A stretch of 64,000 nt of DNA from a virus, in the IMG/VR virus record IMGVR_UViG_3300026076_000113, positions 7,903 to 71,902 of that record. The stretch is one strand, 5' to 3'. Position 1 is the stretch's first letter. Every line of letters begins with the position of its first letter. Made by a program: the position numbers and the translations under genes. The notes beneath the pieces were generated by a model. It had not been told where the DNA came from and ran no database searches. It was given only the letters and a program-made list of their open reading frames with translations. Of this stretch, positions 1 through 64,000 are shown one piece after another.

Positions 1-200
1 TAAATATATTTTCCATCCTTATCAAAGTTTGGACCTACCTTCTTTGCAGGGTATGTAGGATAAGGTCTTAACCCTGCCCTCATTTCATTCCCTTTCCTTC
101 TTCTCATTTGGTTACCAGTCTCATGATCTTCAGGCATAGTAGGCCAAGAAGATCCGAGAATCTTTTTGACCATCTCTTTAGTATATCCGTTAGGGTGCAT
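1..200 (-). CDS. Hypothetical protein, 3' end truncated by window edge (MHPNGYTKEMVKKILGSSWPTMPEDHETGNQMRRRKGNEMRAGLRPYPTYPAKKVGPNFDKDGKYI...)
   Basis: Translated by hand. ATG at 200-198 overlaps the stop of the 200..478 ORF (TAATG coupling) and the frame is open to the window edge. Confidence 0.6.
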   Translation of the reverse strand, partial: MHPNGYTKEMVKKILGSSWPTMPEDHETGNQMRRRKGNEMRAGLRPYPTYPAKKVGPNFDKDGKYI

Positions 201-478
201 TAGTAATGATCCTCCAATCCTTCTTGTGGTGTGGGTTTCCAGTCCTTACCATAATACTTCTCTAGTATGTTGTGGTGTGGTGCATCTGTACCTACCTCTA
301 TTTTCTTAGGTGGTTCTGGTGGGAACAATTCTAATTGTATTTCAGGTATAGAAAAAGTGTCACCCTCTTTACGATGATGACACACATAGAATGTACCGTT
401 CTCTTTTTTATATAAGAAGTCTGCTTCATGTGAACTGAGCAGAAGCATCTTCATAATCTTATCAGTTTTTTCAATCAC
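200..478 (-). CDS. Hypothetical phage protein (92 aa)
   Basis: ORF in a tightly coupled chain of overlapping small genes downstream of gp16. Confidence 0.65.
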   Translation of the reverse strand: MIEKTDKIMKMLLLSSHEADFLYKKENGTFYVCHHRKEGDTFSIPEIQLELFPPEPPKKIEVGTDAPHHNILEKYYGKDWKPTPQEGLEDHY

Positions 479-770
479 GTTGTCGCCAATCGTCTGATCT
501 TTCTTGGTGGAACCATTCCACTACTTCATCTGGAGAACCGAAACCCCTCTTATGATGAGTTGGATCGGGGTCTCCTATATTCAACTCATTCAGAAAAGAC
601 TCGTTAGGATTTGTTGCCATCCTTCTAGCAGTCTTTAACATACCTCTAGCAGCAGTATTTGCTTTACCAAGTTTATCTGCCCAGATCATGTCTTGTATTG
701 AAACATCAGTACCAGAAGCAATGTCTTTACAGATAGCTTCTAGTCGTAACCGATATTGTGTTGAAAGCAT
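471..770 (-). CDS. Hypothetical protein of cyanophage/picocyanobacterial type (99 aa)
   Basis: ORF with MLST.YRLRL start and GDPDP...W...DWRQRD end, recalled from cyanophage hypotheticals; coupled to its neighbours. Confidence 0.7.
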   Translation of the reverse strand: MLSTQYRLRLEAICKDIASGTDVSIQDMIWADKLGKANTAARGMLKTARRMATNPNESFLNELNIGDPDPTHHKRGFGSPDEVVEWFHQERSDDWRQRD

Positions 771-775
771 ATTGT

Positions 776-1093
776 TTACCGTCGTTGTAATTTACTTATA
801 CCAGATTTAACCATGTCATTTTCTACGATGACCTTAGTTTTCTCTGCAATATCATCCAAGATATTAACATCAAGATCCATGAATGGTGGAATGATACCAA
901 GTATGCGAAGTAATCCATCTACAAATAATGCTAAACAAGTGAATCCTAAGATCATGCTAATGATCGTTGCATCTCTATTATGTTTACGCATGGATTCTTC
1001 ATCAATGGCACGTGCTTCTGCAACAGCAGCAGCAATCATTACATCAACTTCTTCCTTTGTGTAACACAGAGATTTAATTTTTTCTTCAGTCAT
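776..1093 (-). CDS. Small membrane protein (105 aa)
   Basis: Hydrophobic stretch ATIISMILGFTCLALFVDGLLRILGIIPPF; ATGA overlap with the upstream ORF. Confidence 0.75.
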   Translation of the reverse strand: MTEEKIKSLCYTKEEVDVMIAAAVAEARAIDEESMRKHNRDATIISMILGFTCLALFVDGLLRILGIIPPFMDLDVNILDDIAEKTKVIVENDMVKSGISKLQRR

Positions 1094-1272
1094 GGGCCAC
1101 TTTCTGAAAAAGAACAGTACCCTTGCTCACACATTGTATTAATCTTTTCGATTAAATGTTGGTACTCATCCCACATATATTCTGAACCAGTTTGTTCCTG
1201 ATACAGTTTACATGCAGTGGTTAGACGGTATACGTCTGCTTCGTTAAGTCGCATATCTTTCACGGCATCCAT
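1090..1272 (-). CDS. Hypothetical protein (60 aa; start may be the second Met, MRLNE)
   Basis: ORF immediately downstream of a sigma70-like promoter; its stop overlaps the next start. Confidence 0.65.
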   Translation of the reverse strand: MDAVKDMRLNEADVYRLTTACKLYQEQTGSEYMWDEYQHLIEKINTMCEQGYCSFSESGP

Positions 1273-1277
1273 ATTTA

Positions 1278-1305
1278 ATTATATCATAATTTAAAAAATG
1301 TTCAA
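1278..1305 (-). promoter_or_regulatory. Sigma70-like (early-type) promoter TTGAAC-N16-TATAAT with extended -10 TG
   Basis: Minus strand reads TTGAAC attttttaaattaTGa TATAAT in the gp16/hypothetical intergenic gap. Confidence 0.6.
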
Positions 1306-1318
1306 TACAGCACAAATA

Positions 1319-1732
1319 CTATTTTGATTTCCCCATTTGTTTAAGCATCTTCTGTAATTCTGCTGTGCTACCTACAAACATAGCATTGTTTGTAACCTTA
1401 CTTGGACCTTTCTTCTCTTCATCAAGATCAGCAACTTTCTTTTGAAGATCCATTAATTTATCAGTCATGTCTGCTACCTGCTTCATAGCGTTTGTAGCAA
1501 CCTCAAATGCTCTTGGATGCCCTGACTCCTGTGCAACCTCTAAAGCACCTTGTACTGCCTCCTGACCCTTAGAAATGAGACTGTAGAGTTCACCTCTAGT
1601 ATACTCATAGTCCTTCTCCCTATCTTCTGTGACATCTTTAAGGTTTGACTTCCTAGTAGTACAACCTCCTTCTGGTGTAGTAGAGACATCGATGTCCAAC
1701 ATCTCCTCCATATTTTTATCTAACTTACTCAT
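1319..1732 (-). CDS. gp16: Terminase small subunit
   Basis: DYEYTR..LY.LI.KGQEA...ALEVAQES.HPRAFEV and NNAMFVGSTAELQKML motifs; synteny after gp15. Confidence 0.93.
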   Translation of the reverse strand: MSKLDKNMEEMLDIDVSTTPEGGCTTRKSNLKDVTEDREKDYEYTRGELYSLISKGQEAVQGALEVAQESGHPRAFEVATNAMKQVADMTDKLMDLQKKVADLDEEKKGPSKVTNNAMFVGSTAELQKMLKQMGKSK

Positions 1733-2544
1733 AGTATTGTAAATCCTTCATTGAATCCAAAGTCGTCTGTGGAAACTACCAGATCATCATCTTGTGTATC
1801 AATAACTCCATCTGCATTCTTATCTTCTAGAGCCTTAGGTGAGTAAGATCTCTCAACATTCCTCTTACCAACGTTCTTGTCACCAACAGTTTCAATGACA
1901 CGTGCCTTACGAATGACATCTGCCTTGCTGTAAGGACCGTAGATGTAAGACTTAACAGTAAACTGTAGAGTCCAAACTATACTCCTTCTCTCTAGGAAGC
2001 TGTCATCCCAATCATCTGCATAGTCAACACTATTCAAAATACATGCAACGTCTCTTGTTTCATCCATATCAGGAATGAACTTAAGACTTACATTGAATGA
2101 TGGTTGGAAGTATGGAAGTATTTGTTCTAGTATCTGTAGAGCATCATCTGATGACTTAGCAATGATACCAAGTTCGAATGACATGTCATAAGGTACTGGA
2201 ACAAACTGTGTTTGTATTGCCTTAGCATTATCCGTACTACCAGCAGCAGGGATAGCAGCTTTAATTTTCTTGATAGCACTAGTCTTTCTACCACTATCGT
2301 ATGTTACATTAGTTAACTCAAAGTATAAACGTGGAAGTTTAATTGCTACCTTCTTCGTTACGTCTGGACTTTGTTCTAACCTATAAAGGAATTTATTCTT
2401 AGGACCATATGCTAGAGGAACTTTCTCTGACTCTATGACAGTTCCAGCATTATCCGTTTTCTTAATTTCTATGTTATTGAAAAGCGTACCGAAACCAATA
2501 ACTGTTTTCCGTATCGCTTCATTATAAAAATGTGGTCCTAACAT
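1729..2544 (-). CDS. gp15: Tail sheath stabilizer / tail completion protein
   Basis: FYNEAIRKTVIGFGTLFN, VPLAYGPK, PVPY..., LQILEQILPYFQP motifs; synteny gp13-14-15-16. Confidence 0.95.
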   Translation of the reverse strand: MLGPHFYNEAIRKTVIGFGTLFNNIEIKKTDNAGTVIESEKVPLAYGPKNKFLYRLEQSPDVTKKVAIKLPRLYFELTNVTYDSGRKTSAIKKIKAAIPAAGSTDNAKAIQTQFVPVPYDMSFELGIIAKSSDDALQILEQILPYFQPSFNVSLKFIPDMDETRDVACILNSVDYADDWDDSFLERRSIVWTLQFTVKSYIYGPYSKADVIRKARVIETVGDKNVGKRNVERSYSPKALEDKNADGVIDTQDDDLVVSTDDFGFNEGFTIL

Positions 2545-3425
2545 TAGAAGTCACCTGTTGTAAAATTACCAAATTCTCCGAATGGGTTTACCTCACCCCA
2601 ATCAATTAAATCATCAGCAGCATCTTCAATATCTCTATTGTCTGCTGCTGCCCTATCACCCATTGTCAAATTGTCAATGGTAGTGATTGTTCTTGCTGTG
2701 GTACTAGTACCTCCAGTAAGAGTCTCACCAGTTAGGAAGTTTCCTGTTCTATTTATGATGGTTAGTATATCGGTTGAACGATCCCAATATGCCACCTCAC
2801 CTGTCACACCAGTGGTAGAACCAGTTATAGTTTCACTAAGTGAATACTCACCAGTACCACCAGTGTCCATTTGTATAGAGATAGAAGTAGAGAATATTTC
2901 TTCTACTACATCTACATCTGGTATACCAGTATCAAACTTATCATCACCGATCTGGTAAAGCTCAGCAGTCATTTGATATAGGTATGTCTGACCTAACTGA
3001 TAGAAAGGTGCTTCTCTTTCTACATACTTGATTTCATATAATGCTTTTGTCAATGGATAGTAGATCAAATCTCCTTCATTAGGTCTACCATCTACAGTAG
3101 TGATGTCTGCAAACTCTTGGAATACCTGACTCCATCTATTCTTTGATACAACAAAACTAATCTCGTCTGTGATTGTGAGACCAAACTTACTAATAAATTC
3201 TGATGGTGATCCAAATCCTTCAACATTAATCAAGAACATCTCAATCATATACTGAGTCTTGAACTCAGAATACAAAACATCATCAAGGGTTGTGTCCTTG
3301 ATCATCTTACGTGGAAGATAATAGCAGTCAGTTCCAAATAGTTTTATTTGTTCATCAACAAGTGATTGTATAAGTGACTGCTCACTACCAACACCACCAT
3401 GTTGAGGAAAATATATACTCTTCAT
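2544..3425 (-). CDS. gp14: Neck protein
   Basis: EQIKLFG.D.YYLPR, SKFGL.I.DE, RPNEGDLIYYPL, PFYQLG motifs and C-terminal NPFG. Confidence 0.93.
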   Translation of the reverse strand: MKSIYFPQHGGVGSEQSLIQSLVDEQIKLFGTDCYYLPRKMIKDTTLDDVLYSEFKTQYMIEMFLINVEGFGSPSEFISKFGLTITDEISFVVSKNRWSQVFQEFADITTVDGRPNEGDLIYYPLTKALYEIKYVEREAPFYQLGQTYLYQMTAELYQIGDDKFDTGIPDVDVVEEIFSTSISIQMDTGGTGEYSLSETITGSTTGVTGEVAYWDRSTDILTIINRTGNFLTGETLTGGTSTTARTITTIDNLTMGDRAAADNRDIEDAADDLIDWGEVNPFGEFGNFTTGDF

Positions 3426-4231
3426 CCTATCATGTCCATAGGTGGTAGTTCATAGGTGCTTGAAGACATTTCCATTAGTCTTGCAATTTCATCGTTAGCA
3501 TCATTGAACAATTCTCTACCATTAAGTTGAACACCACCTGGTAGGTTAACACCTTGAAACTTGATTAGATTCTGACCCCACTGCCTCTTTATCTTAGCAG
3601 TAGAATATTGTTTTACGAAAGGATCGTTATAAACTTGTGTAAAAGTATCTGGTTCCAATGCTCTATAGCATTGTATTACAAGATATAATTCTTCTGTTAA
3701 CATTGATTCATCAATGTCAAGATACAATCTATCCTGTCTCTGGTTAAACCTATACTCGACAAATGCTCCATTGTTTAGAACCATGTCGATAGTTTCCAAC
3801 CACTGCTTAACCATGAAGTAGTTAAGCATATCGAGAGAACCAAAAGCATACAGGTCATTCAAGAAGATCTGATACTCGATACCAAATAGGTTGTTACGGA
3901 TAGCATTACTTGCTAATCCATAAACTTTAGATATCCCCATTATGTGTTGGGGGATCATAATATAATTATCTGATCGTTCCCACTTAGTACTATCAGGATC
4001 AGCCATGATAGTCTCAGACTTACCATCAAATCTGGCCTTGTCATCTGCTGTGATCTTATGTTTCAGATACATCAACTCCATACCATCATAATGACGCTCC
4101 CTGTAATATTGGAGAGCGTCATCAATAGCATCACTTACTTGATCATCATCAACATTGATTTCAAGTACAGGAGCACCTAATTGTCTTTTGCAGTAATCTG
4201 CTAATTGTGTTCTACTAGCTGGTTGTGCCAT
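3422..4231 (-). CDS. gp13: Neck protein
   Basis: YC.RQLGAPVLEINV, KRQWGQNLIKFQGVNLPGGVQLNG motifs. Confidence 0.95.
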   Translation of the reverse strand: MAQPASRTQLADYCKRQLGAPVLEINVDDDQVSDAIDDALQYYRERHYDGMELMYLKHKITADDKARFDGKSETIMADPDSTKWERSDNYIMIPQHIMGISKVYGLASNAIRNNLFGIEYQIFLNDLYAFGSLDMLNYFMVKQWLETIDMVLNNGAFVEYRFNQRQDRLYLDIDESMLTEELYLVIQCYRALEPDTFTQVYNDPFVKQYSTAKIKRQWGQNLIKFQGVNLPGGVQLNGRELFNDANDEIARLMEMSSSTYELPPMDMIG

Positions 4232-4239
4232 ATGACCTC

Positions 4240-7200
4240 CTATGCTTGTGCTTCACCCCATCTGAGGTTAATCGTGCTGTTGAATGCGTTACCTGATGTA
4301 CAATAAACGTTAATCGCTAGAACGTCAGGTCCATTCGGGAACGTACCTCGACCACCGATAGGAGTATTAGTCAACTCTTTAAGTTCTTGTAAGTCAATAC
4401 CATCCCTTTGTCCTGGTGCTGCCACGAAGGAGAAGATTCGTTCGCCTGGCTGAGCATATGGAGGAACAATGAATGTATATGTTGTGCTATTAGCAGATCC
4501 TGGATAGGTGTTCTGAGAGAAGATAATCCAGACTTGAGTGCTACCAGCGTTTCTAATCTGTGATACAGTAGAACCACCAGGTAGTTGTCCACCAGTCGCT
4601 TGCATACCTACCTCAACTCCCTGAACGTCAGTCTTGTTGAATCGAACCCACCTAGTCCAGTAGTTTCTAGTAGTACTGTTAGTAGCAGTAATGTTAGAAC
4701 CACCAGCACTCCAGTTAGCACTAGATCCAGATGCAATCTGAGCAAATGATGGTTGTCCACCTTCACCAGATGTATTCAAACCACCCCAAGAGATATCAGC
4801 AGGGTTTGTTGGATAGTTAATCGGGTTTAGAATTCCTTCAACGATAACTCCCTGAGAAGAACTACCACCCTGTGTAGTAATTTCTACACTCTTCAGTAGC
4901 AACTGTGCTCGGTTAATTAGTTCCCTCTCACCCAAGTCACCAGTCAGTGCGTTAGACACACTAGGTGATAGACGGATTAGGAAGACCGTATACGGCGTGA
5001 CTGAGATTTCAATCTCAGATTCCTGATAGTTGAAGAGGTATCCTCTATCTTCATCGAAGCCACCGTCTGTTAGATATGCAGAACCCCAGTGGTTAATCTG
5101 TGGTGTTGCAGTAGTGGTGAGTAGGATAACACCCTCGTTCTTAGTGTAGTTACTTGCTGAACCAGCAGTGTATGTTCTGTTTGCTCCAGCAGTATAGTTG
5201 TTCAAGTTTGCTTCTCTTGTAAGACCAACAAGTCTATTGAGTGTCGTATTTCTAGAAGAATAACGAATCAATTCGTTACCAACATACACAACACCTGTCT
5301 CTGGGAATAGAGTTACATCAGTAACTGGAAGATAATCAACAAAGACATCAGTAACAGAAGATGTCAACTTAGATCTTGGTCCTTCATTTAGAACCTCATA
5401 CCTAACAGGTAAGTTACCTGAACGCATGAATGCTTCTCTGTTTCTGTTGTTGTTCTTAAGTCTGTGTGCGAACACGAAGTTACCAGACGGACCTCTGAAC
5501 ATCCAGTCAATGAATCCAGCACCATACCATGTATACTGGAATCCGATCATCTGCATGGTATTGATCTGTAGTTGATATCCTGACTTACCAGTACCATCAC
5601 ACCTGTCAATGTTCCACTGTGATTGTGGAATAATAATATCCTTAGTCAATGCTGCCTTTGTATTCTGAGCACCAACCGCACCCCTATAGTCAGGGTTAAC
5701 TGTTAAGTTTGTATCATCTATAATAGAAGTAACAACATGACTCATTCCACGAATAACCAATCTGTCACCAGTAGTTAACTGTTCAGTGAATTTGGTATTG
5801 CTTCCCTGTATAAGGTTGTTATCTGGAGTAGCACTTACAGTACCAGCAATCTGGAATGTAGAAGATCTTAGACCAACAGATAGGTTTGTTCCATCATACT
5901 GGAAGAAGATACCATTCTGATCATCGAACGCACCAGATCTTACAGTAGAACCTTTCCATTTATACAAAGATATACTTGGTTGTTGACCGAACTCACCAGT
6001 AGTATCACCAAGTGAACCTGTAGCTAAGACAGTCAATGTAATTTCATTAACGATACTTGCAACAATGTAGTGACCATCATATCCAGAAGTTGTTATACCA
6101 TTAAGAGCGATCTCAGCACCAACCTGTAGACCATGATCAACGTCGTCAGTAGTTACAGTAATAATAGCACCGAGTGAAGTACCATCAGCAGTAACTGATC
6201 TTAGGTCATATGAAGGAGCGAATAGAGCACCAGTAGTATACTGAATACCTTTACCTGACTGGTATCTAATGTACTTCTTAGATTGACGAATCGCCTGAGC
6301 ACCGTGTGATGGTGAACCTGTTCCTAGTTGTACACCACCGTCAAATGGTCTGTGTGTATAGAAACAGTCTGGTCTAGTATAGAGTTCACCAGTTAAAGCT
6401 GTTCCAGTATCAATAGTACCAGTTGTTCTTGTAGTATAAACAAACTTATCTAGACTTGGAACCTCTTCAATAAAGAACGGTCCTGAAGCAAGATCATGGT
6501 TGTTACCAGTAGAACTGATAGCACATAGAATTGTGTTTCCTGGAACCAATCCATGATTACTACCAAAGGTTGCACTGATCCTTGCGATAGCAGAGTAGGT
6601 TATATTAGTACCATTATTAATAGTACCAGATGTAACTGAAGATAAAGATATAGCTGGATAGAAAGCAATACTCTCTCCTGATACTGGAGTACCAGAAGCA
6701 GTGATGCCAGTGACCTCACCAGTTAGATAATCAATGTCTGTGACAGTGATAGTCATGTCGTTGACACCAGCAACACCACCAAGTTCTTGACCACCTATAC
6801 TGAACTGATAACCAATCTGGTATCCACTACCACCATTGGCAATTTCAGGAGCATAGTTACCACCAGAAATCTTAGGTAGGAATGTTGCGTTGAATGCTGT
6901 ATTGTTTGCAGTCAATCCATTATAATTTGCGTTACCAGATGCTGCTGTACCACCAATACTAAATGCAGTGATCTCACCAGATGCACCAACACTGGTTACA
7001 GTAACAGTCAAATCGTTAGTAGCAGTTTCACCACCCAAGATTCCACCGTCAATAATGACAGTATCATTTGGTTGGTAACTAGAACCTGCGTTAACTAAAG
7101 TAGCACTATATGTTGGTGTGGTTGTTGTATTCTCGTTAGGAATAAAGTTTGTTGTGGTCAGTGTTTGACCATCAGCAGAACCACCACCACCTTCTGTAGT

Positions 7201-9300
7201 TGTAACTGTGACCGTATATGCTTGGCCTGGTACTAATGCTGTGAGAGCTAACTTAGCATAAGTTTCGTCAGTTGGGTTAGCAGCAGATGCATATACAAAT
7301 GCAGATCCAGTTGACAAATCATTAATTAAAGAAATAAGACCGTTTCTAACGTCTATGATACCCTCTGATAATCCAGCATTATAAGTAAATGTTTCAACAG
7401 TAGTAGTTGTGGTATCTGTTATTTCAACTGTAAATACATCAGCTTCTTCAATAGTTCCACCAACTTCAACCCATTCTATCTGAGCTATCTTACTACCAGT
7501 ACCTGTTCTATTAACATTGAATGATGAGTTAATACCAACACCAGATCCAGCAGCACCAGATACGTTAGTATATTCTTGAGTAGATGAAATACCTTGACCT
7601 AAAGATGTGAAGGTAAGAACTTCACCAGCAACACCAACGGTATTGATAAAGATGTTGATATCATTAGTAGGTGATTGTCCACCAAGAACGTTACCATAGA
7701 TAACAACCTTTTCTCCAACAGCATATCCAGTTCCAGCAAAACTAGATCCTTCTGCTGCTGTACCACCGTAACTGATGGTTTGAATTTGACCATTAGCATC
7801 GACTGCATCAATTGTGATGGTCAAATCGTTAGTTGGTGTAGCACCACCTAAGTTAGTACCTAAGATAACAATTGTTTCTGTAGCAGAATATGTACTACCA
7901 GTGTTAGATACAAATACATTCGAATAAGATGCTGAACCAACAGTACCATCTCTTTCAACGTTGAAAGCAGCATTAGATCCTAGTCCAGTATATGTGTCAC
8001 CCTGTATATCGTAATACAACTCTGTCTGGTTGATATCTACACCATTGTAAGCACCAGAAGTTCTTTGTATATTAAATGTTACTCCATTACCATTACCAAA
8101 GTTAATTGTGGTTGGTGATGTTGGTGTAGAGATGAAACTGTTACCAGTTCTGTCTGCTGTATAAGGTGCAGATAGAGATATAGTATTTGTTTCAATGTTT
8201 GTAACAAAGATTGTAGTTCCAGAACCATTATCTAAAGCAGCACCGATATCAATTCCTGTTGTATCGTTAAGAACAATCTGTGAGACAGGTGCTGTAAATG
8301 ATGTTGTAATATTAATAGATGTATTAGAACCTACATAACCAGTTATCTGTGTACCAGCTTGAAGTCCTGATGAAGAAAGAGGAGCACCAATTGGAGGAGG
8401 TGATCCAGGATTATTAATACCAATTCTTCCAGATCCAGATGGAGTAGTACCTCTAGTTGAAATCTGTCCAGAAGCACCGTTAGATTCTACTGCTAGAGTA
8501 GGGTTTCCTAATGAAGCACCAGTATAGAAGCCTGCTTTCCTCAACTGTACAAATCCAGACATTAGACTGGTAGCAGGTGCTAGACCTACCTTACCTTTTG
8601 CATAGAAATTAAACTGTGATGGGTCTGGTACATCACTAATAATGAATGAACCTTCTGCCTTAGCAAATCCTTCTACACCATCATTAACACCCTTAAGTGT
8701 GATAGGATCTCCAACAGAGAATCCATGTTCCAATTCAGTATCTACTGTAATAAGAGAAGGACCTATGCCACCACTACCTTGTGAAGCATCTGTTGTAAGA
8801 GCACTAACAGAAACATCAGCACCTGGATACTCGAAGGAAGATGGATATCCACGTACTAGGTCAATGGTCTGCCATTTAGTTGGCTGAATACCATACTCAA
8901 AGTCAGCGTCAAGCATACTGAGAGGCTCAGCAAAACGCATACGTTCGATAGCATCTGTACCGAAGTCGTATGGTCTCATTTTAACTTCATCACCTTCGAT
9001 GAAGATCATCAAGTCATCAGTTGAGTTATAAGTTGAAGTATCAAATAGGAATGTAATCGTTGTTACACCGTTTGATAACGTACTAGCGAAAGGGAAGTCT
9101 GGGTCAGAACCATCGGATGTTTCCGTGAACGCTGCTGATATTGGATTAGCACTATCTGCGAAGTTGTACATCACAACATTCTCGGTCGCATTAGTGATCA
9201 AGAGAATCTGATCAGCACCGATTTTATCAAGTACTTTTACCGTTCCAACACCAGAAAGACCAGGTGAGAAAACGTAGTCTCTTATTTGCCTTTTAGCCAT
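4240..9300 (-). CDS. Large virion structural / fibre-like protein (1686 aa)
   Basis: Long G/T/S-rich ORF with GGAGG RBS of the next gene at its end. It has DADFEYG.QPTKW, an internal repeat G.Y..G..I.I.G..LGG..P.ND.TI.V (4 copies) and FQYTWYGAG in a lectin-like C-terminal region. Confidence 0.8.
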   Translation of the reverse strand: MAKRQIRDYVFSPGLSGVGTVKVLDKIGADQILLITNATENVVMYNFADSANPISAAFTETSDGSDPDFPFASTLSNGVTTITFLFDTSTYNSTDDLMIFIEGDEVKMRPYDFGTDAIERMRFAEPLSMLDADFEYGIQPTKWQTIDLVRGYPSSFEYPGADVSVSALTTDASQGSGGIGPSLITVDTELEHGFSVGDPITLKGVNDGVEGFAKAEGSFIISDVPDPSQFNFYAKGKVGLAPATSLMSGFVQLRKAGFYTGASLGNPTLAVESNGASGQISTRGTTPSGSGRIGINNPGSPPPIGAPLSSSGLQAGTQITGYVGSNTSINITTSFTAPVSQIVLNDTTGIDIGAALDNGSGTTIFVTNIETNTISLSAPYTADRTGNSFISTPTSPTTINFGNGNGVTFNIQRTSGAYNGVDINQTELYYDIQGDTYTGLGSNAAFNVERDGTVGSASYSNVFVSNTGSTYSATETIVILGTNLGGATPTNDLTITIDAVDANGQIQTISYGGTAAEGSSFAGTGYAVGEKVVIYGNVLGGQSPTNDINIFINTVGVAGEVLTFTSLGQGISSTQEYTNVSGAAGSGVGINSSFNVNRTGTGSKIAQIEWVEVGGTIEEADVFTVEITDTTTTTVETFTYNAGLSEGIIDVRNGLISLINDLSTGSAFVYASAANPTDETYAKLALTALVPGQAYTVTVTTTEGGGGSADGQTLTTTNFIPNENTTTTPTYSATLVNAGSSYQPNDTVIIDGGILGGETATNDLTVTVTSVGASGEITAFSIGGTAASGNANYNGLTANNTAFNATFLPKISGGNYAPEIANGGSGYQIGYQFSIGGQELGGVAGVNDMTITVTDIDYLTGEVTGITASGTPVSGESIAFYPAISLSSVTSGTINNGTNITYSAIARISATFGSNHGLVPGNTILCAISSTGNNHDLASGPFFIEEVPSLDKFVYTTRTTGTIDTGTALTGELYTRPDCFYTHRPFDGGVQLGTGSPSHGAQAIRQSKKYIRYQSGKGIQYTTGALFAPSYDLRSVTADGTSLGAIITVTTDDVDHGLQVGAEIALNGITTSGYDGHYIVASIVNEITLTVLATGSLGDTTGEFGQQPSISLYKWKGSTVRSGAFDDQNGIFFQYDGTNLSVGLRSSTFQIAGTVSATPDNNLIQGSNTKFTEQLTTGDRLVIRGMSHVVTSIIDDTNLTVNPDYRGAVGAQNTKAALTKDIIIPQSQWNIDRCDGTGKSGYQLQINTMQMIGFQYTWYGAGFIDWMFRGPSGNFVFAHRLKNNNRNREAFMRSGNLPVRYEVLNEGPRSKLTSSVTDVFVDYLPVTDVTLFPETGVVYVGNELIRYSSRNTTLNRLVGLTREANLNNYTAGANRTYTAGSASNYTKNEGVILLTTTATPQINHWGSAYLTDGGFDEDRGYLFNYQESEIEISVTPYTVFLIRLSPSVSNALTGDLGERELINRAQLLLKSVEITTQGGSSSQGVIVEGILNPINYPTNPADISWGGLNTSGEGGQPSFAQIASGSSANWSAGGSNITATNSTTRNYWTRWVRFNKTDVQGVEVGMQATGGQLPGGSTVSQIRNAGSTQVWIIFSQNTYPGSANSTTYTFIVPPYAQPGERIFSFVAAPGQRDGIDLQELKELTNTPIGGRGTFPNGPDVLAINVYCTSGNAFNSTINLRWGEAQA
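6720..7900 (-). repeat. Four protein-level repeats (Y....I.I.G..LGG...NDxTIxV) in the 1686-aa protein
   Basis: LGGATPTNDLTITI, LGGQSPTNDINIFI, LGGETATNDLTVTV and LGGVAGVNDMTITV in the translation; coordinates approximate. Confidence 0.75.
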
Positions 9301-9321
9301 TTAAAATTTCCCTCGATCTTT

Positions 9322-10452
9322 TTATGAAAGCGCAATTGCTAATGCGGTTATCTGGGAGTCTACTGCACTCTTGGACATTGCATCACCTGGCGCAGTCGCT
9401 CTTCCTAGATTCGTTATTTTATTATTTAGAAGACTTAGATCAGCAGAAACTCCACTGGTGACCCCTAAACTCCCTGCTACTAAAGTGTTACCTGAAGTAT
9501 CAACTGTAAACTTGTTACTACCAACCCCGAACGTAGTACCAGCACTAAGAGCAGCAGCAAAATTACCACTTAAACCCTCAACAGCACCAAGTGCAGATAC
9601 AGAGAATGTAGGATTAACTAAATCAGCACCATTCTTAATACCTTGATTAACACCAAGTTCCCCTCCAACAGTTGCATTAGCAACAAGAGTGGTATCACCT
9701 GTAACCTCTAAATCTCCACCAACATCAACATTACCTTGTAGATCTGAGTCCTGTACAACAGTGAAGTTACCGTTAACAGAGAAGTCAGTTGCAACAACGT
9801 TGTACTTAAACTTACCGTACACAGCAAAACTTAGGATGTTAGCATCCTCAGCCCATATAATGATTTGTTGATCACCTGTTGCTTTAATGTCAGTTCTTTG
9901 ATAGAATGTACGTGGAAAGAGTTTTGTGTTATAATTCAGGTAGTTTGAAGTCTGTAACTTTGTCTGACCATCTTCTAGAATACCTATTCTAAATCTAGAT
10001 GGAGCAGAACTCTGGTTTGAGATGAAGATCGAAAGTTCTACATCCTCCCCAGTAGGCACTGTATAAAGACTAGTATTCGTTCTTGCATTAGTTAGCAACA
10101 TCGAATTCAGGAACCCAGAAGCAACTGGGTTATCCACAACTTCTCCATGTACTAAGAAAGAGGTTTGCTCGTAATCACTATATACAACTAGACTTTGCTG
10201 ATTAGCATAGTACATAGTTTGTGTTTCATAAGTCTCTCCTGCTTGAATCTCCATATCATACAAGATATAATTAGAGGGGGCAAAAGAGAGCAACGCTCCA
10301 CTAGACACTCCAACTCTTACTCGAACTGGATAAGGACTTTGGTGAGCAATTGAAATTTTCGCTTCTACCAGCTTACCTGCTGGAGCCTCATGGAGTACTG
10401 TCCTCGTCTTAACTTGTGGGACTATAGCTGCTAGAGCACCATAAGTAGCCAT
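9322..10452 (-). CDS. Virion structural / fibre connector protein (376 aa)
   Basis: Two tandem ~105-aa domains resembling the 23150..23473 protein (T.LYTVP...NQS...RVG), a beta-repeat segment, and C-terminal KITNLG..TA.GDA..K..VDS.ITALAIALS typical of cyanophage fibre ends. Confidence 0.75.
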   Translation of the reverse strand: MATYGALAAIVPQVKTRTVLHEAPAGKLVEAKISIAHQSPYPVRVRVGVSSGALLSFAPSNYILYDMEIQAGETYETQTMYYANQQSLVVYSDYEQTSFLVHGEVVDNPVASGFLNSMLLTNARTNTSLYTVPTGEDVELSIFISNQSSAPSRFRIGILEDGQTKLQTSNYLNYNTKLFPRTFYQRTDIKATGDQQIIIWAEDANILSFAVYGKFKYNVVATDFSVNGNFTVVQDSDLQGNVDVGGDLEVTGDTTLVANATVGGELGVNQGIKNGADLVNPTFSVSALGAVEGLSGNFAAALSAGTTFGVGSNKFTVDTSGNTLVAGSLGVTSGVSADLSLLNNKITNLGRATAPGDAMSKSAVDSQITALAIALS

Positions 10453-10482
10453 AACTTCGGGGTTTATATTACAATCGTTAGT

Positions 10483-10490
10483 TATTTATA
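10483..10490 (-). promoter_or_regulatory. T4-type late promoter TATAAATA
   Basis: Exact match 30 nt upstream of the 10452 start; overlaps the A of the divergent hldD ATG. Confidence 0.8.
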
Positions 10491-11314
10491 TGAAAATTCT
10501 TACTGGATGCAATGGGTTCATTGGAAAGAAATTTGCTGACAAGCTTGATGGAAAGTTCATTGGGTTTGAAATAGGCAACGCCTTTCAGTTACTAGACAAC
10601 ATGCCTGTCTGGGATCAGATAGATGAAATCATCCACATGGGAGCAATATCCTCCACAACAGAAACTGATATTGGAAAGATTACAATATACAATACTGAGT
10701 TTTCTATTAAACTATTCAAGAAAGCAATTGAACTAGGTATACCAGTCAAGTATGCTAGTTCAGCATCTGTGTATGGAAACTCAGCAGGTAGTATAAATCC
10801 TTTGAATTACTATGCTATATCAAAAGTACAAGTAGACTACTGGGTACAAGATAATATTGATAAGTTTAAATCCATTCAGGGATTTAGATTCTTTAATGTA
10901 TATGGGGAAGGTGAAGAACATAAAGGAAACCAACGCAGTCCTATCAGCAAATTTGTTTCTGAAGCAAAGATGACAGGTAAGATTAAGATATTTAAACACT
11001 CTGAGAAAATGGTCAGAGACTTTATATACGTTGGTGATGTAGTTGATCGTGTACTTGATAACACATTGGACTCAGGAATATATGATCTGGGAACAGGACA
11101 TCCACATTCCTTTAGAGATATTGCTGAAATTGTTTCACAAAAATATAATGCAAAGATAGAAGAGATAGACTTCCCAGTACACTTACAAGGAAAGTATCAA
11201 TTCTATACATGTGCAGATATGTTCTGGAGTCAGAACTATGAGTTTACTAATGTAGAGGAATATATCAATCGCCCCGAACCACCCGATACGAGTCTTCTTC
11301 AAAGTGTTCGGTAG
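10490..11314 (+). CDS. hldD: ADP-L-glycero-D-manno-heptose 6-epimerase-like NAD-dependent epimerase
   Basis: TGCNGFIG Rossmann motif, HMGAISSTTE, YASSASVYG, PLNYYAISK (YxxxK), RFFNVYG.GE.HKG, RDFIYVGD, GKYQFYTCAD. Confidence 0.9.
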   Translation: MKILTGCNGFIGKKFADKLDGKFIGFEIGNAFQLLDNMPVWDQIDEIIHMGAISSTTETDIGKITIYNTEFSIKLFKKAIELGIPVKYASSASVYGNSAGSINPLNYYAISKVQVDYWVQDNIDKFKSIQGFRFFNVYGEGEEHKGNQRSPISKFVSEAKMTGKIKIFKHSEKMVRDFIYVGDVVDRVLDNTLDSGIYDLGTGHPHSFRDIAEIVSQKYNAKIEEIDFPVHLQGKYQFYTCADMFWSQNYEFTNVEEYINRPEPPDTSLLQSVR

Positions 11315-11606
11315 AAAATTCAAATAGTTCTACGTCTGTGATGCCTTCCATCATATGTCTAAGACCAGGAGGTATGTAAAACTTATCTCCTGGTTTTAAT
11401 ATTATTGTGTCTGCGTCTATAAAATCATCCCTATAACCATAGGTCATCTTTAGTTCACCACTCTGAACATAGAATGTCTCATCTTTAATCTTGTGGTAGT
11501 GATAGGAACACTTCTTACCTTTATTAAAAAACAGAAGTTTTCCACAATACTTTTCAGTATTGCAGATCCACTTCTCATATCCCCATCCTTTTTGAACTAT
11601 TTTCAT
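11265..11606 (-). CDS. Cupin-fold protein, mannose-6-phosphate-isomerase-like
   Basis: KGWGYE.W...YCGK.L...G...S.HYH..KDETFYV.SG and PG.RH cupin metal motifs. Confidence 0.8.
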   Translation of the reverse strand: MKIVQKGWGYEKWICNTEKYCGKLLFFNKGKKCSYHYHKIKDETFYVQSGELKMTYGYRDDFIDADTIILKPGDKFYIPPGLRHMMEGITDVELFEFSTEHFEEDSYRVVRGD

Positions 11607-11974
11607 TCTGTTACAACTTGAAAATCACTTTTCCCTGTAAGCCACCACTCATAGTTTCCACCAAAGAAATCATCACATTGAATTCCTTTGTCATCTACAA
11701 AGTAATCTGCATGCAACTTACCCATATGTAGTTCATCAAATTTAACTCCCCAATCAGTTAACTGTTTAAAAGTTAGATCATAGAATGCTTCATGTGCTTT
11801 GATGGGATCGTTATTAAATCTACCCATACCTCTAGCGGTGTGGAAGATAATTTTGTTACCACCACTCCTCAATTTATTTAATTGTTCGATGCGTCGTTGC
11901 TTAGGGACAGATTTTTCATACTCCCCATTTGTGGTTTCTGCGATAGTACCATCAATATCAATTACGTAAATCAT
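11603..11974 (-). CDS. Minimal HAD-superfamily phosphatase
   Basis: Motif I DIDGT, motif II HTARG, motifs III/IV GK..ADYFVDDK. Confidence 0.85.
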   Translation of the reverse strand: MIYVIDIDGTIAETTNGEYEKSVPKQRRIEQLNKLRSGGNKIIFHTARGMGRFNNDPIKAHEAFYDLTFKQLTDWGVKFDELHMGKLHADYFVDDKGIQCDDFFGGNYEWWLTGKSDFQVVTE

Positions 11975-12797
11975 TTATATCATCTCCTGTAAGAACATAT
12001 GTACCTTGATTTTGTACTGCTATGGCAGCAGCCTTGTTAGCATACGGTATAGCTTTCTCTATTTTACCATACTCTAGGTAAAAGTAAACTAAAGCAGTTA
12101 GGAAAGTATCACCTGCTCCAGCAACATCGAAGCAAGGAACCTTTTCACCAGGATATATCTTTCCTTTATACTCAGCACCAGCACTACCTTTAGTAACAAT
12201 TTTGTTTCTGTAAATACCTTTCAACTTAGAATCTTCTAATTCATTGATCTTAATGAAGCATCCTTTCTTAGGTAGTTTACTTTTTTTACTGTCTATGAAT
12301 ACAGGACCATTAAATTCTTCTACCATTTTAAATATAGTTTCTGTATCTAAGAATCCTTTATCATAATCAGATATGATCATGGCATCAAATGGATCACCTA
12401 TTGCTTCTGTATGTACACTACCACTGGGATAGTTAGTACCAGTTGGTAACTCCCATCCATAGTCAGCAACCTCATCATTTTCATCCATCCTCATCAATTG
12501 TTGATTAGACCTTTCATCTACAAACCTAGTCTTTACTGGTTTTAATTCATTAGTCATAAGATATACATTAACACCAAATGACAAGAGGTTTTGTCTTACG
12601 TTACTTGCCATTCCTTCTGCTGTTTCAGTGCGAATGTATTCCATTACTGGTACAGGTGCTTCAGGACTTAACCTAGTACACTTACCGTAAACATATTTGT
12701 CTATACAAGTCTCACCTATAACGATGACCTTGTATTGTCTTTGTTGTGGAATATTCTCCGATCCTATCAAAGAACTCAACTTTTTTTGCATACTCAC
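11958..12797 (-). CDS. PfkB/ribokinase-family heptose-7-phosphate kinase (RfaE/HldE domain I, HldA-like); start may be the ATG at 12791
   Basis: IGE..ID.YVYG...RLSPEAPVPV, SDYDKG, DVAGAGDTF signature. Confidence 0.9.
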   Translation of the reverse strand: MSMQKKLSSLIGSENIPQQRQYKVIVIGETCIDKYVYGKCTRLSPEAPVPVMEYIRTETAEGMASNVRQNLLSFGVNVYLMTNELKPVKTRFVDERSNQQLMRMDENDEVADYGWELPTGTNYPSGSVHTEAIGDPFDAMIISDYDKGFLDTETIFKMVEEFNGPVFIDSKKSKLPKKGCFIKINELEDSKLKGIYRNKIVTKGSAGAEYKGKIYPGEKVPCFDVAGAGDTFLTALVYFYLEYGKIEKAIPYANKAAAIAVQNQGTYVLTGDDINDLRN

Positions 12798-13107
12798 GTC
12801 CTACTACGTCTCCGTTTTTCCAGTCAGATCCTACTACTAGTATATCAGGGTTTATGGTTTTTATCAAATCTTCAAGCTCTTGTCTTGAATCGAAAGTATG
12901 GATTACATCCACAGCCTTCAAAGAACGCAATTGATATTCTCTATCTTCCAATGGGTAGATAGGTCTATCTGGTCCTTTATCTGCTCTGACCTTTCGGTCA
13001 GTATCGATACCCACTATAAGCATAGTCCCTAGAGACTTAGCATAGTTTAGTAGTTCAAAATGTCCTCTATGAAGGACATCAAAACATCCATTAACCCATA
13101 TGATCAT
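12712..13107 (-). CDS. Heptose-1-phosphate nucleotidyltransferase (RfaE/HldE domain II, HldC-like)
   Basis: NGCFDVLHRGH (HxGH), KGPDRPI, PDILVVGSDW, YSTT motifs. Confidence 0.9.
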   Translation of the reverse strand: MIIWVNGCFDVLHRGHFELLNYAKSLGTMLIVGIDTDRKVRADKGPDRPIYPLEDREYQLRSLKAVDVIHTFDSRQELEDLIKTINPDILVVGSDWKNGDVVGREYAKKVEFFDRIGEYSTTKTIQGHRYR

Positions 13108-13739
13108 TTGTACATTTCATAAAGAGATCCATGCATCTGATTTGGATGCTGATTTTGTTTTAGATGCGGTGCATTAATATCAGCACAGAAGAAAGCAGTT
13201 ACGATATGCTTTGAATCAGGAGATGAATTACCTTGATGTGAATACAACTGATTGCAAGGGAACATTAAGAGTTTACCTTGTTCAGGAGTACATTTATAAC
13301 CCAACTCTGGAAACTCAGTTTCCCCACCCTGTCTACAATCATCTAAGTATAGTATCATAGCATACAACCTAGACAACAGCAAAGGATCCATTGGAGATAT
13401 ATCAATGTGCTCTCTCATATGACCTTCGTTTGCTGGATAGCATCTGATTGCATGGTCATAAGAAACAAGAGGTGCTCTCCAAAGAAGTTTATCTTTAGCA
13501 CCCCATTTATAGAACTCTCTAATAGCACGATCAGTTTCGTGTGCCAACTGACACCAGAAGTCCAAACCTACTACAGGATATACCTGCTTACATTTTTTAT
13601 GTTTTGTATCAACCTCTCCAACACCTACAGCACCTTCTTCATGGAATCGTGTGTTGTGCCAGAACCAATCTTTCCATGCTTCACAATCTTCTGCTGGTAA
13701 GAATCCTTTCTTTTCGAATATAAGATCTGTTAGTTTCAT
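13104..13739 (-). CDS. 2OG-Fe(II) oxygenase, prolyl-4-hydroxylase-like
   Basis: HID (HxD), ILYLDD..GGETEF, P.QGKLLMFP, distal H (SHQG) and K. Confidence 0.88.
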   Translation of the reverse strand: MKLTDLIFEKKGFLPAEDCEAWKDWFWHNTRFHEEGAVGVGEVDTKHKKCKQVYPVVGLDFWCQLAHETDRAIREFYKWGAKDKLLWRAPLVSYDHAIRCYPANEGHMREHIDISPMDPLLLSRLYAMILYLDDCRQGGETEFPELGYKCTPEQGKLLMFPCNQLYSHQGNSSPDSKHIVTAFFCADINAPHLKQNQHPNQMHGSLYEMYK

Positions 13740-15445
13740 AGTATTTGTTTAAGTTCTCTTTTGCTGTATCGTTTAACTGTAGGTTCAATAGTATCTGGAA
13801 TAAATATGAGTTCTGATTTTTCTGGTAAGTACAGATAACAGATCTCACTTTCTCTCATAGTTTGTAATGCATCATCTATAGTTTCTACTATAGTATCACC
13901 AGCTAGATTGAAAGATGTATTGAACAATATAGGTATACCTGTTAATTCATAGAATGCCTCTATTAATTTATAGTAGTTTGGATTCTGATCTTCTGTGAGG
14001 GTTTGAATCCTACATGTACCATCAACATGAGTTATAGAAGGTATCTTTTCTATTACAGATTTCAACACATCTACAGCATACATCATGAATGGTGATTCAT
14101 ATAATCGATCCATATTAAACCACTCATGTGCATGGTCAGCAAGTACAGTTCCAGCAAAGGGTCTCCAATGCTCTCGCTTCTTTACTTTATTAACTACATC
14201 CTTACCATTTGGATCACGAGGATCATATAGTATAGAACGATTACCTAAAGCACGAGGACCATTCTCAGACCTACCTTGACAGATAGCAACTACGTTACCT
14301 TCACTGATTAGTTCAGCAACTCTTGGAGGTGTAACCTCACATACTCTAAACTCACCTTCCTTTAATTCATAATCATATTTGATAGACTGTCCAAGATATA
14401 CATTATCTAATTTTTTAATTTTCTTTTTCCTAAACAACTTAGGACACTCTCTCGCATATGTTATATACGCTGCACCCATAGCAGTACCACAATCACTAGA
14501 CATAGGTTCAACATATAGATTGACATCCTCTGGCAATCTTTGTAACAGTCTATAGTTACCAACACAGTTTAAAGCACACCCACCAGTAAAGATAATATTA
14601 TTACATCCAGTTAAGTGGAGTGTATCCATAACTCTATGGTATACATAATCTTCAAAATCTTTTTGAAGAGCATATGCTAGATCTGCATGTCTGTAAAACT
14701 TATCATCTTCATCTTTAGAATATGATATGTAATCATAAGGACGTGTTCTAACCATCACATTCTTATGCTCATTATAATCTGCTAAAGCAAATAGATCCTC
14801 ATTACCTCCAGCATCAGATATCATTTGTTTTATTCTATCATTGGGTTTCCCATATGAAGAGAGACCCATAGTTTTACCACATTCTAAACTATCCCATCCC
14901 ATAAATTCTGTAATACCAGAATAAACAAATCCAGTACCAATACTTTTTACCTTCTCTACAAATGGTGGTGCGTTTTCAACTTTCTGATTTGAATATCCAA
15001 TAATCTTTTGACTTAAACATGTTGCTGCATTAGGATCTTCATTGAAATAGAAGATACTCTCATGTTCCTTACCCCACTCATGATCAGCACCAGCACCATC
15101 TATTACAAGGATACCTGCTTTATCAAATCCTGAATTATAGAACGCACAAGAGGCATGTAGAGAATGGTGGTAATCCTTTGCTTCTACATACCTCTTGACT
15201 CTGATCCCTATCTTTTTAATGTATTTAAAGTAAGGTCCAAAATCACATTTGGTATTGTATAGATGTGTGTAAGCACATAGATCAATTTCCTTAGTGAATT
15301 CAGCTACTTTATCCAGAGCATTGAATACTTCTCTGTCATATTTGACATGTGTTAATCGTTCTTCCTGTAAGGACAACACTACCTCATTGTCTTTCATAAG
15401 ACATACAGCAGCATCATGAGATCTATTAACACCAAGTATCCACAT
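13736..15445 (-). CDS. O-carbamoyltransferase, NodU/CmcH/TobZ family (copy 2)
   Basis: HDAA..EERL, HHSLHA, DGAG, GKTMGLSSYG, GGCALNC, SENGPRALGNRSIL, KKREHWRPFA, HVDGTCRIQT, NTSFNL. Confidence 0.95.
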   Translation of the reverse strand: MWILGVNRSHDAAVCLMKDNEVVLSLQEERLTHVKYDREVFNALDKVAEFTKEIDLCAYTHLYNTKCDFGPYFKYIKKIGIRVKRYVEAKDYHHSLHASCAFYNSGFDKAGILVIDGAGADHEWGKEHESIFYFNEDPNAATCLSQKIIGYSNQKVENAPPFVEKVKSIGTGFVYSGITEFMGWDSLECGKTMGLSSYGKPNDRIKQMISDAGGNEDLFALADYNEHKNVMVRTRPYDYISYSKDEDDKFYRHADLAYALQKDFEDYVYHRVMDTLHLTGCNNIIFTGGCALNCVGNYRLLQRLPEDVNLYVEPMSSDCGTAMGAAYITYARECPKLFRKKKIKKLDNVYLGQSIKYDYELKEGEFRVCEVTPPRVAELISEGNVVAICQGRSENGPRALGNRSILYDPRDPNGKDVVNKVKKREHWRPFAGTVLADHAHEWFNMDRLYESPFMMYAVDVLKSVIEKIPSITHVDGTCRIQTLTEDQNPNYYKLIEAFYELTGIPILFNTSFNLAGDTIVETIDDALQTMRESEICYLYLPEKSELIFIPDTIEPTVKRYSKRELKQIL

Positions 15446-15447
15446 AA

Positions 15448-16089
15448 TTAAACAGGGTTAAAATTTATATTCAATACAATACGTTCGGTTGTGCTCTCTG
15501 GATAGCGAGAGGCATGATATCTTCGACCATCAAATAAAACTAATCTACCTGCTTTAGGTTTCACAGTTTTAGCAACGGTAAAGAGACTGGGGTCATACCC
15601 ATTAATGAACCTCTTGATATTAGGATCTAGAAATTCATTAAAGAAATGTGTATCTCCATCACTATCATTAAGATAATAGATTGCTGTGTACTTCAATCCA
15701 TCACCTTGATAATCAACATGTGGTACATGATGAGGTTGTCGGTTCTTGTTCAATGTAAAGAGACCCAATCTTAATTGAACAAGATCCTTGATAGTCATAT
15801 TAATCTTTTCTTCCATTGAGTATAAAAGAGGAACGAAGATATCATACCACTCAGATTCCTTACCCTCTTTTCCCCAAAGGATGTGCATAAACCCAGTAAA
15901 CGAAGCATCCTCAACATCTAACTTAGAGTCATTAAGTTTGTTCTGTTCCCAGTACCACAAAGGTGATGTTATATCACGATTGAAGAACCATGGAAACTTA
16001 GAATCCATAACGGATTGTTTCAGATGCTCCTGATACCTAGCATTAACTACATCATCAATAACTAAGATATCTTCAAAATGATCAGTCAT
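15448..16089 (-). CDS. 2OG-Fe(II) oxygenase
   Basis: PHVD (HxD), IYYLNDSDGDT, PKAGRLVLFDG..YHAS..P....RIVLNINF. Confidence 0.85.
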   Translation of the reverse strand: MTDHFEDILVIDDVVNARYQEHLKQSVMDSKFPWFFNRDITSPLWYWEQNKLNDSKLDVEDASFTGFMHILWGKEGKESEWYDIFVPLLYSMEEKINMTIKDLVQLRLGLFTLNKNRQPHHVPHVDYQGDGLKYTAIYYLNDSDGDTHFFNEFLDPNIKRFINGYDPSLFTVAKTVKPKAGRLVLFDGRRYHASRYPESTTERIVLNINFNPV

Positions 16090-17782
16090 CAGACTTGTTA
16101 GGAACCTTGACTAGTTTTTGAATTTCTGGGAGATACATATACTCTATCTCACTACCTTCTAATGTTTCTATCGCATCATGGATAGTTTCAACAAGAGGTT
16201 CGCCTCCAAGATTGAAACTAGTGTTAAAGAGTATAGGTACATCTGTAATCTTATGGAAAGCATTAATGAGTTTATAGTAATGTTCATTTTGTTCCTCAGT
16301 CACAGTTTGTATACGACAAGTTCCATCAACATGAATTACTGACGGAATCTTCTCCTCAACACCTTCAAGACACTCTACAGCATACATCATGTGTGGTGTT
16401 TCATCCCTTCCTTTTAAATCAAACCACTCATGAACATGTTCTTTCTTAATAGAACATGCAAATGGTCTGAACCATTCTCTGTGCTTAACACCATTAACAA
16501 TATCCTTACCATCCTTAACAGTAGGATCAAATAGGATAGAACGGTTACCTAAAGCACGAGGACCACCTTCTGATCTTCCTTGGAAGATAGTAACAATATT
16601 ACCTCCACGAATGAGTGCAGCAACTGAATCATAATCAGTATCTGTTACATCAAGTCCAGCAATGGCATCCTCATAAGTATTAGGATCATACTGAGGACCA
16701 TAGTAAACAGATGCTTGCTTTCTAGGTTCTTCATTATCAGTAAGTTGATGTAACTTATAAAGTGCTCCACCGATAGATGTACCACCATCATGTGAAATAG
16801 GTTCACAATAGATGTTTAGATCAGGGAAACGATCCCAGTACTTATAGTTTGCAACACAGTTAAGACCATAACCACCACAGACTACAATATTCTTTTCACC
16901 AGTTATCTCAACTGCTTTCTCAATCAACTGACACATACGTTCAGATGTTTCTTCCTGAATCTTATATGCCATATCCTTCTGGATATCTGTATGATCTACA
17001 ATCTCACCCTGTGGGTGCATCTTATAATCTTCCTTCAATATATCAAATCTATTATGATTGATAGTGGCAGCGTTAGGATATGTTGGAACAATCAAATCTC
17101 TATTACCCCATTCACCATTAAAGAATGATGGTAGATCAGCATTAGGTTTACCATATGGTGCAAGACCCATAAGTTTACCTGCTTCAATAGCAGGGAACCC
17201 ACAATACTGTGTTACTGCTTCATACATTTTAGTATGACCAGGATACTCAGTAATGAATGTATTAGGTTCTGGTTCATGGAAACCAATAGGAGCCTTAGTT
17301 CCTACATGCTTATATACTGATTCAAATTCTTCTGGATACTCTGCATGGAAGATAGTTTCAAATTCATACAAGGTATCTGGAACCTCATTCATTTGTAAGA
17401 AACTTCCAGCACCGTCTGCAATAACACATGCAGCAGATTCAAATCCAGAATTGTAGAAACCACATGCAGCATGCATCTCGTGGTGATTCAAATCAATATA
17501 AGTTGTTTCGAATGTCCACTTCTTACGTGCAAGTTTTCTTACAAATCCTTCATACATATGCTCACCAGTCCAATCTAAATTAGGACCAGATCTATGTGTA
17601 TGACATACAACTAGGTGATCAATATGATCAACATACTCAAATGCTTTAAGTATACCTAGCATAGGTGAACCATCATACTTGAATCTAGTAAGACGTTCTT
17701 CTTCAAGATAGAATACTATCTCACCATCCACCATTAAAGTGGTACTACCATTGTGACCACGAGCGACACATAAAATAATCAT
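16082..17782 (-). CDS. O-carbamoyltransferase, NodU/CmcH/TobZ family (copy 1)
   Basis: EEERL.R.K, HHEMHA, DGAG, GKLMGLAPYG, GGYGLNCVAN, DGGTSIG, EGGPRALGNRSIL, REWFRPFA, HVDGTCRIQT, NTSFNLGGEP. Confidence 0.95.
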   Translation of the reverse strand: MIILCVARGHNGSTTLMVDGEIVFYLEEERLTRFKYDGSPMLGILKAFEYVDHIDHLVVCHTHRSGPNLDWTGEHMYEGFVRKLARKKWTFETTYIDLNHHEMHAACGFYNSGFESAACVIADGAGSFLQMNEVPDTLYEFETIFHAEYPEEFESVYKHVGTKAPIGFHEPEPNTFITEYPGHTKMYEAVTQYCGFPAIEAGKLMGLAPYGKPNADLPSFFNGEWGNRDLIVPTYPNAATINHNRFDILKEDYKMHPQGEIVDHTDIQKDMAYKIQEETSERMCQLIEKAVEITGEKNIVVCGGYGLNCVANYKYWDRFPDLNIYCEPISHDGGTSIGGALYKLHQLTDNEEPRKQASVYYGPQYDPNTYEDAIAGLDVTDTDYDSVAALIRGGNIVTIFQGRSEGGPRALGNRSILFDPTVKDGKDIVNGVKHREWFRPFACSIKKEHVHEWFDLKGRDETPHMMYAVECLEGVEEKIPSVIHVDGTCRIQTVTEEQNEHYYKLINAFHKITDVPILFNTSFNLGGEPLVETIHDAIETLEGSEIEYMYLPEIQKLVKVPNKSDD

Positions 17783-17784
17783 AA

Positions 17785-18978
17785 TTAACCTTTACCTTTT
17801 AGTACATCAGCAAACCCAGAAGGAACTTTACTTAAAGGTTTGATATCTCCTTGATCAGCCATTAATGCTGGTATTAGATTTGGATTGTTAGACTTGGTTT
17901 GTTTACCACCACCTAGTTGTGGCATAGGCATTCCTTTACCCGAAGCCATTTGTTTTTTGTATTCTTCCTCCATTGCTAGAGTTTGATCAACTGACATTTG
18001 CATTTCATCAGGCAGTCTGATAACTTGATCAGAAGCTTTATAATACTTCTTCATTAGTTTATCAACTTCTTGCATGATAACAGATTCAACCTTATCATTC
18101 ATTGCCATGATACGGTCATTGATTCGGTTGGTGTATTCATCAATAGTAATACGAATAGGATCGTATACTCTCATACCTTCACCCATATCAAGAACACTAA
18201 ACTTCTTGTCATCTGGGTAACTGATATTTTCTTTGAATGTAGACCCAACAACTACAACTGCTGGTTTGCCAAATGCTTTAGCAATATGTTGTCCTACAGA
18301 ATCACATCCTAAGAATAGATCTGCTGCTTTGATAGCACCAGCAAGTTCCCTTAAAGGTCGTTGTTGTGGATGTGATACAGTATCAGTAAATCCTTCCTTC
18401 TCAAAATCAATTGTTAATTCTGATAGAAGAATAACAGAATATTTTTTCTGTAACTTCTTAATGATACTAATAACATTATTAAATTCGAAACTTCTACCAG
18501 AAGTATCCATGATAATATTACCAGCAGTCTGAACTCCTCTACCAAATGGTTGGAAGACTATGGTTTTCTTTTTCTTAGTTCTTTGACGAACCTCCTCTAC
18601 AATAAAAATTCCAGTGGTTTCTTCTTCTCTAGAAAGTTTAATTGTTGGTGCAGGAAGATCTCTTGGTTCTTTCAAACCATTGATCTCAATATCAAATGCT
18701 TGAGAGAGGTTGCATTTTTGATTATAGTAATGCCAGATTCTATATGGTTCTGGTGTAACTATATCTGTGTGTTTAATCTTGTCTTCGAAAAGATCTTTAT
18801 GCCAGTGATCGTAGCATTTCCTATGTAGAGTAGGGTGACCTTTATAGAAATCTGTACCACCTTCGCAGACAATTACAAAGTCTTCGTCTGGATGGTCTTC
18901 CGCATATTTTTCAAATGCAGGGATAGAGCATAGTACACGTCCAGCTCCACCGTTAATAAAAAACGATTTGGGTCTCAT
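17785..18978 (-). CDS. GT9 (heptosyltransferase-like, GT-B fold) glycosyltransferase
   Basis: C-domain LRELAGAIKAADLFLGCDSVGQHIAKAFGKPAVVVVGST matches the GT9 DS..HxA motif; N-terminal GGAGRVLCSIPA matches the GT9 start except for Arg in place of Asp. Confidence 0.8.
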   Translation of the reverse strand: MRPKSFFINGGAGRVLCSIPAFEKYAEDHPDEDFVIVCEGGTDFYKGHPTLHRKCYDHWHKDLFEDKIKHTDIVTPEPYRIWHYYNQKCNLSQAFDIEINGLKEPRDLPAPTIKLSREEETTGIFIVEEVRQRTKKKKTIVFQPFGRGVQTAGNIIMDTSGRSFEFNNVISIIKKLQKKYSVILLSELTIDFEKEGFTDTVSHPQQRPLRELAGAIKAADLFLGCDSVGQHIAKAFGKPAVVVVGSTFKENISYPDDKKFSVLDMGEGMRVYDPIRITIDEYTNRINDRIMAMNDKVESVIMQEVDKLMKKYYKASDQVIRLPDEMQMSVDQTLAMEEEYKKQMASGKGMPMPQLGGGKQTKSNNPNLIPALMADQGDIKPLSKVPSGFADVLKGKG

Positions 18979-19025
18979 AATATTTTAATATAGAATGATA
19001 TAGAAGATTTATTCAACTTCGCTAC

Positions 19026-19033
19026 TATTTATA
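19026..19033 (-). promoter_or_regulatory. T4-type late promoter TATAAATA for the modification cassette
   Basis: Exact match between the terminator and the GT9 start. Confidence 0.8.
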
Positions 19034-19038
19034 CGCAT

Positions 19039-19066
19039 AAAAAAGGACGGATATTACTCCGTCCTT
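19039..19066 (-). terminator. Rho-independent terminator
   Basis: Minus strand AAGGACGGA-GTAATA-TCCGTCCTT followed by TTTT, 22 nt after the 19089 stop. Confidence 0.85.
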
Positions 19067-19088
19067 CCGATCCATCTCGAACTTTGTT

Positions 19089-19916
19089 TTACCAACCGTC
19101 AACTGATTTTACTGCTTCAGGTGAAGGTGTATCAGAGGACTTGGTTAATCCTGTTGCTGCATCGATCAACTCATCGTAGTCACTAACACGATAATCATAT
19201 CCATCGATCCAAGGAGTACGAGGATCATCAGGGAATGGAATCATGTGTGGTCCCCAACCATCAGCAGCAGGGAACTTGGTATAAAGACCGTTGAGTTCTC
19301 CAATGAATGCTTGGAGAGCAGCTCTTTGCTGATCAGTAAGGTTACCCTGACCACCATTCTCAGTTGCTTCTGCATCTAAGTTTGCTTGTGCGTCTGCTAC
19401 TAGACCATCACGTGCTGCTATATGCTGCTCCATTGTGATCCAAGGTTTGAACCAAGGAAGAGGAGACTTCCATGCACCACCAGCAACGTCATACTCGATC
19501 TCATCACCAGCATAGGCATGATCAGGTGAAACAGGATCTGGACGCTCATAGTATACGGTATCGTCACCAGAAATCTTATATTCTTTCTGAGTATAACCAG
19601 ATGCTTTACCTGTATCTTTAGGGAACAGGATAGCACCAATGATTGCTTCCTCATCAGTAGGAGAGTTCATGTCGATCTGAACTGCAATCTGGTCAATACC
19701 AGCACGTACGTTAGCATGCTCAATATCGTCTGTATTAGGTTGTCTATTGAAACCTATACATGATTGAGAGATTTGAAGTTTGCCACTTGCTTTGTCTACA
19801 AAAACAAAGAGCCATCGTGGTCCTTCATAAGTCCAACTAGAAGTCAGTCCATCGTTGTCTGTCTGAGCCAAATAGTCATCAGGCAACTTATATGTAAATG
19901 TTTTTGAAAAAGCCAT
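19089..19916 (-). CDS. Putative tail-fibre assembly chaperone (275 aa)
   Basis: C-terminal AARDGLVADA...LTDQQRAALQAFIGELNGL...WGPHMIPFPDDP parallels the R..LL...(W)..Y...LRDLP...WP..P tail-assembly-chaperone pattern; follows fibre-tip genes. Confidence 0.55.
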   Translation of the reverse strand: MAFSKTFTYKLPDDYLAQTDNDGLTSSWTYEGPRWLFVFVDKASGKLQISQSCIGFNRQPNTDDIEHANVRAGIDQIAVQIDMNSPTDEEAIIGAILFPKDTGKASGYTQKEYKISGDDTVYYERPDPVSPDHAYAGDEIEYDVAGGAWKSPLPWFKPWITMEQHIAARDGLVADAQANLDAEATENGGQGNLTDQQRAALQAFIGELNGLYTKFPAADGWGPHMIPFPDDPRTPWIDGYDYRVSDYDELIDAATGLTKSSDTPSPEAVKSVDGW

Positions 19917-19939
19917 AACCTTTGATACCTATACCTTGT

Positions 19940-19947
19940 TATTTATA
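19940..19947 (-). promoter_or_regulatory. T4-type late promoter TATAAATA
   Basis: Exact match 23 nt upstream of the 19916 start. Confidence 0.8.
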
Positions 19948-19968
19948 CAATTGAATTAGTTTTCTACT

Positions 19969-20865
19969 TTACGGATCAGCGATCTTGTAGTTAATGCGAA
20001 CCATACCAGCAGTACCGTTCTGTCCATGACAGCATCCACCACCACAAGTCCAACCAGAAGGACCACCAACTCCAGGAACATAGTTATGTTCTGAGAAGGA
20101 TCCACCCCAACCTAATTGAGCAGTTGACCAGTGAAGTAAGCAATAACCACATCCACTGTTTTCGCACTGAACACCAGTCATCCATCCACCCTTGCCGTTA
20201 ACAAGACCAGCAGGATAAGGAACATGTTGCTTATTATAGCAATGCTGATTGTAGCAGAACATATAAGCAGCACCAGGAACACCTTTTGCTCCACCGTCTG
20301 CACCATAGAATTCAGCACAGCATCCATAAGGACAACTAGAGAGACACATTGCTCTCCATGTGCAGCAACATAAGAAGCAGCAAGAACATCCAGCACCACC
20401 ACCTTTAGCACAGAAGTTACTTAAACCATAACCTGTGACATAGGATGGGTTACCCATCTGTCCACACTGACTACCTTGTCTACCACAACCAGGAGTTCCA
20501 ATATGAATATCATAAACACAACCAGCTAGAGAAGCACCTGTAAGACGTTTCCATGCATATGCACCAGCACCAGCAGGAATACCTCTAGAGCAGCAGCAAG
20601 ATGAACCACCGCCTCCACCAGCACCCCAGACTTCAAAGATAACATCACAAACATTATCAGGAATACACCACTGAGGATACCTATAGTAGTTGTAACTTGT
20701 AGAGTGATCTTGACAAGTAGAACCACAATGAGGTGTAAAGTACTGAGTACAATACCCAGCAGCAGGTAACCTTGCTAGTTTTGTCGTCGCATCAGGATCA
20801 GATAACCCCGATAGCGAATCTGTTGTAACGAATCCTAATAGATCTCGTAAATTAGTATTTGGCAT
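19969..20865 (-). CDS. Cys/Gly-rich putative fibre-tip protein, paralog 3 (298 aa, about 30 Cys)
   Basis: NLRDLL start; WCIP...FEVWGAGGGGGSSCCC...GAGAY glycine-rich domain; C-terminal GGGCC.G..G.AGMVRINY. Confidence 0.8.
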   Translation of the reverse strand: MPNTNLRDLLGFVTTDSLSGLSDPDATTKLARLPAAGYCTQYFTPHCGSTCQDHSTSYNYYRYPQWCIPDNVCDVIFEVWGAGGGGGSSCCCSRGIPAGAGAYAWKRLTGASLAGCVYDIHIGTPGCGRQGSQCGQMGNPSYVTGYGLSNFCAKGGGAGCSCCFLCCCTWRAMCLSSCPYGCCAEFYGADGGAKGVPGAAYMFCYNQHCYNKQHVPYPAGLVNGKGGWMTGVQCENSGCGYCLLHWSTAQLGWGGSFSEHNYVPGVGGPSGWTCGGGCCHGQNGTAGMVRINYKIADP

Positions 20866-20888
20866 CTCTAGTTCCTAGTCCTCAGTAT

Positions 20889-21830
20889 TTAGTTAAAGTA
20901 GAACCACGCACAGTCATCGTTGGATGTATCCGACTTCAACCAGCATGAGCAGTATGTAAGTCTGATTAGACCACCGCCTCCACGCCATCCGTAGCAGCAT
21001 CCACCGCCACATGCAGTAGCAGAAGGAGAACCAACTCCAGGAAGTCCTGGACCTCCATTACAGTTGATGTTGTACGCCCAAGGAGTGTTTCCTGTGCAGT
21101 ACATATATTCATGGATACATGCATTACCATGATAGTTTTGAGTGATCCATCCACCTTTCTCATTAATAAGACCAGCAGGATAGGCCATTGCACCCTTAGC
21201 CCAACAGTTGTTTTGGTTACAAGAGTTATAGAAGAAACCTGGTCTTCCTTTAATCATCTCATCTCCACCATAGGAGCATGCTCCATCACAGTGTAGATAC
21301 CATCCACCACATCCTCCCCAAGAGACTTTATCCTTACATCTGTAAGTTGAATCCCAGAAAGCCCAGCAACATGTTTTGCCAGGTAGTCCACCATCAGCAC
21401 AGAGGTTACTTAAGTTGCAACCACCGACCCATGTCTTACATCCTCTAATACCGCAGCAGCAGCGTGAGCAGCATGTAGGAGAAGCAACACAGAGTTGGTA
21501 ACACCAACCACCTTGTACCAGTGGGTATTCAAGAGTTTTTCTGACATATCCACCAGCACCACCAGGCATACCCTGTTGACAGCAACAAGCACCACCGCCT
21601 GAACCGCCTCCACCCCATAACTCGAAAGTTAATTGAGTAGTACCACAAGGAACGCACCAGTACTGAATACAATAGTTTCTGTAATTATTATCACAGTTAC
21701 CTTGGTTACAGTAAGGGTGGAACATGAAGACCCTTCCTTCATGGTTCCTTTCTAAAGCAGATGAAGCTGCTATAGTTTCATCTATAGTTGAAGCGAACTC
21801 TCTTCCTAATAGTTCTCTGAGATTTGCCAT
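20889..21830 (-). CDS. Cys/Gly-rich putative fibre-tip protein, paralog 2 (313 aa, about 35 Cys)
   Basis: NLRELL start; WCVP...FELWGGGGSGGGACCC...GGAGGY; C-terminal GGGCC.G..GGGGLIRLTY. Confidence 0.8.
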   Translation of the reverse strand: MANLRELLGREFASTIDETIAASSALERNHEGRVFMFHPYCNQGNCDNNYRNYCIQYWCVPCGTTQLTFELWGGGGSGGGACCCQQGMPGGAGGYVRKTLEYPLVQGGWCYQLCVASPTCCSRCCCGIRGCKTWVGGCNLSNLCADGGLPGKTCCWAFWDSTYRCKDKVSWGGCGGWYLHCDGACSYGGDEMIKGRPGFFYNSCNQNNCWAKGAMAYPAGLINEKGGWITQNYHGNACIHEYMYCTGNTPWAYNINCNGGPGLPGVGSPSATACGGGCCYGWRGGGGLIRLTYCSCWLKSDTSNDDCAWFYFN

Positions 21831-21835
21831 CGATT

Positions 21836-22762
21836 TTAACCCTTACAGAATATAGTGACTCTGACAAGACCGTGAGCACCCTCAGAGGAGCAGCAGCAAC
21901 CGCCACCAAACACCTGAGCAGACACACCACCCGATCCTACTGGACCGTTTCTCCAGCAGTCGCCAGAAAGACCACCGTTGTTTCCACTTAACCATAATGT
22001 AGCTCGTCTTCCACAAGATGCCATATCAGGCTTTCTCATAGAGTGATGAACACCATATCGAGCACCGTACATAGGTGCTGTAGGATGATAGTCCTTCTTC
22101 ATGCACCAGTTACCGCAACCAGGGTTGCAATCATAATGAATGTATGGTGAAAGACCGTTCCAATACCATTTACCAGCAGCTTCGCAAGAATCCATACAAT
22201 CACTACTTTCTAGTGTGTAATGTTCTGTTTGCTGTCTGCAACATGCAGGACCACACTGGTGTATCCTTGTCCTACAAGCGAAGTATGAATCTACCCAGTG
22301 GCAACAGTTCCATCCGTGACAACCACCACAAGCACAGAAGTCGCTTAAACCTGGACCAGAAACATATGACTTACAACCGTCGTAACCACCTCTGGATGGG
22401 TGTCTACATGTACCACCTGCGACACATATATCGTAACAACAGTTATCTAATTGGGAAACTCCTTGAACAGCAGCACAGACAGTACATGATTGATACTGAC
22501 CTGAGAAACCATTCCAAGCGATAGTACAGCAGCAAGTACCAGATCCACCGCCGCCTCCTCCCCAGAGTTCGAACTTGACTTTACAAACGCAGCAATTAGG
22601 AACGCACCACCTTATACGTTGCCAGTCATAGTTGTAAGAACTACCATGTTCCCAACAGTGACTACCCCTATAGTATAGTTGATGTTGACCCCCACCCATA
22701 TATGTTTGTATGGGTACTACATTAGCGTCAGGTACATCTAATAAATCTCGTAAACTTGACAT
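21836..22762 (-). CDS. Cys/Gly-rich putative fibre-tip protein, paralog 1 (308 aa, about 35 Cys)
   Basis: SLRDLL start; WCVP...FELWGGGGGGSGTCCC; C-terminal GGGCCC...GAHGLVRVT. Confidence 0.8.
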   Translation of the reverse strand: MSSLRDLLDVPDANVVPIQTYMGGGQHQLYYRGSHCWEHGSSYNYDWQRIRWCVPNCCVCKVKFELWGGGGGGSGTCCCTIAWNGFSGQYQSCTVCAAVQGVSQLDNCCYDICVAGGTCRHPSRGGYDGCKSYVSGPGLSDFCACGGCHGWNCCHWVDSYFACRTRIHQCGPACCRQQTEHYTLESSDCMDSCEAAGKWYWNGLSPYIHYDCNPGCGNWCMKKDYHPTAPMYGARYGVHHSMRKPDMASCGRRATLWLSGNNGGLSGDCWRNGPVGSGGVSAQVFGGGCCCSSEGAHGLVRVTIFCKG

Positions 22763-22783
22763 TTGACTACCTTAGTATTTCAT

Positions 22784-23107
22784 TTAGTTGGATAGTATGG
22801 ACCATCCGTATGCAGAACCCGTATAGATGAGCTCAAGAGAAGCATTTTTAATATCAAAATCAAGATCTTCTGCTAGATTAGCAATCTTGTGTCCATTACG
22901 AGCAACAGTGACCTTGTTTGTATCACAGTTACCAGCAGCATCAATTAAATTGATCCTGTCTCCTATCTTGCCATTGGCAGGTAGTGTAATTGTGAAAGCA
23001 GATCCTGTTGTGTCAAGTAGCAAAATTTGCCCACTCAAAATAGAATGAGCAGAGGTAACTGCTACAGTTTCCCTTGTGTCAGATACTGGTGTTAGGTTGC
23101 GTCCCAT
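22784..23107 (-). CDS. Small tail-fibre domain protein (107 aa)
   Basis: DTTGSAFTITLPA...GD.I..IDAAG....KVTVARNG..I......L..D......ELIY....YGW, a domain typical of T4-like fibre/baseplate repeats. Confidence 0.75.
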   Translation of the reverse strand: MGRNLTPVSDTRETVAVTSAHSILSGQILLLDTTGSAFTITLPANGKIGDRINLIDAAGNCDTNKVTVARNGHKIANLAEDLDFDIKNASLELIYTGSAYGWSILSN

Positions 23108-23131
23108 TGTTCTAAAATCTCCTTGTAATTA

Positions 23132-23139
23132 TATTTATT
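23132..23139 (-). promoter_or_regulatory. Late promoter variant AATAAATA
   Basis: One mismatch to TATAAATA, intergenic, followed by an AGGAG RBS. Confidence 0.55.
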
Positions 23140-23149
23140 AATACGTTGA

Positions 23150-23473
23150 TTAAGCAGTTGATTCTTCAACGCCATAAGCGGAGATGCTTACGCCAGTTGT
23201 ATCTGAGAATGCTACAAGTTTTTTACCTGTTTGCATAGCGAAACCAGTTCTTTCAAGAACTCCGTATCCTCCAATCTCAGCATTGTATTCTACGTACTCA
23301 GCAGCAGTAGGTGTATCAGCAGCAGCAATTGCTACTCGTACATCAACGGCCGTTGCGTTGGTGTTAACAATGTTGAAGTTGCAATATGCCACAGTACTTG
23401 CTGGTACTGTGTATATTGTTGTTAATGTGTTTGCGGCTAGGGATTGTTGAGTCCCCAATACTCCAGATGCCAT
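23150..23473 (-). CDS. Small virion structural / fibre connector protein (107 aa)
   Basis: MASG.LG...LAANT.TTIYTVPA...YGVEE beta-rich protein with its own late promoter and GGAG RBS. Confidence 0.75.
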   Translation of the reverse strand: MASGVLGTQQSLAANTLTTIYTVPASTVAYCNFNIVNTNATAVDVRVAIAAADTPTAAEYVEYNAEIGGYGVLERTGFAMQTGKKLVAFSDTTGVSISAYGVEESTA

Positions 23474-23511
23474 TTTCTATTCTCCGAAATGCAGATGTAG
23501 TGGTTGTATGA

Positions 23512-23519
23512 TATTTATA
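23512..23519 (-). promoter_or_regulatory. T4-type late promoter TATAAATA
   Basis: Exact match in the 23473-23530 intergenic gap. Confidence 0.8.
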
Positions 23520-23529
23520 TAGTGGGGGA

Positions 23530-26500
23530 TCAAACTGACCCTGCCCAGAAGACGTATCCTTTAGTTGTACGTGTACTATCAATGTATGTCTTAACAGCAC
23601 GTTGAGTAGGAACTTTTTGGTTTGAGTTAGCAGAAAGAGTAACGTCAGAAGAGAATTCTGTGATACTTTCTCCTAACTGAGCACCAATAGAACCCAGTCT
23701 CAAGGATGATAGACCCGAAAGGTCAAAGGAGGATGCGTTCAATGTAGTTGAACCAGTTGCCTGGTTGACCTTGAAGTAACGTCCAACTGTGAAGTTACCG
23801 TCTTGGTCTGTTGATACAAAGAATACACGTCCTGGGAAGTCTTCAGTAACTTCGTTGCCTGGTGCTGGATCCACTAATGGATCTCCAGGCCAGTTGGTGT
23901 TTAGTTTGTTTCCTGTACCTAAGTCTAGGAAGTCATGACCAGTTAGACGAACCTGACTGTAACCATATCTGATTTTATAGTCTTGTCCATCGAAGGTTCT
24001 TGTAGGTTTCTCAGCAGCAAGAACAACTAGTGCAGTACCAGTTGTATCTGTCTGTGCGTTTGTCACCTGCATGAACTCATTATCAATCTTGATGTAGTCG
24101 TTGATATTGAAACCAGAAGCATCAGTAATACGGACATCTGATTGAGAGTTATTAATATCTCTCAAAGTATCTGTCTGATCGACAACCTTGATTTCAAGAG
24201 CACGAACTGAATCGCCACTGGTATGAGCAGTAGCATTTGTGCCTTCAACTCCACGAGTAACATCCATAGATGTTGCTGTTGGGAATGAAGTAATTGCCAT
24301 CATCTCATCATTGATGATTAGATATGCTCCGATTGAGAATCCACTAATTGTGTTAACGTAGATTGTAGTATCAGCAGCACTGTTGACAGCAGAACTCAAG
24401 TTAGTTGCTCCACCATACTGATATCTGGTAATTAATTCCAAACCATCATGTGCAGCAGCAGCACTACCTAGTAGTCCTCTAGTTACAGTCAAGTTACCTC
24501 TTCCAGCAGGAGCTGTGTATGAAGAGTTAGCAATAACGAATGTGAATGGTTCTTCACCAAGTCCACCAGCACCTGTAACGAATTCCATTGAACCACCTGG
24601 AACAGGAGCAGATCCTCTACCAGTTATGGCAAGTACGAATCCATTCTGACCACCAAGTGCATCACTGTTGTTGAGTAGTTGTCCTTGAACTCCAGAAGTT
24701 TGTCCATCAATTACTTCATTCTGTACAAAACTTCCTTTGAAAGGTCTGAAGAGTATCTTAGATACACCAGCCTGTACAGAGATAATTTCTCCAACAGCAC
24801 CAGATGTCAATCCGATAACTCTCTCACCATTCAACCAAATTCCATCGGTTGCTCCAGGTACAATGGTTGACTCATCATATTGAAGAGATAGACCATCGAT
24901 CTTACCATCAAGAGTTGTTTCTGTAGTGTCATAACCAGAAGAAACAATACCGTATGTACCCCAAGAACTGTTACCAGCAAGAGATCTGATTCTTCCACCT
25001 CTGGTTGAAGCATAAGAAACGTGACAGTAGTATGTGAAGCATGATACAATCTCAGCACCAGCTTTATTTGTACACCAGAAACCAACTCCACCGTCTTCGT
25101 GGATTTGTGTCCAAGAGTCAAACACCATTGTTTTGTTTGATCTGTTATCAAACGTAACGGCGTTAGAAGCAGCAGATACAAATGTGTGTGCGTACTGATC
25201 ACCAACAGCAGCAACACCTACGTTAACTGTAATTGTTGATGTAGAAGCAGCAACAATTATAAGTTCCTTACCGAAGGCAGGGTCAGATACACGTGGATAT
25301 GCATGGTTAGTAGCACCACCATCTTTAGTACAATTGAATGTAATAGATGCTTGTGATAATGTAATACTTGATCCAGTAGTCAATCCATGACCTGAACCAA
25401 GAGTAAGTTCCATGTCACCAGTAGAAGGATTATATGTAGCACCAGTTGGTGTAAACTGTGCTGTAGTATCCCACTTCTCATGAACATCACCATCAATAAC
25501 AGCACCAACTCCAGTTGCACCGAAGCAAGAACAGTTTGATACGTAAGGTGATCTCTTAATTGGTGAGTTAGGATCTAGACGTACATAAACACCACCGATT
25601 GTAGCAGTGTTAAGATCTTTAGGATCAGAACCTGAAGGAACGAAACCATTCATTCCATCCATAACCATGTCCTTAAGCATAGTGGTGCTTCCTAGCATCC
25701 ACATAGTTAAATGCTCGTTCATGATTGGAGTAACACCACTGATAGCGATATCTGTAGCACCAGCTTCATATGTGTCTGAAGTTGTCCAAAGGTTAGCATT
25801 AGCATCTCTAGTGACACTTCCTAATCCAGAAGTTAAACCAGTTGTTGCAACTGTAACCAATGTTTGAAGAGCAGCATCCTGTACAACGCAAGTTACGTTA
25901 GCACTAATGCTATTAATATCTGTAATAGTATTGTTAATAACCTGTGTCAATCCATGAGTACCAACAACAGTAACACTATCGTTATTGATAACGTCTTTTG
26001 CAATAGGAGTTAAGTATCCTAGAATAGAAACAACTTCTGCTTCGTTACCGTTCCAATAGTTAGCAGTAATCCAGTCATCAACTGTGTCATAAACACGGTC
26101 GTTACCACCATAACCTAAGTTAGCAGTGATATCCTGAATAAGAGTAGCAAGTTTGCTCTCAAATACAGAAGCATCTCCACCAGGAGGGTTAGTAATAGTA
26201 ACACCACCAGCAGCAGCTTGTGCAAGAGTTTCCTTAACAACGAACTGTGTGTTAGATGTTAATAGGTTGTATGCGTCAGCAGTTTTGTTGTTAGCAAATC
26301 CATCGGTCTGAACATAAATGTCAGAACCACCTTCTCTAACGTCAATAACTTCACCAGTCTTACTTCCATCACCAGATGTGATAGTAGAACCAAGAACTCT
26401 ATACTGAGAGTCAGGTACTTGTGCAAGTGTAAGTTTAACAACACTTGAAGGTTCACCAGCTCTTGCTTGAATCTTAGAAGTTCTTAGGTTATCACCAACG

Positions 26501-27624
26501 ATACCTACATTTGGTGGAACCCTCATTGGAAGGATTTCGTTATATGTACCTGCTTTAACATAGATTGTTGCAGGACCAGTTACGCTATCTACAGCGTGAC
26601 GTACAGTTCTCCATGCTGCTGTAATGCTATTACCAGCATTTGTATCAGCACCTTCTGGAGTAACATAATAAACTTTGTGTGTAACGTGACTCTCTTTCCA
26701 TGATGGATATCCTGTTGAGTCAACAGTTAAAACTTTATTCTCTGTACCAATAGGCAACCTAGCAGGACCAGAACCACCTTGATAAAGAACGTCACCAGAT
26801 GTGGTCAGAACGTTGGCAGACGCTCCTTCTGCTAGTGAATTCCAGTATGTACCATTAACGTCTGTCTCTGGTGCATTACCTGTGTTTTCAGTAACACAAA
26901 TATGTGAGTTACTATTTCTAGTAACAGCATCACCTGGATAATAAGTTGTACCTACATCCCAAGTACCTTTCCAAGTGAAACCTCCAACAATGAAGTCCCA
27001 ATCAGAAGCATTGCTTGATGGAGATTTGTTAATGTTAGTTGTCTTAGCAACGTATGAGTTACCACCTAAAAGAACAACATCACCTGGTTTATATGTTGTG
27101 GTAGAATTCCAATTACCTACAACCTTGAAACCTGTGGTTAAGATGTCCCATTGAACACCAATACCATTATTAGGTGCGATAGCAGTACTTGTTGTTTTTG
27201 CAACGTAAGTATAACCACCATATGTTACGATATCACCGACTTGATATTCAGTTGCTGAATCCCAAGTATCTTCAAACTTGAGTCCATCCAAGTAGGCAGA
27301 AAACTTAGCAGGATCGAAAGTTGAAGTCGATGTATGAGGTGTAGTAGTTCTATAAAGTACGTTACCGTATTTTGCGATATCGTTATTCTTATAGAAGGTA
27401 GCTGCAGCCCAGTCACCTGTATTGTAAATCCCTTCAGTATGAAGTGACCAACTTCCAGCGTCAGTTCCGTACCATTGTGCTGCTGACGAAACCGATGTGT
27501 GGTTTGCGGTAGCAACGTAAGTGTTAGCACCAAATTTAACAATGTCATCAATGACATAAGCGGTTGCAGCCGCCCAGTCACCTCTCCAGTTAAATTTTAG
27601 TCTGCCAAGTCTAAAATCTGCCAT
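23530..27624 (-). CDS. Tail fibre protein (1364 aa) with N-terminal carbohydrate-binding-like repeats
   Basis: About five W...T.Y..GD.V..GG..Y repeats (CBM5/12-like); YYVTPEG.D.N.G....AWRTV..A and IYVKAGTYNE (beta-helix entry); C-terminal VPTQRAVKTYID. Confidence 0.8.
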   Translation of the reverse strand: MADFRLGRLKFNWRGDWAAATAYVIDDIVKFGANTYVATANHTSVSSAAQWYGTDAGSWSLHTEGIYNTGDWAAATFYKNNDIAKYGNVLYRTTTPHTSTSTFDPAKFSAYLDGLKFEDTWDSATEYQVGDIVTYGGYTYVAKTTSTAIAPNNGIGVQWDILTTGFKVVGNWNSTTTYKPGDVVLLGGNSYVAKTTNINKSPSSNASDWDFIVGGFTWKGTWDVGTTYYPGDAVTRNSNSHICVTENTGNAPETDVNGTYWNSLAEGASANVLTTSGDVLYQGGSGPARLPIGTENKVLTVDSTGYPSWKESHVTHKVYYVTPEGADTNAGNSITAAWRTVRHAVDSVTGPATIYVKAGTYNEILPMRVPPNVGIVGDNLRTSKIQARAGEPSSVVKLTLAQVPDSQYRVLGSTITSGDGSKTGEVIDVREGGSDIYVQTDGFANNKTADAYNLLTSNTQFVVKETLAQAAAGGVTITNPPGGDASVFESKLATLIQDITANLGYGGNDRVYDTVDDWITANYWNGNEAEVVSILGYLTPIAKDVINNDSVTVVGTHGLTQVINNTITDINSISANVTCVVQDAALQTLVTVATTGLTSGLGSVTRDANANLWTTSDTYEAGATDIAISGVTPIMNEHLTMWMLGSTTMLKDMVMDGMNGFVPSGSDPKDLNTATIGGVYVRLDPNSPIKRSPYVSNCSCFGATGVGAVIDGDVHEKWDTTAQFTPTGATYNPSTGDMELTLGSGHGLTTGSSITLSQASITFNCTKDGGATNHAYPRVSDPAFGKELIIVAASTSTITVNVGVAAVGDQYAHTFVSAASNAVTFDNRSNKTMVFDSWTQIHEDGGVGFWCTNKAGAEIVSCFTYYCHVSYASTRGGRIRSLAGNSSWGTYGIVSSGYDTTETTLDGKIDGLSLQYDESTIVPGATDGIWLNGERVIGLTSGAVGEIISVQAGVSKILFRPFKGSFVQNEVIDGQTSGVQGQLLNNSDALGGQNGFVLAITGRGSAPVPGGSMEFVTGAGGLGEEPFTFVIANSSYTAPAGRGNLTVTRGLLGSAAAAHDGLELITRYQYGGATNLSSAVNSAADTTIYVNTISGFSIGAYLIINDEMMAITSFPTATSMDVTRGVEGTNATAHTSGDSVRALEIKVVDQTDTLRDINNSQSDVRITDASGFNINDYIKIDNEFMQVTNAQTDTTGTALVVLAAEKPTRTFDGQDYKIRYGYSQVRLTGHDFLDLGTGNKLNTNWPGDPLVDPAPGNEVTEDFPGRVFFVSTDQDGNFTVGRYFKVNQATGSTTLNASSFDLSGLSSLRLGSIGAQLGESITEFSSDVTLSANSNQKVPTQRAVKTYIDSTRTTKGYVFWAGSV

Positions 27625-27635
27625 TTGTTTTTCCT

Positions 27636-28040
27636 TTACTTAGGTCCCTCGGTTGTATAATCGTATGTTTCATTGAAACGGACCACGAAATATCCGTTAT
27701 CATCTACAAAGTAGGTTACTTTTCTACTGTCAAATCTGTATTGTTGATATTGATCCTGTGGATGATTCGTTCGTGACTTTTCTTCTGTAGTTTCTTCTAC
27801 ATAGTCAGTCATTCCTGTTGCAATATCTAGGTATGGAGTACCATCTTTACGATGGAAAGTCACTACATCATCATCAATACTCCTGATTTTGGTATAATGG
27901 AGCATACCATCATCATCTCTGCGTAATGCATGGATAGTAAAATCGTTTCCAAGATCGTAGTTGTTACTAGCAAATCCTGTAGAACCGCCTCCACCACTGG
28001 AACCGCCTCCTCTAAAACTATCGCTGATGTACATCGTCAT
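27636..28040 (-). CDS. Hypothetical virion-associated protein (about 134 aa)
   Basis: ORF track gives 27636..28073; the ATG at 28040 forms an ATGA overlap with the upstream stop, so it is the likelier start. Confidence 0.7.
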   Translation of the reverse strand: MTMYISDSFRGGGSSGGGGSTGFASNNYDLGNDFTIHALRRDDDGMLHYTKIRSIDDDVVTFHRKDGTPYLDIATGMTDYVEETTEEKSRTNHPQDQYQQYRFDSRKVTYFVDDNGYFVVRFNETYDYTTEGPK

Positions 28041-28498
28041 GTGACAATTACCCTCCAGTAAACTCCTTCCCAAATAAGTTGAACACCTGCGCCTTTAACG
28101 TCAAAAACTAGAGGAGATGAAATTACTCCAAATGTATTTTGAAATTGTCGTCCGATAGGGTCCGTCAGAGTAACATTATTTATATCCCAACTAAACTTTA
28201 CATCAATGAACTCAATTACATCCCCAGATTTGGGAACCAATTGGTTGTTGTAAAGAGGAAGTGTTAACGATACTGGACCATTAGATGAGTCCACCAAATA
28301 ACGAAGGCTTGTTCCTAGAGTTTGATTTGAATTAATATATTCCCATCGTGCTCTGAATACATCAAATCCACCAGTAGTGGTTCCGTCATGAATGACGGCC
28401 ATATTTTTGTCAGTATCAATCGTCAGTTCACCCTGTGCTCCAGTAAATAGAGCATGTTCAGCTGTAGTACCTCTTCTGAATTGAACCTGTGTTGTCAT
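28037..28498 (-). CDS. Short fibre-related protein with Mtd/hyaluronidase-type N-terminal domain (153 aa)
   Basis: QVQFRRGTTAEH..FTGA.GE.TIDTDK....IHDG.T.GG, followed by the same LTLP...GD.IEF.D domain seen in 22784..23107. Confidence 0.8.
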   Translation of the reverse strand: MTTQVQFRRGTTAEHALFTGAQGELTIDTDKNMAVIHDGTTTGGFDVFRARWEYINSNQTLGTSLRYLVDSSNGPVSLTLPLYNNQLVPKSGDVIEFIDVKFSWDINNVTLTDPIGRQFQNTFGVISSPLVFDVKGAGVQLIWEGVYWRVIVT

Positions 28499-28532
28499 CA
28501 GTAGTTATTTGATTCCAAGTATATTTATGAGA

Positions 28533-28540
28533 TATTTATA
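28533..28540 (-). promoter_or_regulatory. T4-type late promoter TATAAATA (second variant CATAAATA at 28522-28529)
   Basis: Exact match immediately after the 28541 stop. Confidence 0.8.
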
Positions 28541-31500
28541 TTAGATGATCCATCCATAAGACCTTGGTGGTGCAACTTGTATACGTCTTGTCTCAGCATC
28601 ACCAACATGTAGAATAATTCCACCTTCAGATACAAATCTCTGATAAGGTGCAATAACCTTGGTTGTAATATCAATCTCAATTGGGCAGTGTCCGTCGTAA
28701 CTGAAGGTACGGAGGACTTCTGCACTTGCAAGTGAAGGTATGCGACCTGAACCAACAAATGCCTTGACGATAATAGGAACATTGTCCTCTTCGAAGACAT
28801 CGATCCTTCCTGAACCGTCTGCAACTGTTGTAATACTGGAAGTAGATTCTCCAGAGAATTGTGCGGAACCTTCTCCAACATATCCTTTCCTTGTGAAGGA
28901 TTCTGCACCTGATCCTCTGACCTCGACAGTGACATCTGTAACAATGTTTCTGGCAACTGCCTGTCTTGCAACACCCAAGAAGTCGAAGATTGCAACATTC
29001 TCGACTGCAATTGCTCTGGATTCGGATGCATTGTTCCATGTGAAGAATGATCCAGTTCCAACTGTGACTCTTGCTCTTGGAGTATCGGCAACACCAAATA
29101 CATGTACAACTCCATAGAGTTCTGGAGAGAATGTAACTGTCTCTGCTGCACCAGAGAAGTTGTATAGATTTCCAAACCCTGCGTATGCTTCTGTATGTTT
29201 CTCGTCTGCAATACCAGTAATACCGATATCGATTTGAGAAGTCCAGTGGAATGTACGACGTTCAACGCTGGTGACAAAGTTGAATAGATTTCCGAATCCA
29301 GATTCTGCGTATGTTGTTGCTTCCTCTGCACGACCCCTGAATGTAAAGAGTCCTGCTGCTTCTGGAGCGACTCCAACACTTTCCGAAGCACCAGAGAATG
29401 CAAAGAGTGTACCAAATAGAACTTCTCTTGTAGTAACTCTCTCTGTCTTTGTACCACCAAAGGAGAATAGAGCAGTAGTCTCGTCTGGATTGACAGTGAA
29501 ACTCTCTGAAGCACCACTGATGTTGAAGATCCTTCCTTCTCCAACAAAGTCTCTTGTACGAGTAACGTCTGTTGTAACATCGACGTAGATAGTACCAGAA
29601 CCAATATTGTTTGGTGTGAATCTCTCGAATGCTGCTCCAGTAATATCGAGTGGTACTGGTACTTCGTCTGGACTCCATACAACATTTTCTGTTGTCCTTG
29701 TACCACCAATAGAGAATAGTAACTGTCTCTCTTCTGGATTGAAGGTAACACTTTCGGATGCACCACTGATGTTGAAGATTCTTCCTTCTCCAACAAAGAT
29801 TTTTGTGCGAGAGAATGTAGAAGTAACATCGATAGTTGTACTTCCAGAACCCAACCAGTTTGGTATGTACTTGATACGTGCTGTACCACGTAGTTTGGAC
29901 TCGATGGTGAATCTTTCGCTGAAGGTTTGTTTGAATGAACCAAACCCTTTGAACACCATGTCTGCCTGGAATTCTGGCAAGACAAATGTGACACTCTCTG
30001 CTGCACCACTGATAGCAAATATACGACCTTCGCCAACCCATACATGGGATCTGGAAGATGTAGAAGCACCATAGATATCGACTTCGATTCTTGGTTGCTC
30101 TGCAAATGTGAGAATTGGTTCTGAAACTTCTCCACTGAAGAGAATTTCTGCTTGACCAATCTCTCTGAATGTTGCAGAAACACCTGCTTTCTCTGGACTG
30201 AATGCAATGTCTGCTTGGAACGCAGGTAACTTGAGGGTGATAGCCTCGTCTGCTGCACCAATAGAGAACAGTCCACCAACACCAAAGTGAATATCGACGT
30301 TGACGACATCTGCAATACCACTGACGTAGATGTCTCCGAGTGGTTGCTCTGCAAATGTAAGTAATGGATCTGCAATCTGTCCAAAGACTGTGAATACACC
30401 AGATCCAATATTGCCACCAAAGGTGAAGCTCTGAGATACAGCACCCTTGAGAACTGCGTCTGCTGTAAACTCTGGAAGTTTGAGAGTGATAGACTCTGCT
30501 GCTCCACCAACAGAGAAGACCTGACCCTCTCCTTGATAAGCACGAGTTCTGAGAAGACCAGCATCTCCAGTAACATCGACTGGAACGAATGGTTGCTCTG
30601 CGAATGTAAGTATCTCTGGACTTGATGTTCCACGTACTTCTGTGTGAACCAGACCAGCAATAGCGATTGCACGACTCTCGTCGAGACGACCTGTAAAGTC
30701 GAATAGTGCTCCAAGTTCGAGTGGGTTGAATGTAACCGCTTCGACTGCACCACTGAAGTTGAAGATCCGACCTTCGCCAGTCCAATGCTTCGTGATAAGT
30801 GGTACAACAGAAACGTTGAATATCTCTGTATGAGATTGACCAACCCAGTCTTCTGTATGTTTCTCCAGTGCAGTACCAGAGAGATCGATATCGACTGTAA
30901 ACTGTTCTGAAGCAGTAAACTTCTGACCTGCAAGTCCACCAAATGTGAGGTCTGCTTGGAATGCAGGAAGGTCGATTGTAATCGCTTCTGCACTCTGACC
31001 AATAGTGAATAGGTTTCCAGATCCATGGAAGTGGAGACTGAAACTCTCTGATGCAGTACCAGTAACGTCTGTAACGACGAATCTGTAGTTGTCTGATACA
31101 ACTGCCTCTTGACAAGTACCAAACAGTTCGAAGTGTAGAGAACCTTCTTCTGCTGTGATGAACTTGAGACCTGTGTAACCACCAGCAAACTTGAATAGTG
31201 GTGGTGTTGTTGGAGGAATAACAACAGTACATTCTGCTGCACCACTCCAAGTCCACAATGTAGGTTCGTTGGTAACCCACTGAGGTGGTACACGAACTTC
31301 TGAATCGGAACGAATCTTGATCGCATGATCCCATTCGGTAGCATCCGATATAAAGATCTTGGTCTGAGAATCGTGTGTGAGAGAAGTAAAGCTGACAAGT
31401 TTTCCAAATGGGTATTCGGAAACTTTTGTACGAATAGGACTGATGACAGATGTGAATCCGTAGTCCTCTCTTACCGTTGCACCAGGATCTGTGATGAATC

Positions 31501-33994
31501 CACAATCGTGGATTGTTGTTGCTCCACCTGAGAGCCAAGGATCGATATCGTATGTCTGACCAAGAGGTATTGTTGCAACAACACCATTGAGACCAATCCT
31601 GATAATAGAAGTTGGTGATGTACCAGAGATATTCTGACTTGGTGTGATCTCGGTAATAGTACCGACACCAGGTAGACTTGCATAATCTCTGTACTGATAT
31701 AGATTCTCGGAAGAATCGTTGTAAGAGTAAGTTCTGGACTTCTCTGTACTGATGATAGTAGGTAGTACACCAGTACCTTCGTAAGCAAAGGATCTAAGTA
31801 CAGGTTCTGCTGTTCCATCAGATGCCCATAGAGTACCAAAGGCATTCCAGTTAGGTGCAAATCTAACGTCTGCAACACCTCTAATTGGGAATAGAGCCTG
31901 TTTCTCGTCTGGGTTGAAGGATACAGATTCAACTGCACCACCAATCTTGTAGATCTGACCTTGACCAACGTAGTCAAATACACGAGAAGCTTCAGCATAT
32001 ACAATACTGAAGGCACGACCTTCACCGATGTATGGTCTGGTAACACTGTATGTTGCCTCACCAGTAACATCAATTGGAATATATCCATTCCACTGTGGGT
32101 TGATACGTACCCAAGTATCGGAACGAATCTTGATCGCTGCCTTGAATGTAATCTCTGCAACGAATCCAACAGTACGTGATGTATGTGTATTGCTGGTATA
32201 CTGGAAGCCACCAAAAGGATACTGCCATACTGTCTGAGAAATATATCCCCAATCAATATTTCCAGAGTAACCTTCAGCAATGATTCCATAATCAAAGCTG
32301 GTGGTTGGTGTGAAGTTAGAAGTGAGAGATACAGTGTATTCTGGATCTACAACAGCAACAACACCAACGTTGATTCTTACAACTGATCCTGTAGATGAAC
32401 CTGAGAGTATTGCATTTGTAGAGATTTCCTCGACAGTAGCAGTACCAGGTAATGGACCAAAGTCTGTATAACCAAATGGTACGATAGAAGTATCGTTGTA
32501 GTCCCAAGTGACTCTCTCAGCATATGCATCTCCAGTAAAGACTGGGATAACACCAAATGGTTGCTCACCATATGTTCTCTTAACGTCAGAGACTGCACCT
32601 GTGACAGGTATAGTACCTTCACCTCTCCAGTTAGGTACGAAGTTAACCTTAACGTTAGATTGAAGTGGAGCAAGTCTTCCAGTAGCAAGGTAATCTGTAG
32701 TGACTCTCTCTTCACCACCACCAATTTTGTATAGGTTACCAGTACCCTCATAAGAGAATACAAATGCCTCGTCTGCTCTGGAGAAGTTGAACAGTACACC
32801 TGATCCAATTTCACTAGCAGTAATTCTCTCTGCGAGAACACCACGAACCATACTCCTGACGAATCCATTCCATCTAGGTTTGGTTCTTCCTCTACCTTTA
32901 CCAAATACCTTAATGTCACCAGAACCAATCCAGTTAGGTACGTAGTTCTGTTTAGCAGTACCCTTAAGTTGACCGAGACCAAATGGATATAGAGTACCAG
33001 TGATACTAAGAAGACCCCAGTCAAGATTGGTTGTCTTACCAATAGATACTGGAGCGTGTTCAATCGCAGTGGTATATGTACCAGAATGCGGTGCAACTTG
33101 GAATCCACTAGGATCTACAGTTGCAGTTATTGTAGGATTAACTTGTACTACAGAACCAGTACTTACACCTGACAGTACTTGGTTTGTAGTGATAACTTGA
33201 TAGGACTGTATCGGAATCGTTCCGTAGTCCTCGTATTCGAATGGAACAACAGCAGAGTTATTATATGAGTATGCTCTTCTGTTATCTTCGCTATTAATAT
33301 TAGGTAGAGTACCTGAACCCTCAAATCCAAATGAGCGTTTAACGTGCTGGACTTCTCCAGAAACCTGGGCTGTACCTGATCCCACCCAGTTAGGTCTGAA
33401 GGAAACCCCTGCGCTGCTTTTGAATCTGAATAGTCCTTTGGACTCTATTGCAATACTTCTAGTAACTGTACCAGAACCGATCTTGTACAGTTCACCGTCA
33501 CCAGATTCTTTCTTGGCGAAAGCTTCCGTTGTGAGGGACTGGATCCCAAATAGTCCGAAGACTTCGATATCTGGAACCCAGTGTGTAACCGCACTACCTG
33601 ATACTCGTACCGTACCTTGAACGATCCAAGGAGCTGATAGACGATAGTAACTACCGACCATCTCAAAGACAGTACCTGTACCAACCCATGCATGTAGAAC
33701 TGTCCAAGTTGTAGCAGTCTTCGGTCTAACAAAACCGTAAGGTCGGACAGTATCTGTGTAAATTATTCTACCCCAATCATCAACCGTAACAGCTTCTACG
33801 TCGTTGATAGATCCACCGTCTACGATGGTTGTGGGTGTTAATGCTAATGAATTTAAACCGTAGTCGAGTTGTATAAACTCCTCAACACATGAAGGATTCC
33901 ATGAATATGAAAGTCTCTCGCCACTAAAAATACGCAACGCAAAACTAGACCCATAAGGTCCGTCTATACCAGTTGTATAGATGTGCGTTGCCAT
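28541..33994 (-). CDS. Large repetitive virion structural protein (1817 aa)
   Basis: GGAGG RBS; many G(E/S)G.(I/L)F...G..ES.(T/S)F repeats and TFAEQP repeats; position among structural genes. Confidence 0.8.
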   Translation of the reverse strand: MATHIYTTGIDGPYGSSFALRIFSGERLSYSWNPSCVEEFIQLDYGLNSLALTPTTIVDGGSINDVEAVTVDDWGRIIYTDTVRPYGFVRPKTATTWTVLHAWVGTGTVFEMVGSYYRLSAPWIVQGTVRVSGSAVTHWVPDIEVFGLFGIQSLTTEAFAKKESGDGELYKIGSGTVTRSIAIESKGLFRFKSSAGVSFRPNWVGSGTAQVSGEVQHVKRSFGFEGSGTLPNINSEDNRRAYSYNNSAVVPFEYEDYGTIPIQSYQVITTNQVLSGVSTGSVVQVNPTITATVDPSGFQVAPHSGTYTTAIEHAPVSIGKTTNLDWGLLSITGTLYPFGLGQLKGTAKQNYVPNWIGSGDIKVFGKGRGRTKPRWNGFVRSMVRGVLAERITASEIGSGVLFNFSRADEAFVFSYEGTGNLYKIGGGEERVTTDYLATGRLAPLQSNVKVNFVPNWRGEGTIPVTGAVSDVKRTYGEQPFGVIPVFTGDAYAERVTWDYNDTSIVPFGYTDFGPLPGTATVEEISTNAILSGSSTGSVVRINVGVVAVVDPEYTVSLTSNFTPTTSFDYGIIAEGYSGNIDWGYISQTVWQYPFGGFQYTSNTHTSRTVGFVAEITFKAAIKIRSDTWVRINPQWNGYIPIDVTGEATYSVTRPYIGEGRAFSIVYAEASRVFDYVGQGQIYKIGGAVESVSFNPDEKQALFPIRGVADVRFAPNWNAFGTLWASDGTAEPVLRSFAYEGTGVLPTIISTEKSRTYSYNDSSENLYQYRDYASLPGVGTITEITPSQNISGTSPTSIIRIGLNGVVATIPLGQTYDIDPWLSGGATTIHDCGFITDPGATVREDYGFTSVISPIRTKVSEYPFGKLVSFTSLTHDSQTKIFISDATEWDHAIKIRSDSEVRVPPQWVTNEPTLWTWSGAAECTVVIPPTTPPLFKFAGGYTGLKFITAEEGSLHFELFGTCQEAVVSDNYRFVVTDVTGTASESFSLHFHGSGNLFTIGQSAEAITIDLPAFQADLTFGGLAGQKFTASEQFTVDIDLSGTALEKHTEDWVGQSHTEIFNVSVVPLITKHWTGEGRIFNFSGAVEAVTFNPLELGALFDFTGRLDESRAIAIAGLVHTEVRGTSSPEILTFAEQPFVPVDVTGDAGLLRTRAYQGEGQVFSVGGAAESITLKLPEFTADAVLKGAVSQSFTFGGNIGSGVFTVFGQIADPLLTFAEQPLGDIYVSGIADVVNVDIHFGVGGLFSIGAADEAITLKLPAFQADIAFSPEKAGVSATFREIGQAEILFSGEVSEPILTFAEQPRIEVDIYGASTSSRSHVWVGEGRIFAISGAAESVTFVLPEFQADMVFKGFGSFKQTFSERFTIESKLRGTARIKYIPNWLGSGSTTIDVTSTFSRTKIFVGEGRIFNISGASESVTFNPEERQLLFSIGGTRTTENVVWSPDEVPVPLDITGAAFERFTPNNIGSGTIYVDVTTDVTRTRDFVGEGRIFNISGASESFTVNPDETTALFSFGGTKTERVTTREVLFGTLFAFSGASESVGVAPEAAGLFTFRGRAEEATTYAESGFGNLFNFVTSVERRTFHWTSQIDIGITGIADEKHTEAYAGFGNLYNFSGAAETVTFSPELYGVVHVFGVADTPRARVTVGTGSFFTWNNASESRAIAVENVAIFDFLGVARQAVARNIVTDVTVEVRGSGAESFTRKGYVGEGSAQFSGESTSSITTVADGSGRIDVFEEDNVPIIVKAFVGSGRIPSLASAEVLRTFSYDGHCPIEIDITTKVIAPYQRFVSEGGIILHVGDAETRRIQVAPPRSYGWII
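28680..31793 (-). other. Segment nearly free of stop triplets in all three sense frames
   Basis: The ORF track shows 1817-, 960- and 758-aa ORFs overlapping in three frames. A manual scan of the flanks finds TCA/TTA/CTA on the plus strand only at 29262 and 31471 between 28680 and 31793. Confidence 0.9.
29511..30780 (-). repeat. Imperfect direct repeats encoding GEGRIF..SGA, period about 81-83 codons
   Basis: gcaccactgatgttgaagat(c/t)cttccttctccaacaaag at 29511 and 29760 (249 nt apart); diverged copies near 30003 and 30747. Confidence 0.8.
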
Positions 33995-34011
33995 TTACCC
34001 TCCACTAAAAT

Positions 34012-34040
34012 AAAAAGGGGATCCAGTACTGAATCCCCTC
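34012..34040 (-). terminator. Rho-independent terminator
   Basis: Minus strand GAGGGGATTCA-GTAC-TGGATCCCC-TTTTTATTTT after the 34070 stop. Confidence 0.8.
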
Positions 34041-34069
34041 AAACATAATAATGAAATCAATTGAATCAA

Positions 34070-35458
34070 TCAGTCTAGGCTGACGTTCAGAGTTACTTTG
34101 ATCTGGTCACCAGCGTTTTGAATAGCGTAAGGACCATTTGTGAACCTTTCAGCGAAGAATATCGCATCATAGAGTGTCACAGAACCTGTACCATCAAGTG
34201 CTTTAGTAGTCGTGAAGGTGTTTGCATCAGGTGTCTCAAATACAATGTAAGTACCAGCAGTAGTTGTGGTATTACCTGTTCCCTGATCGATATAAACTGC
34301 GTCGCCTGGTTCTAGACCATGACCTGTAGCAGTTACTTTACTGAAGTCAAACTTAACAACGTCATTACCGTTAGAAGTTTGAATGTTCTCAATAAGAACG
34401 TTATTAAGGAATACAGTTACTGTTCCGTCTGTATCGTCAGTCTCGTAGTCGATACCAGTAATAACTGTGTTAGCATCAATACCGTTAGGTGTAGTTGTCT
34501 GAGAAACTCTCATTCCAAGAGCAAGATCCTCAGCAACGTTTGCTTGGAATACCAAGTCGCCACTAACAGCACCACCGTTTGCCTTACTTAGATAAACTGT
34601 AGTACCAACGATTCCAGTAACACGTGCTCCCTGAGCAACGTTAGTTCCTGTAACACGCTGATTAACAACAATTCCAGTTGTAGATGTAACAACAACTTCG
34701 AACTCACCAGCAGTACCAGTAGAAGCAGTAGTTGCAGCAACAGCAGCAAGAGTGATATAGTTGTTTCCGATAGTACCACGAACTCCAGACTTAGAAATCT
34801 GTGTTCCAGTAGCAGCAGTACCAGCATCAGCTACACCATGAATGGTTGTAGGCATGTTGTTAGCACGTGAGAGGAAATAACCGTATACGTTACCAGCAGG
34901 ACCGTCAAAGGTAAATGTTTGCTCTGGGTAAGAAGCAGTTGTACGACCTCTACCAAAACTCAATGGTTGTGCAGTGAAGTTACCAGTGTTCTTAACACTT
35001 AGGTTAAGTGTAGTACCATCAATGTCAACAACATATGCACCAGTGCCGACAGATCCACCAGTAACATAGTCACCTTTTTTAATACCTGTGTTAGAAGCAA
35101 CCGTAACTAGGTATGTTCCAGATGTACCATCACCATTAGTTGTTGTAACAGCAGTTGGTTCAGTCTCGATTCCCCAACGGTTACCGTTCAACAAGATACC
35201 ATATTGCTGTGCATAATCCTGATCAGTCCTATTATTGATGATGCCAGGATAACCTGTAGTAGGTGCTCCACCATAACCGTTAGTGTTATTTTCGGTGTAT
35301 GGTTCGAAATATCGTGTTTGAGAGGGAGTATCACTCTCAGCAGGATATGTATCTGTAGTGAACAACTTAAGAATAAGGTTCCTAGGGATATTCTGCGAAT
35401 AGTTTAGCAGATTCCTTAGAGAATCAATTTCGCCGTTGTCGGTGACTAAGAGTGCCAT
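34070..35458 (-). CDS. Virion structural protein (462 aa)
   Basis: MALLV.D.GE..L..L, ASYPEQTFTF...AGNVYGY and FAERFTNGPY.IQN.GDQIKVTLNVSL; tandem late promoters, GAGG RBS and a downstream terminator suggest high expression. Confidence 0.8.
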   Translation of the reverse strand: MALLVTDNGEIDSLRNLLNYSQNIPRNLILKLFTTDTYPAESDTPSQTRYFEPYTENNTNGYGGAPTTGYPGIINNRTDQDYAQQYGILLNGNRWGIETEPTAVTTTNGDGTSGTYLVTVASNTGIKKGDYVTGGSVGTGAYVVDIDGTTLNLSVKNTGNFTAQPLSFGRGRTTASYPEQTFTFDGPAGNVYGYFLSRANNMPTTIHGVADAGTAATGTQISKSGVRGTIGNNYITLAAVAATTASTGTAGEFEVVVTSTTGIVVNQRVTGTNVAQGARVTGIVGTTVYLSKANGGAVSGDLVFQANVAEDLALGMRVSQTTTPNGIDANTVITGIDYETDDTDGTVTVFLNNVLIENIQTSNGNDVVKFDFSKVTATGHGLEPGDAVYIDQGTGNTTTTAGTYIVFETPDANTFTTTKALDGTGSVTLYDAIFFAERFTNGPYAIQNAGDQIKVTLNVSLD

Positions 35459-35495
35459 TGTTTTCCTCTGTCCTAATTACGTTGCTATGTATGAT

Positions 35496-35520
35496 TATTT
35501 ATAACCACCAATTATTTATA
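35496..35520 (-). promoter_or_regulatory. Two tandem T4-type late promoters TATAAATA (35496-35503, 35513-35520)
   Basis: Two exact matches upstream of the 35458 start. Confidence 0.8.
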
Positions 35521-36235
35521 ATTTTATCCTCAATGCAACACTAGCCTTACTTATGTTCAGGACATGGTTTACATTGAATCTAAAAATGTCTCCAGCATTA
35601 ACTGTGGTGTTCCAAGTCGAAAGATTATCATCCTTCGATTTAATTTCTGTACTGGTATTTAGAATACCTAATTTAGGTGTTTCTGTTCCTGTGATTGAAG
35701 TGAAATTCGGATAATCATTATAAGAACACTTCAATATATCTATCTCAATATTACCTGCGACATCTGCCACTATAACAAATGATTCAATCGTACCAGTAAC
35801 ATCGACTGCCATATCACCTTTCGGGCCAATTGCCATTGGGAATGATCCAGCATCAATAACAAAGTTTAAAGTTCTGGTTAAATCTGCCGTAGTAACTAAG
35901 GCAACACCAGAAAATTTTTGACCAGCAGTAGGTGGAGTAGTAAAAACAATCTGATCATTAGAAACAATGTAGTCTGTATTTGGTTTAAGAACTACATCGT
36001 TAATAGAGATCAATAATTGTTGTTCATCTATTGGTGTGTATGGAGATCCATTAACAGAAAGACTGAATTGATCTTGTACACCATCAAATCCACCTGATAT
36101 ATCATCAAGTATTAGGTTTGTATACTGTGTAGACTTGGTTGGAATTTGATAATTGACATCCAAGTTGTACGCAGGGTTCTCTCTCAGAGCAACACTATGT
36201 TGCTGAGATCCAACTCTAACGGTATACTCTGCCAT
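35516..36235 (-). CDS. Virion structural protein (239 aa)
   Basis: LDDIS..FDG....F.L..NG....P.....LLISIN.V...P..DY......I.F..PP domain typical of cyanophage baseplate/fibre proteins. Confidence 0.75.
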   Translation of the reverse strand: MAEYTVRVGSQQHSVALRENPAYNLDVNYQIPTKSTQYTNLILDDISGGFDGVQDQFSLSVNGSPYTPIDEQQLLISINDVVLKPNTDYIVSNDQIVFTTPPTAGQKFSGVALVTTADLTRTLNFVIDAGSFPMAIGPKGDMAVDVTGTIESFVIVADVAGNIEIDILKCSYNDYPNFTSITGTETPKLGILNTSTEIKSKDDNLSTWNTTVNAGDIFRFNVNHVLNISKASVALRIKL

Positions 36236-36570
36236 CAGGATGATACTCCAGGATTAACTTCTACTAATCCTTCAATAACTCTTGTCTTATATCCAGTTGG
36301 AGCAGTCAAGAGAATGTCATAGACATACCTTCTACGGTCTAAAGCACCTGTTTCTGTACTATTCATTGATATACCAATCTCACCAGCAGTTCTGTTAACG
36401 AATACCAAAGGTACAGCTACACTAGAAGTACTGGTGTAGCTTGTTTTAAAAGCTGCCTCACCAGTATATCCTGTCATGTTAAGTGGAGTACCATCTTTAT
36501 TTGTAATAAAGAAAGTCACGTCATAGTTAGCATGACGGTCAACGACTATGTTTACAGGTATCGCTGCCAT
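36235..36570 (-). CDS. Small virion structural protein (111 aa)
   Basis: PLN.TGYT...RYVYDILL.....KTRVIEG.V.V.PGV pattern common in marine T4-like phages. Confidence 0.75.
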   Translation of the reverse strand: MAAIPVNIVVDRHANYDVTFFITNKDGTPLNMTGYTGEAAFKTSYTSTSSVAVPLVFVNRTAGEIGISMNSTETGALDRRRYVYDILLTAPTGYKTRVIEGLVEVNPGVSS

Positions 36571-36588
36571 TAGACTCTAGAATTTCTT

Positions 36589-36804
36589 TTATTTAGTCTT
36601 CTTTTCTGGCGGTATTGGTTTTCCACCATTAGCCGCAAGTTCATCTGGATCAGGAGATTCTAAAAGATCTAGTGTCTCCAATCCACCAATAACTTTAATT
36701 CTATATTCTTTTAATTCAGTCAGACTCTTTTCTGTACTTGCAATCTTAGTTTCAGTCTCAGCTAATTGTCTAGTGAATTCACTACGTATTTTTTCAGGTT
36801 TCAT
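36589..36804 (-). CDS. Small coiled-coil protein (71 aa)
   Basis: Heptad-like charged sequence; AATAAATA promoter variant at 36824-36831. Confidence 0.7.
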   Translation of the reverse strand: MKPEKIRSEFTRQLAETETKIASTEKSLTELKEYRIKVIGGLETLDLLESPDPDELAANGGKPIPPEKKTK

Positions 36805-36830
36805 AATAAAACTTCATTTGAACTATTTAT

Positions 36831-39800
36831 TTAAGTCTTCATGATGTAGCAGAGAGCAAAGTACTTAGGCATAATGTTCATTGAACTTCCACTTCCAGCA
36901 CCTGTGGTGGACGCAGTTGATGTTCCTGTATTGGTACTGCCATTAGTACTGGTACTAGGTGATGCACTACCTGTGCTTCCACTACCACCACCAGTGGTTC
37001 CACTTATACTAACCGTTGTGTCATGAGTATGATCTTGACTGACTCCTAAAGTATCGAAGTAGTGTGCGTGAGTTCCTGCATCTCCAGTTGTAGCAGCAAC
37101 GTTACCCATGTTAGCATTTACTGCTTCAGTGTGATAGTCACCTGTGTATAGAGCACTGTGAGTAACATAACTGTGGTTATGAACACCAGCATCAGATGTG
37201 TTTCCACTGTGATGGTGGTTTTGACTTTGTACTCCACTGGTTCCAGTTCCTGATCCACTGAATGAGTGAGTGTGACTACCAATACTGTGAGTGTGACTGC
37301 CTACTGTATGACTGTGAGAAGGAATAGAGTGAGAGTGACTATTGACTGTATGAGTATGCGAAGGCATATTCGATGTCGATATAGTTACAGTTTCTTGACC
37401 ACCTGTATCTTCAGGATCGTAGGTGCTACCAGCACCAAGAACAAATCTATCTCTTAGGTCAGGAGTGTTGTTATTACCGTTACAGAGAACCCAACCACTA
37501 GGAATGTTACTTGCAGTACCAGACCACATTATGATACCACCAGAAGGGAATGAATCACCTCCAGTTGGTGTTTGATTAGTCCACTTACTAGTTCCATTAT
37601 CCCAAGCAAGAACTTGATCGTCTGCTGGAGAACCAGTAATTACAACGTCAGTTAAATCAGAAAGGATTTCAGCACCTGTAGGTGGAGTAGTCCATTCAAT
37701 CTCAGTACCAGTAGATTTTAGATACTGACCAGATGATCCAAGATCATTGTCTTTGTCAAATAGACCACCTTCAATTCTAATACCACCGTCATCAGTTGTT
37801 AATGCAAGAGCACCAGAATAGAATAGTTTAACTTGTCCTGTAGCAGGTTCACTAGTGAATGCATCAGCACCACCCATATGACGTAATTGAATATCACCAT
37901 ATGCTTGGAGTTGTATTGCTTTATTCCAGTTGTTGTTACCAGTTTGATGTTGGTTCTGGATAGCAAATACACCACCAGTACTTCTTACACAAGAAGTAGC
38001 ATTAGTGGAATGGAATAATTCCAACTCTCCACTAGCACCAATTTTCAAACCACCACCAGGACCAGTAGTTGTACTATCCTTCGCTAACTTCATCTCTCCA
38101 TCGAGAGTCAATACATGATCATTAGCATTAGTGGTAGAATCATACTTGAATTTAGAACTAGCAGCAAATCCAGCACTACCATCATTAAACTGGATCTCCA
38201 TAGCAGAACCAGCAGCAGATGTACCACCAGCACCTTGAGCGTCTGCTTGGTTAGTCCACTTACTTGTAGCGTTATCCCACTTAAGTACTTGACCAGATTG
38301 AGGTGATCCAGTAATAACAACGTCAGATAAATTTGCAATAACAGATGATGTTGTTAGATGAGCACTTAGATCTGGTGGAGTATATGAGAATACACCGTTA
38401 GTACTGTTATAAGAAATAGCACCATCACCAGATGCAGTCTGAGGTGATCCTACTGATAGACTTCCTAATGATATGAAACTACTAACATTAGGAGGAGTAT
38501 ATGTGAATACACCAGAAACATTATTATAAGATAGTCCTGCGGTTCCTGCTGAATTCTGAGTAACAGATAAAGCAGTTAATTGTATACCAGGAGTAACCTG
38601 ATTCTGCCATGAAGCAGCACCAGTAGCACCTCCACTAGTTAATATCTGACCATTTGATCCTACATCACCACCAACTCCAATCTGACCATCTTTACCAGCA
38701 CGGAATATTTCGTTTGCTGTACCACCACCACTATAGATTCTTACATCTCTTGGACTAGCATTATTTGATGAAGCATAGATTCCAAGTACACCAGTTCCAG
38801 CACCATCAGTATCATTAAAGATTTTTGCTACGTTGTTTCCAGTCTGAGTACCACTAATTAATATTTGACGATTTGCATCAATCTCAACTGCTTGTGTACC
38901 TTCTATATCAAAAGTAATTTTTCCTGTACCACCACCAGTATCAATTGTCTCTACTTTGGTATTGTTTTCTGCTATGTTGTCAGCATTACCACTACCTGTT
39001 GCATCAGGACCATTTTCCCAAGATGTACCATTATATTTTAATACGTGTCCATTTTGAGGACTAGAAATAGTTACATCAGCAAGTTCATTTACAGCAAGAC
39101 CAGTTATGTAACTACTAAGATCTGGAGGAGTATATGTGAATACACCAGTGGAGTTATTATATCCAAGTCCACCACCACCTGAAGCAGTAGCGTTAGAACC
39201 AACAGAGAATGCTGTTAAGTCTGTACTTACAGCAGAAAGATCTGGTGGAGTATATGAGAATACACCAGTACCAGTGTTATATGCTAATGCTGCTGTACCT
39301 GCTGCGTTAGTTGTTACAGAAAGATCTGCTAGTTGAACACCACCACCTGAAGCATCTGCTTTCGCAAATGACATTATCGCTCCTTTACCAGAAGCAATAG
39401 TTCCGTTAGCAGTAGCGTTAACTTTAAATCTAATCTTATCAGTAGCTACATCTGTAATATCAATATATGCTTTACAAAACTGAGATGTTTTATCTTTTCC
39501 TTGATGAAAGTGTCTTAAAGTATTATCTGTTGCTTGTGCAGCATTAGACCAGTTAGATCCAGTATCAGTAGTAGTTTCTATATAAATGTCAACTGTACTA
39601 GTCTCATAACCATTACCAGCACCACCACTTATGTTTCCAGATGATTGAAACTGTGCAGCAAAAGTTACTTCCCACTTACCAGTAGTAGGAAATGTCCAAA
39701 GTCCAGAACTATCAACAGACATTCCATTACCAAGCTTAGCAAATGGAGCAGCAGATCTAGCAGCAACAGAAGCACTTGTATTAGAATCGTTAACTATATT

Positions 39801-42095
39801 GTTAAGGATCTTTCTTCCATCTGCTGTTGCAATAGTTGGGTTTCCTTGACCATCCTGATCATCCTCAGAACTCATTCCTGTGGTCATTTCCCACTGATCA
39901 AGTTCTGCTACAACAGCAGCACTACCACCACTACCACCACCATCAGCAGCAGAGATCCATTTAGATGAACTATCATCCCACTTCAGTACATGTCCGTCTG
40001 TAGGGGTTCCAGCATTAACATCAGAAAGATCATTAAGAGCAGAAGAAGCAAGACTTACTGCTGTTAGGTATGTACTACTGTCAACAGAACCATCTGCTTT
40101 TAAGAATTGAGATGATGTTCCACCATCCTTTATAAATGAATCTCCAGTTATATCTCCAGATGATGTTATATCACCAGTGGATCCACTAATAGATGCTCTC
40201 CATACATTAGTGGCGAGATTACCAATATAAAGTCCAACACCATCAGCAGTATTGATTCCAACACCAGCAGTAGCATTTAAACTAATAGCATAGTTTCCAT
40301 TATTCTGTACATCAAACCTACCAGGGAAACTAGAAGTTCCAGTTAGGGTAATGTTTTTATCTGTAGTAGCACCTCTTCCAGCTACATCATCAAGTGTATC
40401 TGTTTCAGTATATGATTGTAGATAACCACTGAGATCTGGTGGAGTATATGTGAATACACCTGTAGTATCGTTGTAAGCAATTGCTCCATCACCAGAAGCA
40501 GATCCTTCAGAACCTACAGAAAGATCTGTCAATGCAATTCCACTAGTACCAGTAATAGTAAGTTCACCATTACCACCACCTTGTCCAAAGGTGATTCCAG
40601 TACCAGCTTTAAGATTTAATGTGTATGGAGTACCAGCACCATTATTTGTATAGATTATTTGAGATGTAGTTGCATTAGCATGGTTAAATGCAAGACTATT
40701 ATCTGCTGCTGGAGTAAATGTAAACTGACCAGTTAAATTGTTATATGATAATCCACCATTACCACTAGGTGAACCTTCAGTACCTACAGTAAGGTCTCCT
40801 AGTGCAATACCACCACCAGATCCACCACTGTCAAGAGCATTAACCCACTCAGTACCATCCCATTTTAAAATTTGATTAGTCTGTATAGCAGTGATATTAA
40901 CATTGCTAATATTCTCTATAGTTCTAGTCTTCCATTCTACAGTATTACCAGTTGAAGTTAATACCTGATCTGCTGTACCTATTGTACCAGTACTATCTTT
41001 CAGACCAGCATTATAGAAGTATAAACAACCATTGACTTTATCCCACCTAAGATACTCTGCACTAGCAGATTGGAATAAAGCATCACCATCAACTTCTAAT
41101 CCATCAGTGTCTAGTTGACCAATAACATCCAATCCAGAGTTATTAAGAGTAGCTCTCTTAGTTGAACCAGAAAAATAATCAAGTTGATCTGCTATTACAT
41201 CAAGACCACTATTATTTCCGTTGTATATAACTTTCGAACCAGCAGCATTATATCCAAGTGTTGCATAGGTTGATGTTCCAATTGAGAACTGTCCAGCATC
41301 AGAACATATTACACTACCTGCTGTTATATTTGTAGTAGTTACTGGATCTTGATCACAAACATCCTGAAGGTCTGGTATATTACCACCAGGTGCAATTGCT
41401 TTCCATGTAGTATTGGTTGCATCATATGTTAATACTTCTCCGTCTTGTGGAGCATCACCACCAATTAGACTTGTATCAGTTAAACCAATTAAAGTATGAG
41501 TATGAGATGGTAGTCCAGTTAAGTAACTACTTAGATCTGGTGGAGTATATGTTAGTACACCTGTACTAGCATTGTATGAAAGAGCTGCTGTACCAACAGA
41601 ATTTTGAGTAACAGATATATCTGCTAATGTTATGAAAGTACTGACATCCTGTGGTGTAAATGAAAATACACCAGTGGTGTTATTATAACCTAAACTTGAA
41701 CCACCAGCACTAGGAGTGTTGTTAGTTACCTGTATATCTGTTAGAGCAATCCAGTTTGCAGAGTTATCTGTTACTACACTATAGTTACCAGAACCATCAG
41801 TCTTCATCAGACCAGCACTAGGGAAGTCTGCATCCTGAATAGCATCACCAATTGAGGTGATAAAATTACTTAAATCGGGTGGTGTGTATACGATCTGACC
41901 AGTAGAGTTATCGTATACTAAGTTACCTCCAGCAGCAGCAGAGTTAACAACAGCACTTATATCTGTCAGAGTAATGTAAGTAGCATTCAGACCAATCTGA
42001 GTACCACTGAAAGTATGAAGGTCGTAACCTATTTCATTAATCTTCTGTCTTTGTACCTCGAAGGTATCAGACTTATTTACTATGACTTGTGCCAT
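36831..42095 (-). CDS. Long tail fibre (1754 aa) with collar domain and His-rich needle tip
   Basis: N-terminal V.KSDTFE.QR.KIN anchor; about 9 YxxxTGVF(T/S)YTPPDLS repeats; L.DV.I.....GQVLKWD repeats; collar PSGGIIMWSG...IPSGWVLCNG.N.TPDLRDRFVLG; 9 HxH motifs; C-terminal P.YFALCYIMK. Confidence 0.9.
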   Translation of the reverse strand: MAQVIVNKSDTFEVQRQKINEIGYDLHTFSGTQIGLNATYITLTDISAVVNSAAAGGNLVYDNSTGQIVYTPPDLSNFITSIGDAIQDADFPSAGLMKTDGSGNYSVVTDNSANWIALTDIQVTNNTPSAGGSSLGYNNTTGVFSFTPQDVSTFITLADISVTQNSVGTAALSYNASTGVLTYTPPDLSSYLTGLPSHTHTLIGLTDTSLIGGDAPQDGEVLTYDATNTTWKAIAPGGNIPDLQDVCDQDPVTTTNITAGSVICSDAGQFSIGTSTYATLGYNAAGSKVIYNGNNSGLDVIADQLDYFSGSTKRATLNNSGLDVIGQLDTDGLEVDGDALFQSASAEYLRWDKVNGCLYFYNAGLKDSTGTIGTADQVLTSTGNTVEWKTRTIENISNVNITAIQTNQILKWDGTEWVNALDSGGSGGGIALGDLTVGTEGSPSGNGGLSYNNLTGQFTFTPAADNSLAFNHANATTSQIIYTNNGAGTPYTLNLKAGTGITFGQGGGNGELTITGTSGIALTDLSVGSEGSASGDGAIAYNDTTGVFTYTPPDLSGYLQSYTETDTLDDVAGRGATTDKNITLTGTSSFPGRFDVQNNGNYAISLNATAGVGINTADGVGLYIGNLATNVWRASISGSTGDITSSGDITGDSFIKDGGTSSQFLKADGSVDSSTYLTAVSLASSALNDLSDVNAGTPTDGHVLKWDDSSSKWISAADGGGSGGSAAVVAELDQWEMTTGMSSEDDQDGQGNPTIATADGRKILNNIVNDSNTSASVAARSAAPFAKLGNGMSVDSSGLWTFPTTGKWEVTFAAQFQSSGNISGGAGNGYETSTVDIYIETTTDTGSNWSNAAQATDNTLRHFHQGKDKTSQFCKAYIDITDVATDKIRFKVNATANGTIASGKGAIMSFAKADASGGGVQLADLSVTTNAAGTAALAYNTGTGVFSYTPPDLSAVSTDLTAFSVGSNATASGGGGLGYNNSTGVFTYTPPDLSSYITGLAVNELADVTISSPQNGHVLKYNGTSWENGPDATGSGNADNIAENNTKVETIDTGGGTGKITFDIEGTQAVEIDANRQILISGTQTGNNVAKIFNDTDGAGTGVLGIYASSNNASPRDVRIYSGGGTANEIFRAGKDGQIGVGGDVGSNGQILTSGGATGAASWQNQVTPGIQLTALSVTQNSAGTAGLSYNNVSGVFTYTPPNVSSFISLGSLSVGSPQTASGDGAISYNSTNGVFSYTPPDLSAHLTTSSVIANLSDVVITGSPQSGQVLKWDNATSKWTNQADAQGAGGTSAAGSAMEIQFNDGSAGFAASSKFKYDSTTNANDHVLTLDGEMKLAKDSTTTGPGGGLKIGASGELELFHSTNATSCVRSTGGVFAIQNQHQTGNNNWNKAIQLQAYGDIQLRHMGGADAFTSEPATGQVKLFYSGALALTTDDGGIRIEGGLFDKDNDLGSSGQYLKSTGTEIEWTTPPTGAEILSDLTDVVITGSPADDQVLAWDNGTSKWTNQTPTGGDSFPSGGIIMWSGTASNIPSGWVLCNGNNNTPDLRDRFVLGAGSTYDPEDTGGQETVTISTSNMPSHTHTVNSHSHSIPSHSHTVGSHTHSIGSHTHSFSGSGTGTSGVQSQNHHHSGNTSDAGVHNHSYVTHSALYTGDYHTEAVNANMGNVAATTGDAGTHAHYFDTLGVSQDHTHDTTVSISGTTGGGSGSTGSASPSTSTNGSTNTGTSTASTTGAGSGSSMNIMPKYFALCYIMKT
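38368..41561 (-). repeat. Dispersed 29-nt near-identical repeats agatctgg(t/a)ggagtatatg(t/a)gaatacacc encoding GVFxYTPPDL
   Basis: Copies at 38368, 39118, 39238, 40432 and 41533 (slightly diverged), plus a partial copy at 38491. Confidence 0.85.
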
Positions 42096-42294
42096 TACTT
42101 TCTATCAATTGTTTTAGTAGGGTCTTGAGTTCACTAAGTTCACCTTTAACATAATCCAATTCATGCTCCATACTCCGTTGTTTGTTTCTGGATGCTTTGT
42201 ATTTGGCAAATGAAGACCTATCGGTATTTATTATTGCACCTGTATTTACATCACGATATAAATGATCTTGGTCTTTAACCTTCAAATGATTCAT
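42073..42294 (-). CDS. Small hypothetical protein (73 aa)
   Basis: KV.....LYRD..TGAIIN.D followed by a coiled coil; coupled to both neighbours. Confidence 0.75.
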   Translation of the reverse strand: MNHLKVKDQDHLYRDVNTGAIINTDRSSFAKYKASRNKQRSMEHELDYVKGELSELKTLLKQLIESNGTSHSK

Positions 42295-45200
42295 TAGTAT
42301 GAAGCAACTGCCCTCATGTCCTGAATCTTAGGAACGAATGCAGGGTTATTAGACTTCATCACAATCTTAACTGCATAAGAAGAAAACTCAGGTAGATTTT
42401 CTATGCTGTAAGATAGTTCCTGATATGAAGACTGTTTCTCTGTAATACCACTAATAGCATTTTCAGAAGAAGCAATAGTATCTACATCAGGTTCACCTGC
42501 TTCATTAAAGTATATCCATTCAATGTCTTCAAAGTTCTCCTGTGAAGAAGACTTCTTAATCTTATAAAGAATCATAAGATTCTTAGTATCAGTAACATTA
42601 GCAGTAAGTTTTACATCGATAGATGTAGCAGGATTCTCAATAGCAACCTCCTTAGTTACATACTTAGAAATTCCAGAACTATTCTTAGATTGAGTTTCTC
42701 TAATAAAGTCAACACCATCCTCATAAGAGACTTTTGCAATTTCAATGAAACTTGCTTCGTCAACTGGTTGATTAGGATATGATATTAAATCACCAACTCT
42801 AAAGATGTCATTTAACTGATCATCTACATTAGCATTTCTATCGAAACTACTACTATCAATAAGTCTTCCAGTATAATCATTATTAATTGGTTGCTTATCA
42901 TTAACAGTAGTTAATTCACCAGCCTTACTGTTCCACAATACTATCTTACCAGAAATCTTATTGTCATATGTCTGAGCAACAACTGATGGATTTCTTGCAG
43001 TCACATATGTTGGTGGTGATGTAGTATTTGGTATATCAAATGCAAATTTAACAAGACCATCTGTACCAACAGTAATAGTACCAGTAAATGATTGACCACT
43101 AAAGGTTACTGTTTCTCCAGCAACAAATGTGTTAACAGTATTAACTTTAACATATACAGTACTACCATCAACCTTAACAATAGTACCTTCTGCTTTAGAA
43201 GTAACACCAACAAGAGTTTGGTTATTATTAATTACTTCAGCACCTTGAAGACCAGATGCAGTGAATGAAAATACTGGTAAGAAAGTTACAACTTGATTCC
43301 TTCTACCATAACGATCTTCTGAACCTTTAGCAGCTTCAATACGGTTAGTAATAGTCTTAACAGATGCTCTTGAAAGATCAATAACTGGTGACAGATGTGT
43401 AACAGTACTTGAAAGATCTAACTTATATGTTAGTGAATTGTCAATACTATTAGCAGTTTCATTAATCTTAGAAGCAACAATCTTCTGATTGATGAAATAG
43501 AAGTCTTCATTCAAGAATGTCTTTTCATAATCTGTTTGTGAATATGAAACGAAAGTACCTACATTATCATCTATTGGTGAAACATTAGTTGTCTTAACAA
43601 AACTATCAATCTTAGTCTGACTAAAGGTTAGATTAGATATAGAAGCAAATAGTTTTTCAAACTTTCTGTTGTATGTTGCTAGTACATTTGTACCACCACC
43701 AAAGGAATTACCAGATGCTCTAGTAGATCCAGTGATGTTATAATAATCAACACCAGTGTTAGAAACCTTATAAAGATTGCTGTTTATTGATGAGGCAGTT
43801 ACACCACCAACATCTTCTGCATTCTTGAAGTAAACCCATGACTTATCAATATCAAAACCATTGTCTCTATGGTTAACTTTAACAACATAATTGTTATTCT
43901 TGAATAGTGTTGATGTAGCAGTAGTATTTGCTTCTGCATTAGTTTCAATAGGATGATGGTCAAGTGCTTCAAATCCTAGATCATCATTAGCAAGTAGTAG
44001 ACTTGCAGTTCTACTAATATCAAACTCTGCACGGTTCAATACAAACTTAACATCTTCAAATAGATCCTCAGTCCAATCACCTGTATTCTGTGATCTGAAT
44101 AGTGAACCTAAAGCAGGTTGTGTTGTAACAATTTGACTTGTAGCAACTTCAACTCCACCTAACTTAGAAGACCATAATTCATAGTCAACTGAATCTGTCT
44201 CGATAGCAAGAGCATACTCAGTATCATTCTCAAGATATACAGGGAAGTCAAATCCAAACTTAGTAGGAGTTATAGATTGTGTTTCTCCTGTCTCATCAAT
44301 AGCAATACCCATTCTAACTGCTGGAGTATCAATAGTAATTTCAGATTCAATCTGAGCACCAGCATTACCAGAACCTGTTCCTCTAAGAACAATAGATGGT
44401 GGTTCAGTATAACCAGAACCAGCAAGTGTCATTTCTGCATCATATACAAGACCTTGAGAAACTCTAACTGTAGCAGTAGCATTACCACCACCAGGAAGTT
44501 GAGGACTTTCAATTGTAATGATTGCAGATTCGTAACCACTACCTGTATTAGCAACATTCAATCCAGTTACACGACCAGAATCTTTAGCAATAGTCAATGT
44601 GAACTGTGTATTATTAGCATTATTAGCTTGTGTAATAGATGTAACGTTTAATAGTTCATCTTGTACAAAGTTCTTACCGTTGTTGTTATCCAAGACAACT
44701 GTATACACCTGATCATTCGTAAGTGTGAATAAACCTGTTGTACTAGCAACAATCTCAATATTATTCTTATCAATCACTTTACTGACAGGACCAGAAGCAT
44801 TTGATTTGGATCCAGTTACCTTCTCACCTTTAGTAATCGTAAGTGTATCACTTGAGACTACTTTTAAGAATGTCTCAGGTGTCAATACTTTCTGAGTACC
44901 AGGAATAATGTTCTTACCTGGTTTTCCACTGACAACATCAGTTAGATAAACTCTCAATGGAATGTTATCACTCTTCTTATTAAAGAATAGATCTAGACTT
45001 GTTACAAATACACCACCATCATATCCATCAACCTTAAATGTCTGAGCGAATGGATTTGGTCTAATAGGATTCTCTGTGTTACTACCTACAATCTGTGTAC
45101 CTTCATTTGCTTTAAAGAATGCAGGTCTTGTGGATATAATAGAAGATGGATTCTCTGGTACTATACCAGTAGCATAGAATTTCACTTCAGCGAATGTTTC

Positions 45201-48200
45201 TACAGACTCTGTTTCAGCATCTGTTGAACTAGAAGTAAATCTAATTGTCTTAACACCTGTACTGAACCTTAATTCATCTGCATCCGAATCATATGATACA
45301 GTATCAACACTACCAGTCCATACAGCATTCTCTCTAGGTGGAATACCAGCAGGAACAAGAATAACACCACTAGCATTACCATTATTATCTGTAGTAATAG
45401 AACCATTAAATGCTGACAATGAGTTAGCAGCAATACCAGTATACTTAAGGTCAGGGTTTACCCATCTACCAATGTCTCTACCTTCCATAAAGACATAGAC
45501 TTTTGTATTTGGTTTTAGTCTATTAATTTTAAACTTAACAGGAATACTTCTAGCAAAATATGACAATGATGTAGCAACAACATTTGATCCTACACCTTTA
45601 GTTACTAGTCCCTTACCAACTTCGTTGTTCTGTGGACTAATATTAGAAGAAGTTCCTACACTAGCAGTAGCAACATTAGAATCAGCAATGTTAGAATTAA
45701 CTTCTGCAAATGATCCAATATTATAGAATGCTTGGTTAGCACCTATCCAATTAACTTTATATGAATTATAAAGACTTGAGAATGCTTCTTTTAGATTTTC
45801 CTTAGCAAGGAATATAGAGTATAGATTAGTATTGTTATCTGTTACTAGAGGTTCAACACTAGTATCATACCAAGAATCTACATTAGGTCCAATAAAGGAA
45901 TCACCAACATATTGAAGAACAACAAATGGGTTAGGATTAACTGTATCTGTAGCAAAGTTATTTCCTAATAGTTCTAATTCGTGATATGGTAGAGTAACTA
46001 CATCACCAGTCTTTTGGTAACCAGAAACAGATCTTTGATCATCTCTAGTATTAACTTCAACTAGACCAATAGAATCTTCTTTTGCTTGTGAACGTAATAC
46101 AGATTGTTGTGTATCAATAGAACACTTATAATCTAGTGACTTTAAGGATCCAATCCTATGAGTCTCAAAATTGTCCACAATGAAACCACTCTTAAAGCGA
46201 TTAACACCAGCAGAATCAGTGATCTGCATATTCAGTGCTTGTTGCTCAAGAATGCTTAACGTTGTGTAATATTCTAGTCTCTCAATACGTTTCTCCAACT
46301 TACCAATGTCACGCATTGTGTAACGACGGTTATCGACTGGAGTAATCCTTACATCCTTACCTGTTTGTGTGAATGCAGGGATGTACATATAGTACAACGC
46401 AATAGCATCACTAATAACATCTGGTTTAGATGGGTTGAGTGAAGAGTTACCTTGCTTAACAATAAATTGACCTTTCTTATTCAAGAACAATCCATCAATC
46501 CTATCAAGGTATTGTGTCTGTGTGAATGAGAATGTATATTCAAGATTTGAATCTGGTGCAGGTGTACTAGAAACAATACCACCAGTTCCAGTAAATGATC
46601 TACTGTTAGGTGCAGACAACAATGATGTATTCTGATATCCACCTATGATTGCATCATTATCAACTTTAGGTCTAAAGTCTAGAACATCCTTAAGTGATAC
46701 TTTTCCAAGTACAGGTGAGTTGAATGAAGGAATCTCTTCTGGACCAACACCTGCTTCATGTAAATATGAATCAACAGTAATGAAATCACCAGAAGTATGA
46801 TCAAAGTAATCAAAAGCAATTACTAGTTGACCTACTGGTGCTTCAAAACCAGGTTTAATAACAAGTCTAGAAATATCATATATGGTATCTCTCTGACCAT
46901 CATCAAATGTAAACCTATTGGTAACATCAGTACCAGTAACAAGGTTACCTGCTTTATCTACTACAGGTGGTGTTGATGAAGATCCTTCATAAACATACTT
47001 TAAATTAAATGCATCAGCATAACTGTATACATCTAGAGACTCAGTATCATAGTCTCTACCTCTGAAAGGTATAACTTTATCTCCAGCAGACTCAACAATA
47101 ATTCTCTTATTTAAGTTTGCTGTCTTAAGTCTTGGTTTTGCCTTAGTAACTTCAAGTGTAGCAGTTAGTTTAAGTGTTGGATATGTTGTATAAGAAGCAG
47201 ATCCAAAGTAACCAGCAGGTAAATTCAACTTAACACTACCAGATGTCAAACCACTAGCAGCATCAGTAGATGCCTTTATCTCAACTTGATCTGAAGTAAT
47301 ATAAACTACATCACCAGCAGCAACATCAGGAGCATCACCTGGATCAAGAATTGTGATTAGGAAGTTGCTCTCACTAAATGATACAAATCTTTGAGTTCCA
47401 AATGGGAGTTGAGCAGCAAAAGTAATAGAACCAGAACCACCAGAACCAGTAGATATAAAGTCTCTCCTGAGATAGTAGGTAATCTTGGAATCATCAGAAT
47501 TAGCAACAATAGAACTTATTTGATTAGAACCAGTCTTGTATAATAGAGTTCCTTGATTGAAATTCTCAATAGATGGTCTTACTCTAACAACACTAGCATT
47601 AGTAACAGTGTTAGGTAGTGATCTATCTAAGTAAATTCTTGATTTGTATACACCAGCAGGTTTTGTTGATTGTTGTACAACACCTCTTACAAGATTTCCA
47701 GTGTCATCTGTAAACTGAATTAAATCTCCATGAATAACAAATGTTGTTGCATCTCCACCAAATCCTGTACACTCAATATACTTCCTTCCTTTGTTTCCAC
47801 TGAAAGTAAAATCAGTTACTGAAACAACCTCAGAATACTTCTCTTTGTTAATCTCAATATCTGCTGTGAATGTATTAGCATTACCAGATCCAAATTGAGA
47901 GTAGAATGACTTAACATTCTGTGGAGTATATGTTGTAATAGCATTCCTTACCAATACTGGAGTTACAACAGCAGAACTAGTAGCACCAGCATCAATAATT
48001 TCAACTAATGGTGGTTGAGAATATTCAACTAAAGCAGCATCTCTATCAAGAATACTAACTCTCCATACTAATTGGTCACCACTAACATCAACTTTAATCT
48101 TAGAGTTATCATATTCAACACCATCAATTCTAATTGTTGCTGTAGATGAATGATTTGCACCTCTACTATTAACAATGAAATGTGATATTGTATTATCTTT

Positions 48201-50402
48201 AGCAATCCTTAGTGTATTACCAGATTCATCTGCAATAACTTCACCACTCTTAAATACACCAAATAGACCCTTTAACATTAGGGTTTTATTCTTAGTATAT
48301 GATCCTGTAGAAGTTCCTTCTATGACACCATATGCACCGCTTTCAAGACCTCTAACATATTGTCCTGGAGTGAAACTACCAGAGATTGAAATCTTATCAT
48401 CTAACTGTATCTTAGTAAAGAAGTTAGGATCGAAATATGATAGTCCAAATGTACTATTATATGTTGCATCACCATTAGATAATCTTCCTTTAGAGATAAC
48501 AATATCAGTGTCAGAATTAAATCCAGCACCTCTCTCTAATAGAGTATAGTTACTAGGTTTTGCAATACCAACTACAGGAGTAATTGTTTCGTTATAGTCA
48601 ACAATCTTACCGAAAGGAACTGAACCAGGTGTCTCAGCATCATTCTCATTGATATAGATGAATCTGTACTTATTAGCATCAGTCTCATCATATTCAATAA
48701 GGAAGTCATCTAAAAGATTCTTTTGTGCAGTTACAGTAATCTCTAGGAATGTAACTGTATCATCTGGATTAGATTCAATTCTAGGAACTTTAGAATAAGA
48801 TAGAACTTCAAAACTATTTGCTATAATAGTACTTCCACGTGATTGAATATACCAAAGAGTTGGAATACCATCAGCAGTAGTTCTAAAGTTAGCACCAGTA
48901 AGACCAGCAACACGTGTTGCATAGTTGTTATCAACTTCGATATAGATTGTCTTAATACCTGAGTTGATATCAAAGAAAGAACCTCTCCTATTAATAGTCT
49001 GCTTAGGATCAGTTGCAGTCTCAGTATTATTCATACCGATAGATCCATCATTAAATGCAGCAGACAGATAGATGTTAGGATATGATGTAAGTTCAGATCC
49101 CTCTGAGTTTACTGGGATTGAACTATAGTTATTAGTAATTCTGTAGGTTGGTAGACCTTTAGTTTTAAGACGTATATCTTCTCTGTTTAGAGTTTCACGT
49201 GCTTTATCAACATCAATATATTTTGTCTCTTTATTGATAATCTCATAACCCTTAATATATGCCTTACCTGGACCAACACTAGCAACTAACTTCTTACCAG
49301 CATCAGACTCTGAAATACCATTTACAAGACCAGTCTCTACATTCTTACCATAGATACCAAGATTACCATTCTTCTGATAATACTCTCTCACATCAAGTGA
49401 GAAGTTATCAACAACGTAATCACCAGACTCATCATAAGTTCTACGTGCAAGAGTCTGTTCTAATAGGTTATAATCAGTTTGTGTTACTTGTGTTTGTACA
49501 ACACCACTCTTGATCTGAAGTAGTTTGATGAAATTCTTATCTGTCTTTTCATCTAATGCGTATACAATGAGACTCAACTTGAGACTCAATCTATGAGCAC
49601 CAGGCGCAGAATAATTAGAAGACCCTATTGAATTATCATAGAGACTTGCATCTTCTTCAGGAGTTACAATACTCTCATTAATTTTAAAACCAACCTTAGC
49701 AGATGGTTTGTCATAATATTTGTCGATGACCAATAACTGTGCATCGTTTCTTACAAAATATCCATTAACAAAATAAATTCCTTCTTCTACTTTAACAGCA
49801 GAAGCATATCCCATTGCAGGACTCTCTAACGCCGTTGATATACCTGTGTCAGGATCAGTAACAGAAATACTAGTAGGAAGTACGCTTCCATCGGTTCCAA
49901 CCACCATCAGTGGTGTATTAACACCGTCTACGACCTCTAGGGTCTCACCTTGACGGAATGTGTCCTCATTTCCAGCATCACCACTATTGGTGTATGTAAC
50001 ATATAATACATCAGCAGCAGTTTCTGTTGCTGTAGCAGATTGAAGGACAGTTGCAATAACTCCAGAAGTTAATCCTTTAACCTGACGGTTTACTAATTGT
50101 GATACATCATATTTCTTATAAACTATCTGACCATCTTGGTTTGTAGGTATCTCAGATACCGAAGATAGTTTTACATAATGTAATTTATTATTAAATCCAA
50201 TTTCACCAGGAATGACCAATTCACCCTGTTTAAAAGCATACTTACCAAACTGCTCAATTTGATTTTGCAGTAAAGACTGAAGCTGCGTTAACTCTCTCGC
50301 TTGGACAGAATATCCAGGGCGAAAGAGTACTTTGTAAAAGTTTTTGTCAGTGTCAAAATCGTCGTAATATGGTGCGACATTAAGATTCGTCTTTTGAGGC
50401 AT
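42294..50402 (-). CDS. Giant baseplate-associated structural protein, VrlC/DUF4815-like (2702 aa)
   Basis: NLNVAPYYDDFD..KNFYKVLFRPG..VQARELTQLQS start, LARRTYDESGDY, RYTMRDIGKLEKRI..LEYYT.L, C-terminal P.I.D.RAVA. Confidence 0.88.
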   Translation of the reverse strand: MPQKTNLNVAPYYDDFDTDKNFYKVLFRPGYSVQARELTQLQSLLQNQIEQFGKYAFKQGELVIPGEIGFNNKLHYVKLSSVSEIPTNQDGQIVYKKYDVSQLVNRQVKGLTSGVIATVLQSATATETAADVLYVTYTNSGDAGNEDTFRQGETLEVVDGVNTPLMVVGTDGSVLPTSISVTDPDTGISTALESPAMGYASAVKVEEGIYFVNGYFVRNDAQLLVIDKYYDKPSAKVGFKINESIVTPEEDASLYDNSIGSSNYSAPGAHRLSLKLSLIVYALDEKTDKNFIKLLQIKSGVVQTQVTQTDYNLLEQTLARRTYDESGDYVVDNFSLDVREYYQKNGNLGIYGKNVETGLVNGISESDAGKKLVASVGPGKAYIKGYEIINKETKYIDVDKARETLNREDIRLKTKGLPTYRITNNYSSIPVNSEGSELTSYPNIYLSAAFNDGSIGMNNTETATDPKQTINRRGSFFDINSGIKTIYIEVDNNYATRVAGLTGANFRTTADGIPTLWYIQSRGSTIIANSFEVLSYSKVPRIESNPDDTVTFLEITVTAQKNLLDDFLIEYDETDANKYRFIYINENDAETPGSVPFGKIVDYNETITPVVGIAKPSNYTLLERGAGFNSDTDIVISKGRLSNGDATYNSTFGLSYFDPNFFTKIQLDDKISISGSFTPGQYVRGLESGAYGVIEGTSTGSYTKNKTLMLKGLFGVFKSGEVIADESGNTLRIAKDNTISHFIVNSRGANHSSTATIRIDGVEYDNSKIKVDVSGDQLVWRVSILDRDAALVEYSQPPLVEIIDAGATSSAVVTPVLVRNAITTYTPQNVKSFYSQFGSGNANTFTADIEINKEKYSEVVSVTDFTFSGNKGRKYIECTGFGGDATTFVIHGDLIQFTDDTGNLVRGVVQQSTKPAGVYKSRIYLDRSLPNTVTNASVVRVRPSIENFNQGTLLYKTGSNQISSIVANSDDSKITYYLRRDFISTGSGGSGSITFAAQLPFGTQRFVSFSESNFLITILDPGDAPDVAAGDVVYITSDQVEIKASTDAASGLTSGSVKLNLPAGYFGSASYTTYPTLKLTATLEVTKAKPRLKTANLNKRIIVESAGDKVIPFRGRDYDTESLDVYSYADAFNLKYVYEGSSSTPPVVDKAGNLVTGTDVTNRFTFDDGQRDTIYDISRLVIKPGFEAPVGQLVIAFDYFDHTSGDFITVDSYLHEAGVGPEEIPSFNSPVLGKVSLKDVLDFRPKVDNDAIIGGYQNTSLLSAPNSRSFTGTGGIVSSTPAPDSNLEYTFSFTQTQYLDRIDGLFLNKKGQFIVKQGNSSLNPSKPDVISDAIALYYMYIPAFTQTGKDVRITPVDNRRYTMRDIGKLEKRIERLEYYTTLSILEQQALNMQITDSAGVNRFKSGFIVDNFETHRIGSLKSLDYKCSIDTQQSVLRSQAKEDSIGLVEVNTRDDQRSVSGYQKTGDVVTLPYHELELLGNNFATDTVNPNPFVVLQYVGDSFIGPNVDSWYDTSVEPLVTDNNTNLYSIFLAKENLKEAFSSLYNSYKVNWIGANQAFYNIGSFAEVNSNIADSNVATASVGTSSNISPQNNEVGKGLVTKGVGSNVVATSLSYFARSIPVKFKINRLKPNTKVYVFMEGRDIGRWVNPDLKYTGIAANSLSAFNGSITTDNNGNASGVILVPAGIPPRENAVWTGSVDTVSYDSDADELRFSTGVKTIRFTSSSTDAETESVETFAEVKFYATGIVPENPSSIISTRPAFFKANEGTQIVGSNTENPIRPNPFAQTFKVDGYDGGVFVTSLDLFFNKKSDNIPLRVYLTDVVSGKPGKNIIPGTQKVLTPETFLKVVSSDTLTITKGEKVTGSKSNASGPVSKVIDKNNIEIVASTTGLFTLTNDQVYTVVLDNNNGKNFVQDELLNVTSITQANNANNTQFTLTIAKDSGRVTGLNVANTGSGYESAIITIESPQLPGGGNATATVRVSQGLVYDAEMTLAGSGYTEPPSIVLRGTGSGNAGAQIESEITIDTPAVRMGIAIDETGETQSITPTKFGFDFPVYLENDTEYALAIETDSVDYELWSSKLGGVEVATSQIVTTQPALGSLFRSQNTGDWTEDLFEDVKFVLNRAEFDISRTASLLLANDDLGFEALDHHPIETNAEANTTATSTLFKNNNYVVKVNHRDNGFDIDKSWVYFKNAEDVGGVTASSINSNLYKVSNTGVDYYNITGSTRASGNSFGGGTNVLATYNRKFEKLFASISNLTFSQTKIDSFVKTTNVSPIDDNVGTFVSYSQTDYEKTFLNEDFYFINQKIVASKINETANSIDNSLTYKLDLSSTVTHLSPVIDLSRASVKTITNRIEAAKGSEDRYGRRNQVVTFLPVFSFTASGLQGAEVINNNQTLVGVTSKAEGTIVKVDGSTVYVKVNTVNTFVAGETVTFSGQSFTGTITVGTDGLVKFAFDIPNTTSPPTYVTARNPSVVAQTYDNKISGKIVLWNSKAGELTTVNDKQPINNDYTGRLIDSSSFDRNANVDDQLNDIFRVGDLISYPNQPVDEASFIEIAKVSYEDGVDFIRETQSKNSSGISKYVTKEVAIENPATSIDVKLTANVTDTKNLMILYKIKKSSSQENFEDIEWIYFNEAGEPDVDTIASSENAISGITEKQSSYQELSYSIENLPEFSSYAVKIVMKSNNPAFVPKIQDMRAVASY

Positions 50403-50432
50403 TGCAACCAGTCTCTAATAACGGTGGGTAAA

Positions 50433-52193
50433 TTAGAATTCGATTACTAGTTTGATGTCCTCAATTTGGTCAGCAGCTCTAGTAATTTGTCTTCTGTTCT
50501 CTATGTATACGATTTCGCCAGAGTTTGCAGCGATTTCGGGGGATGCAAGACCTCCTGTTAGAGCGATTCCTGATACAGTGCCAGTAGCACCTGTATCGAT
50601 TGCTCCACTAGCAGTAGATGCTTGTCCTACAACAGCATTTGAGGCATTCGATTCGAATGCTCTTGCTACACCAGAATCACTATGTAACTCTGGAGATTGA
50701 TAATACTTAAGGATGCCAGATGCGGAATCCCAAGACACAACTTTACCGTATGCTGTACCACCAGTAACTGATTGGAAAATATCTTCGTCAACAGTGTAAT
50801 CTGATGTTGCTCCATTAATCTTTAGTACAGATGTACCACGTAATGTTGAAGCAGAAGCATAGTTAGTTGTACCATAATCAAATGGGTCTTGAACGATACC
50901 GATACGACGGAAATCGTTATCTACAGGGAAGTCACCTGAACCCTCATCATATGTCAAACGAATGTTCGTCATGACTCTCTTAGAGAATAGTTCATTCTCT
51001 GCGTCAGAACCATGTCCTCCAGCAGGAGAAATAACAACTTCTATAGAAGCAACTCCAGTAAATGAACTTGCAGCGGCTGTAAGACCAGCATCTGTAAATA
51101 CTTTACCTGTTTCAAGAATTGTAGATCCATAAGTGTATCCAGTACCTGCTGCTTCCATTTCAGCAGTTGTGATACTTCCAGAACCGTCTGTAGCGAATTT
51201 AACAATACCACCACTACCATCACCATATACAGGAGTATAAAGTGTTGATGTAGCTGGGAGAGCACTTCCAGCATCTTCTACAACTGCTACATGAACTCCA
51301 CCATCAATTGCTTGACCTTCAACAGTTACTCTACTTGCTTCAGTCTTCTCTACAACAGGCAAGAAGTCTGTAGATAGGAATGAAAGAACGTCAGCAGTAG
51401 GAAGTGTAAACATGTGCTTCCAAATATATCCAGCAGTACCAGTAGGTTCTGTGTAGATACCATTAGCAAATGCACCTTGTCCACCAGCAGGCTGTGACTT
51501 AGGCTCATAAGTAGCATTCTGTCCAGTTGGGTTGGCAGGGTTCTCACCGTTATAAAGACACTTAAAGACTTCATAACTTGAGTTCATTACATAGAACTTA
51601 CCATCCGATAGGGCAGTTTGACCAGTAGCAGATGACTTACCAACTGCACCACCGCCACCTGGAGTAGGTGCGTATGATGGACGGTACATGTCATACTTAG
51701 GATTTAGTGAAAGGTTCCAGTTGTAACGTGGAATAACTAGACGAGCAAATGGTCCTGTAATACGCTTGGCAGCAATCAGTTCATTATAAATTGCTAGTTT
51801 CTCAGAATAGTTGTCAATTGGAGCAGGAGGTGCTTCTTCAGTAGCATACCTATAAACTCCAGACTTTGCAGTAGCACTTGAAGTACCACCAGTGATGGCA
51901 GTTCCAAATGGAGGTGTTGTAGTTGCAGTAGGAAGAACGTTGTTAACAAGAATACTATTCTCATTAACCTCAGCAACTGTTGCTGACCATCCACCACCTG
52001 AAACAGTTTCACCTGCTACAAATGTACCTGATACATTGAATACCTCAATGTAAGCATCCCATTTTGCAGATCTTCCTACGAAGAAATACATTCTGGTTCG
52101 AGCTGCATCCGCATCGTTTGCGCCTTCGCTCAATGACTCTAGGAATTGCTTCGCATTGAAGATCCTAAATTTTTCTGAAATAATAGCTGCCAT
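50433..52193 (-). CDS. gp8: Baseplate wedge subunit
   Basis: AIIS.KFRIFNA..F, IPRYNW, FYVMNS.Y.VFKCL.NG, GYIWK.M, NDFRRIGIV.DP, SGEIVYIENR..ITR..DQ.EDIKLVIEF. Confidence 0.92.
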   Translation of the reverse strand: MAAIISEKFRIFNAKQFLESLSEGANDADAARTRMYFFVGRSAKWDAYIEVFNVSGTFVAGETVSGGGWSATVAEVNENSILVNNVLPTATTTPPFGTAITGGTSSATAKSGVYRYATEEAPPAPIDNYSEKLAIYNELIAAKRITGPFARLVIPRYNWNLSLNPKYDMYRPSYAPTPGGGGAVGKSSATGQTALSDGKFYVMNSSYEVFKCLYNGENPANPTGQNATYEPKSQPAGGQGAFANGIYTEPTGTAGYIWKHMFTLPTADVLSFLSTDFLPVVEKTEASRVTVEGQAIDGGVHVAVVEDAGSALPATSTLYTPVYGDGSGGIVKFATDGSGSITTAEMEAAGTGYTYGSTILETGKVFTDAGLTAAASSFTGVASIEVVISPAGGHGSDAENELFSKRVMTNIRLTYDEGSGDFPVDNDFRRIGIVQDPFDYGTTNYASASTLRGTSVLKINGATSDYTVDEDIFQSVTGGTAYGKVVSWDSASGILKYYQSPELHSDSGVARAFESNASNAVVGQASTASGAIDTGATGTVSGIALTGGLASPEIAANSGEIVYIENRRQITRAADQIEDIKLVIEF

Positions 52194-52234
52194 AGCACTG
52201 GTCTCTAAATGTTAAATTAAGACTAAATCCGAGT

Positions 52235-52252
52235 TATTTATATTTATTTATA
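52235..52252 (-). promoter_or_regulatory. Two tandem T4-type late promoters TATAAATA (52235-52242, 52245-52252)
   Basis: Exact matches upstream of gp8. Confidence 0.8.
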
Positions 52253-55200
52253 GGGCGTTTCTGATGTACTCTCCAATGAGGTGTTCCTCGATAGGGGAGT
52301 TATCTACGCCTCTTTCGCATCCTGTAAATCGATCACTCAACTTGCCAGTGTAACTGATCTTCTCACGACCAACGAAAATGGTTCCTGATGATGCAAAGTT
52401 AGTAGTGTTTGCATAGACAATAGCACCTGTTGCTACATATCCTCCACCACTAGCATCTGGCAAGTCTGCTGTGTTCAACTGAGTTATATAGTAGTTGATG
52501 GATGGGTTAACAAAGTTCCACTTGATGTTACCAACGTATTGAGTACCACGTGCATTATGAATCTCTTCAATGGTGAAATTCCACTTGCTAATCTCTTCCA
52601 GTGTATACTCGGATACTGGAATACCAGCTGTGGAAAGTACATCACCAGTGTCTAATTGACCACCGATAGTACTATAACTGACACGGTTAAATGTCTGTGG
52701 AGTTGGTCCTAATATTGCGGAACTATATGTGTTATAATAAGAAAAATAATTATCAACAGCACCAGTTTCGATATATTTAATTAACTGCTTATTGAAGTTA
52801 ACATTAAATGTCGCAACAGATCTAATAGTTCTAGTTTTTTCAATTTCAATCTCTACTGATGATCCCATAGGAGCAGAGGTGACTGAAGTTGGCCATGATC
52901 TAACGATCTCTTTACTAATAACAAATCCACCAAGATCTCTAACCAATTGGAATGTAGAAATAACTTTTGGTTTGTTTGCAGGAGCAAGATAGGATCCACC
53001 ACCTTGACCACCAGCACCACCTCCACCAGGAGCTCCACCAGATCCAGCTGGTCCTCCAGGTAGAACACCACCAATTAACTCAACACCCTTAATAGGAACA
53101 ATTTCACTTACTACATTAACAGGAGACTTCTTCAACAATGTAGTTGTGAAGATCAATCCCATTAAACTATCAATCTTTCTGTCACGTCTCTTGATGACAA
53201 CAAATCTTCTAGCAACACTAACTTTAGGTGCGTTCACATATCCAGAACCACCACGTATTAATTTAATGTCAACAATCTGACCCCTACTGACTATTACTTC
53301 AGCCTTTGCTCCACCACCAATACCATCTTCAGGAACGAAGTGTAATACTGGAGGAGTATCGTATCCATATGCAGTAGTAGGTTCAATAATACCTGAATCA
53401 TAATATAATTGAAGACTCTTTTTATTCCATTCTAGACTTGTTACTTTATCACCAGTAAGTGTACATGTAACACTTAATCCAACTCCTTTGACATCACCAT
53501 TATAGTTTGTAGTCTTTACAGAACCAAAGAAACTAGATGATATCTCAGAACCAGCTCTATAATCTTTAGGATTTACATATCTTGGTAATCCTTGTATATC
53601 TCTATAAGCATCTTCACCATCAATCTTAATCTGATCACCTTCATTTAAGTAAGCAATTCCATTCTTTGATTGATAGTATGCATTCTCTGCTACAGCACTA
53701 TCATATATCCATGCAGAAGCATTTCTCTGCATCTTATAATTGTTATACTCATCTTTCTGGTAAGAAAGTGTACTAGGAACATTAACTTCATATTCACCTG
53801 TACCAGTAGAGAAGTATAACGGTTCTGAACCATTGAATATAGGATTGTTACCAGCAATGACTAGTTTAACTGATCTATCACTCAGTGTTTCAATATACTT
53901 GATCTCACCTATGATATTCTTAACAGATCCATTCTTTTGATAAGCATATCTAGAGAAATCATAATTTACCTTAACCCAACTATTCAATCCATCGAATGTG
54001 TTAGGATTAGTATCTGTAATTGTTAATTCTAATTTATTGAAATACTTACCAGGTTGGAAATCATGTAAAGTAATTGTCTGTTGTACGTCTCTACCATACA
54101 ACAACATAATCTCTACATTGTTCTTAGCAAATATCTTTCTTGTAAATCTTATAGCAGGTCCAGTGATAGTATATGATTCTGTCTGTCTCTGTAATACACC
54201 ATCAATAAAGACAAAAGCATAATCAGCATCATCTACCTTCTTAACTTCTTTAGTAGCACTATCAAGTAAAATAAACGGACCAGCAGATCCATCTAATATA
54301 CCAGAAGTCTCAATCTCACATCTATAATAGTTACCTATACCATGCATAGCAATATTTTCTACTGCTAGTGGTTCATATACAGTTTTAGTATTTGCTTCTT
54401 GACCCCAGATAGGTGCTCCAGAGAATACTATCTTATTTGGTGATGTAGTTCTATCAATATAGTATGCAGAGTCATGTTGTACGACACCACTTATTGAAAC
54501 TAGAAGATTCTCATTAACATCAGTTACTACCTCTTCACCATCATCATAATATAAGTCAAATATTTTATTTTCATTGTTAACGTAGTCAGGAAGTGATACT
54601 ACAGCAGTTCCAGGACCAGTTACAATAGTTGCCTTAAGGTTTTCATATAATTGATCTAAAGCAGACTCTACATCTGCACACTTAGGAGTGAAAGGACTAT
54701 TAGTACGAATATTAGAATCAATGAATGGATCTAATGTTGTATACGTACCAGTAGGCAACACATTCCTCATTGCTAATACAGCAAGATCCTTAGTTTTCTC
54801 AAATGCCTTGATAGTTGGTTCAATCTCACCTGTAATAAAATCAAGGAGATCATTATTGTAATATGCTTCACCAGCAAGGATAGTCTTTTGGTTACCACCA
54901 AATCTTAAATCATGCTCTAACGCATCTACTACTAGACCAATATCTCTATGACATGTTGGACCTAGTGTACCCCATGTAAGATCTGGATATTGTACTTTAA
55001 TATAACCTAATGTCTCTGACTGGATATATGCTCTATTCATTGCTACTAAGTTAGCAGCATCAATCCAAGTTCCTTCCCTTTGCCATATATTTCTAAGTTT
55101 CTTAAGATACCTAGCATTCAATGCATCAGTCTTAAATTCAAACCACCTACCATAGAATCTAACCTGTGGTATATCCTGACCCTCATGGGTTCTTGGACCT

Positions 55201-58200
55201 AATGGTGGTGATGAGAATGTAATATTGTTACCATTAAGAACATATGCAGAACCAGGTTCCTGAATGATACCATCAAGAGTGATAGTCAATGCTTGTGCAT
55301 TATATGGTGTTACAGCATTACCAGCAGCATCTACAAGTACAAATGTAGTCTGTCCTTCAAGGTTGCCCTTGTCAGTGAATGCACCAGTAAAGTTTGCATT
55401 AAGGAATACCTGTTTAGCTCTGACTTCTTCTGTAGAGAATGTATCACGTGATACAGAACCTAACCCTTGTTCTACTTTAAGTTGCTCAGTCTTAATAATA
55501 GAAGTACTGATTTGTTTTTTGGTACTAACAACAGTGATCTTATTCTTCTCTGGATTCCATAATTGAATTCTAGTAGAATGTCCACTTGATGTAATAGGAG
55601 ACATTCTGACATGTGCATCAGATTCAATAATAACTTCACCAAATAACTGGAAACCAGCAGGGTGAGTAGTCTGTTTTATTAAATCTCTCCAAACATCAAT
55701 TGAAGTCTTAGACTGAACAACATATGAATAATCCTGATAGTAATAAGTATCAGTAATCTTCTGATTAGATGAACTGACTATACCTTGATCATCACTATAT
55801 GATCCTAGATTATCAAAGTAAGTTTTAATCTCTGGTGTAAACTCAGTATATGAAATACTATCAAGATCAGCAGTGTGTCCTTTAGCAAGACCCTTAATAG
55901 ATAACTTCTCTCTAAAGAGACCAGTTACATCCTTAACAGATAAAATGTTAGATCCTTTTCTCCATGCTGTAACTGTTCCTCTAGCAGTTTCTATACCACC
56001 AATATGCTGAACTACACGTTCACCAATTTTAAATGCATTAACATCAAAATTAGATATAGTGAGTATATAATTTGATCTAATAGTAGAACTTAACGTAGTA
56101 TCACTATGATAAGTACCACCATTGTTAATAATACGAATATTTCTAGGAACTCCTATATCAGAACTCTCAAGATATACTTTAGTATCACTTTCTACGATTG
56201 TAACTTCTGGAGCAACAGTATAATCAGATCCAGCATCCTTAACAAGAATACCAGTAACGATTCCATTATCACTTACTACATCTAATTTGGCATTTCCTTC
56301 AACTATTGCTTTTGGTTTTGAATATTGTGAACCAGCATTAGTTATAGTTACAGCATCAATTCTACCATCGTAAATGCTAGTGATAGCAGTGGATCTCAGC
56401 GTCTCTGTTGGTAGGACACCAACTACTATTGGTAGTTTCTTATATTCACCACCAATATTGATAACATTGATTTTATCAATAGCACCAATAGAGAACTTAG
56501 ACTCTGATGTGTATGTGACAGTTCCAGAACCGTCATGGGGTGCAGGAGTACCTGTGTCATATACAACAGAATCACTAGTTACTGCTAATGCTTTCTTTAC
56601 ACCCTGAAGAGGATCAGATACTACATTTAAGTAACCTGTCTCACGTGATGTAACGTTATTACGATCAAAATAGAAATACTTAGAATACCTTAGTGGTACT
56701 TTTGTACTATAGGTGTTTGTAGCAACTCTTGCTCCAAATCCCAATTTAATATTAACAATATCACCAGAATCAACTTTCTCTGGGGTATTGATGTTATAAT
56801 TGATACTAGGAGATATATCAAATTCCCTGTCTGCCATTGAGGAGTGAGATACATCAAAGTTGTATCTATAGAATTCCTTAATGTTTAGTATAGGATTTCT
56901 GACGAAATTTATTTGGTCTGTGGAAAACTCAAATACTTCAATTGGATCACTAGCTTCAACAACCCTTACAAGTCTCTTATCTTCACTTGTATCATAGAAT
57001 ACAGTACTTAAACCAACACGATTGATATCACTCAATTTTGAGTTGTAATCCCATACAACCTCTGCTTTCTGAGTAATTGGATCATATGACTGTATAGATG
57101 CATCTCCAGCAAGGTTACCAGTCTTATAACCCCTATCAAGTGTATAACCAGGAACATACAGTGTGACAGTTGCATCATTGTAATGGTCTACAGCAATTGT
57201 TCCCTGTTCTGCTCTACGTACAATAAACTCATTACCACTCTTAGAGATGATGTATATGATCTCATCACCAATCTGAATATAATCCTGTGTGGTAAAACCT
57301 ATACTACTGTCTACAGTGATAGTAGTCTCAGTGAGTCCCAAACCGATATGATCCACCTCTAACTGTAGTACAGGTGTACTAGTATCAGTCTTAACTAAAT
57401 CAGTATCACCAACAGTAAGAACTTCAAACTTCAGATACCCAGTACCTTTGTTTTTAATCTTAACACTTGTTACACTACCACTAGCATCAACTATGAAATC
57501 TGCTGTTGCACCAGTTCCTGTTCCCCCTTTAAGAGCGATATCAGGATACATCCCAGCTGTATAATCCTCACCACCATTCAAGATGGTAGTTCTACCAATA
57601 CCTGTGTCATTAAGAGCAGTAGTTTGAGCTGGTGACTGGAACGTTACTTCCTGGTAGATTCTGCTTCTTACATACTGTGTAGTAGTTGTCTCAGTATCAT
57701 CAGGTATGATGTCAATCTCAATATCATCACCTATGCCCACTCCATGACTACTAGCAGTCTTTAGAATTGCTATATTGTTATTGATTGTAAAGACATTCAA
57801 TCCAGAACTCAAAGATGTGGTACTAATCAACTTAGAACCAACACTATCAATCAAATTGCTACTTCTAATGAAATAGTCATCAGTAACATTGTAATCTCCA
57901 CTTGTTACTTTAACTTTAACTGTATTCTTACTTGTTGTACTTTCTAATACTTCTCCTACTGCAATAGTAGTAGCAACACCATCAGTATAACTTAAGTTTG
58001 CACCTTTTGTATAAGATGAATTCTCATCCAATATTAGAGTTACTACTTTAGTATTTGAGTATAGTGGATCTGTAGTTGTGAATACACCATTAGCATCTCT
58101 TAGTGTAATTGTACTACCACTAAACACATCACCAACTATCTTACCAGTAGAACCAGTAGTTGATTGTGTTATAGTATCTCCATCAAACAGATATGCAGTA

Positions 58201-60857
58201 TTTGATAGATTGATCAATAGTGCTTTAGTATCTTGTGATTCAATCGAAGATACTGTCTTTCCTTTTACAGAAGAAACCTCAGCAGTAACACCATGCCCTT
58301 CAGTATTTGAATTATCAATCTCTAATGGAGACCCAACTGAGAATGTTGAGACACTAGAAACAACTTTAGCACTTGAAATGCTACCTCTTGTGACTTCATC
58401 TACTATAAGTGTAGTTTTATCACCATTCTTTTGTATATCAGAAGTTCTAAGTCGTTTTGATGTTGATGGAATATCACTATGATTCAGTGATTGAACATAA
58501 TTAGAATCTCTAGGAACTGCATAGTAGTTCTCACCTATGATATAAGGGAATACTGGAGTAGTACCATCAACTGTAACAAAATACGCATATACACCATCAG
58601 GATACTCAGGTGTTAAACAGAATCTACCATTGTTATGATCTAGTGTTCCTCTCTTATGAGTATATTCATAATCTTCGAAGAATGTACCTAGAGGATATGT
58701 TGATTTTGATGGACCTTGACTTCTAGAAGTACGTAGAGAGTAACTACTAGTCATCTGTGTGATAGCACTAGTAGCGTCTAGTGGGTCTGCATAACCATAA
58801 GCACCATATATGGGGTTACCATCATAAGCATACCCTAGAATCGGGCCATGGTCCGTTCCTGTGTCATTCACCCTAAGAGCATCAGGTACAGGATTTGTTT
58901 GAGTTAACTTATACCTGTCTTTAGTCCAAGAGCGTATAGAAGCGACAGCAGTAGCACCAGAACCAACAGGAATGATGTCAACCTGAATATTATCATCAGT
59001 ATATCCACTTCCAGGAGTGACTAGGTTACATGCGGTGATTTCACCGTTATTAGATACCTCTGCAACAAATTCCGCAAACCTACCTTTACCTGCTAAATCT
59101 AAAATTCTAATAACAGGAGGTGATGAGTAATATTCACCTGGATTAGTTACCACCATACTGGTGATAGCACCATTTGTTATGACTGGAGTAACTATTGCAT
59201 TCCTACCAGAAAGTATCTCTACGGTAGGTGTAGCAGTGTACAACAGTGGTGTATCAACAATAACTGATTCGACTACCTGACCTGCTAACTTAGTCCTAGC
59301 AAGACCAGAGTCACCGTTCAGAAGGACAAATGGTTCTTTAGCATATCCACTACCCCTATGAGTAACATCAACTTTCTGAATTGAACCATTAAGAATACTA
59401 TCAGTGTGTCTCGCACCCATAGCAAGACTACCATCAAGGAATACACCAATGTCCTTATTGTTAGTTTTATAGACTTCAGTAGTTAGAGTAGGTTCTTTAG
59501 GGATAATGCGTAACTGATTATTTGGTGACGCAATATAGTAATCATCACCATCCTCAAAGATCGCCTTTACAGAAGTCAGATCCCATCTAACATTATTAGA
59601 TGAATCAAATACCTTTACGTCTGTATTGACAAAACCAGGATCAGATATCTCAAGTTTCTCTCCTACATTCGCATATGGATTAGGACTGGTTGGAGATGCA
59701 CTATACAATACTCCTAAAATGAGTACGGAATCAGTTCCTACCTTAACATCAGCAGCGTCATATACCAAATCACCAGTAGAATGTGATGAAGCAGCAGATC
59801 TAGTCTTAATTGTGAACTGATCTATAGTCTTTTCTTCAAAAGTGAAGGTTTCACTGTTAATAACAAACTTACCTTTGTCCTTCCACCCTAATGTAGAGAA
59901 TACATCAACTACAGTGCTTGCATTATTGATATCCGCAGTTAAAGTAGTCTTTGATGATAATGTGAATGTACCATTGACAGTTTCTTCCGCAAGTATCAAT
60001 TCATACAAATCGATACCATCATGCCTTCCATTGAAAAGTACATTATCTATAACCGCCGAAGCGTAGGCCCCGTCTACGTTTTGGACGATGCGTTTTCCGA
60101 TAAATGACTCTGGAGTACCAGAAAGGAGTTTTGCCTTAAGAGAATAGTTTTTTATCCAAGTAGACTCAGATGACTTAATAGTCTGTTCTCTTGGGTATTT
60201 GACAGAAGGTTCTGGATCATCTTTGATCAAGCATTTGAAGAGAAACTTGATTGATTGAGCAGTACCCTTAGATTTGTAAAAATCCGCAATATTTTTGATT
60301 AAATTTCTCTGATCTACCTCATCGTTAAGAAACGCAGTTGGAAAATCAGGTAAATACTGAGCTTCGAAACTCTTTACTAGAGCAAAGAGAAAAAGATTAC
60401 TTATATTGTGTACTTTTGCAGCAATCTTGTGATCTGCTGCCTGAGTAGTAACGAATGTAGACTTAGAATACAAATCCCCCAGCTGGGTGTTTCCTGAGAC
60501 TCCTCTACTGACCTCTAGGAACTGTGTAGCTGATTTAGACTTATAGAAACATATCTCATCATCAACGTGCAAATAACCACTATCAGGGAATGCACTGGTG
60601 TCCCCCACAGTTAGTGACAGATCCGTTGCTTGTGCAAACTGGGTTAACGGTGTATTCTGTTGTAGGATACCCTGATCATAAAAATCAATATCTCGATATG
60701 TTGCAAGATGATTTGCAATATCTAGTGGTTGACCCTGTAGTTCTAGTTGCTCATAGTACTTTTGTATGAACTTAGCAAACAGCTCATACTCCTCGCTGAT
60801 AAACGAAGCGAGTTGATTCTCTATTAATAGTGAGGTCTTCCTTGCAGTCTTTGGCAC
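52248..60857 (-). CDS. gp7: Baseplate wedge initiator, greatly enlarged, with internal YHYH-like domain (2869 aa, GTG start)
   Basis: LIKNI.DFYKSKGT..SIKFLF, D.YYYQDYSYVV.S.....W...IK..THPAGF.LFG; lies between gp6 and gp8; HGPILGYAYDGNPIYG...LDHNNGRFC.TPEYPDGVYAYF. Confidence 0.85.
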   Translation of the reverse strand: MPKTARKTSLLIENQLASFISEEYELFAKFIQKYYEQLELQGQPLDIANHLATYRDIDFYDQGILQQNTPLTQFAQATDLSLTVGDTSAFPDSGYLHVDDEICFYKSKSATQFLEVSRGVSGNTQLGDLYSKSTFVTTQAADHKIAAKVHNISNLFLFALVKSFEAQYLPDFPTAFLNDEVDQRNLIKNIADFYKSKGTAQSIKFLFKCLIKDDPEPSVKYPREQTIKSSESTWIKNYSLKAKLLSGTPESFIGKRIVQNVDGAYASAVIDNVLFNGRHDGIDLYELILAEETVNGTFTLSSKTTLTADINNASTVVDVFSTLGWKDKGKFVINSETFTFEEKTIDQFTIKTRSAASSHSTGDLVYDAADVKVGTDSVLILGVLYSASPTSPNPYANVGEKLEISDPGFVNTDVKVFDSSNNVRWDLTSVKAIFEDGDDYYIASPNNQLRIIPKEPTLTTEVYKTNNKDIGVFLDGSLAMGARHTDSILNGSIQKVDVTHRGSGYAKEPFVLLNGDSGLARTKLAGQVVESVIVDTPLLYTATPTVEILSGRNAIVTPVITNGAITSMVVTNPGEYYSSPPVIRILDLAGKGRFAEFVAEVSNNGEITACNLVTPGSGYTDDNIQVDIIPVGSGATAVASIRSWTKDRYKLTQTNPVPDALRVNDTGTDHGPILGYAYDGNPIYGAYGYADPLDATSAITQMTSSYSLRTSRSQGPSKSTYPLGTFFEDYEYTHKRGTLDHNNGRFCLTPEYPDGVYAYFVTVDGTTPVFPYIIGENYYAVPRDSNYVQSLNHSDIPSTSKRLRTSDIQKNGDKTTLIVDEVTRGSISSAKVVSSVSTFSVGSPLEIDNSNTEGHGVTAEVSSVKGKTVSSIESQDTKALLINLSNTAYLFDGDTITQSTTGSTGKIVGDVFSGSTITLRDANGVFTTTDPLYSNTKVVTLILDENSSYTKGANLSYTDGVATTIAVGEVLESTTSKNTVKVKVTSGDYNVTDDYFIRSSNLIDSVGSKLISTTSLSSGLNVFTINNNIAILKTASSHGVGIGDDIEIDIIPDDTETTTTQYVRSRIYQEVTFQSPAQTTALNDTGIGRTTILNGGEDYTAGMYPDIALKGGTGTGATADFIVDASGSVTSVKIKNKGTGYLKFEVLTVGDTDLVKTDTSTPVLQLEVDHIGLGLTETTITVDSSIGFTTQDYIQIGDEIIYIISKSGNEFIVRRAEQGTIAVDHYNDATVTLYVPGYTLDRGYKTGNLAGDASIQSYDPITQKAEVVWDYNSKLSDINRVGLSTVFYDTSEDKRLVRVVEASDPIEVFEFSTDQINFVRNPILNIKEFYRYNFDVSHSSMADREFDISPSINYNINTPEKVDSGDIVNIKLGFGARVATNTYSTKVPLRYSKYFYFDRNNVTSRETGYLNVVSDPLQGVKKALAVTSDSVVYDTGTPAPHDGSGTVTYTSESKFSIGAIDKINVINIGGEYKKLPIVVGVLPTETLRSTAITSIYDGRIDAVTITNAGSQYSKPKAIVEGNAKLDVVSDNGIVTGILVKDAGSDYTVAPEVTIVESDTKVYLESSDIGVPRNIRIINNGGTYHSDTTLSSTIRSNYILTISNFDVNAFKIGERVVQHIGGIETARGTVTAWRKGSNILSVKDVTGLFREKLSIKGLAKGHTADLDSISYTEFTPEIKTYFDNLGSYSDDQGIVSSSNQKITDTYYYQDYSYVVQSKTSIDVWRDLIKQTTHPAGFQLFGEVIIESDAHVRMSPITSSGHSTRIQLWNPEKNKITVVSTKKQISTSIIKTEQLKVEQGLGSVSRDTFSTEEVRAKQVFLNANFTGAFTDKGNLEGQTTFVLVDAAGNAVTPYNAQALTITLDGIIQEPGSAYVLNGNNITFSSPPLGPRTHEGQDIPQVRFYGRWFEFKTDALNARYLKKLRNIWQREGTWIDAANLVAMNRAYIQSETLGYIKVQYPDLTWGTLGPTCHRDIGLVVDALEHDLRFGGNQKTILAGEAYYNNDLLDFITGEIEPTIKAFEKTKDLAVLAMRNVLPTGTYTTLDPFIDSNIRTNSPFTPKCADVESALDQLYENLKATIVTGPGTAVVSLPDYVNNENKIFDLYYDDGEEVVTDVNENLLVSISGVVQHDSAYYIDRTTSPNKIVFSGAPIWGQEANTKTVYEPLAVENIAMHGIGNYYRCEIETSGILDGSAGPFILLDSATKEVKKVDDADYAFVFIDGVLQRQTESYTITGPAIRFTRKIFAKNNVEIMLLYGRDVQQTITLHDFQPGKYFNKLELTITDTNPNTFDGLNSWVKVNYDFSRYAYQKNGSVKNIIGEIKYIETLSDRSVKLVIAGNNPIFNGSEPLYFSTGTGEYEVNVPSTLSYQKDEYNNYKMQRNASAWIYDSAVAENAYYQSKNGIAYLNEGDQIKIDGEDAYRDIQGLPRYVNPKDYRAGSEISSSFFGSVKTTNYNGDVKGVGLSVTCTLTGDKVTSLEWNKKSLQLYYDSGIIEPTTAYGYDTPPVLHFVPEDGIGGGAKAEVIVSRGQIVDIKLIRGGSGYVNAPKVSVARRFVVIKRRDRKIDSLMGLIFTTTLLKKSPVNVVSEIVPIKGVELIGGVLPGGPAGSGGAPGGGGAGGQGGGSYLAPANKPKVISTFQLVRDLGGFVISKEIVRSWPTSVTSAPMGSSVEIEIEKTRTIRSVATFNVNFNKQLIKYIETGAVDNYFSYYNTYSSAILGPTPQTFNRVSYSTIGGQLDTGDVLSTAGIPVSEYTLEEISKWNFTIEEIHNARGTQYVGNIKWNFVNPSINYYITQLNTADLPDASGGGYVATGAIVYANTTNFASSGTIFVGREKISYTGKLSDRFTGCERGVDNSPIEEHLIGEYIRNAL

Positions 60858-62662
60858 TATTCTTTAGTCGCTGTAAATTTACTCTTTGCTACATCTACGT
60901 CAAGATATACTTCTCTAAGTACACTGACATCATTAGATGCAGGTTTCACACGCAGTTCAATACGATTATCAGAAAAACTTCCTTTGATGATAGTTAGATC
61001 ATATAACTTGATCTCACCATGAGCATAATCGATATCACCCAAAGAGTCATTTAAGACAATTTTCTCGCCTGACACTGAATCTAGTCTATATAGCACGATT
61101 TTGCCTGATCGATCCTCAAGATACGTGGTATAGTTTGGGTACTCAAGTGTTATGAAACCTGTTGAAGAAACCACTGGAGTATCACACTCAATTTCAAATG
61201 CATTCTGATAACATACCTCATAGAATGAAGATGAATTCAACTGTGCATAGAAGTCTTTCCTTAGTGTGATTGAGGTTAGGTTAGAACGGATAGATCTATC
61301 GGAATCATCAATGACACTAATAAATTTCGAATATCTGAACTTACCATTAAACTTCTCTGTCTGAGATGTCTTCAAATATTCTGTTATTGCTTGTGCAGCA
61401 TTAGATGCTACTTGTTGCGGAAGTAACTCTGTTTTAGTACCATCAAAATAGATATTTGAATCCATTTCGACATATAGAATAGATGGATCTACTAATACAG
61501 GTCTAATTGACCCTACAGAATACTTCTTCAGATCTTTTTGTATCTGTTGCTTAGTATATGCGGAAAGGAATGAAGCATCTGATGGTTTTATAGAGAGAAA
61601 CACCTTACCATAGTCAGGTGGAACCTGTTCCTCACCACCAAATACAATAATATCACTAATAGCAGGGTATACGTTACGTACAATCACTTCATAGTCAGAA
61701 CTAGTCACTGCTCTATTCTGTGAAGAGAAGAATTTAGGTGCTAGATACTTGATTTTAGCAATACTCTCAATATCCTCACCACCATATGCCTTCTCAAGTG
61801 TAGTAATGTTAATAACATTGTGGGGAACTGATAGATTGGTGTTACCATCATTCAATACACCACCAAATGTAAATGTCTTAGCACCATTAACGTCTTTACC
61901 GTGTGTCACGACATATGACATCTGAACGACATTACCATTAGTGAGTTTCTTACCTATGATACCGTCACCAAAGACAACCTCATAGTTCTCATCTGCAATT
62001 TCATTCACAAAGTAGATTGGACTCTTACCACTGATAGTAGGATCCAGAATATTGTCTGCTATCTTGAATTCTTCGAATAGAGAACTATTTGCTGTTTCAT
62101 ATATCCGAACCGTAAGTGTGTTGACATCTGCTCCACTATTTTCGATCAAGAACTTCTGTCCTTTGATCCCACTCTGAAATGTGGTATTAGTGGTAACGAG
62201 AGTTCCTTCTACTACCTCAACATTATTGAAAACTGCAACGTTGTTAGCTACTTCTGCACGAAAGTCCTTCGTAACAACAAACTGGTATGTAGTCTCATCA
62301 TAGTTCGTTAGGAATCCCGTGCCTTCTTTCAGGATTACGAACTGAGGTGCATTATTAGGAATTGATACACCGAAACTAATATTCGCCTTCGATGCTGTAA
62401 TTGACTTCGGACTGTAACCTAGTTGCTTCGCTAGAGACACTACATTGTCCCTGAGAGACGCTGAATCCAAGAACAGTTCATTCACTACCATATTGGTATT
62501 GAACGCTGTATAGTACGTATTATAAGCAAGTACGTCTAATAGTTGACTTAGAGTAGATCCTTCAAAGTCATAATCTGTAAAGTCAGTTTCTGCCCTTAAG
62601 TATTCTTTTAGGGTCGATTTTATATCAGTAAAATCTAAACTGTTTAATTGTGTGTAAGGCAT
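60857..62662 (-). CDS. gp6: Baseplate wedge subunit
   Basis: LDF..IK..LK.YL....FTDYDFEGS.LS.LLDVLAYNTYY, FGDGIIG, QNRAVT..DY motifs. Confidence 0.95.
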   Translation of the reverse strand: MPYTQLNSLDFTDIKSTLKEYLRAETDFTDYDFEGSTLSQLLDVLAYNTYYTAFNTNMVVNELFLDSASLRDNVVSLAKQLGYSPKSITASKANISFGVSIPNNAPQFVILKEGTGFLTNYDETTYQFVVTKDFRAEVANNVAVFNNVEVVEGTLVTTNTTFQSGIKGQKFLIENSGADVNTLTVRIYETANSSLFEEFKIADNILDPTISGKSPIYFVNEIADENYEVVFGDGIIGKKLTNGNVVQMSYVVTHGKDVNGAKTFTFGGVLNDGNTNLSVPHNVINITTLEKAYGGEDIESIAKIKYLAPKFFSSQNRAVTSSDYEVIVRNVYPAISDIIVFGGEEQVPPDYGKVFLSIKPSDASFLSAYTKQQIQKDLKKYSVGSIRPVLVDPSILYVEMDSNIYFDGTKTELLPQQVASNAAQAITEYLKTSQTEKFNGKFRYSKFISVIDDSDRSIRSNLTSITLRKDFYAQLNSSSFYEVCYQNAFEIECDTPVVSSTGFITLEYPNYTTYLEDRSGKIVLYRLDSVSGEKIVLNDSLGDIDYAHGEIKLYDLTIIKGSFSDNRIELRVKPASNDVSVLREVYLDVDVAKSKFTATKE

Positions 62663-63060
62663 TATTGTGTACGGCTCAGAAAGAGGTCTACTGTGACTGG
62701 TGGTTGCTCAGTTCCAACGATTTTGTATGTCATTTCAACATCAAATCCATCATAATTGGTATTTGGGTCACATACTATACTGGTAATGTTTACTCGTGGC
62801 TCATAGTTACCAATACATTCTTTAATTGCTTGCTTGATTAGAGAAGCAGTACCATAATCTAAAGGTTCAAACAAAAATTGGCGAAGACTGCTACCCAAAT
62901 CGGGTTGAAACAGTCGTTCACCAATGTCAGTTAATAAAAGTGTTGTAATTGCTTGCTTAATAGCAGCACTATCCTTTGTAACCACTAGATCGTCAGTTAC
63001 AGGATGCTTTCGAAAAGCTAAAGATATATCCTTATAGGATTGCGTAAATTTAGTTGCCAC
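62662..63060 (-). CDS. gp25: Baseplate wedge subunit, sheath initiator
   Basis: YKDISL.F..HPVT.D, AIKQ.I..LLLT..GERLF.P.LGS.L...LFEP, YEPRV. Confidence 0.93.
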   Translation of the reverse strand: MATKFTQSYKDISLAFRKHPVTDDLVVTKDSAAIKQAITTLLLTDIGERLFQPDLGSSLRQFLFEPLDYGTASLIKQAIKECIGNYEPRVNITSIVCDPNTNYDGFDVEMTYKIVGTEQPPVTVDLFLSRTQ

Positions 63061-63085
63061 AACAAGCAGGAATATTCCTACTTAT

Positions 63086-63379
63086 TTAGACGCTATAAAA
63101 CGTATATTTTAAAAATAACTCTTCTCCCTTCTTAATCTCCTTAATAGTCCTCATATGATATATCTGACCCCACTCCTCAGTTTCGAACTCTTTTACACAA
63201 TTTGGTTCCTCTGAATGATTCACAAATCCACCCAAAGGTGTCCTCATGATCGTATCATCCACTACTACGTGGGATATACCCAGATATACATCATTTGGGA
63301 TATCTTCTAATGCAAAGAGACCTTGACCTGCTATAGGACTATCTTTCACATGGATACATTTAGGTAGTGCTTGATACAT
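63086..63379 (-). CDS. Minimal SET-domain protein (putative lysine methyltransferase)
   Basis: S.IAGQGLFA...I, FVNHSEEPNC (NHS motif), IKKGEELFLKY (ELxxxY). Confidence 0.85.
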   Translation of the reverse strand: MYQALPKCIHVKDSPIAGQGLFALEDIPNDVYLGISHVVVDDTIMRTPLGGFVNHSEEPNCVKEFETEEWGQIYHMRTIKEIKKGEELFLKYTFYSV

Positions 63380-63420
63380 TTTACAAAAATTTTCGGAGAT
63401 TTCGGCGTTCGGGCGGTCCG

Positions 63421-63570
63421 CTAGACTCTTCCCTGTCCTCTATAACGCTTCTTAGCTTTGTTTCTACTGGTAGCAGAATACTTAGTATGCTGACCAGTTC
63501 CTTGACGAGTCTTTTTAGGTTTTGTCTCGATTGTAACGAGGTTCCCACTAATTGATTTACGAATTGCCAT
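63421..63570 (-). CDS. Small Lys/Arg-rich protein, 49 aa (MAIRKSISGNLVTIETKPKKTRQGTGQHTKYSATSRNKAKKRYRGQGRV), not in ORF track
   Basis: Translated by hand; KKTRQG...KRYRGQGR is recalled as a small gene near gp25 in marine T4-like phages; a promoter lies directly upstream. Confidence 0.75.
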   Translation of the reverse strand: MAIRKSISGNLVTIETKPKKTRQGTGQHTKYSATSRNKAKKRYRGQGRV

Positions 63571-63591
63571 AACACAAAATAAACTATCACT

Positions 63592-63620
63592 ATTATATCA
63601 CAAGATCATTCATCCTGCAA
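63592..63620 (-). promoter_or_regulatory. Sigma70-like promoter TTGCAG-N17-TATAAT with extended -10 TG
   Basis: Minus strand TTGCAG gatgaatgatcttgTGa TATAAT, 21 nt upstream of the 63570 ATG. Confidence 0.6.
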
Positions 63621-63915
63621 TAACACTGGTATCACCTGAATTGATCTTGCCACCAGGACTGCATCCGATTCCATCACCCACTCTGGCAAGTGCTTTCCCA
63701 TTCACCTCGACACTTGAGGATCCTTCAGTCACCTTTGTAGAGTGTGGTACACAATTCGTACCAGACGGAACAGTATGTGTAGTCAGGTTAGAACCCTGCA
63801 CTGCTGCATCTTTACCACCAATTTGCACAGATTCATCCCCATCCAGTATAGTGGTCGTTGCTGTACAACCATGTCCTGTAATGACTTCACTTCCTTTAGT
63901 TGCTGCTGCTGGCAT
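63610..63915 (-). CDS. PAAR-domain spike tip protein (T4 gp5.4-like)
   Basis: MPAAA..G....GH.C, V.IGGKDAA..G....H, PH.....GSSSV.VNGKALARVGD.I.C. Confidence 0.9.
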   Translation of the reverse strand: MPAAATKGSEVITGHGCTATTTILDGDESVQIGGKDAAVQGSNLTTHTVPSGTNCVPHSTKVTEGSSSVEVNGKALARVGDGIGCSPGGKINSGDTSVIAG

Positions 63916-64000
63916 CTCTATTCTCCAATGCTATCTGTACACTGTCAATAAACTTACCCATAGAAAGATGTAGAGTGTTTATCGATATAATGTCATGAAT
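63896..64000 (-). CDS. 3' end of an upstream gene truncated by window edge (...IHDIISINTLHLSMGKFIDSVQIALENRDASSSN*)
   Basis: Frame open from the window edge to a TAA overlapping the PAAR start. Confidence 0.4.
   Translation of the reverse strand: MHDIISINTLHLSMGKFIDSVQIALENRDASSSN

What the first reader, a model, noticed from the sequence alone, without database searches (positions are those of the whole stretch)
28680..31793. About 3.1 kb of a structural gene purged of stop triplets in all three sense frames: candidate new recoding or frame-independent translation system
Seen: on the coding (minus) strand only two TAA/TAG/TGA triplets occur in any frame between 28680 and 31793, at 29262 and 31471. 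The +1 frame is open 28528-31470 (about 980 codons) and the -1 frame 29265-31793 (about 840 codons). All three frames are open together over 29265-31470. The effect is strand-specific, because the plus strand is full of TGA/TAA/TAG, and it is exact, because TCA, TTA and CTA remain on the coding strand. The 5' part of the same gene has about 11 such triplets in the 300 nt from 31794, so on the order of 100 would be expected here (rough extrapolation). Synonymous choices show avoidance: GEGR is GGT-GAA (making TGA) near 32020 outside the zone, but GGA-GAA or GGC-GAA near 29540, 29790, 30030 and 30775 inside it, although GGT is common elsewhere. Inference: ribosomes cross this mRNA out of frame and must not meet release factors. 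Possible reasons are programmed frameshifts giving alternative C-termini, long-range hopping or sliding between repeats (T4 gene 60 bypassing is a much shorter precedent), true overprinted proteins, rolling translation of a circularised RNA, or evasion of a host factor that recognises stop triplets regardless of frame. I know of no described case like this.
Basis: partly seen in the sequence, partly recalled or inferred. Interest (0 to 1): 0.95.

Follow-up and report, generated by a model that had tools for sequence, protein, structure and literature searches.

The report
Off-frame stops purged from fibre gene
Natural selection has removed nearly every stop triplet from the two unused reading frames across the last 3 kb of a giant tail-region gene of a marine cyanophage, and no known mechanism explains this.

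Summary
On the coding (minus) strand of the 1817-aa gene (28541-33994), gene nt 2199-5316 hold 2 off-frame stop triplets. Synonymous-codon shuffles give about 103 (minimum 84 in 2000). The other 13 large ORFs in the window are normal.

The trait is selected, not compositional. T-ending codons precede AA/AG/GA-starting codons in 1 of 204 cases inside the zone and in 64 of 157 cases in the 5' part. Orthologues change neighbouring codons together so that no stop appears. The void is kept in 13 full orthologues and in S-CAM1, S-CAM3 and S-SSM7 homologues (about 25-30% identity). Across the wider family it ranges from complete to absent.

The +1 and -1 frames are not genes. dS is 0.19 in the zone against 0.225 in the 5' part, and that gap matches the share of synonymous changes that would create stops. 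I found no slippery heptamer, Rfam match or RNA joint.

The most likely cause is selection against termination by out-of-frame ribosomes. The harm avoided (truncated stubs, mRNA decay) is inferred only. Family-bearing phages also carry a tmRNA.

This scan found the same feature before in related genomes (e1-5875135, e1-5875146, e1-5362478, e1-5362470, e1-5994377). My literature searches found no published description.

The parts
28541..33994 (-). Gene for a 1817-aa repeat protein of the tail/fibre module (phrog_11522, function unknown). ATG at 33994 follows a GGAGGG Shine-Dalgarno-like site.
28680..31793 (-). Stop-depleted zone as reported: 2 off-frame stop triplets against about 103 expected.
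29265..31470 (-). Core block in which all three sense frames are open. No off-frame stop occurs in any of 14 aligned sequences between gene nt 2580 and 4717.
28680..29261 (-). Second block with all three frames open (585-nt gap in the window, 552-585 nt in orthologues).
31471..31473 (-). TAA in the +1 frame (gene nt 2521), the only +1 stop between gene nt 1645 and the gene's end. Present in 14 of 14 sequences.
29229..29273 (-). Island where -1 frame stops are tolerated (gene nt 4721-4763). The window has TGA at 29262-29264, which is present in 14 of 14 sequences. Others sit at 4721 (10 of 14), 4745 (8), 4724 (2) and 4763 (2).
28528..31470 (-). +1 frame open for 981 codons. It runs past the main stop and ends at TAA 28525-28527. 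It evolves as if not coding for a protein.
28593..28679 (-). Last about 140 nt of the gene, where five -1 frame TGA triplets are tolerated.
31794..33994 (-). 5' part of the gene. -1 frame stops are normal (64 against 67.3) and +1 frame stops are reduced (14 against 27.7). It contains a GEGR-type repeat unit (aa 657) with normal stop density.
28533..28540 (-). TATAAATA directly after the main stop TAA (28541-28543), ahead of the next gene. That this is the T4-type late promoter consensus is recalled, not tested.
28037..28498 (-). Downstream 153-aa tail protein with an Mtd_N domain (phrog_9648). It marks the conserved gene order used to find distant family members.
34015..34040 (-). Terminator-like hairpin plus T-run just upstream of the gene's start.

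Best explanation
Shown: ongoing purifying selection on synonymous sites and codon junctions keeps the +1 and -1 sense frames of the gene's last 3 kb free of TAA, TAG and TGA. The two frames do not encode conserved proteins. The only constraint on them is 'no stop'.

Inferred: the agent is the ribosome. A ribosome that has left frame 0, by a spontaneous slip or a wrong-frame internal start, cannot terminate inside the zone.

Favoured purpose (inferred, not shown): premature release would yield cleanly truncated N-terminal stubs of a modular tail-fibre-like protein. Such stubs could still fold and occupy assembly sites. A product with a nonsense tail hundreds of residues long is more likely to be excluded or degraded. 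A ribosome that runs to a broken mRNA end would be tagged by the phage's own tmRNA.

Because selection on one stop grows with the length of open frame upstream of it, the purge would spread in blocks. That fits the block-and-island pattern and the graded state across the family.
For: Selection is real and exact.
- 2 off-frame stops against 103 +/- 7 expected.
- Only the three stop triplets, plus TTT, are strongly depleted among 64 off-frame triplets.
- T-ending codons precede AA/AG/GA in 1 of 204 cases in the zone. They precede other codons there in 314 of 706 cases, and precede AA/AG/GA in the 5' part in 64 of 157 cases.
- Of 72 single-base states seen in orthologues that would create a stop in the window's context, 62 come with a neighbouring change that avoids it, such as GGA-GAT against GGT-CAA. 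The 10 real stops all lie at the zone's edge or in the island.

Conservation.
- The 13 full and 1 of the 2 partial IMG/VR orthologues reach the zone and keep it; the other partial one stops short of it.
- S-CAM1, S-CAM3, S-SSM7 and Sf-FS3 syntenic genes are depleted. P-SSM2 gp298 and two tail-fibre genes, used as controls, are normal.

The alternative frames are not genes.
- dS is 0.190 in the zone and 0.225 in the 5' part, a ratio of 0.85. Stop-creating changes make up 359 of 2279 possible synonymous changes (15.8%).
- A stop-free constrained null shows no selection on the hydrophobicity of the alt-frame products.

The benefit is graded, not all-or-none. Family members range from a 2061-nt void to normal density.

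Slip-prone runs are rarer in the zone than elsewhere. Homopolymers of 4 or more number 6 against 37.7 expected (ratio 0.16), while the pooled ratio for the other genes is about 0.48.

A tmRNA gene was found by ARAGORN in 6 of 6 family-bearing records examined that way: S-CAM1, S-CAM3, S-SSM7, G001, G004 and G005.
Against: - Nothing shows that out-of-frame ribosomes are frequent here, or that a junk-tailed product is less harmful than a stub. Both lack the true C-terminus.
- -1 stops are tolerated in an island 720 nt before the end (14 of 14 sequences) and in the last 140 nt. S-CAM3 has a 210-nt island with 7 stops between two clean blocks. One relative (L041) has 25 -1 stops against 43 expected in the last quarter of the gene, 16 of them in bins near its 3' end.
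- Four other giant structural genes in the window (1686-2869 aa) are not purged.
- A repeat unit of the same type at aa 657 lies outside the zone with normal stop density.
- Homopolymer depletion is genome-wide. It is only stronger in the zone.
- The tmRNA co-occurrence may simply reflect shared ancestry. Sf-FS3 gave a BLAST match to the tmRNA but no Rfam match.
- The protein's fold and its copy number in the virion are unknown. The AF2 model had pLDDT 26.8.
Confidence: 0.35

Rival explanations
1. mRNA-fate version. Termination of out-of-frame ribosomes inside this long message triggers cleavage or decay, for example through an exposed stretch attacked by RNase E, or through collisions behind a terminating ribosome. 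Removing hidden stops would then stabilise the mRNA.
For: A 2026 preprint (10.64898/2026.01.14.699446; abstract read) reports that in fungi and human cells hidden stops end out-of-frame translation and promote mRNA decay, and that deleting them by synonymous changes stabilises the mRNA. This version gives a graded, incremental benefit, which fits the family-wide gradient. A phage tmRNA would rescue ribosomes on cleaved messages.
Against: The eukaryotic route runs through NMD, which bacteria lack. In-frame ribosomes still cover the message. Other genes of 5-8.6 kb in the same window are not purged. The internal islands with normal stop density argue against a need to reach the 3' end. The downstream gene has its own TATAAATA, so it need not depend on this message.
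Confidence: 0.2
2. Frame-promiscuous or programmed translation. A useful fraction of ribosomes reads the zone in +1 or -1, giving the N-terminal part alternative long tails, or the translation itself is the function, as proposed for ambigrammatic narnaviruses.
For: The +1 frame is open to just past the main stop in the window, S-CAM1 and S-CAM3. The +1 TAA at gene nt 2521 and the -1 TGA at gene nt 4730 are fixed in 14 of 14 sequences, like ORF borders. Kept stop-free without amino-acid constraint is also how the narnavirus reverse frame is described (PMC8155312, PMC8316113; titles and starts of abstracts only).
Against: There is no X XXY YYZ heptamer in or near the zone; the only one in the gene is at nt 137. 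Slip-prone runs are depleted, not kept. Alt-frame sequences evolve neutrally. The -1 product would be a W/C/R/Y-rich sequence unlike a folded protein. Partial purges in relatives would be useless for an all-or-none ORF.
Confidence: 0.12
3. Tolerance of DNA-level frameshifts (evolvability). Open frames would let indel or out-of-register recombinant alleles of a fast-evolving fibre gene stay full-length until a second event restores the frame.
For: The gene evolves fast (dN/dS 0.38 in the zone, 0.29 in the 5' part) and is built of repeats.
Against: All 18 full-length relatives are intact in frame 0: 13 and 5, some of which are probably the same contigs. Frame 0 shows no similarity to the alternative frames, within the gene or against S-CAM1. 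This would be second-order selection on about 100 sites.
Confidence: 0.08
4. Frame-blind recognition. A nuclease or other factor, or a DNA signal, sees the triplets themselves. TATAAATA and TATAAT contain TAA and TTGACA contains TGA, so avoidance could suppress internal promoters.
For: Each triplet removed would give an incremental benefit, which fits the gradient. Sigma-70-like sites are few in the region (3 against 12.3 in shuffles), although that follows automatically from the missing triplets.
Against: The depleted set is exactly the three stop codons, while TAC, TAT, TGG, TGC and TGT are enriched. No known factor has that specificity (recalled, not tested). Other genes are not affected. 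Promoter avoidance does not explain the absence of TAG.
Confidence: 0.07
5. True overprinted protein genes in the +1 and/or -1 frame.
For: ORFs of 960 and 758 aa exist and are conserved as ORFs.
Against: Every frame-0 synonymous change alters both other frames (reasoned from codon positions), yet dS falls by only 15%, the amount explained by stop avoidance alone. Alt-frame similarity to S-CAM1 is E about 1e-10 for both frames, against 1e-113 for frame 0. The amino-acid compositions are odd.
Confidence: 0.03
6. Chance, base composition, repeat inheritance or an assembly artefact.
For: None beyond the repeat structure of the protein.
Against: The minimum of 2000 shuffles is 84, against 2 observed. 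GC is only 43-49%. The repeats are diverged, and a unit of the same type outside the zone has normal stops. The trait is seen in cultured-phage genomes and in independent metagenomes.
Confidence: 0.01

Closest known systems
Ambigrammatic narnaviruses (stop-free reverse ORF across the RdRp gene; PMC8316113, PMC8155312; titles and starts of abstracts seen)
   Same: A multi-kilobase reading frame is kept free of stops by codon choice in the real gene. By polymorphism analysis it does not encode a functional protein, so 'no stop' is the constraint. Translation of the frame, rather than its product, is reported to matter.
   Different: There it is one frame on the opposite strand of a small RNA virus. 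Here it is both alternative frames on the same strand of one gene in a ~200-kb DNA phage (judged from its complete 202.5-kb relative), in blocks with islands. The trait is graded across a gene family, and there is no evidence yet that the frames are translated.
Ambush / hidden-stop hypothesis (PMC2996987, PMC3700767, PMC5909447: search listing only; bioRxiv 10.1101/2025.10.02.679949: passages)
   Same: Both concern selection on out-of-frame stop codons as a response to ribosomal frameshift errors.
   Different: The sign is opposite. The hypothesis expects off-frame stops to be kept or enriched so that frameshift products stay short. Here they are removed almost completely, in one gene only. 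The two largest other genes in the window show a slight -1 excess (z +3.4 and +3.8).
Hidden stop codons as triggers of mRNA decay in eukaryotes (bioRxiv 10.64898/2026.01.14.699446; abstract read)
   Same: Synonymous removal of hidden stops changes the fate of a message, because out-of-frame ribosomes no longer terminate early. This gives a possible reason to purge them.
   Different: It was shown in Neurospora and human cells and acts through NMD/UPF1, which bacteria and phages lack. No natural gene with a complete purge is described in that abstract.
Programmed -1 frameshifting in phage tail genes (lambda G/GT type; Xu, Hendrix and Duda 2004, seen only as a reference)
   Same: It is a phage tail-module gene in which a second frame stays open beyond the point where ribosomes could shift.
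   Different: The G/GT type has a conserved slippery heptamer and a conserved trans-frame protein of about 100-200 aa. Here there is no heptamer, no amino-acid conservation, two frames are involved, and about 1000 codons stay open.
Overlapping (overprinted) genes of viruses
   Same: There are long conserved ORFs in alternative frames of a known gene.
   Different: Overprinted genes depress the synonymous rate of the host frame. Here dS is nearly normal, and the small shortfall is explained by stop avoidance alone.

Membership tests
phrog_11522 (phage protein family of unknown function) and its wider family | Significant full-length match to the family profile | tested here: met
   E = 0, 1123 bits, 4 stretches. 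193 cluster representatives at E <= 0.001 in the 1.84-billion-protein library. No Pfam family and no PDB relative by sequence.
Overprinted (overlapping) protein-coding genes | Long alternative-frame ORF conserved among relatives | tested here: met
   The +1 ORF is about 980 codons and the -1 ORF about 840. Both are kept in 14 of 14 close sequences and, with different borders, in S-CAM1 and S-CAM3.
Overprinted (overlapping) protein-coding genes | Purifying selection on the alternative-frame protein, seen as a depressed synonymous rate in the known frame | tested here: not met
   dS is 0.190 in the zone and 0.225 in the 5' part. The 15% shortfall equals the share of stop-creating synonymous changes, 359 of 2279.
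Overprinted (overlapping) protein-coding genes | Alternative-frame protein similarity among distant relatives beyond what frame 0 imposes | tested here: not met
   +1 against +1 gives E 1.3e-10 and -1 against -1 gives 3e-10. Both are alike, and far weaker than frame 0 at 3.6e-113.
Programmed -1 ribosomal frameshift site | Conserved slippery heptamer X XXY YYZ at the entry to the open frame | tested here: not met
   The only heptamer in the gene is at nt 137 (8 of 14 sequences). There is none in or near the zone, and 0 in the zone against 1.6 in shuffles.
Programmed -1 ribosomal frameshift site | Downstream stimulatory RNA structure | tested here: inconclusive
   No Rfam match at E <= 0.1. Local folding is stronger than in shuffles, but no more so than in other genes. 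No covariation analysis was aimed at a particular site.
Ambigrammatic-type non-coding open frame | Frame kept stop-free by codon choice, without amino-acid constraint | tested here: met
Ambigrammatic-type non-coding open frame | Open frame lies on the reverse complement of an RNA virus polymerase gene | tested here: not met
   The open frames are on the same strand. The opposite strand has normal stop density. This is a DNA myovirus-like contig.
Ambigrammatic-type non-coding open frame | Translation of the open frame is required | not testable with these tools
   Only assembled contigs of RNA runs were available. No ribosome profiling or proteomics was available.
Ambush-type selection (off-frame stops kept or enriched) | Off-frame stop count at or above the codon-shuffle expectation | tested here: not met
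   2 against 103 in the zone. The other 13 ORFs in the window are within z -3.2 to +3.8.
Translational bypassing (T4 gene 60 type) | Take-off codon followed by a stop, a matching landing codon and a non-coding gap | tested here: not met
   Frame 0 is continuous and conserved over all 1817 codons in the 14 aligned full-length sequences. The zone has no in-frame stop. The defining features are recalled from knowledge of gene 60.

The most novel reading that the evidence does not exclude
This gene family shows a new kind of constraint on a coding sequence. A multi-kilobase stretch is kept open in all three sense frames because ribosomes really do travel it out of frame at a meaningful rate during infection. 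Their termination there is harmful, and the phage's own tmRNA belongs to the same quality-control strategy. In the boldest form, the virion protein is made as a mixture with frame-shifted tails.
Probability: 0.15. Interest if true: 0.95.

Novelty: categorically new. Interest (0 to 1): 0.82.

Why it matters
Textbook expectation, and the ambush literature, hold that hidden stops are neutral or useful because they cut frameshift errors short. Here one gene family in abundant marine viruses has done the reverse, with single-site precision. The state has been kept across several phage genera, at the cost of about 16% of the gene's possible synonymous changes.

The two frames carry no protein information, so the signal isolates a pure 'do not terminate here' constraint. 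That gives a natural handle on open questions:
- how often ribosomes are out of frame in vivo
- what a premature release costs
- whether phage tmRNAs serve product quality control

Practically, such zones will mislead gene callers on short contigs, because all frames are open. They also show that synonymous sites in phage structural genes can be under strong selection that has nothing to do with codon usage.

Cultured members (S-CAM1, S-CAM3, S-SSM7) make the question directly testable.

Tried and rejected
- Composition or codon usage as the cause. Rejected by two shuffle nulls and by the exactness of the depleted set.
- A window-wide effect. Rejected, because the 13 other ORFs are normal.
- Repeat inheritance. 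A GEGR-type unit outside the zone has normal stop density. BLAST of the protein against itself listed no internal pairs at E <= 0.001, so the repeats are diverged.
- Cross-frame homology, meaning frame 0 matching +1 or -1 within the gene or against S-CAM1. None was found.
- Selection on the properties of the alt-frame products. A Monte Carlo sample of stop-free synonymous sequences shows no significant avoidance of hydrophobic stretches (0 against 7.3 +/- 6). Only off-frame TTT stays strongly depleted under that null.
- mRNA structure. The zone folds more stably than shuffles (z -5.2 and -3.0), but so do the 5' part and five other genes (z -1.4 to -6.6), so this is not specific to the zone.
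- Hypervariability as the reason for the -1 island. Amino-acid diversity there is ordinary (0.10).
- Anti-polarity, or coupling to the next gene. This is weakened by the TATAAATA right after the stop and by the internal islands.
- An internal late promoter at the zone's start. No TATAAATA-like site lies there.
- Known RNA families. None at E <= 0.1.
- RNA runs. Contigs of 3 RNA runs, each from a different study, cover parts of both halves of the gene. They show no joint shared by RNA runs, and only paired +1/-1 indels a few bases apart, which are also seen in the 5' part. These are contigs from relatives at 90-95% identity, so they show neither transcription level nor rare forms.
- Structure. 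AF2 on the last 420 aa with a 15-row alignment gave pLDDT 26.8, so no fold search was made. The protein atlas gave only scores of 0.81 or below, which is chance level. The PDB profile search gave nothing.
- The tmRNA link. It is present in all family-bearing records that could be examined and absent in P-SSM2, but I could not separate it from shared ancestry.
- Not done. I did not search the large protein database with the alt-frame translations, because wrong-frame gene calls on short contigs would make hits ambiguous. No supplementary files were opened.
Full report
WHAT IS THERE

The finding lies in one gene on the minus strand, 28541-33994. It encodes an 1817-aa protein that matches phrog_11522, a family of unknown function, at E = 0. 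It matches no Pfam family and no solved structure by sequence.

It sits in a tail/fibre module. Downstream are a 153-aa Mtd_N-domain tail protein (28037-28498), a small ORF and a 1364-aa tail fibre protein. The same gene order is found in Synechococcus phages S-CAM1, S-CAM3, S-SSM7 and Sf-FS3. The window is part of a 71.9-kb viral contig.

The protein is built of repeats. GEG(R/Q)-type units sit 81-83 aa apart at aa 1073, 1155, 1321, 1402 and 1485, with further units at aa 657 and 1707.

CHECK OF THE OBSERVATION

Counting every TAA, TAG and TGA on the coding strand gives 87 in the gene. Of these, 79 lie in the first 2199 nt and two in the next 3117 nt: TAA in the +1 frame at gene nt 2521 (window 31471-31473) and TGA in the -1 frame at gene nt 4730 (window 29262-29264). 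The longest stop-free gap on the minus strand is 2209 nt here, against 183 nt or less elsewhere. The plus strand is normal.

Shuffling synonymous codons within the zone gives 23.7 +/- 2.8 (+1) and 79.1 +/- 6.1 (-1) stops. The lowest total in 2000 shuffles was 84. Using the 5' part's codon usage raises the expectation to 135. The reverse complements TTA, CTA and TCA and the neighbours TAC, TAT and TGG are common. Among all 64 off-frame triplets, only TGA, TAG, TAA and TTT are strongly depleted. The enriched ones are one-base neighbours of the stops: TGG, AGA, CGA, TAC, TAT, CAG, TTG and TGC. The 13 other ORFs tested in the window have off-frame stop counts within z -3.2 to +3.8 of their own shuffles.

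IT IS SELECTION, AND IT IS GOING ON NOW

Inside the core zone, a codon ending in T precedes a codon starting AA, AG or GA in 1 of 204 cases, but precedes other codons in 314 of 706 cases. In the 5' part the figures are 64 of 157 and 238 of 575.

I aligned the window with 13 full-length IMG/VR orthologues (85-91% protein identity). There are 72 places in the zone where an orthologue carries a base that would create an off-frame stop in the window's context. In 62 of them a neighbouring base differs too, so that no stop exists. Examples are GGA-GAT against GGT-CAA, GCT-GGT against GCA-GAT, GGT-ATT against GGA-GAT, and TTT-GGT against TTC-AAG. The 10 real stops all lie at the upstream edge (gene nt 2213-2576) or in one small island.

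Between gene nt 2580 and 4717, and between 4766 and 5311, none of the 14 sequences has any off-frame stop. Five full-length metagenome loci show the same.

THE OTHER TWO FRAMES ARE NOT GENES

Every frame-0 synonymous change alters the +1 and -1 codons, so real overlapping genes would depress dS. Mean pairwise dS is 0.190 in the zone and 0.225 in the 5' part, a ratio of 0.85. dN/dS is 0.38 and 0.29. Stop-creating changes make up 359 of the 2279 possible synonymous changes in the zone (15.8%), which accounts for the whole shortfall.

Against S-CAM1, frame 0 aligns at E 3.6e-113. The +1 and -1 translations align only at about 1e-10, both alike, as expected from residual nucleotide similarity. The +1 translation is rich in L, S, Q and V. 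The -1 translation is rich in W, C, R and Y. A Monte Carlo sample of synonymous sequences constrained to be stop-free shows no significant selection on the hydrophobicity of these products.

HOW FAR THE TRAIT REACHES

- S-CAM1 gp232 (29% identity) has +1 open from nt 3175 to past its stop. Its -1 frame is open 3119-4859-6332, with one stop at 4859.
- S-CAM3 gp164 has clean blocks at nt 4901-6104 and 6313-7616, separated by a 210-nt island with seven stops.
- S-SSM7 gp110 has +1 open over about 3.6 kb and a 1197-nt clean block.
- Sf-FS3 gp93 is only partly depleted.

In all four, both halves of the gene are below their shuffle expectation, and the 3' half more so. P-SSM2 gp298, which occupies the same position, and two tail-fibre genes are normal.

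The family is large: 193 cluster representatives at E <= 0.001. Fifteen further IMG/VR relatives range from a 2061-nt void (L040, L041), through partial depletion confined to the 3' quarter, to normal density (L057, L058; L049 for -1). The +1 frame is purged more widely than the -1 frame. An alignment of ten C-terminal regions puts islands of -1 stops at roughly similar places in most members. Alignments of repeat proteins are uncertain, so this is only a rough guide. In one relative (L041) the last quarter of the gene has 25 -1 stops against 43 expected, 16 of them in bins near its 3' end. The void is therefore a matter of blocks, not simply 'everything up to the 3' end'.

TESTS OF PARTICULAR MECHANISMS

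- Programmed -1 frameshifting. The gene's only X XXY YYZ heptamer is at nt 137.
- Slip-prone runs. Homopolymers of 4 or more number 6 against 37.7 expected in the zone, and T-runs 0 against 23.8. The depletion is genome-wide (pooled ratio about 0.48) and merely stronger here (0.16).
- Known RNA elements. None.
- mRNA folding. More stable than in shuffles, but equally so in other genes.
- Splicing, circularisation, editing. Contigs of three RNA runs from three studies cover parts of both halves of the gene and show no shared joints. The only indels are paired +1/-1 indels a few bases apart, which occur in the 5' part as well. These are assembled contigs of relatives, so the test is weak.
- Coupling to the next gene. 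The main stop is followed at once by TATAAATA (28533-28540), which I recall as the T4-type late promoter consensus. The next gene therefore probably has its own promoter.
- Internal promoter at the zone's start. None seen.

THE tmRNA LEAD

ARAGORN finds a tmRNA gene in S-CAM1, S-CAM3, S-SSM7, the complete 202-kb relative of this window's phage (G001), and two other family-bearing contigs (G004, G005). That is 6 of 6 records examined this way. The window and its contig have none, but the contig is 36% complete.

P-SSM2, which lacks the family, gave no match. Sf-FS3 gave a BLAST match but no Rfam match. In the 50,697-record phage collection, the tmRNA sequence and the full-length Mtd_N tail protein hit the same six phages. 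The co-occurrence is real, but it may be shared ancestry, and I could not test it with independent contrasts.

WHAT IT MOST LIKELY IS

Shown: a strong, exact, conserved and ongoing selection against stop codons in both unused sense frames, with no protein-level constraint on those frames.

Inferred: The graded state across the family argues for a benefit that grows stop by stop, which fits error mitigation better than an all-or-none hidden ORF.

I favour, at about 0.35, the reading that premature release of out-of-frame ribosomes would produce truncated stubs of a modular fibre-like protein that can still assemble, whereas a long nonsense tail or a tmRNA tag removes them. Earlier follow-ups of this scan proposed the same, so this agreement is not independent evidence. 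The weak points are stated in the Against line. A junk-tailed product is also defective, the islands and the last 140 nt tolerate -1 stops, and other giant structural genes are untouched.

The main rival (0.2) is an effect on the fate of the mRNA, for which a eukaryotic precedent now exists. Functional out-of-frame translation (0.12), indel tolerance (0.08), a frame-blind factor (0.07) and overprinted genes (0.03) follow. About 0.15 is left for something not yet thought of.

COMPARISON WITH WHAT IS KNOWN, AND NOVELTY

The nearest analogue is the stop-free reverse frame of ambigrammatic narnaviruses (listing only). The nearest theory is the ambush hypothesis, whose prediction is reversed here.

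Full-text searches found no description of such a gene. The term sets were:
- off-frame stop + cyanophage
- all three reading frames + stop codons + tail fiber + frameshift
- out-of-frame stop codons + bacteriophage
- open in all three + stop codons + phage
- off-frame stop codons + depletion + overlapping

The library does not hold most subscription journals.

The scan itself has met the same gene family in other genomes. Those follow-ups also confirmed the observation and named no known mechanism. I rate it categorically new as a phenomenon, with the mechanism open.

Noticed in passing
L019:1460-1805 (record G001, the complete 202.5-kb relative); also L017, L021, L069, L070, L071: These cyanomyoviruses carry their own tmRNA gene next to tRNA genes. 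The tag peptides share AANNIVAFSR and end in VAA, VAV or VTA. The genes score below the Rfam tmRNA cut-off (23-35 bits against 47), and in several GenBank records the spot is annotated as 'hypothetical protein' or not at all.
   Followed up: partly
window, all 13 ORFs tested (e.g. 42294-50402, 4240-9300): Homopolymer runs of 4 or more, T-runs above all, are depleted relative to synonymous shuffles in 12 of the 13 genes tested (z -2.3 to -9.4; 9322-10452 is not, z -0.5). This looks like a genome-wide avoidance of slippery runs.
   Followed up: partly
window 42294-50402 and 52248-60857 (minus strand): The two largest genes have slightly more -1 frame stops than their shuffles (z +3.4 and +3.8) and fewer +1 stops (z -3.2 and -2.6). 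This is the ambush-like direction for -1, opposite to the finding.
   Followed up: no
window 28533-28543: The stop codon of the giant gene abuts a TATAAATA word (TAA-TATAAATA), 35 nt ahead of the next gene's ATG. It is probably a late promoter placed exactly at the gene border.
   Followed up: no
window 33995-34080: A strong terminator-like hairpin (11 pairs plus a T-run) ends 20 nt before the gene's ATG, and no TATAAATA lies between or just upstream. How the giant gene is transcribed is unclear (read-through, or another promoter type).
   Followed up: no
gene nt 2523-2535 (window about 31459-31471): Right after the conserved +1 TAA lies AGAGAGGA. In 10 of 14 orthologues (not the window) an ATG in the +1 frame follows 3 nt later. 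It encodes the recurring E-D-Y-G motif, so this is probably coincidence.
   Followed up: partly
L024:7366-11955 (S-SSM7 gp110), L025:7439-11956 (Sf-FS3 gp93): The syntenic genes of S-SSM7 and Sf-FS3 are barely similar in sequence to this protein (E about 1e-5) yet share the trait. The +1 frame is almost stop-free over 3.6-4 kb, and the -1 frame is clean only in blocks.
   Followed up: partly
window 23530-27624: The neighbouring tail fibre protein carries three CBM_5_12 carbohydrate-binding modules near its N-terminus (Pfam E 4e-17).
   Followed up: no
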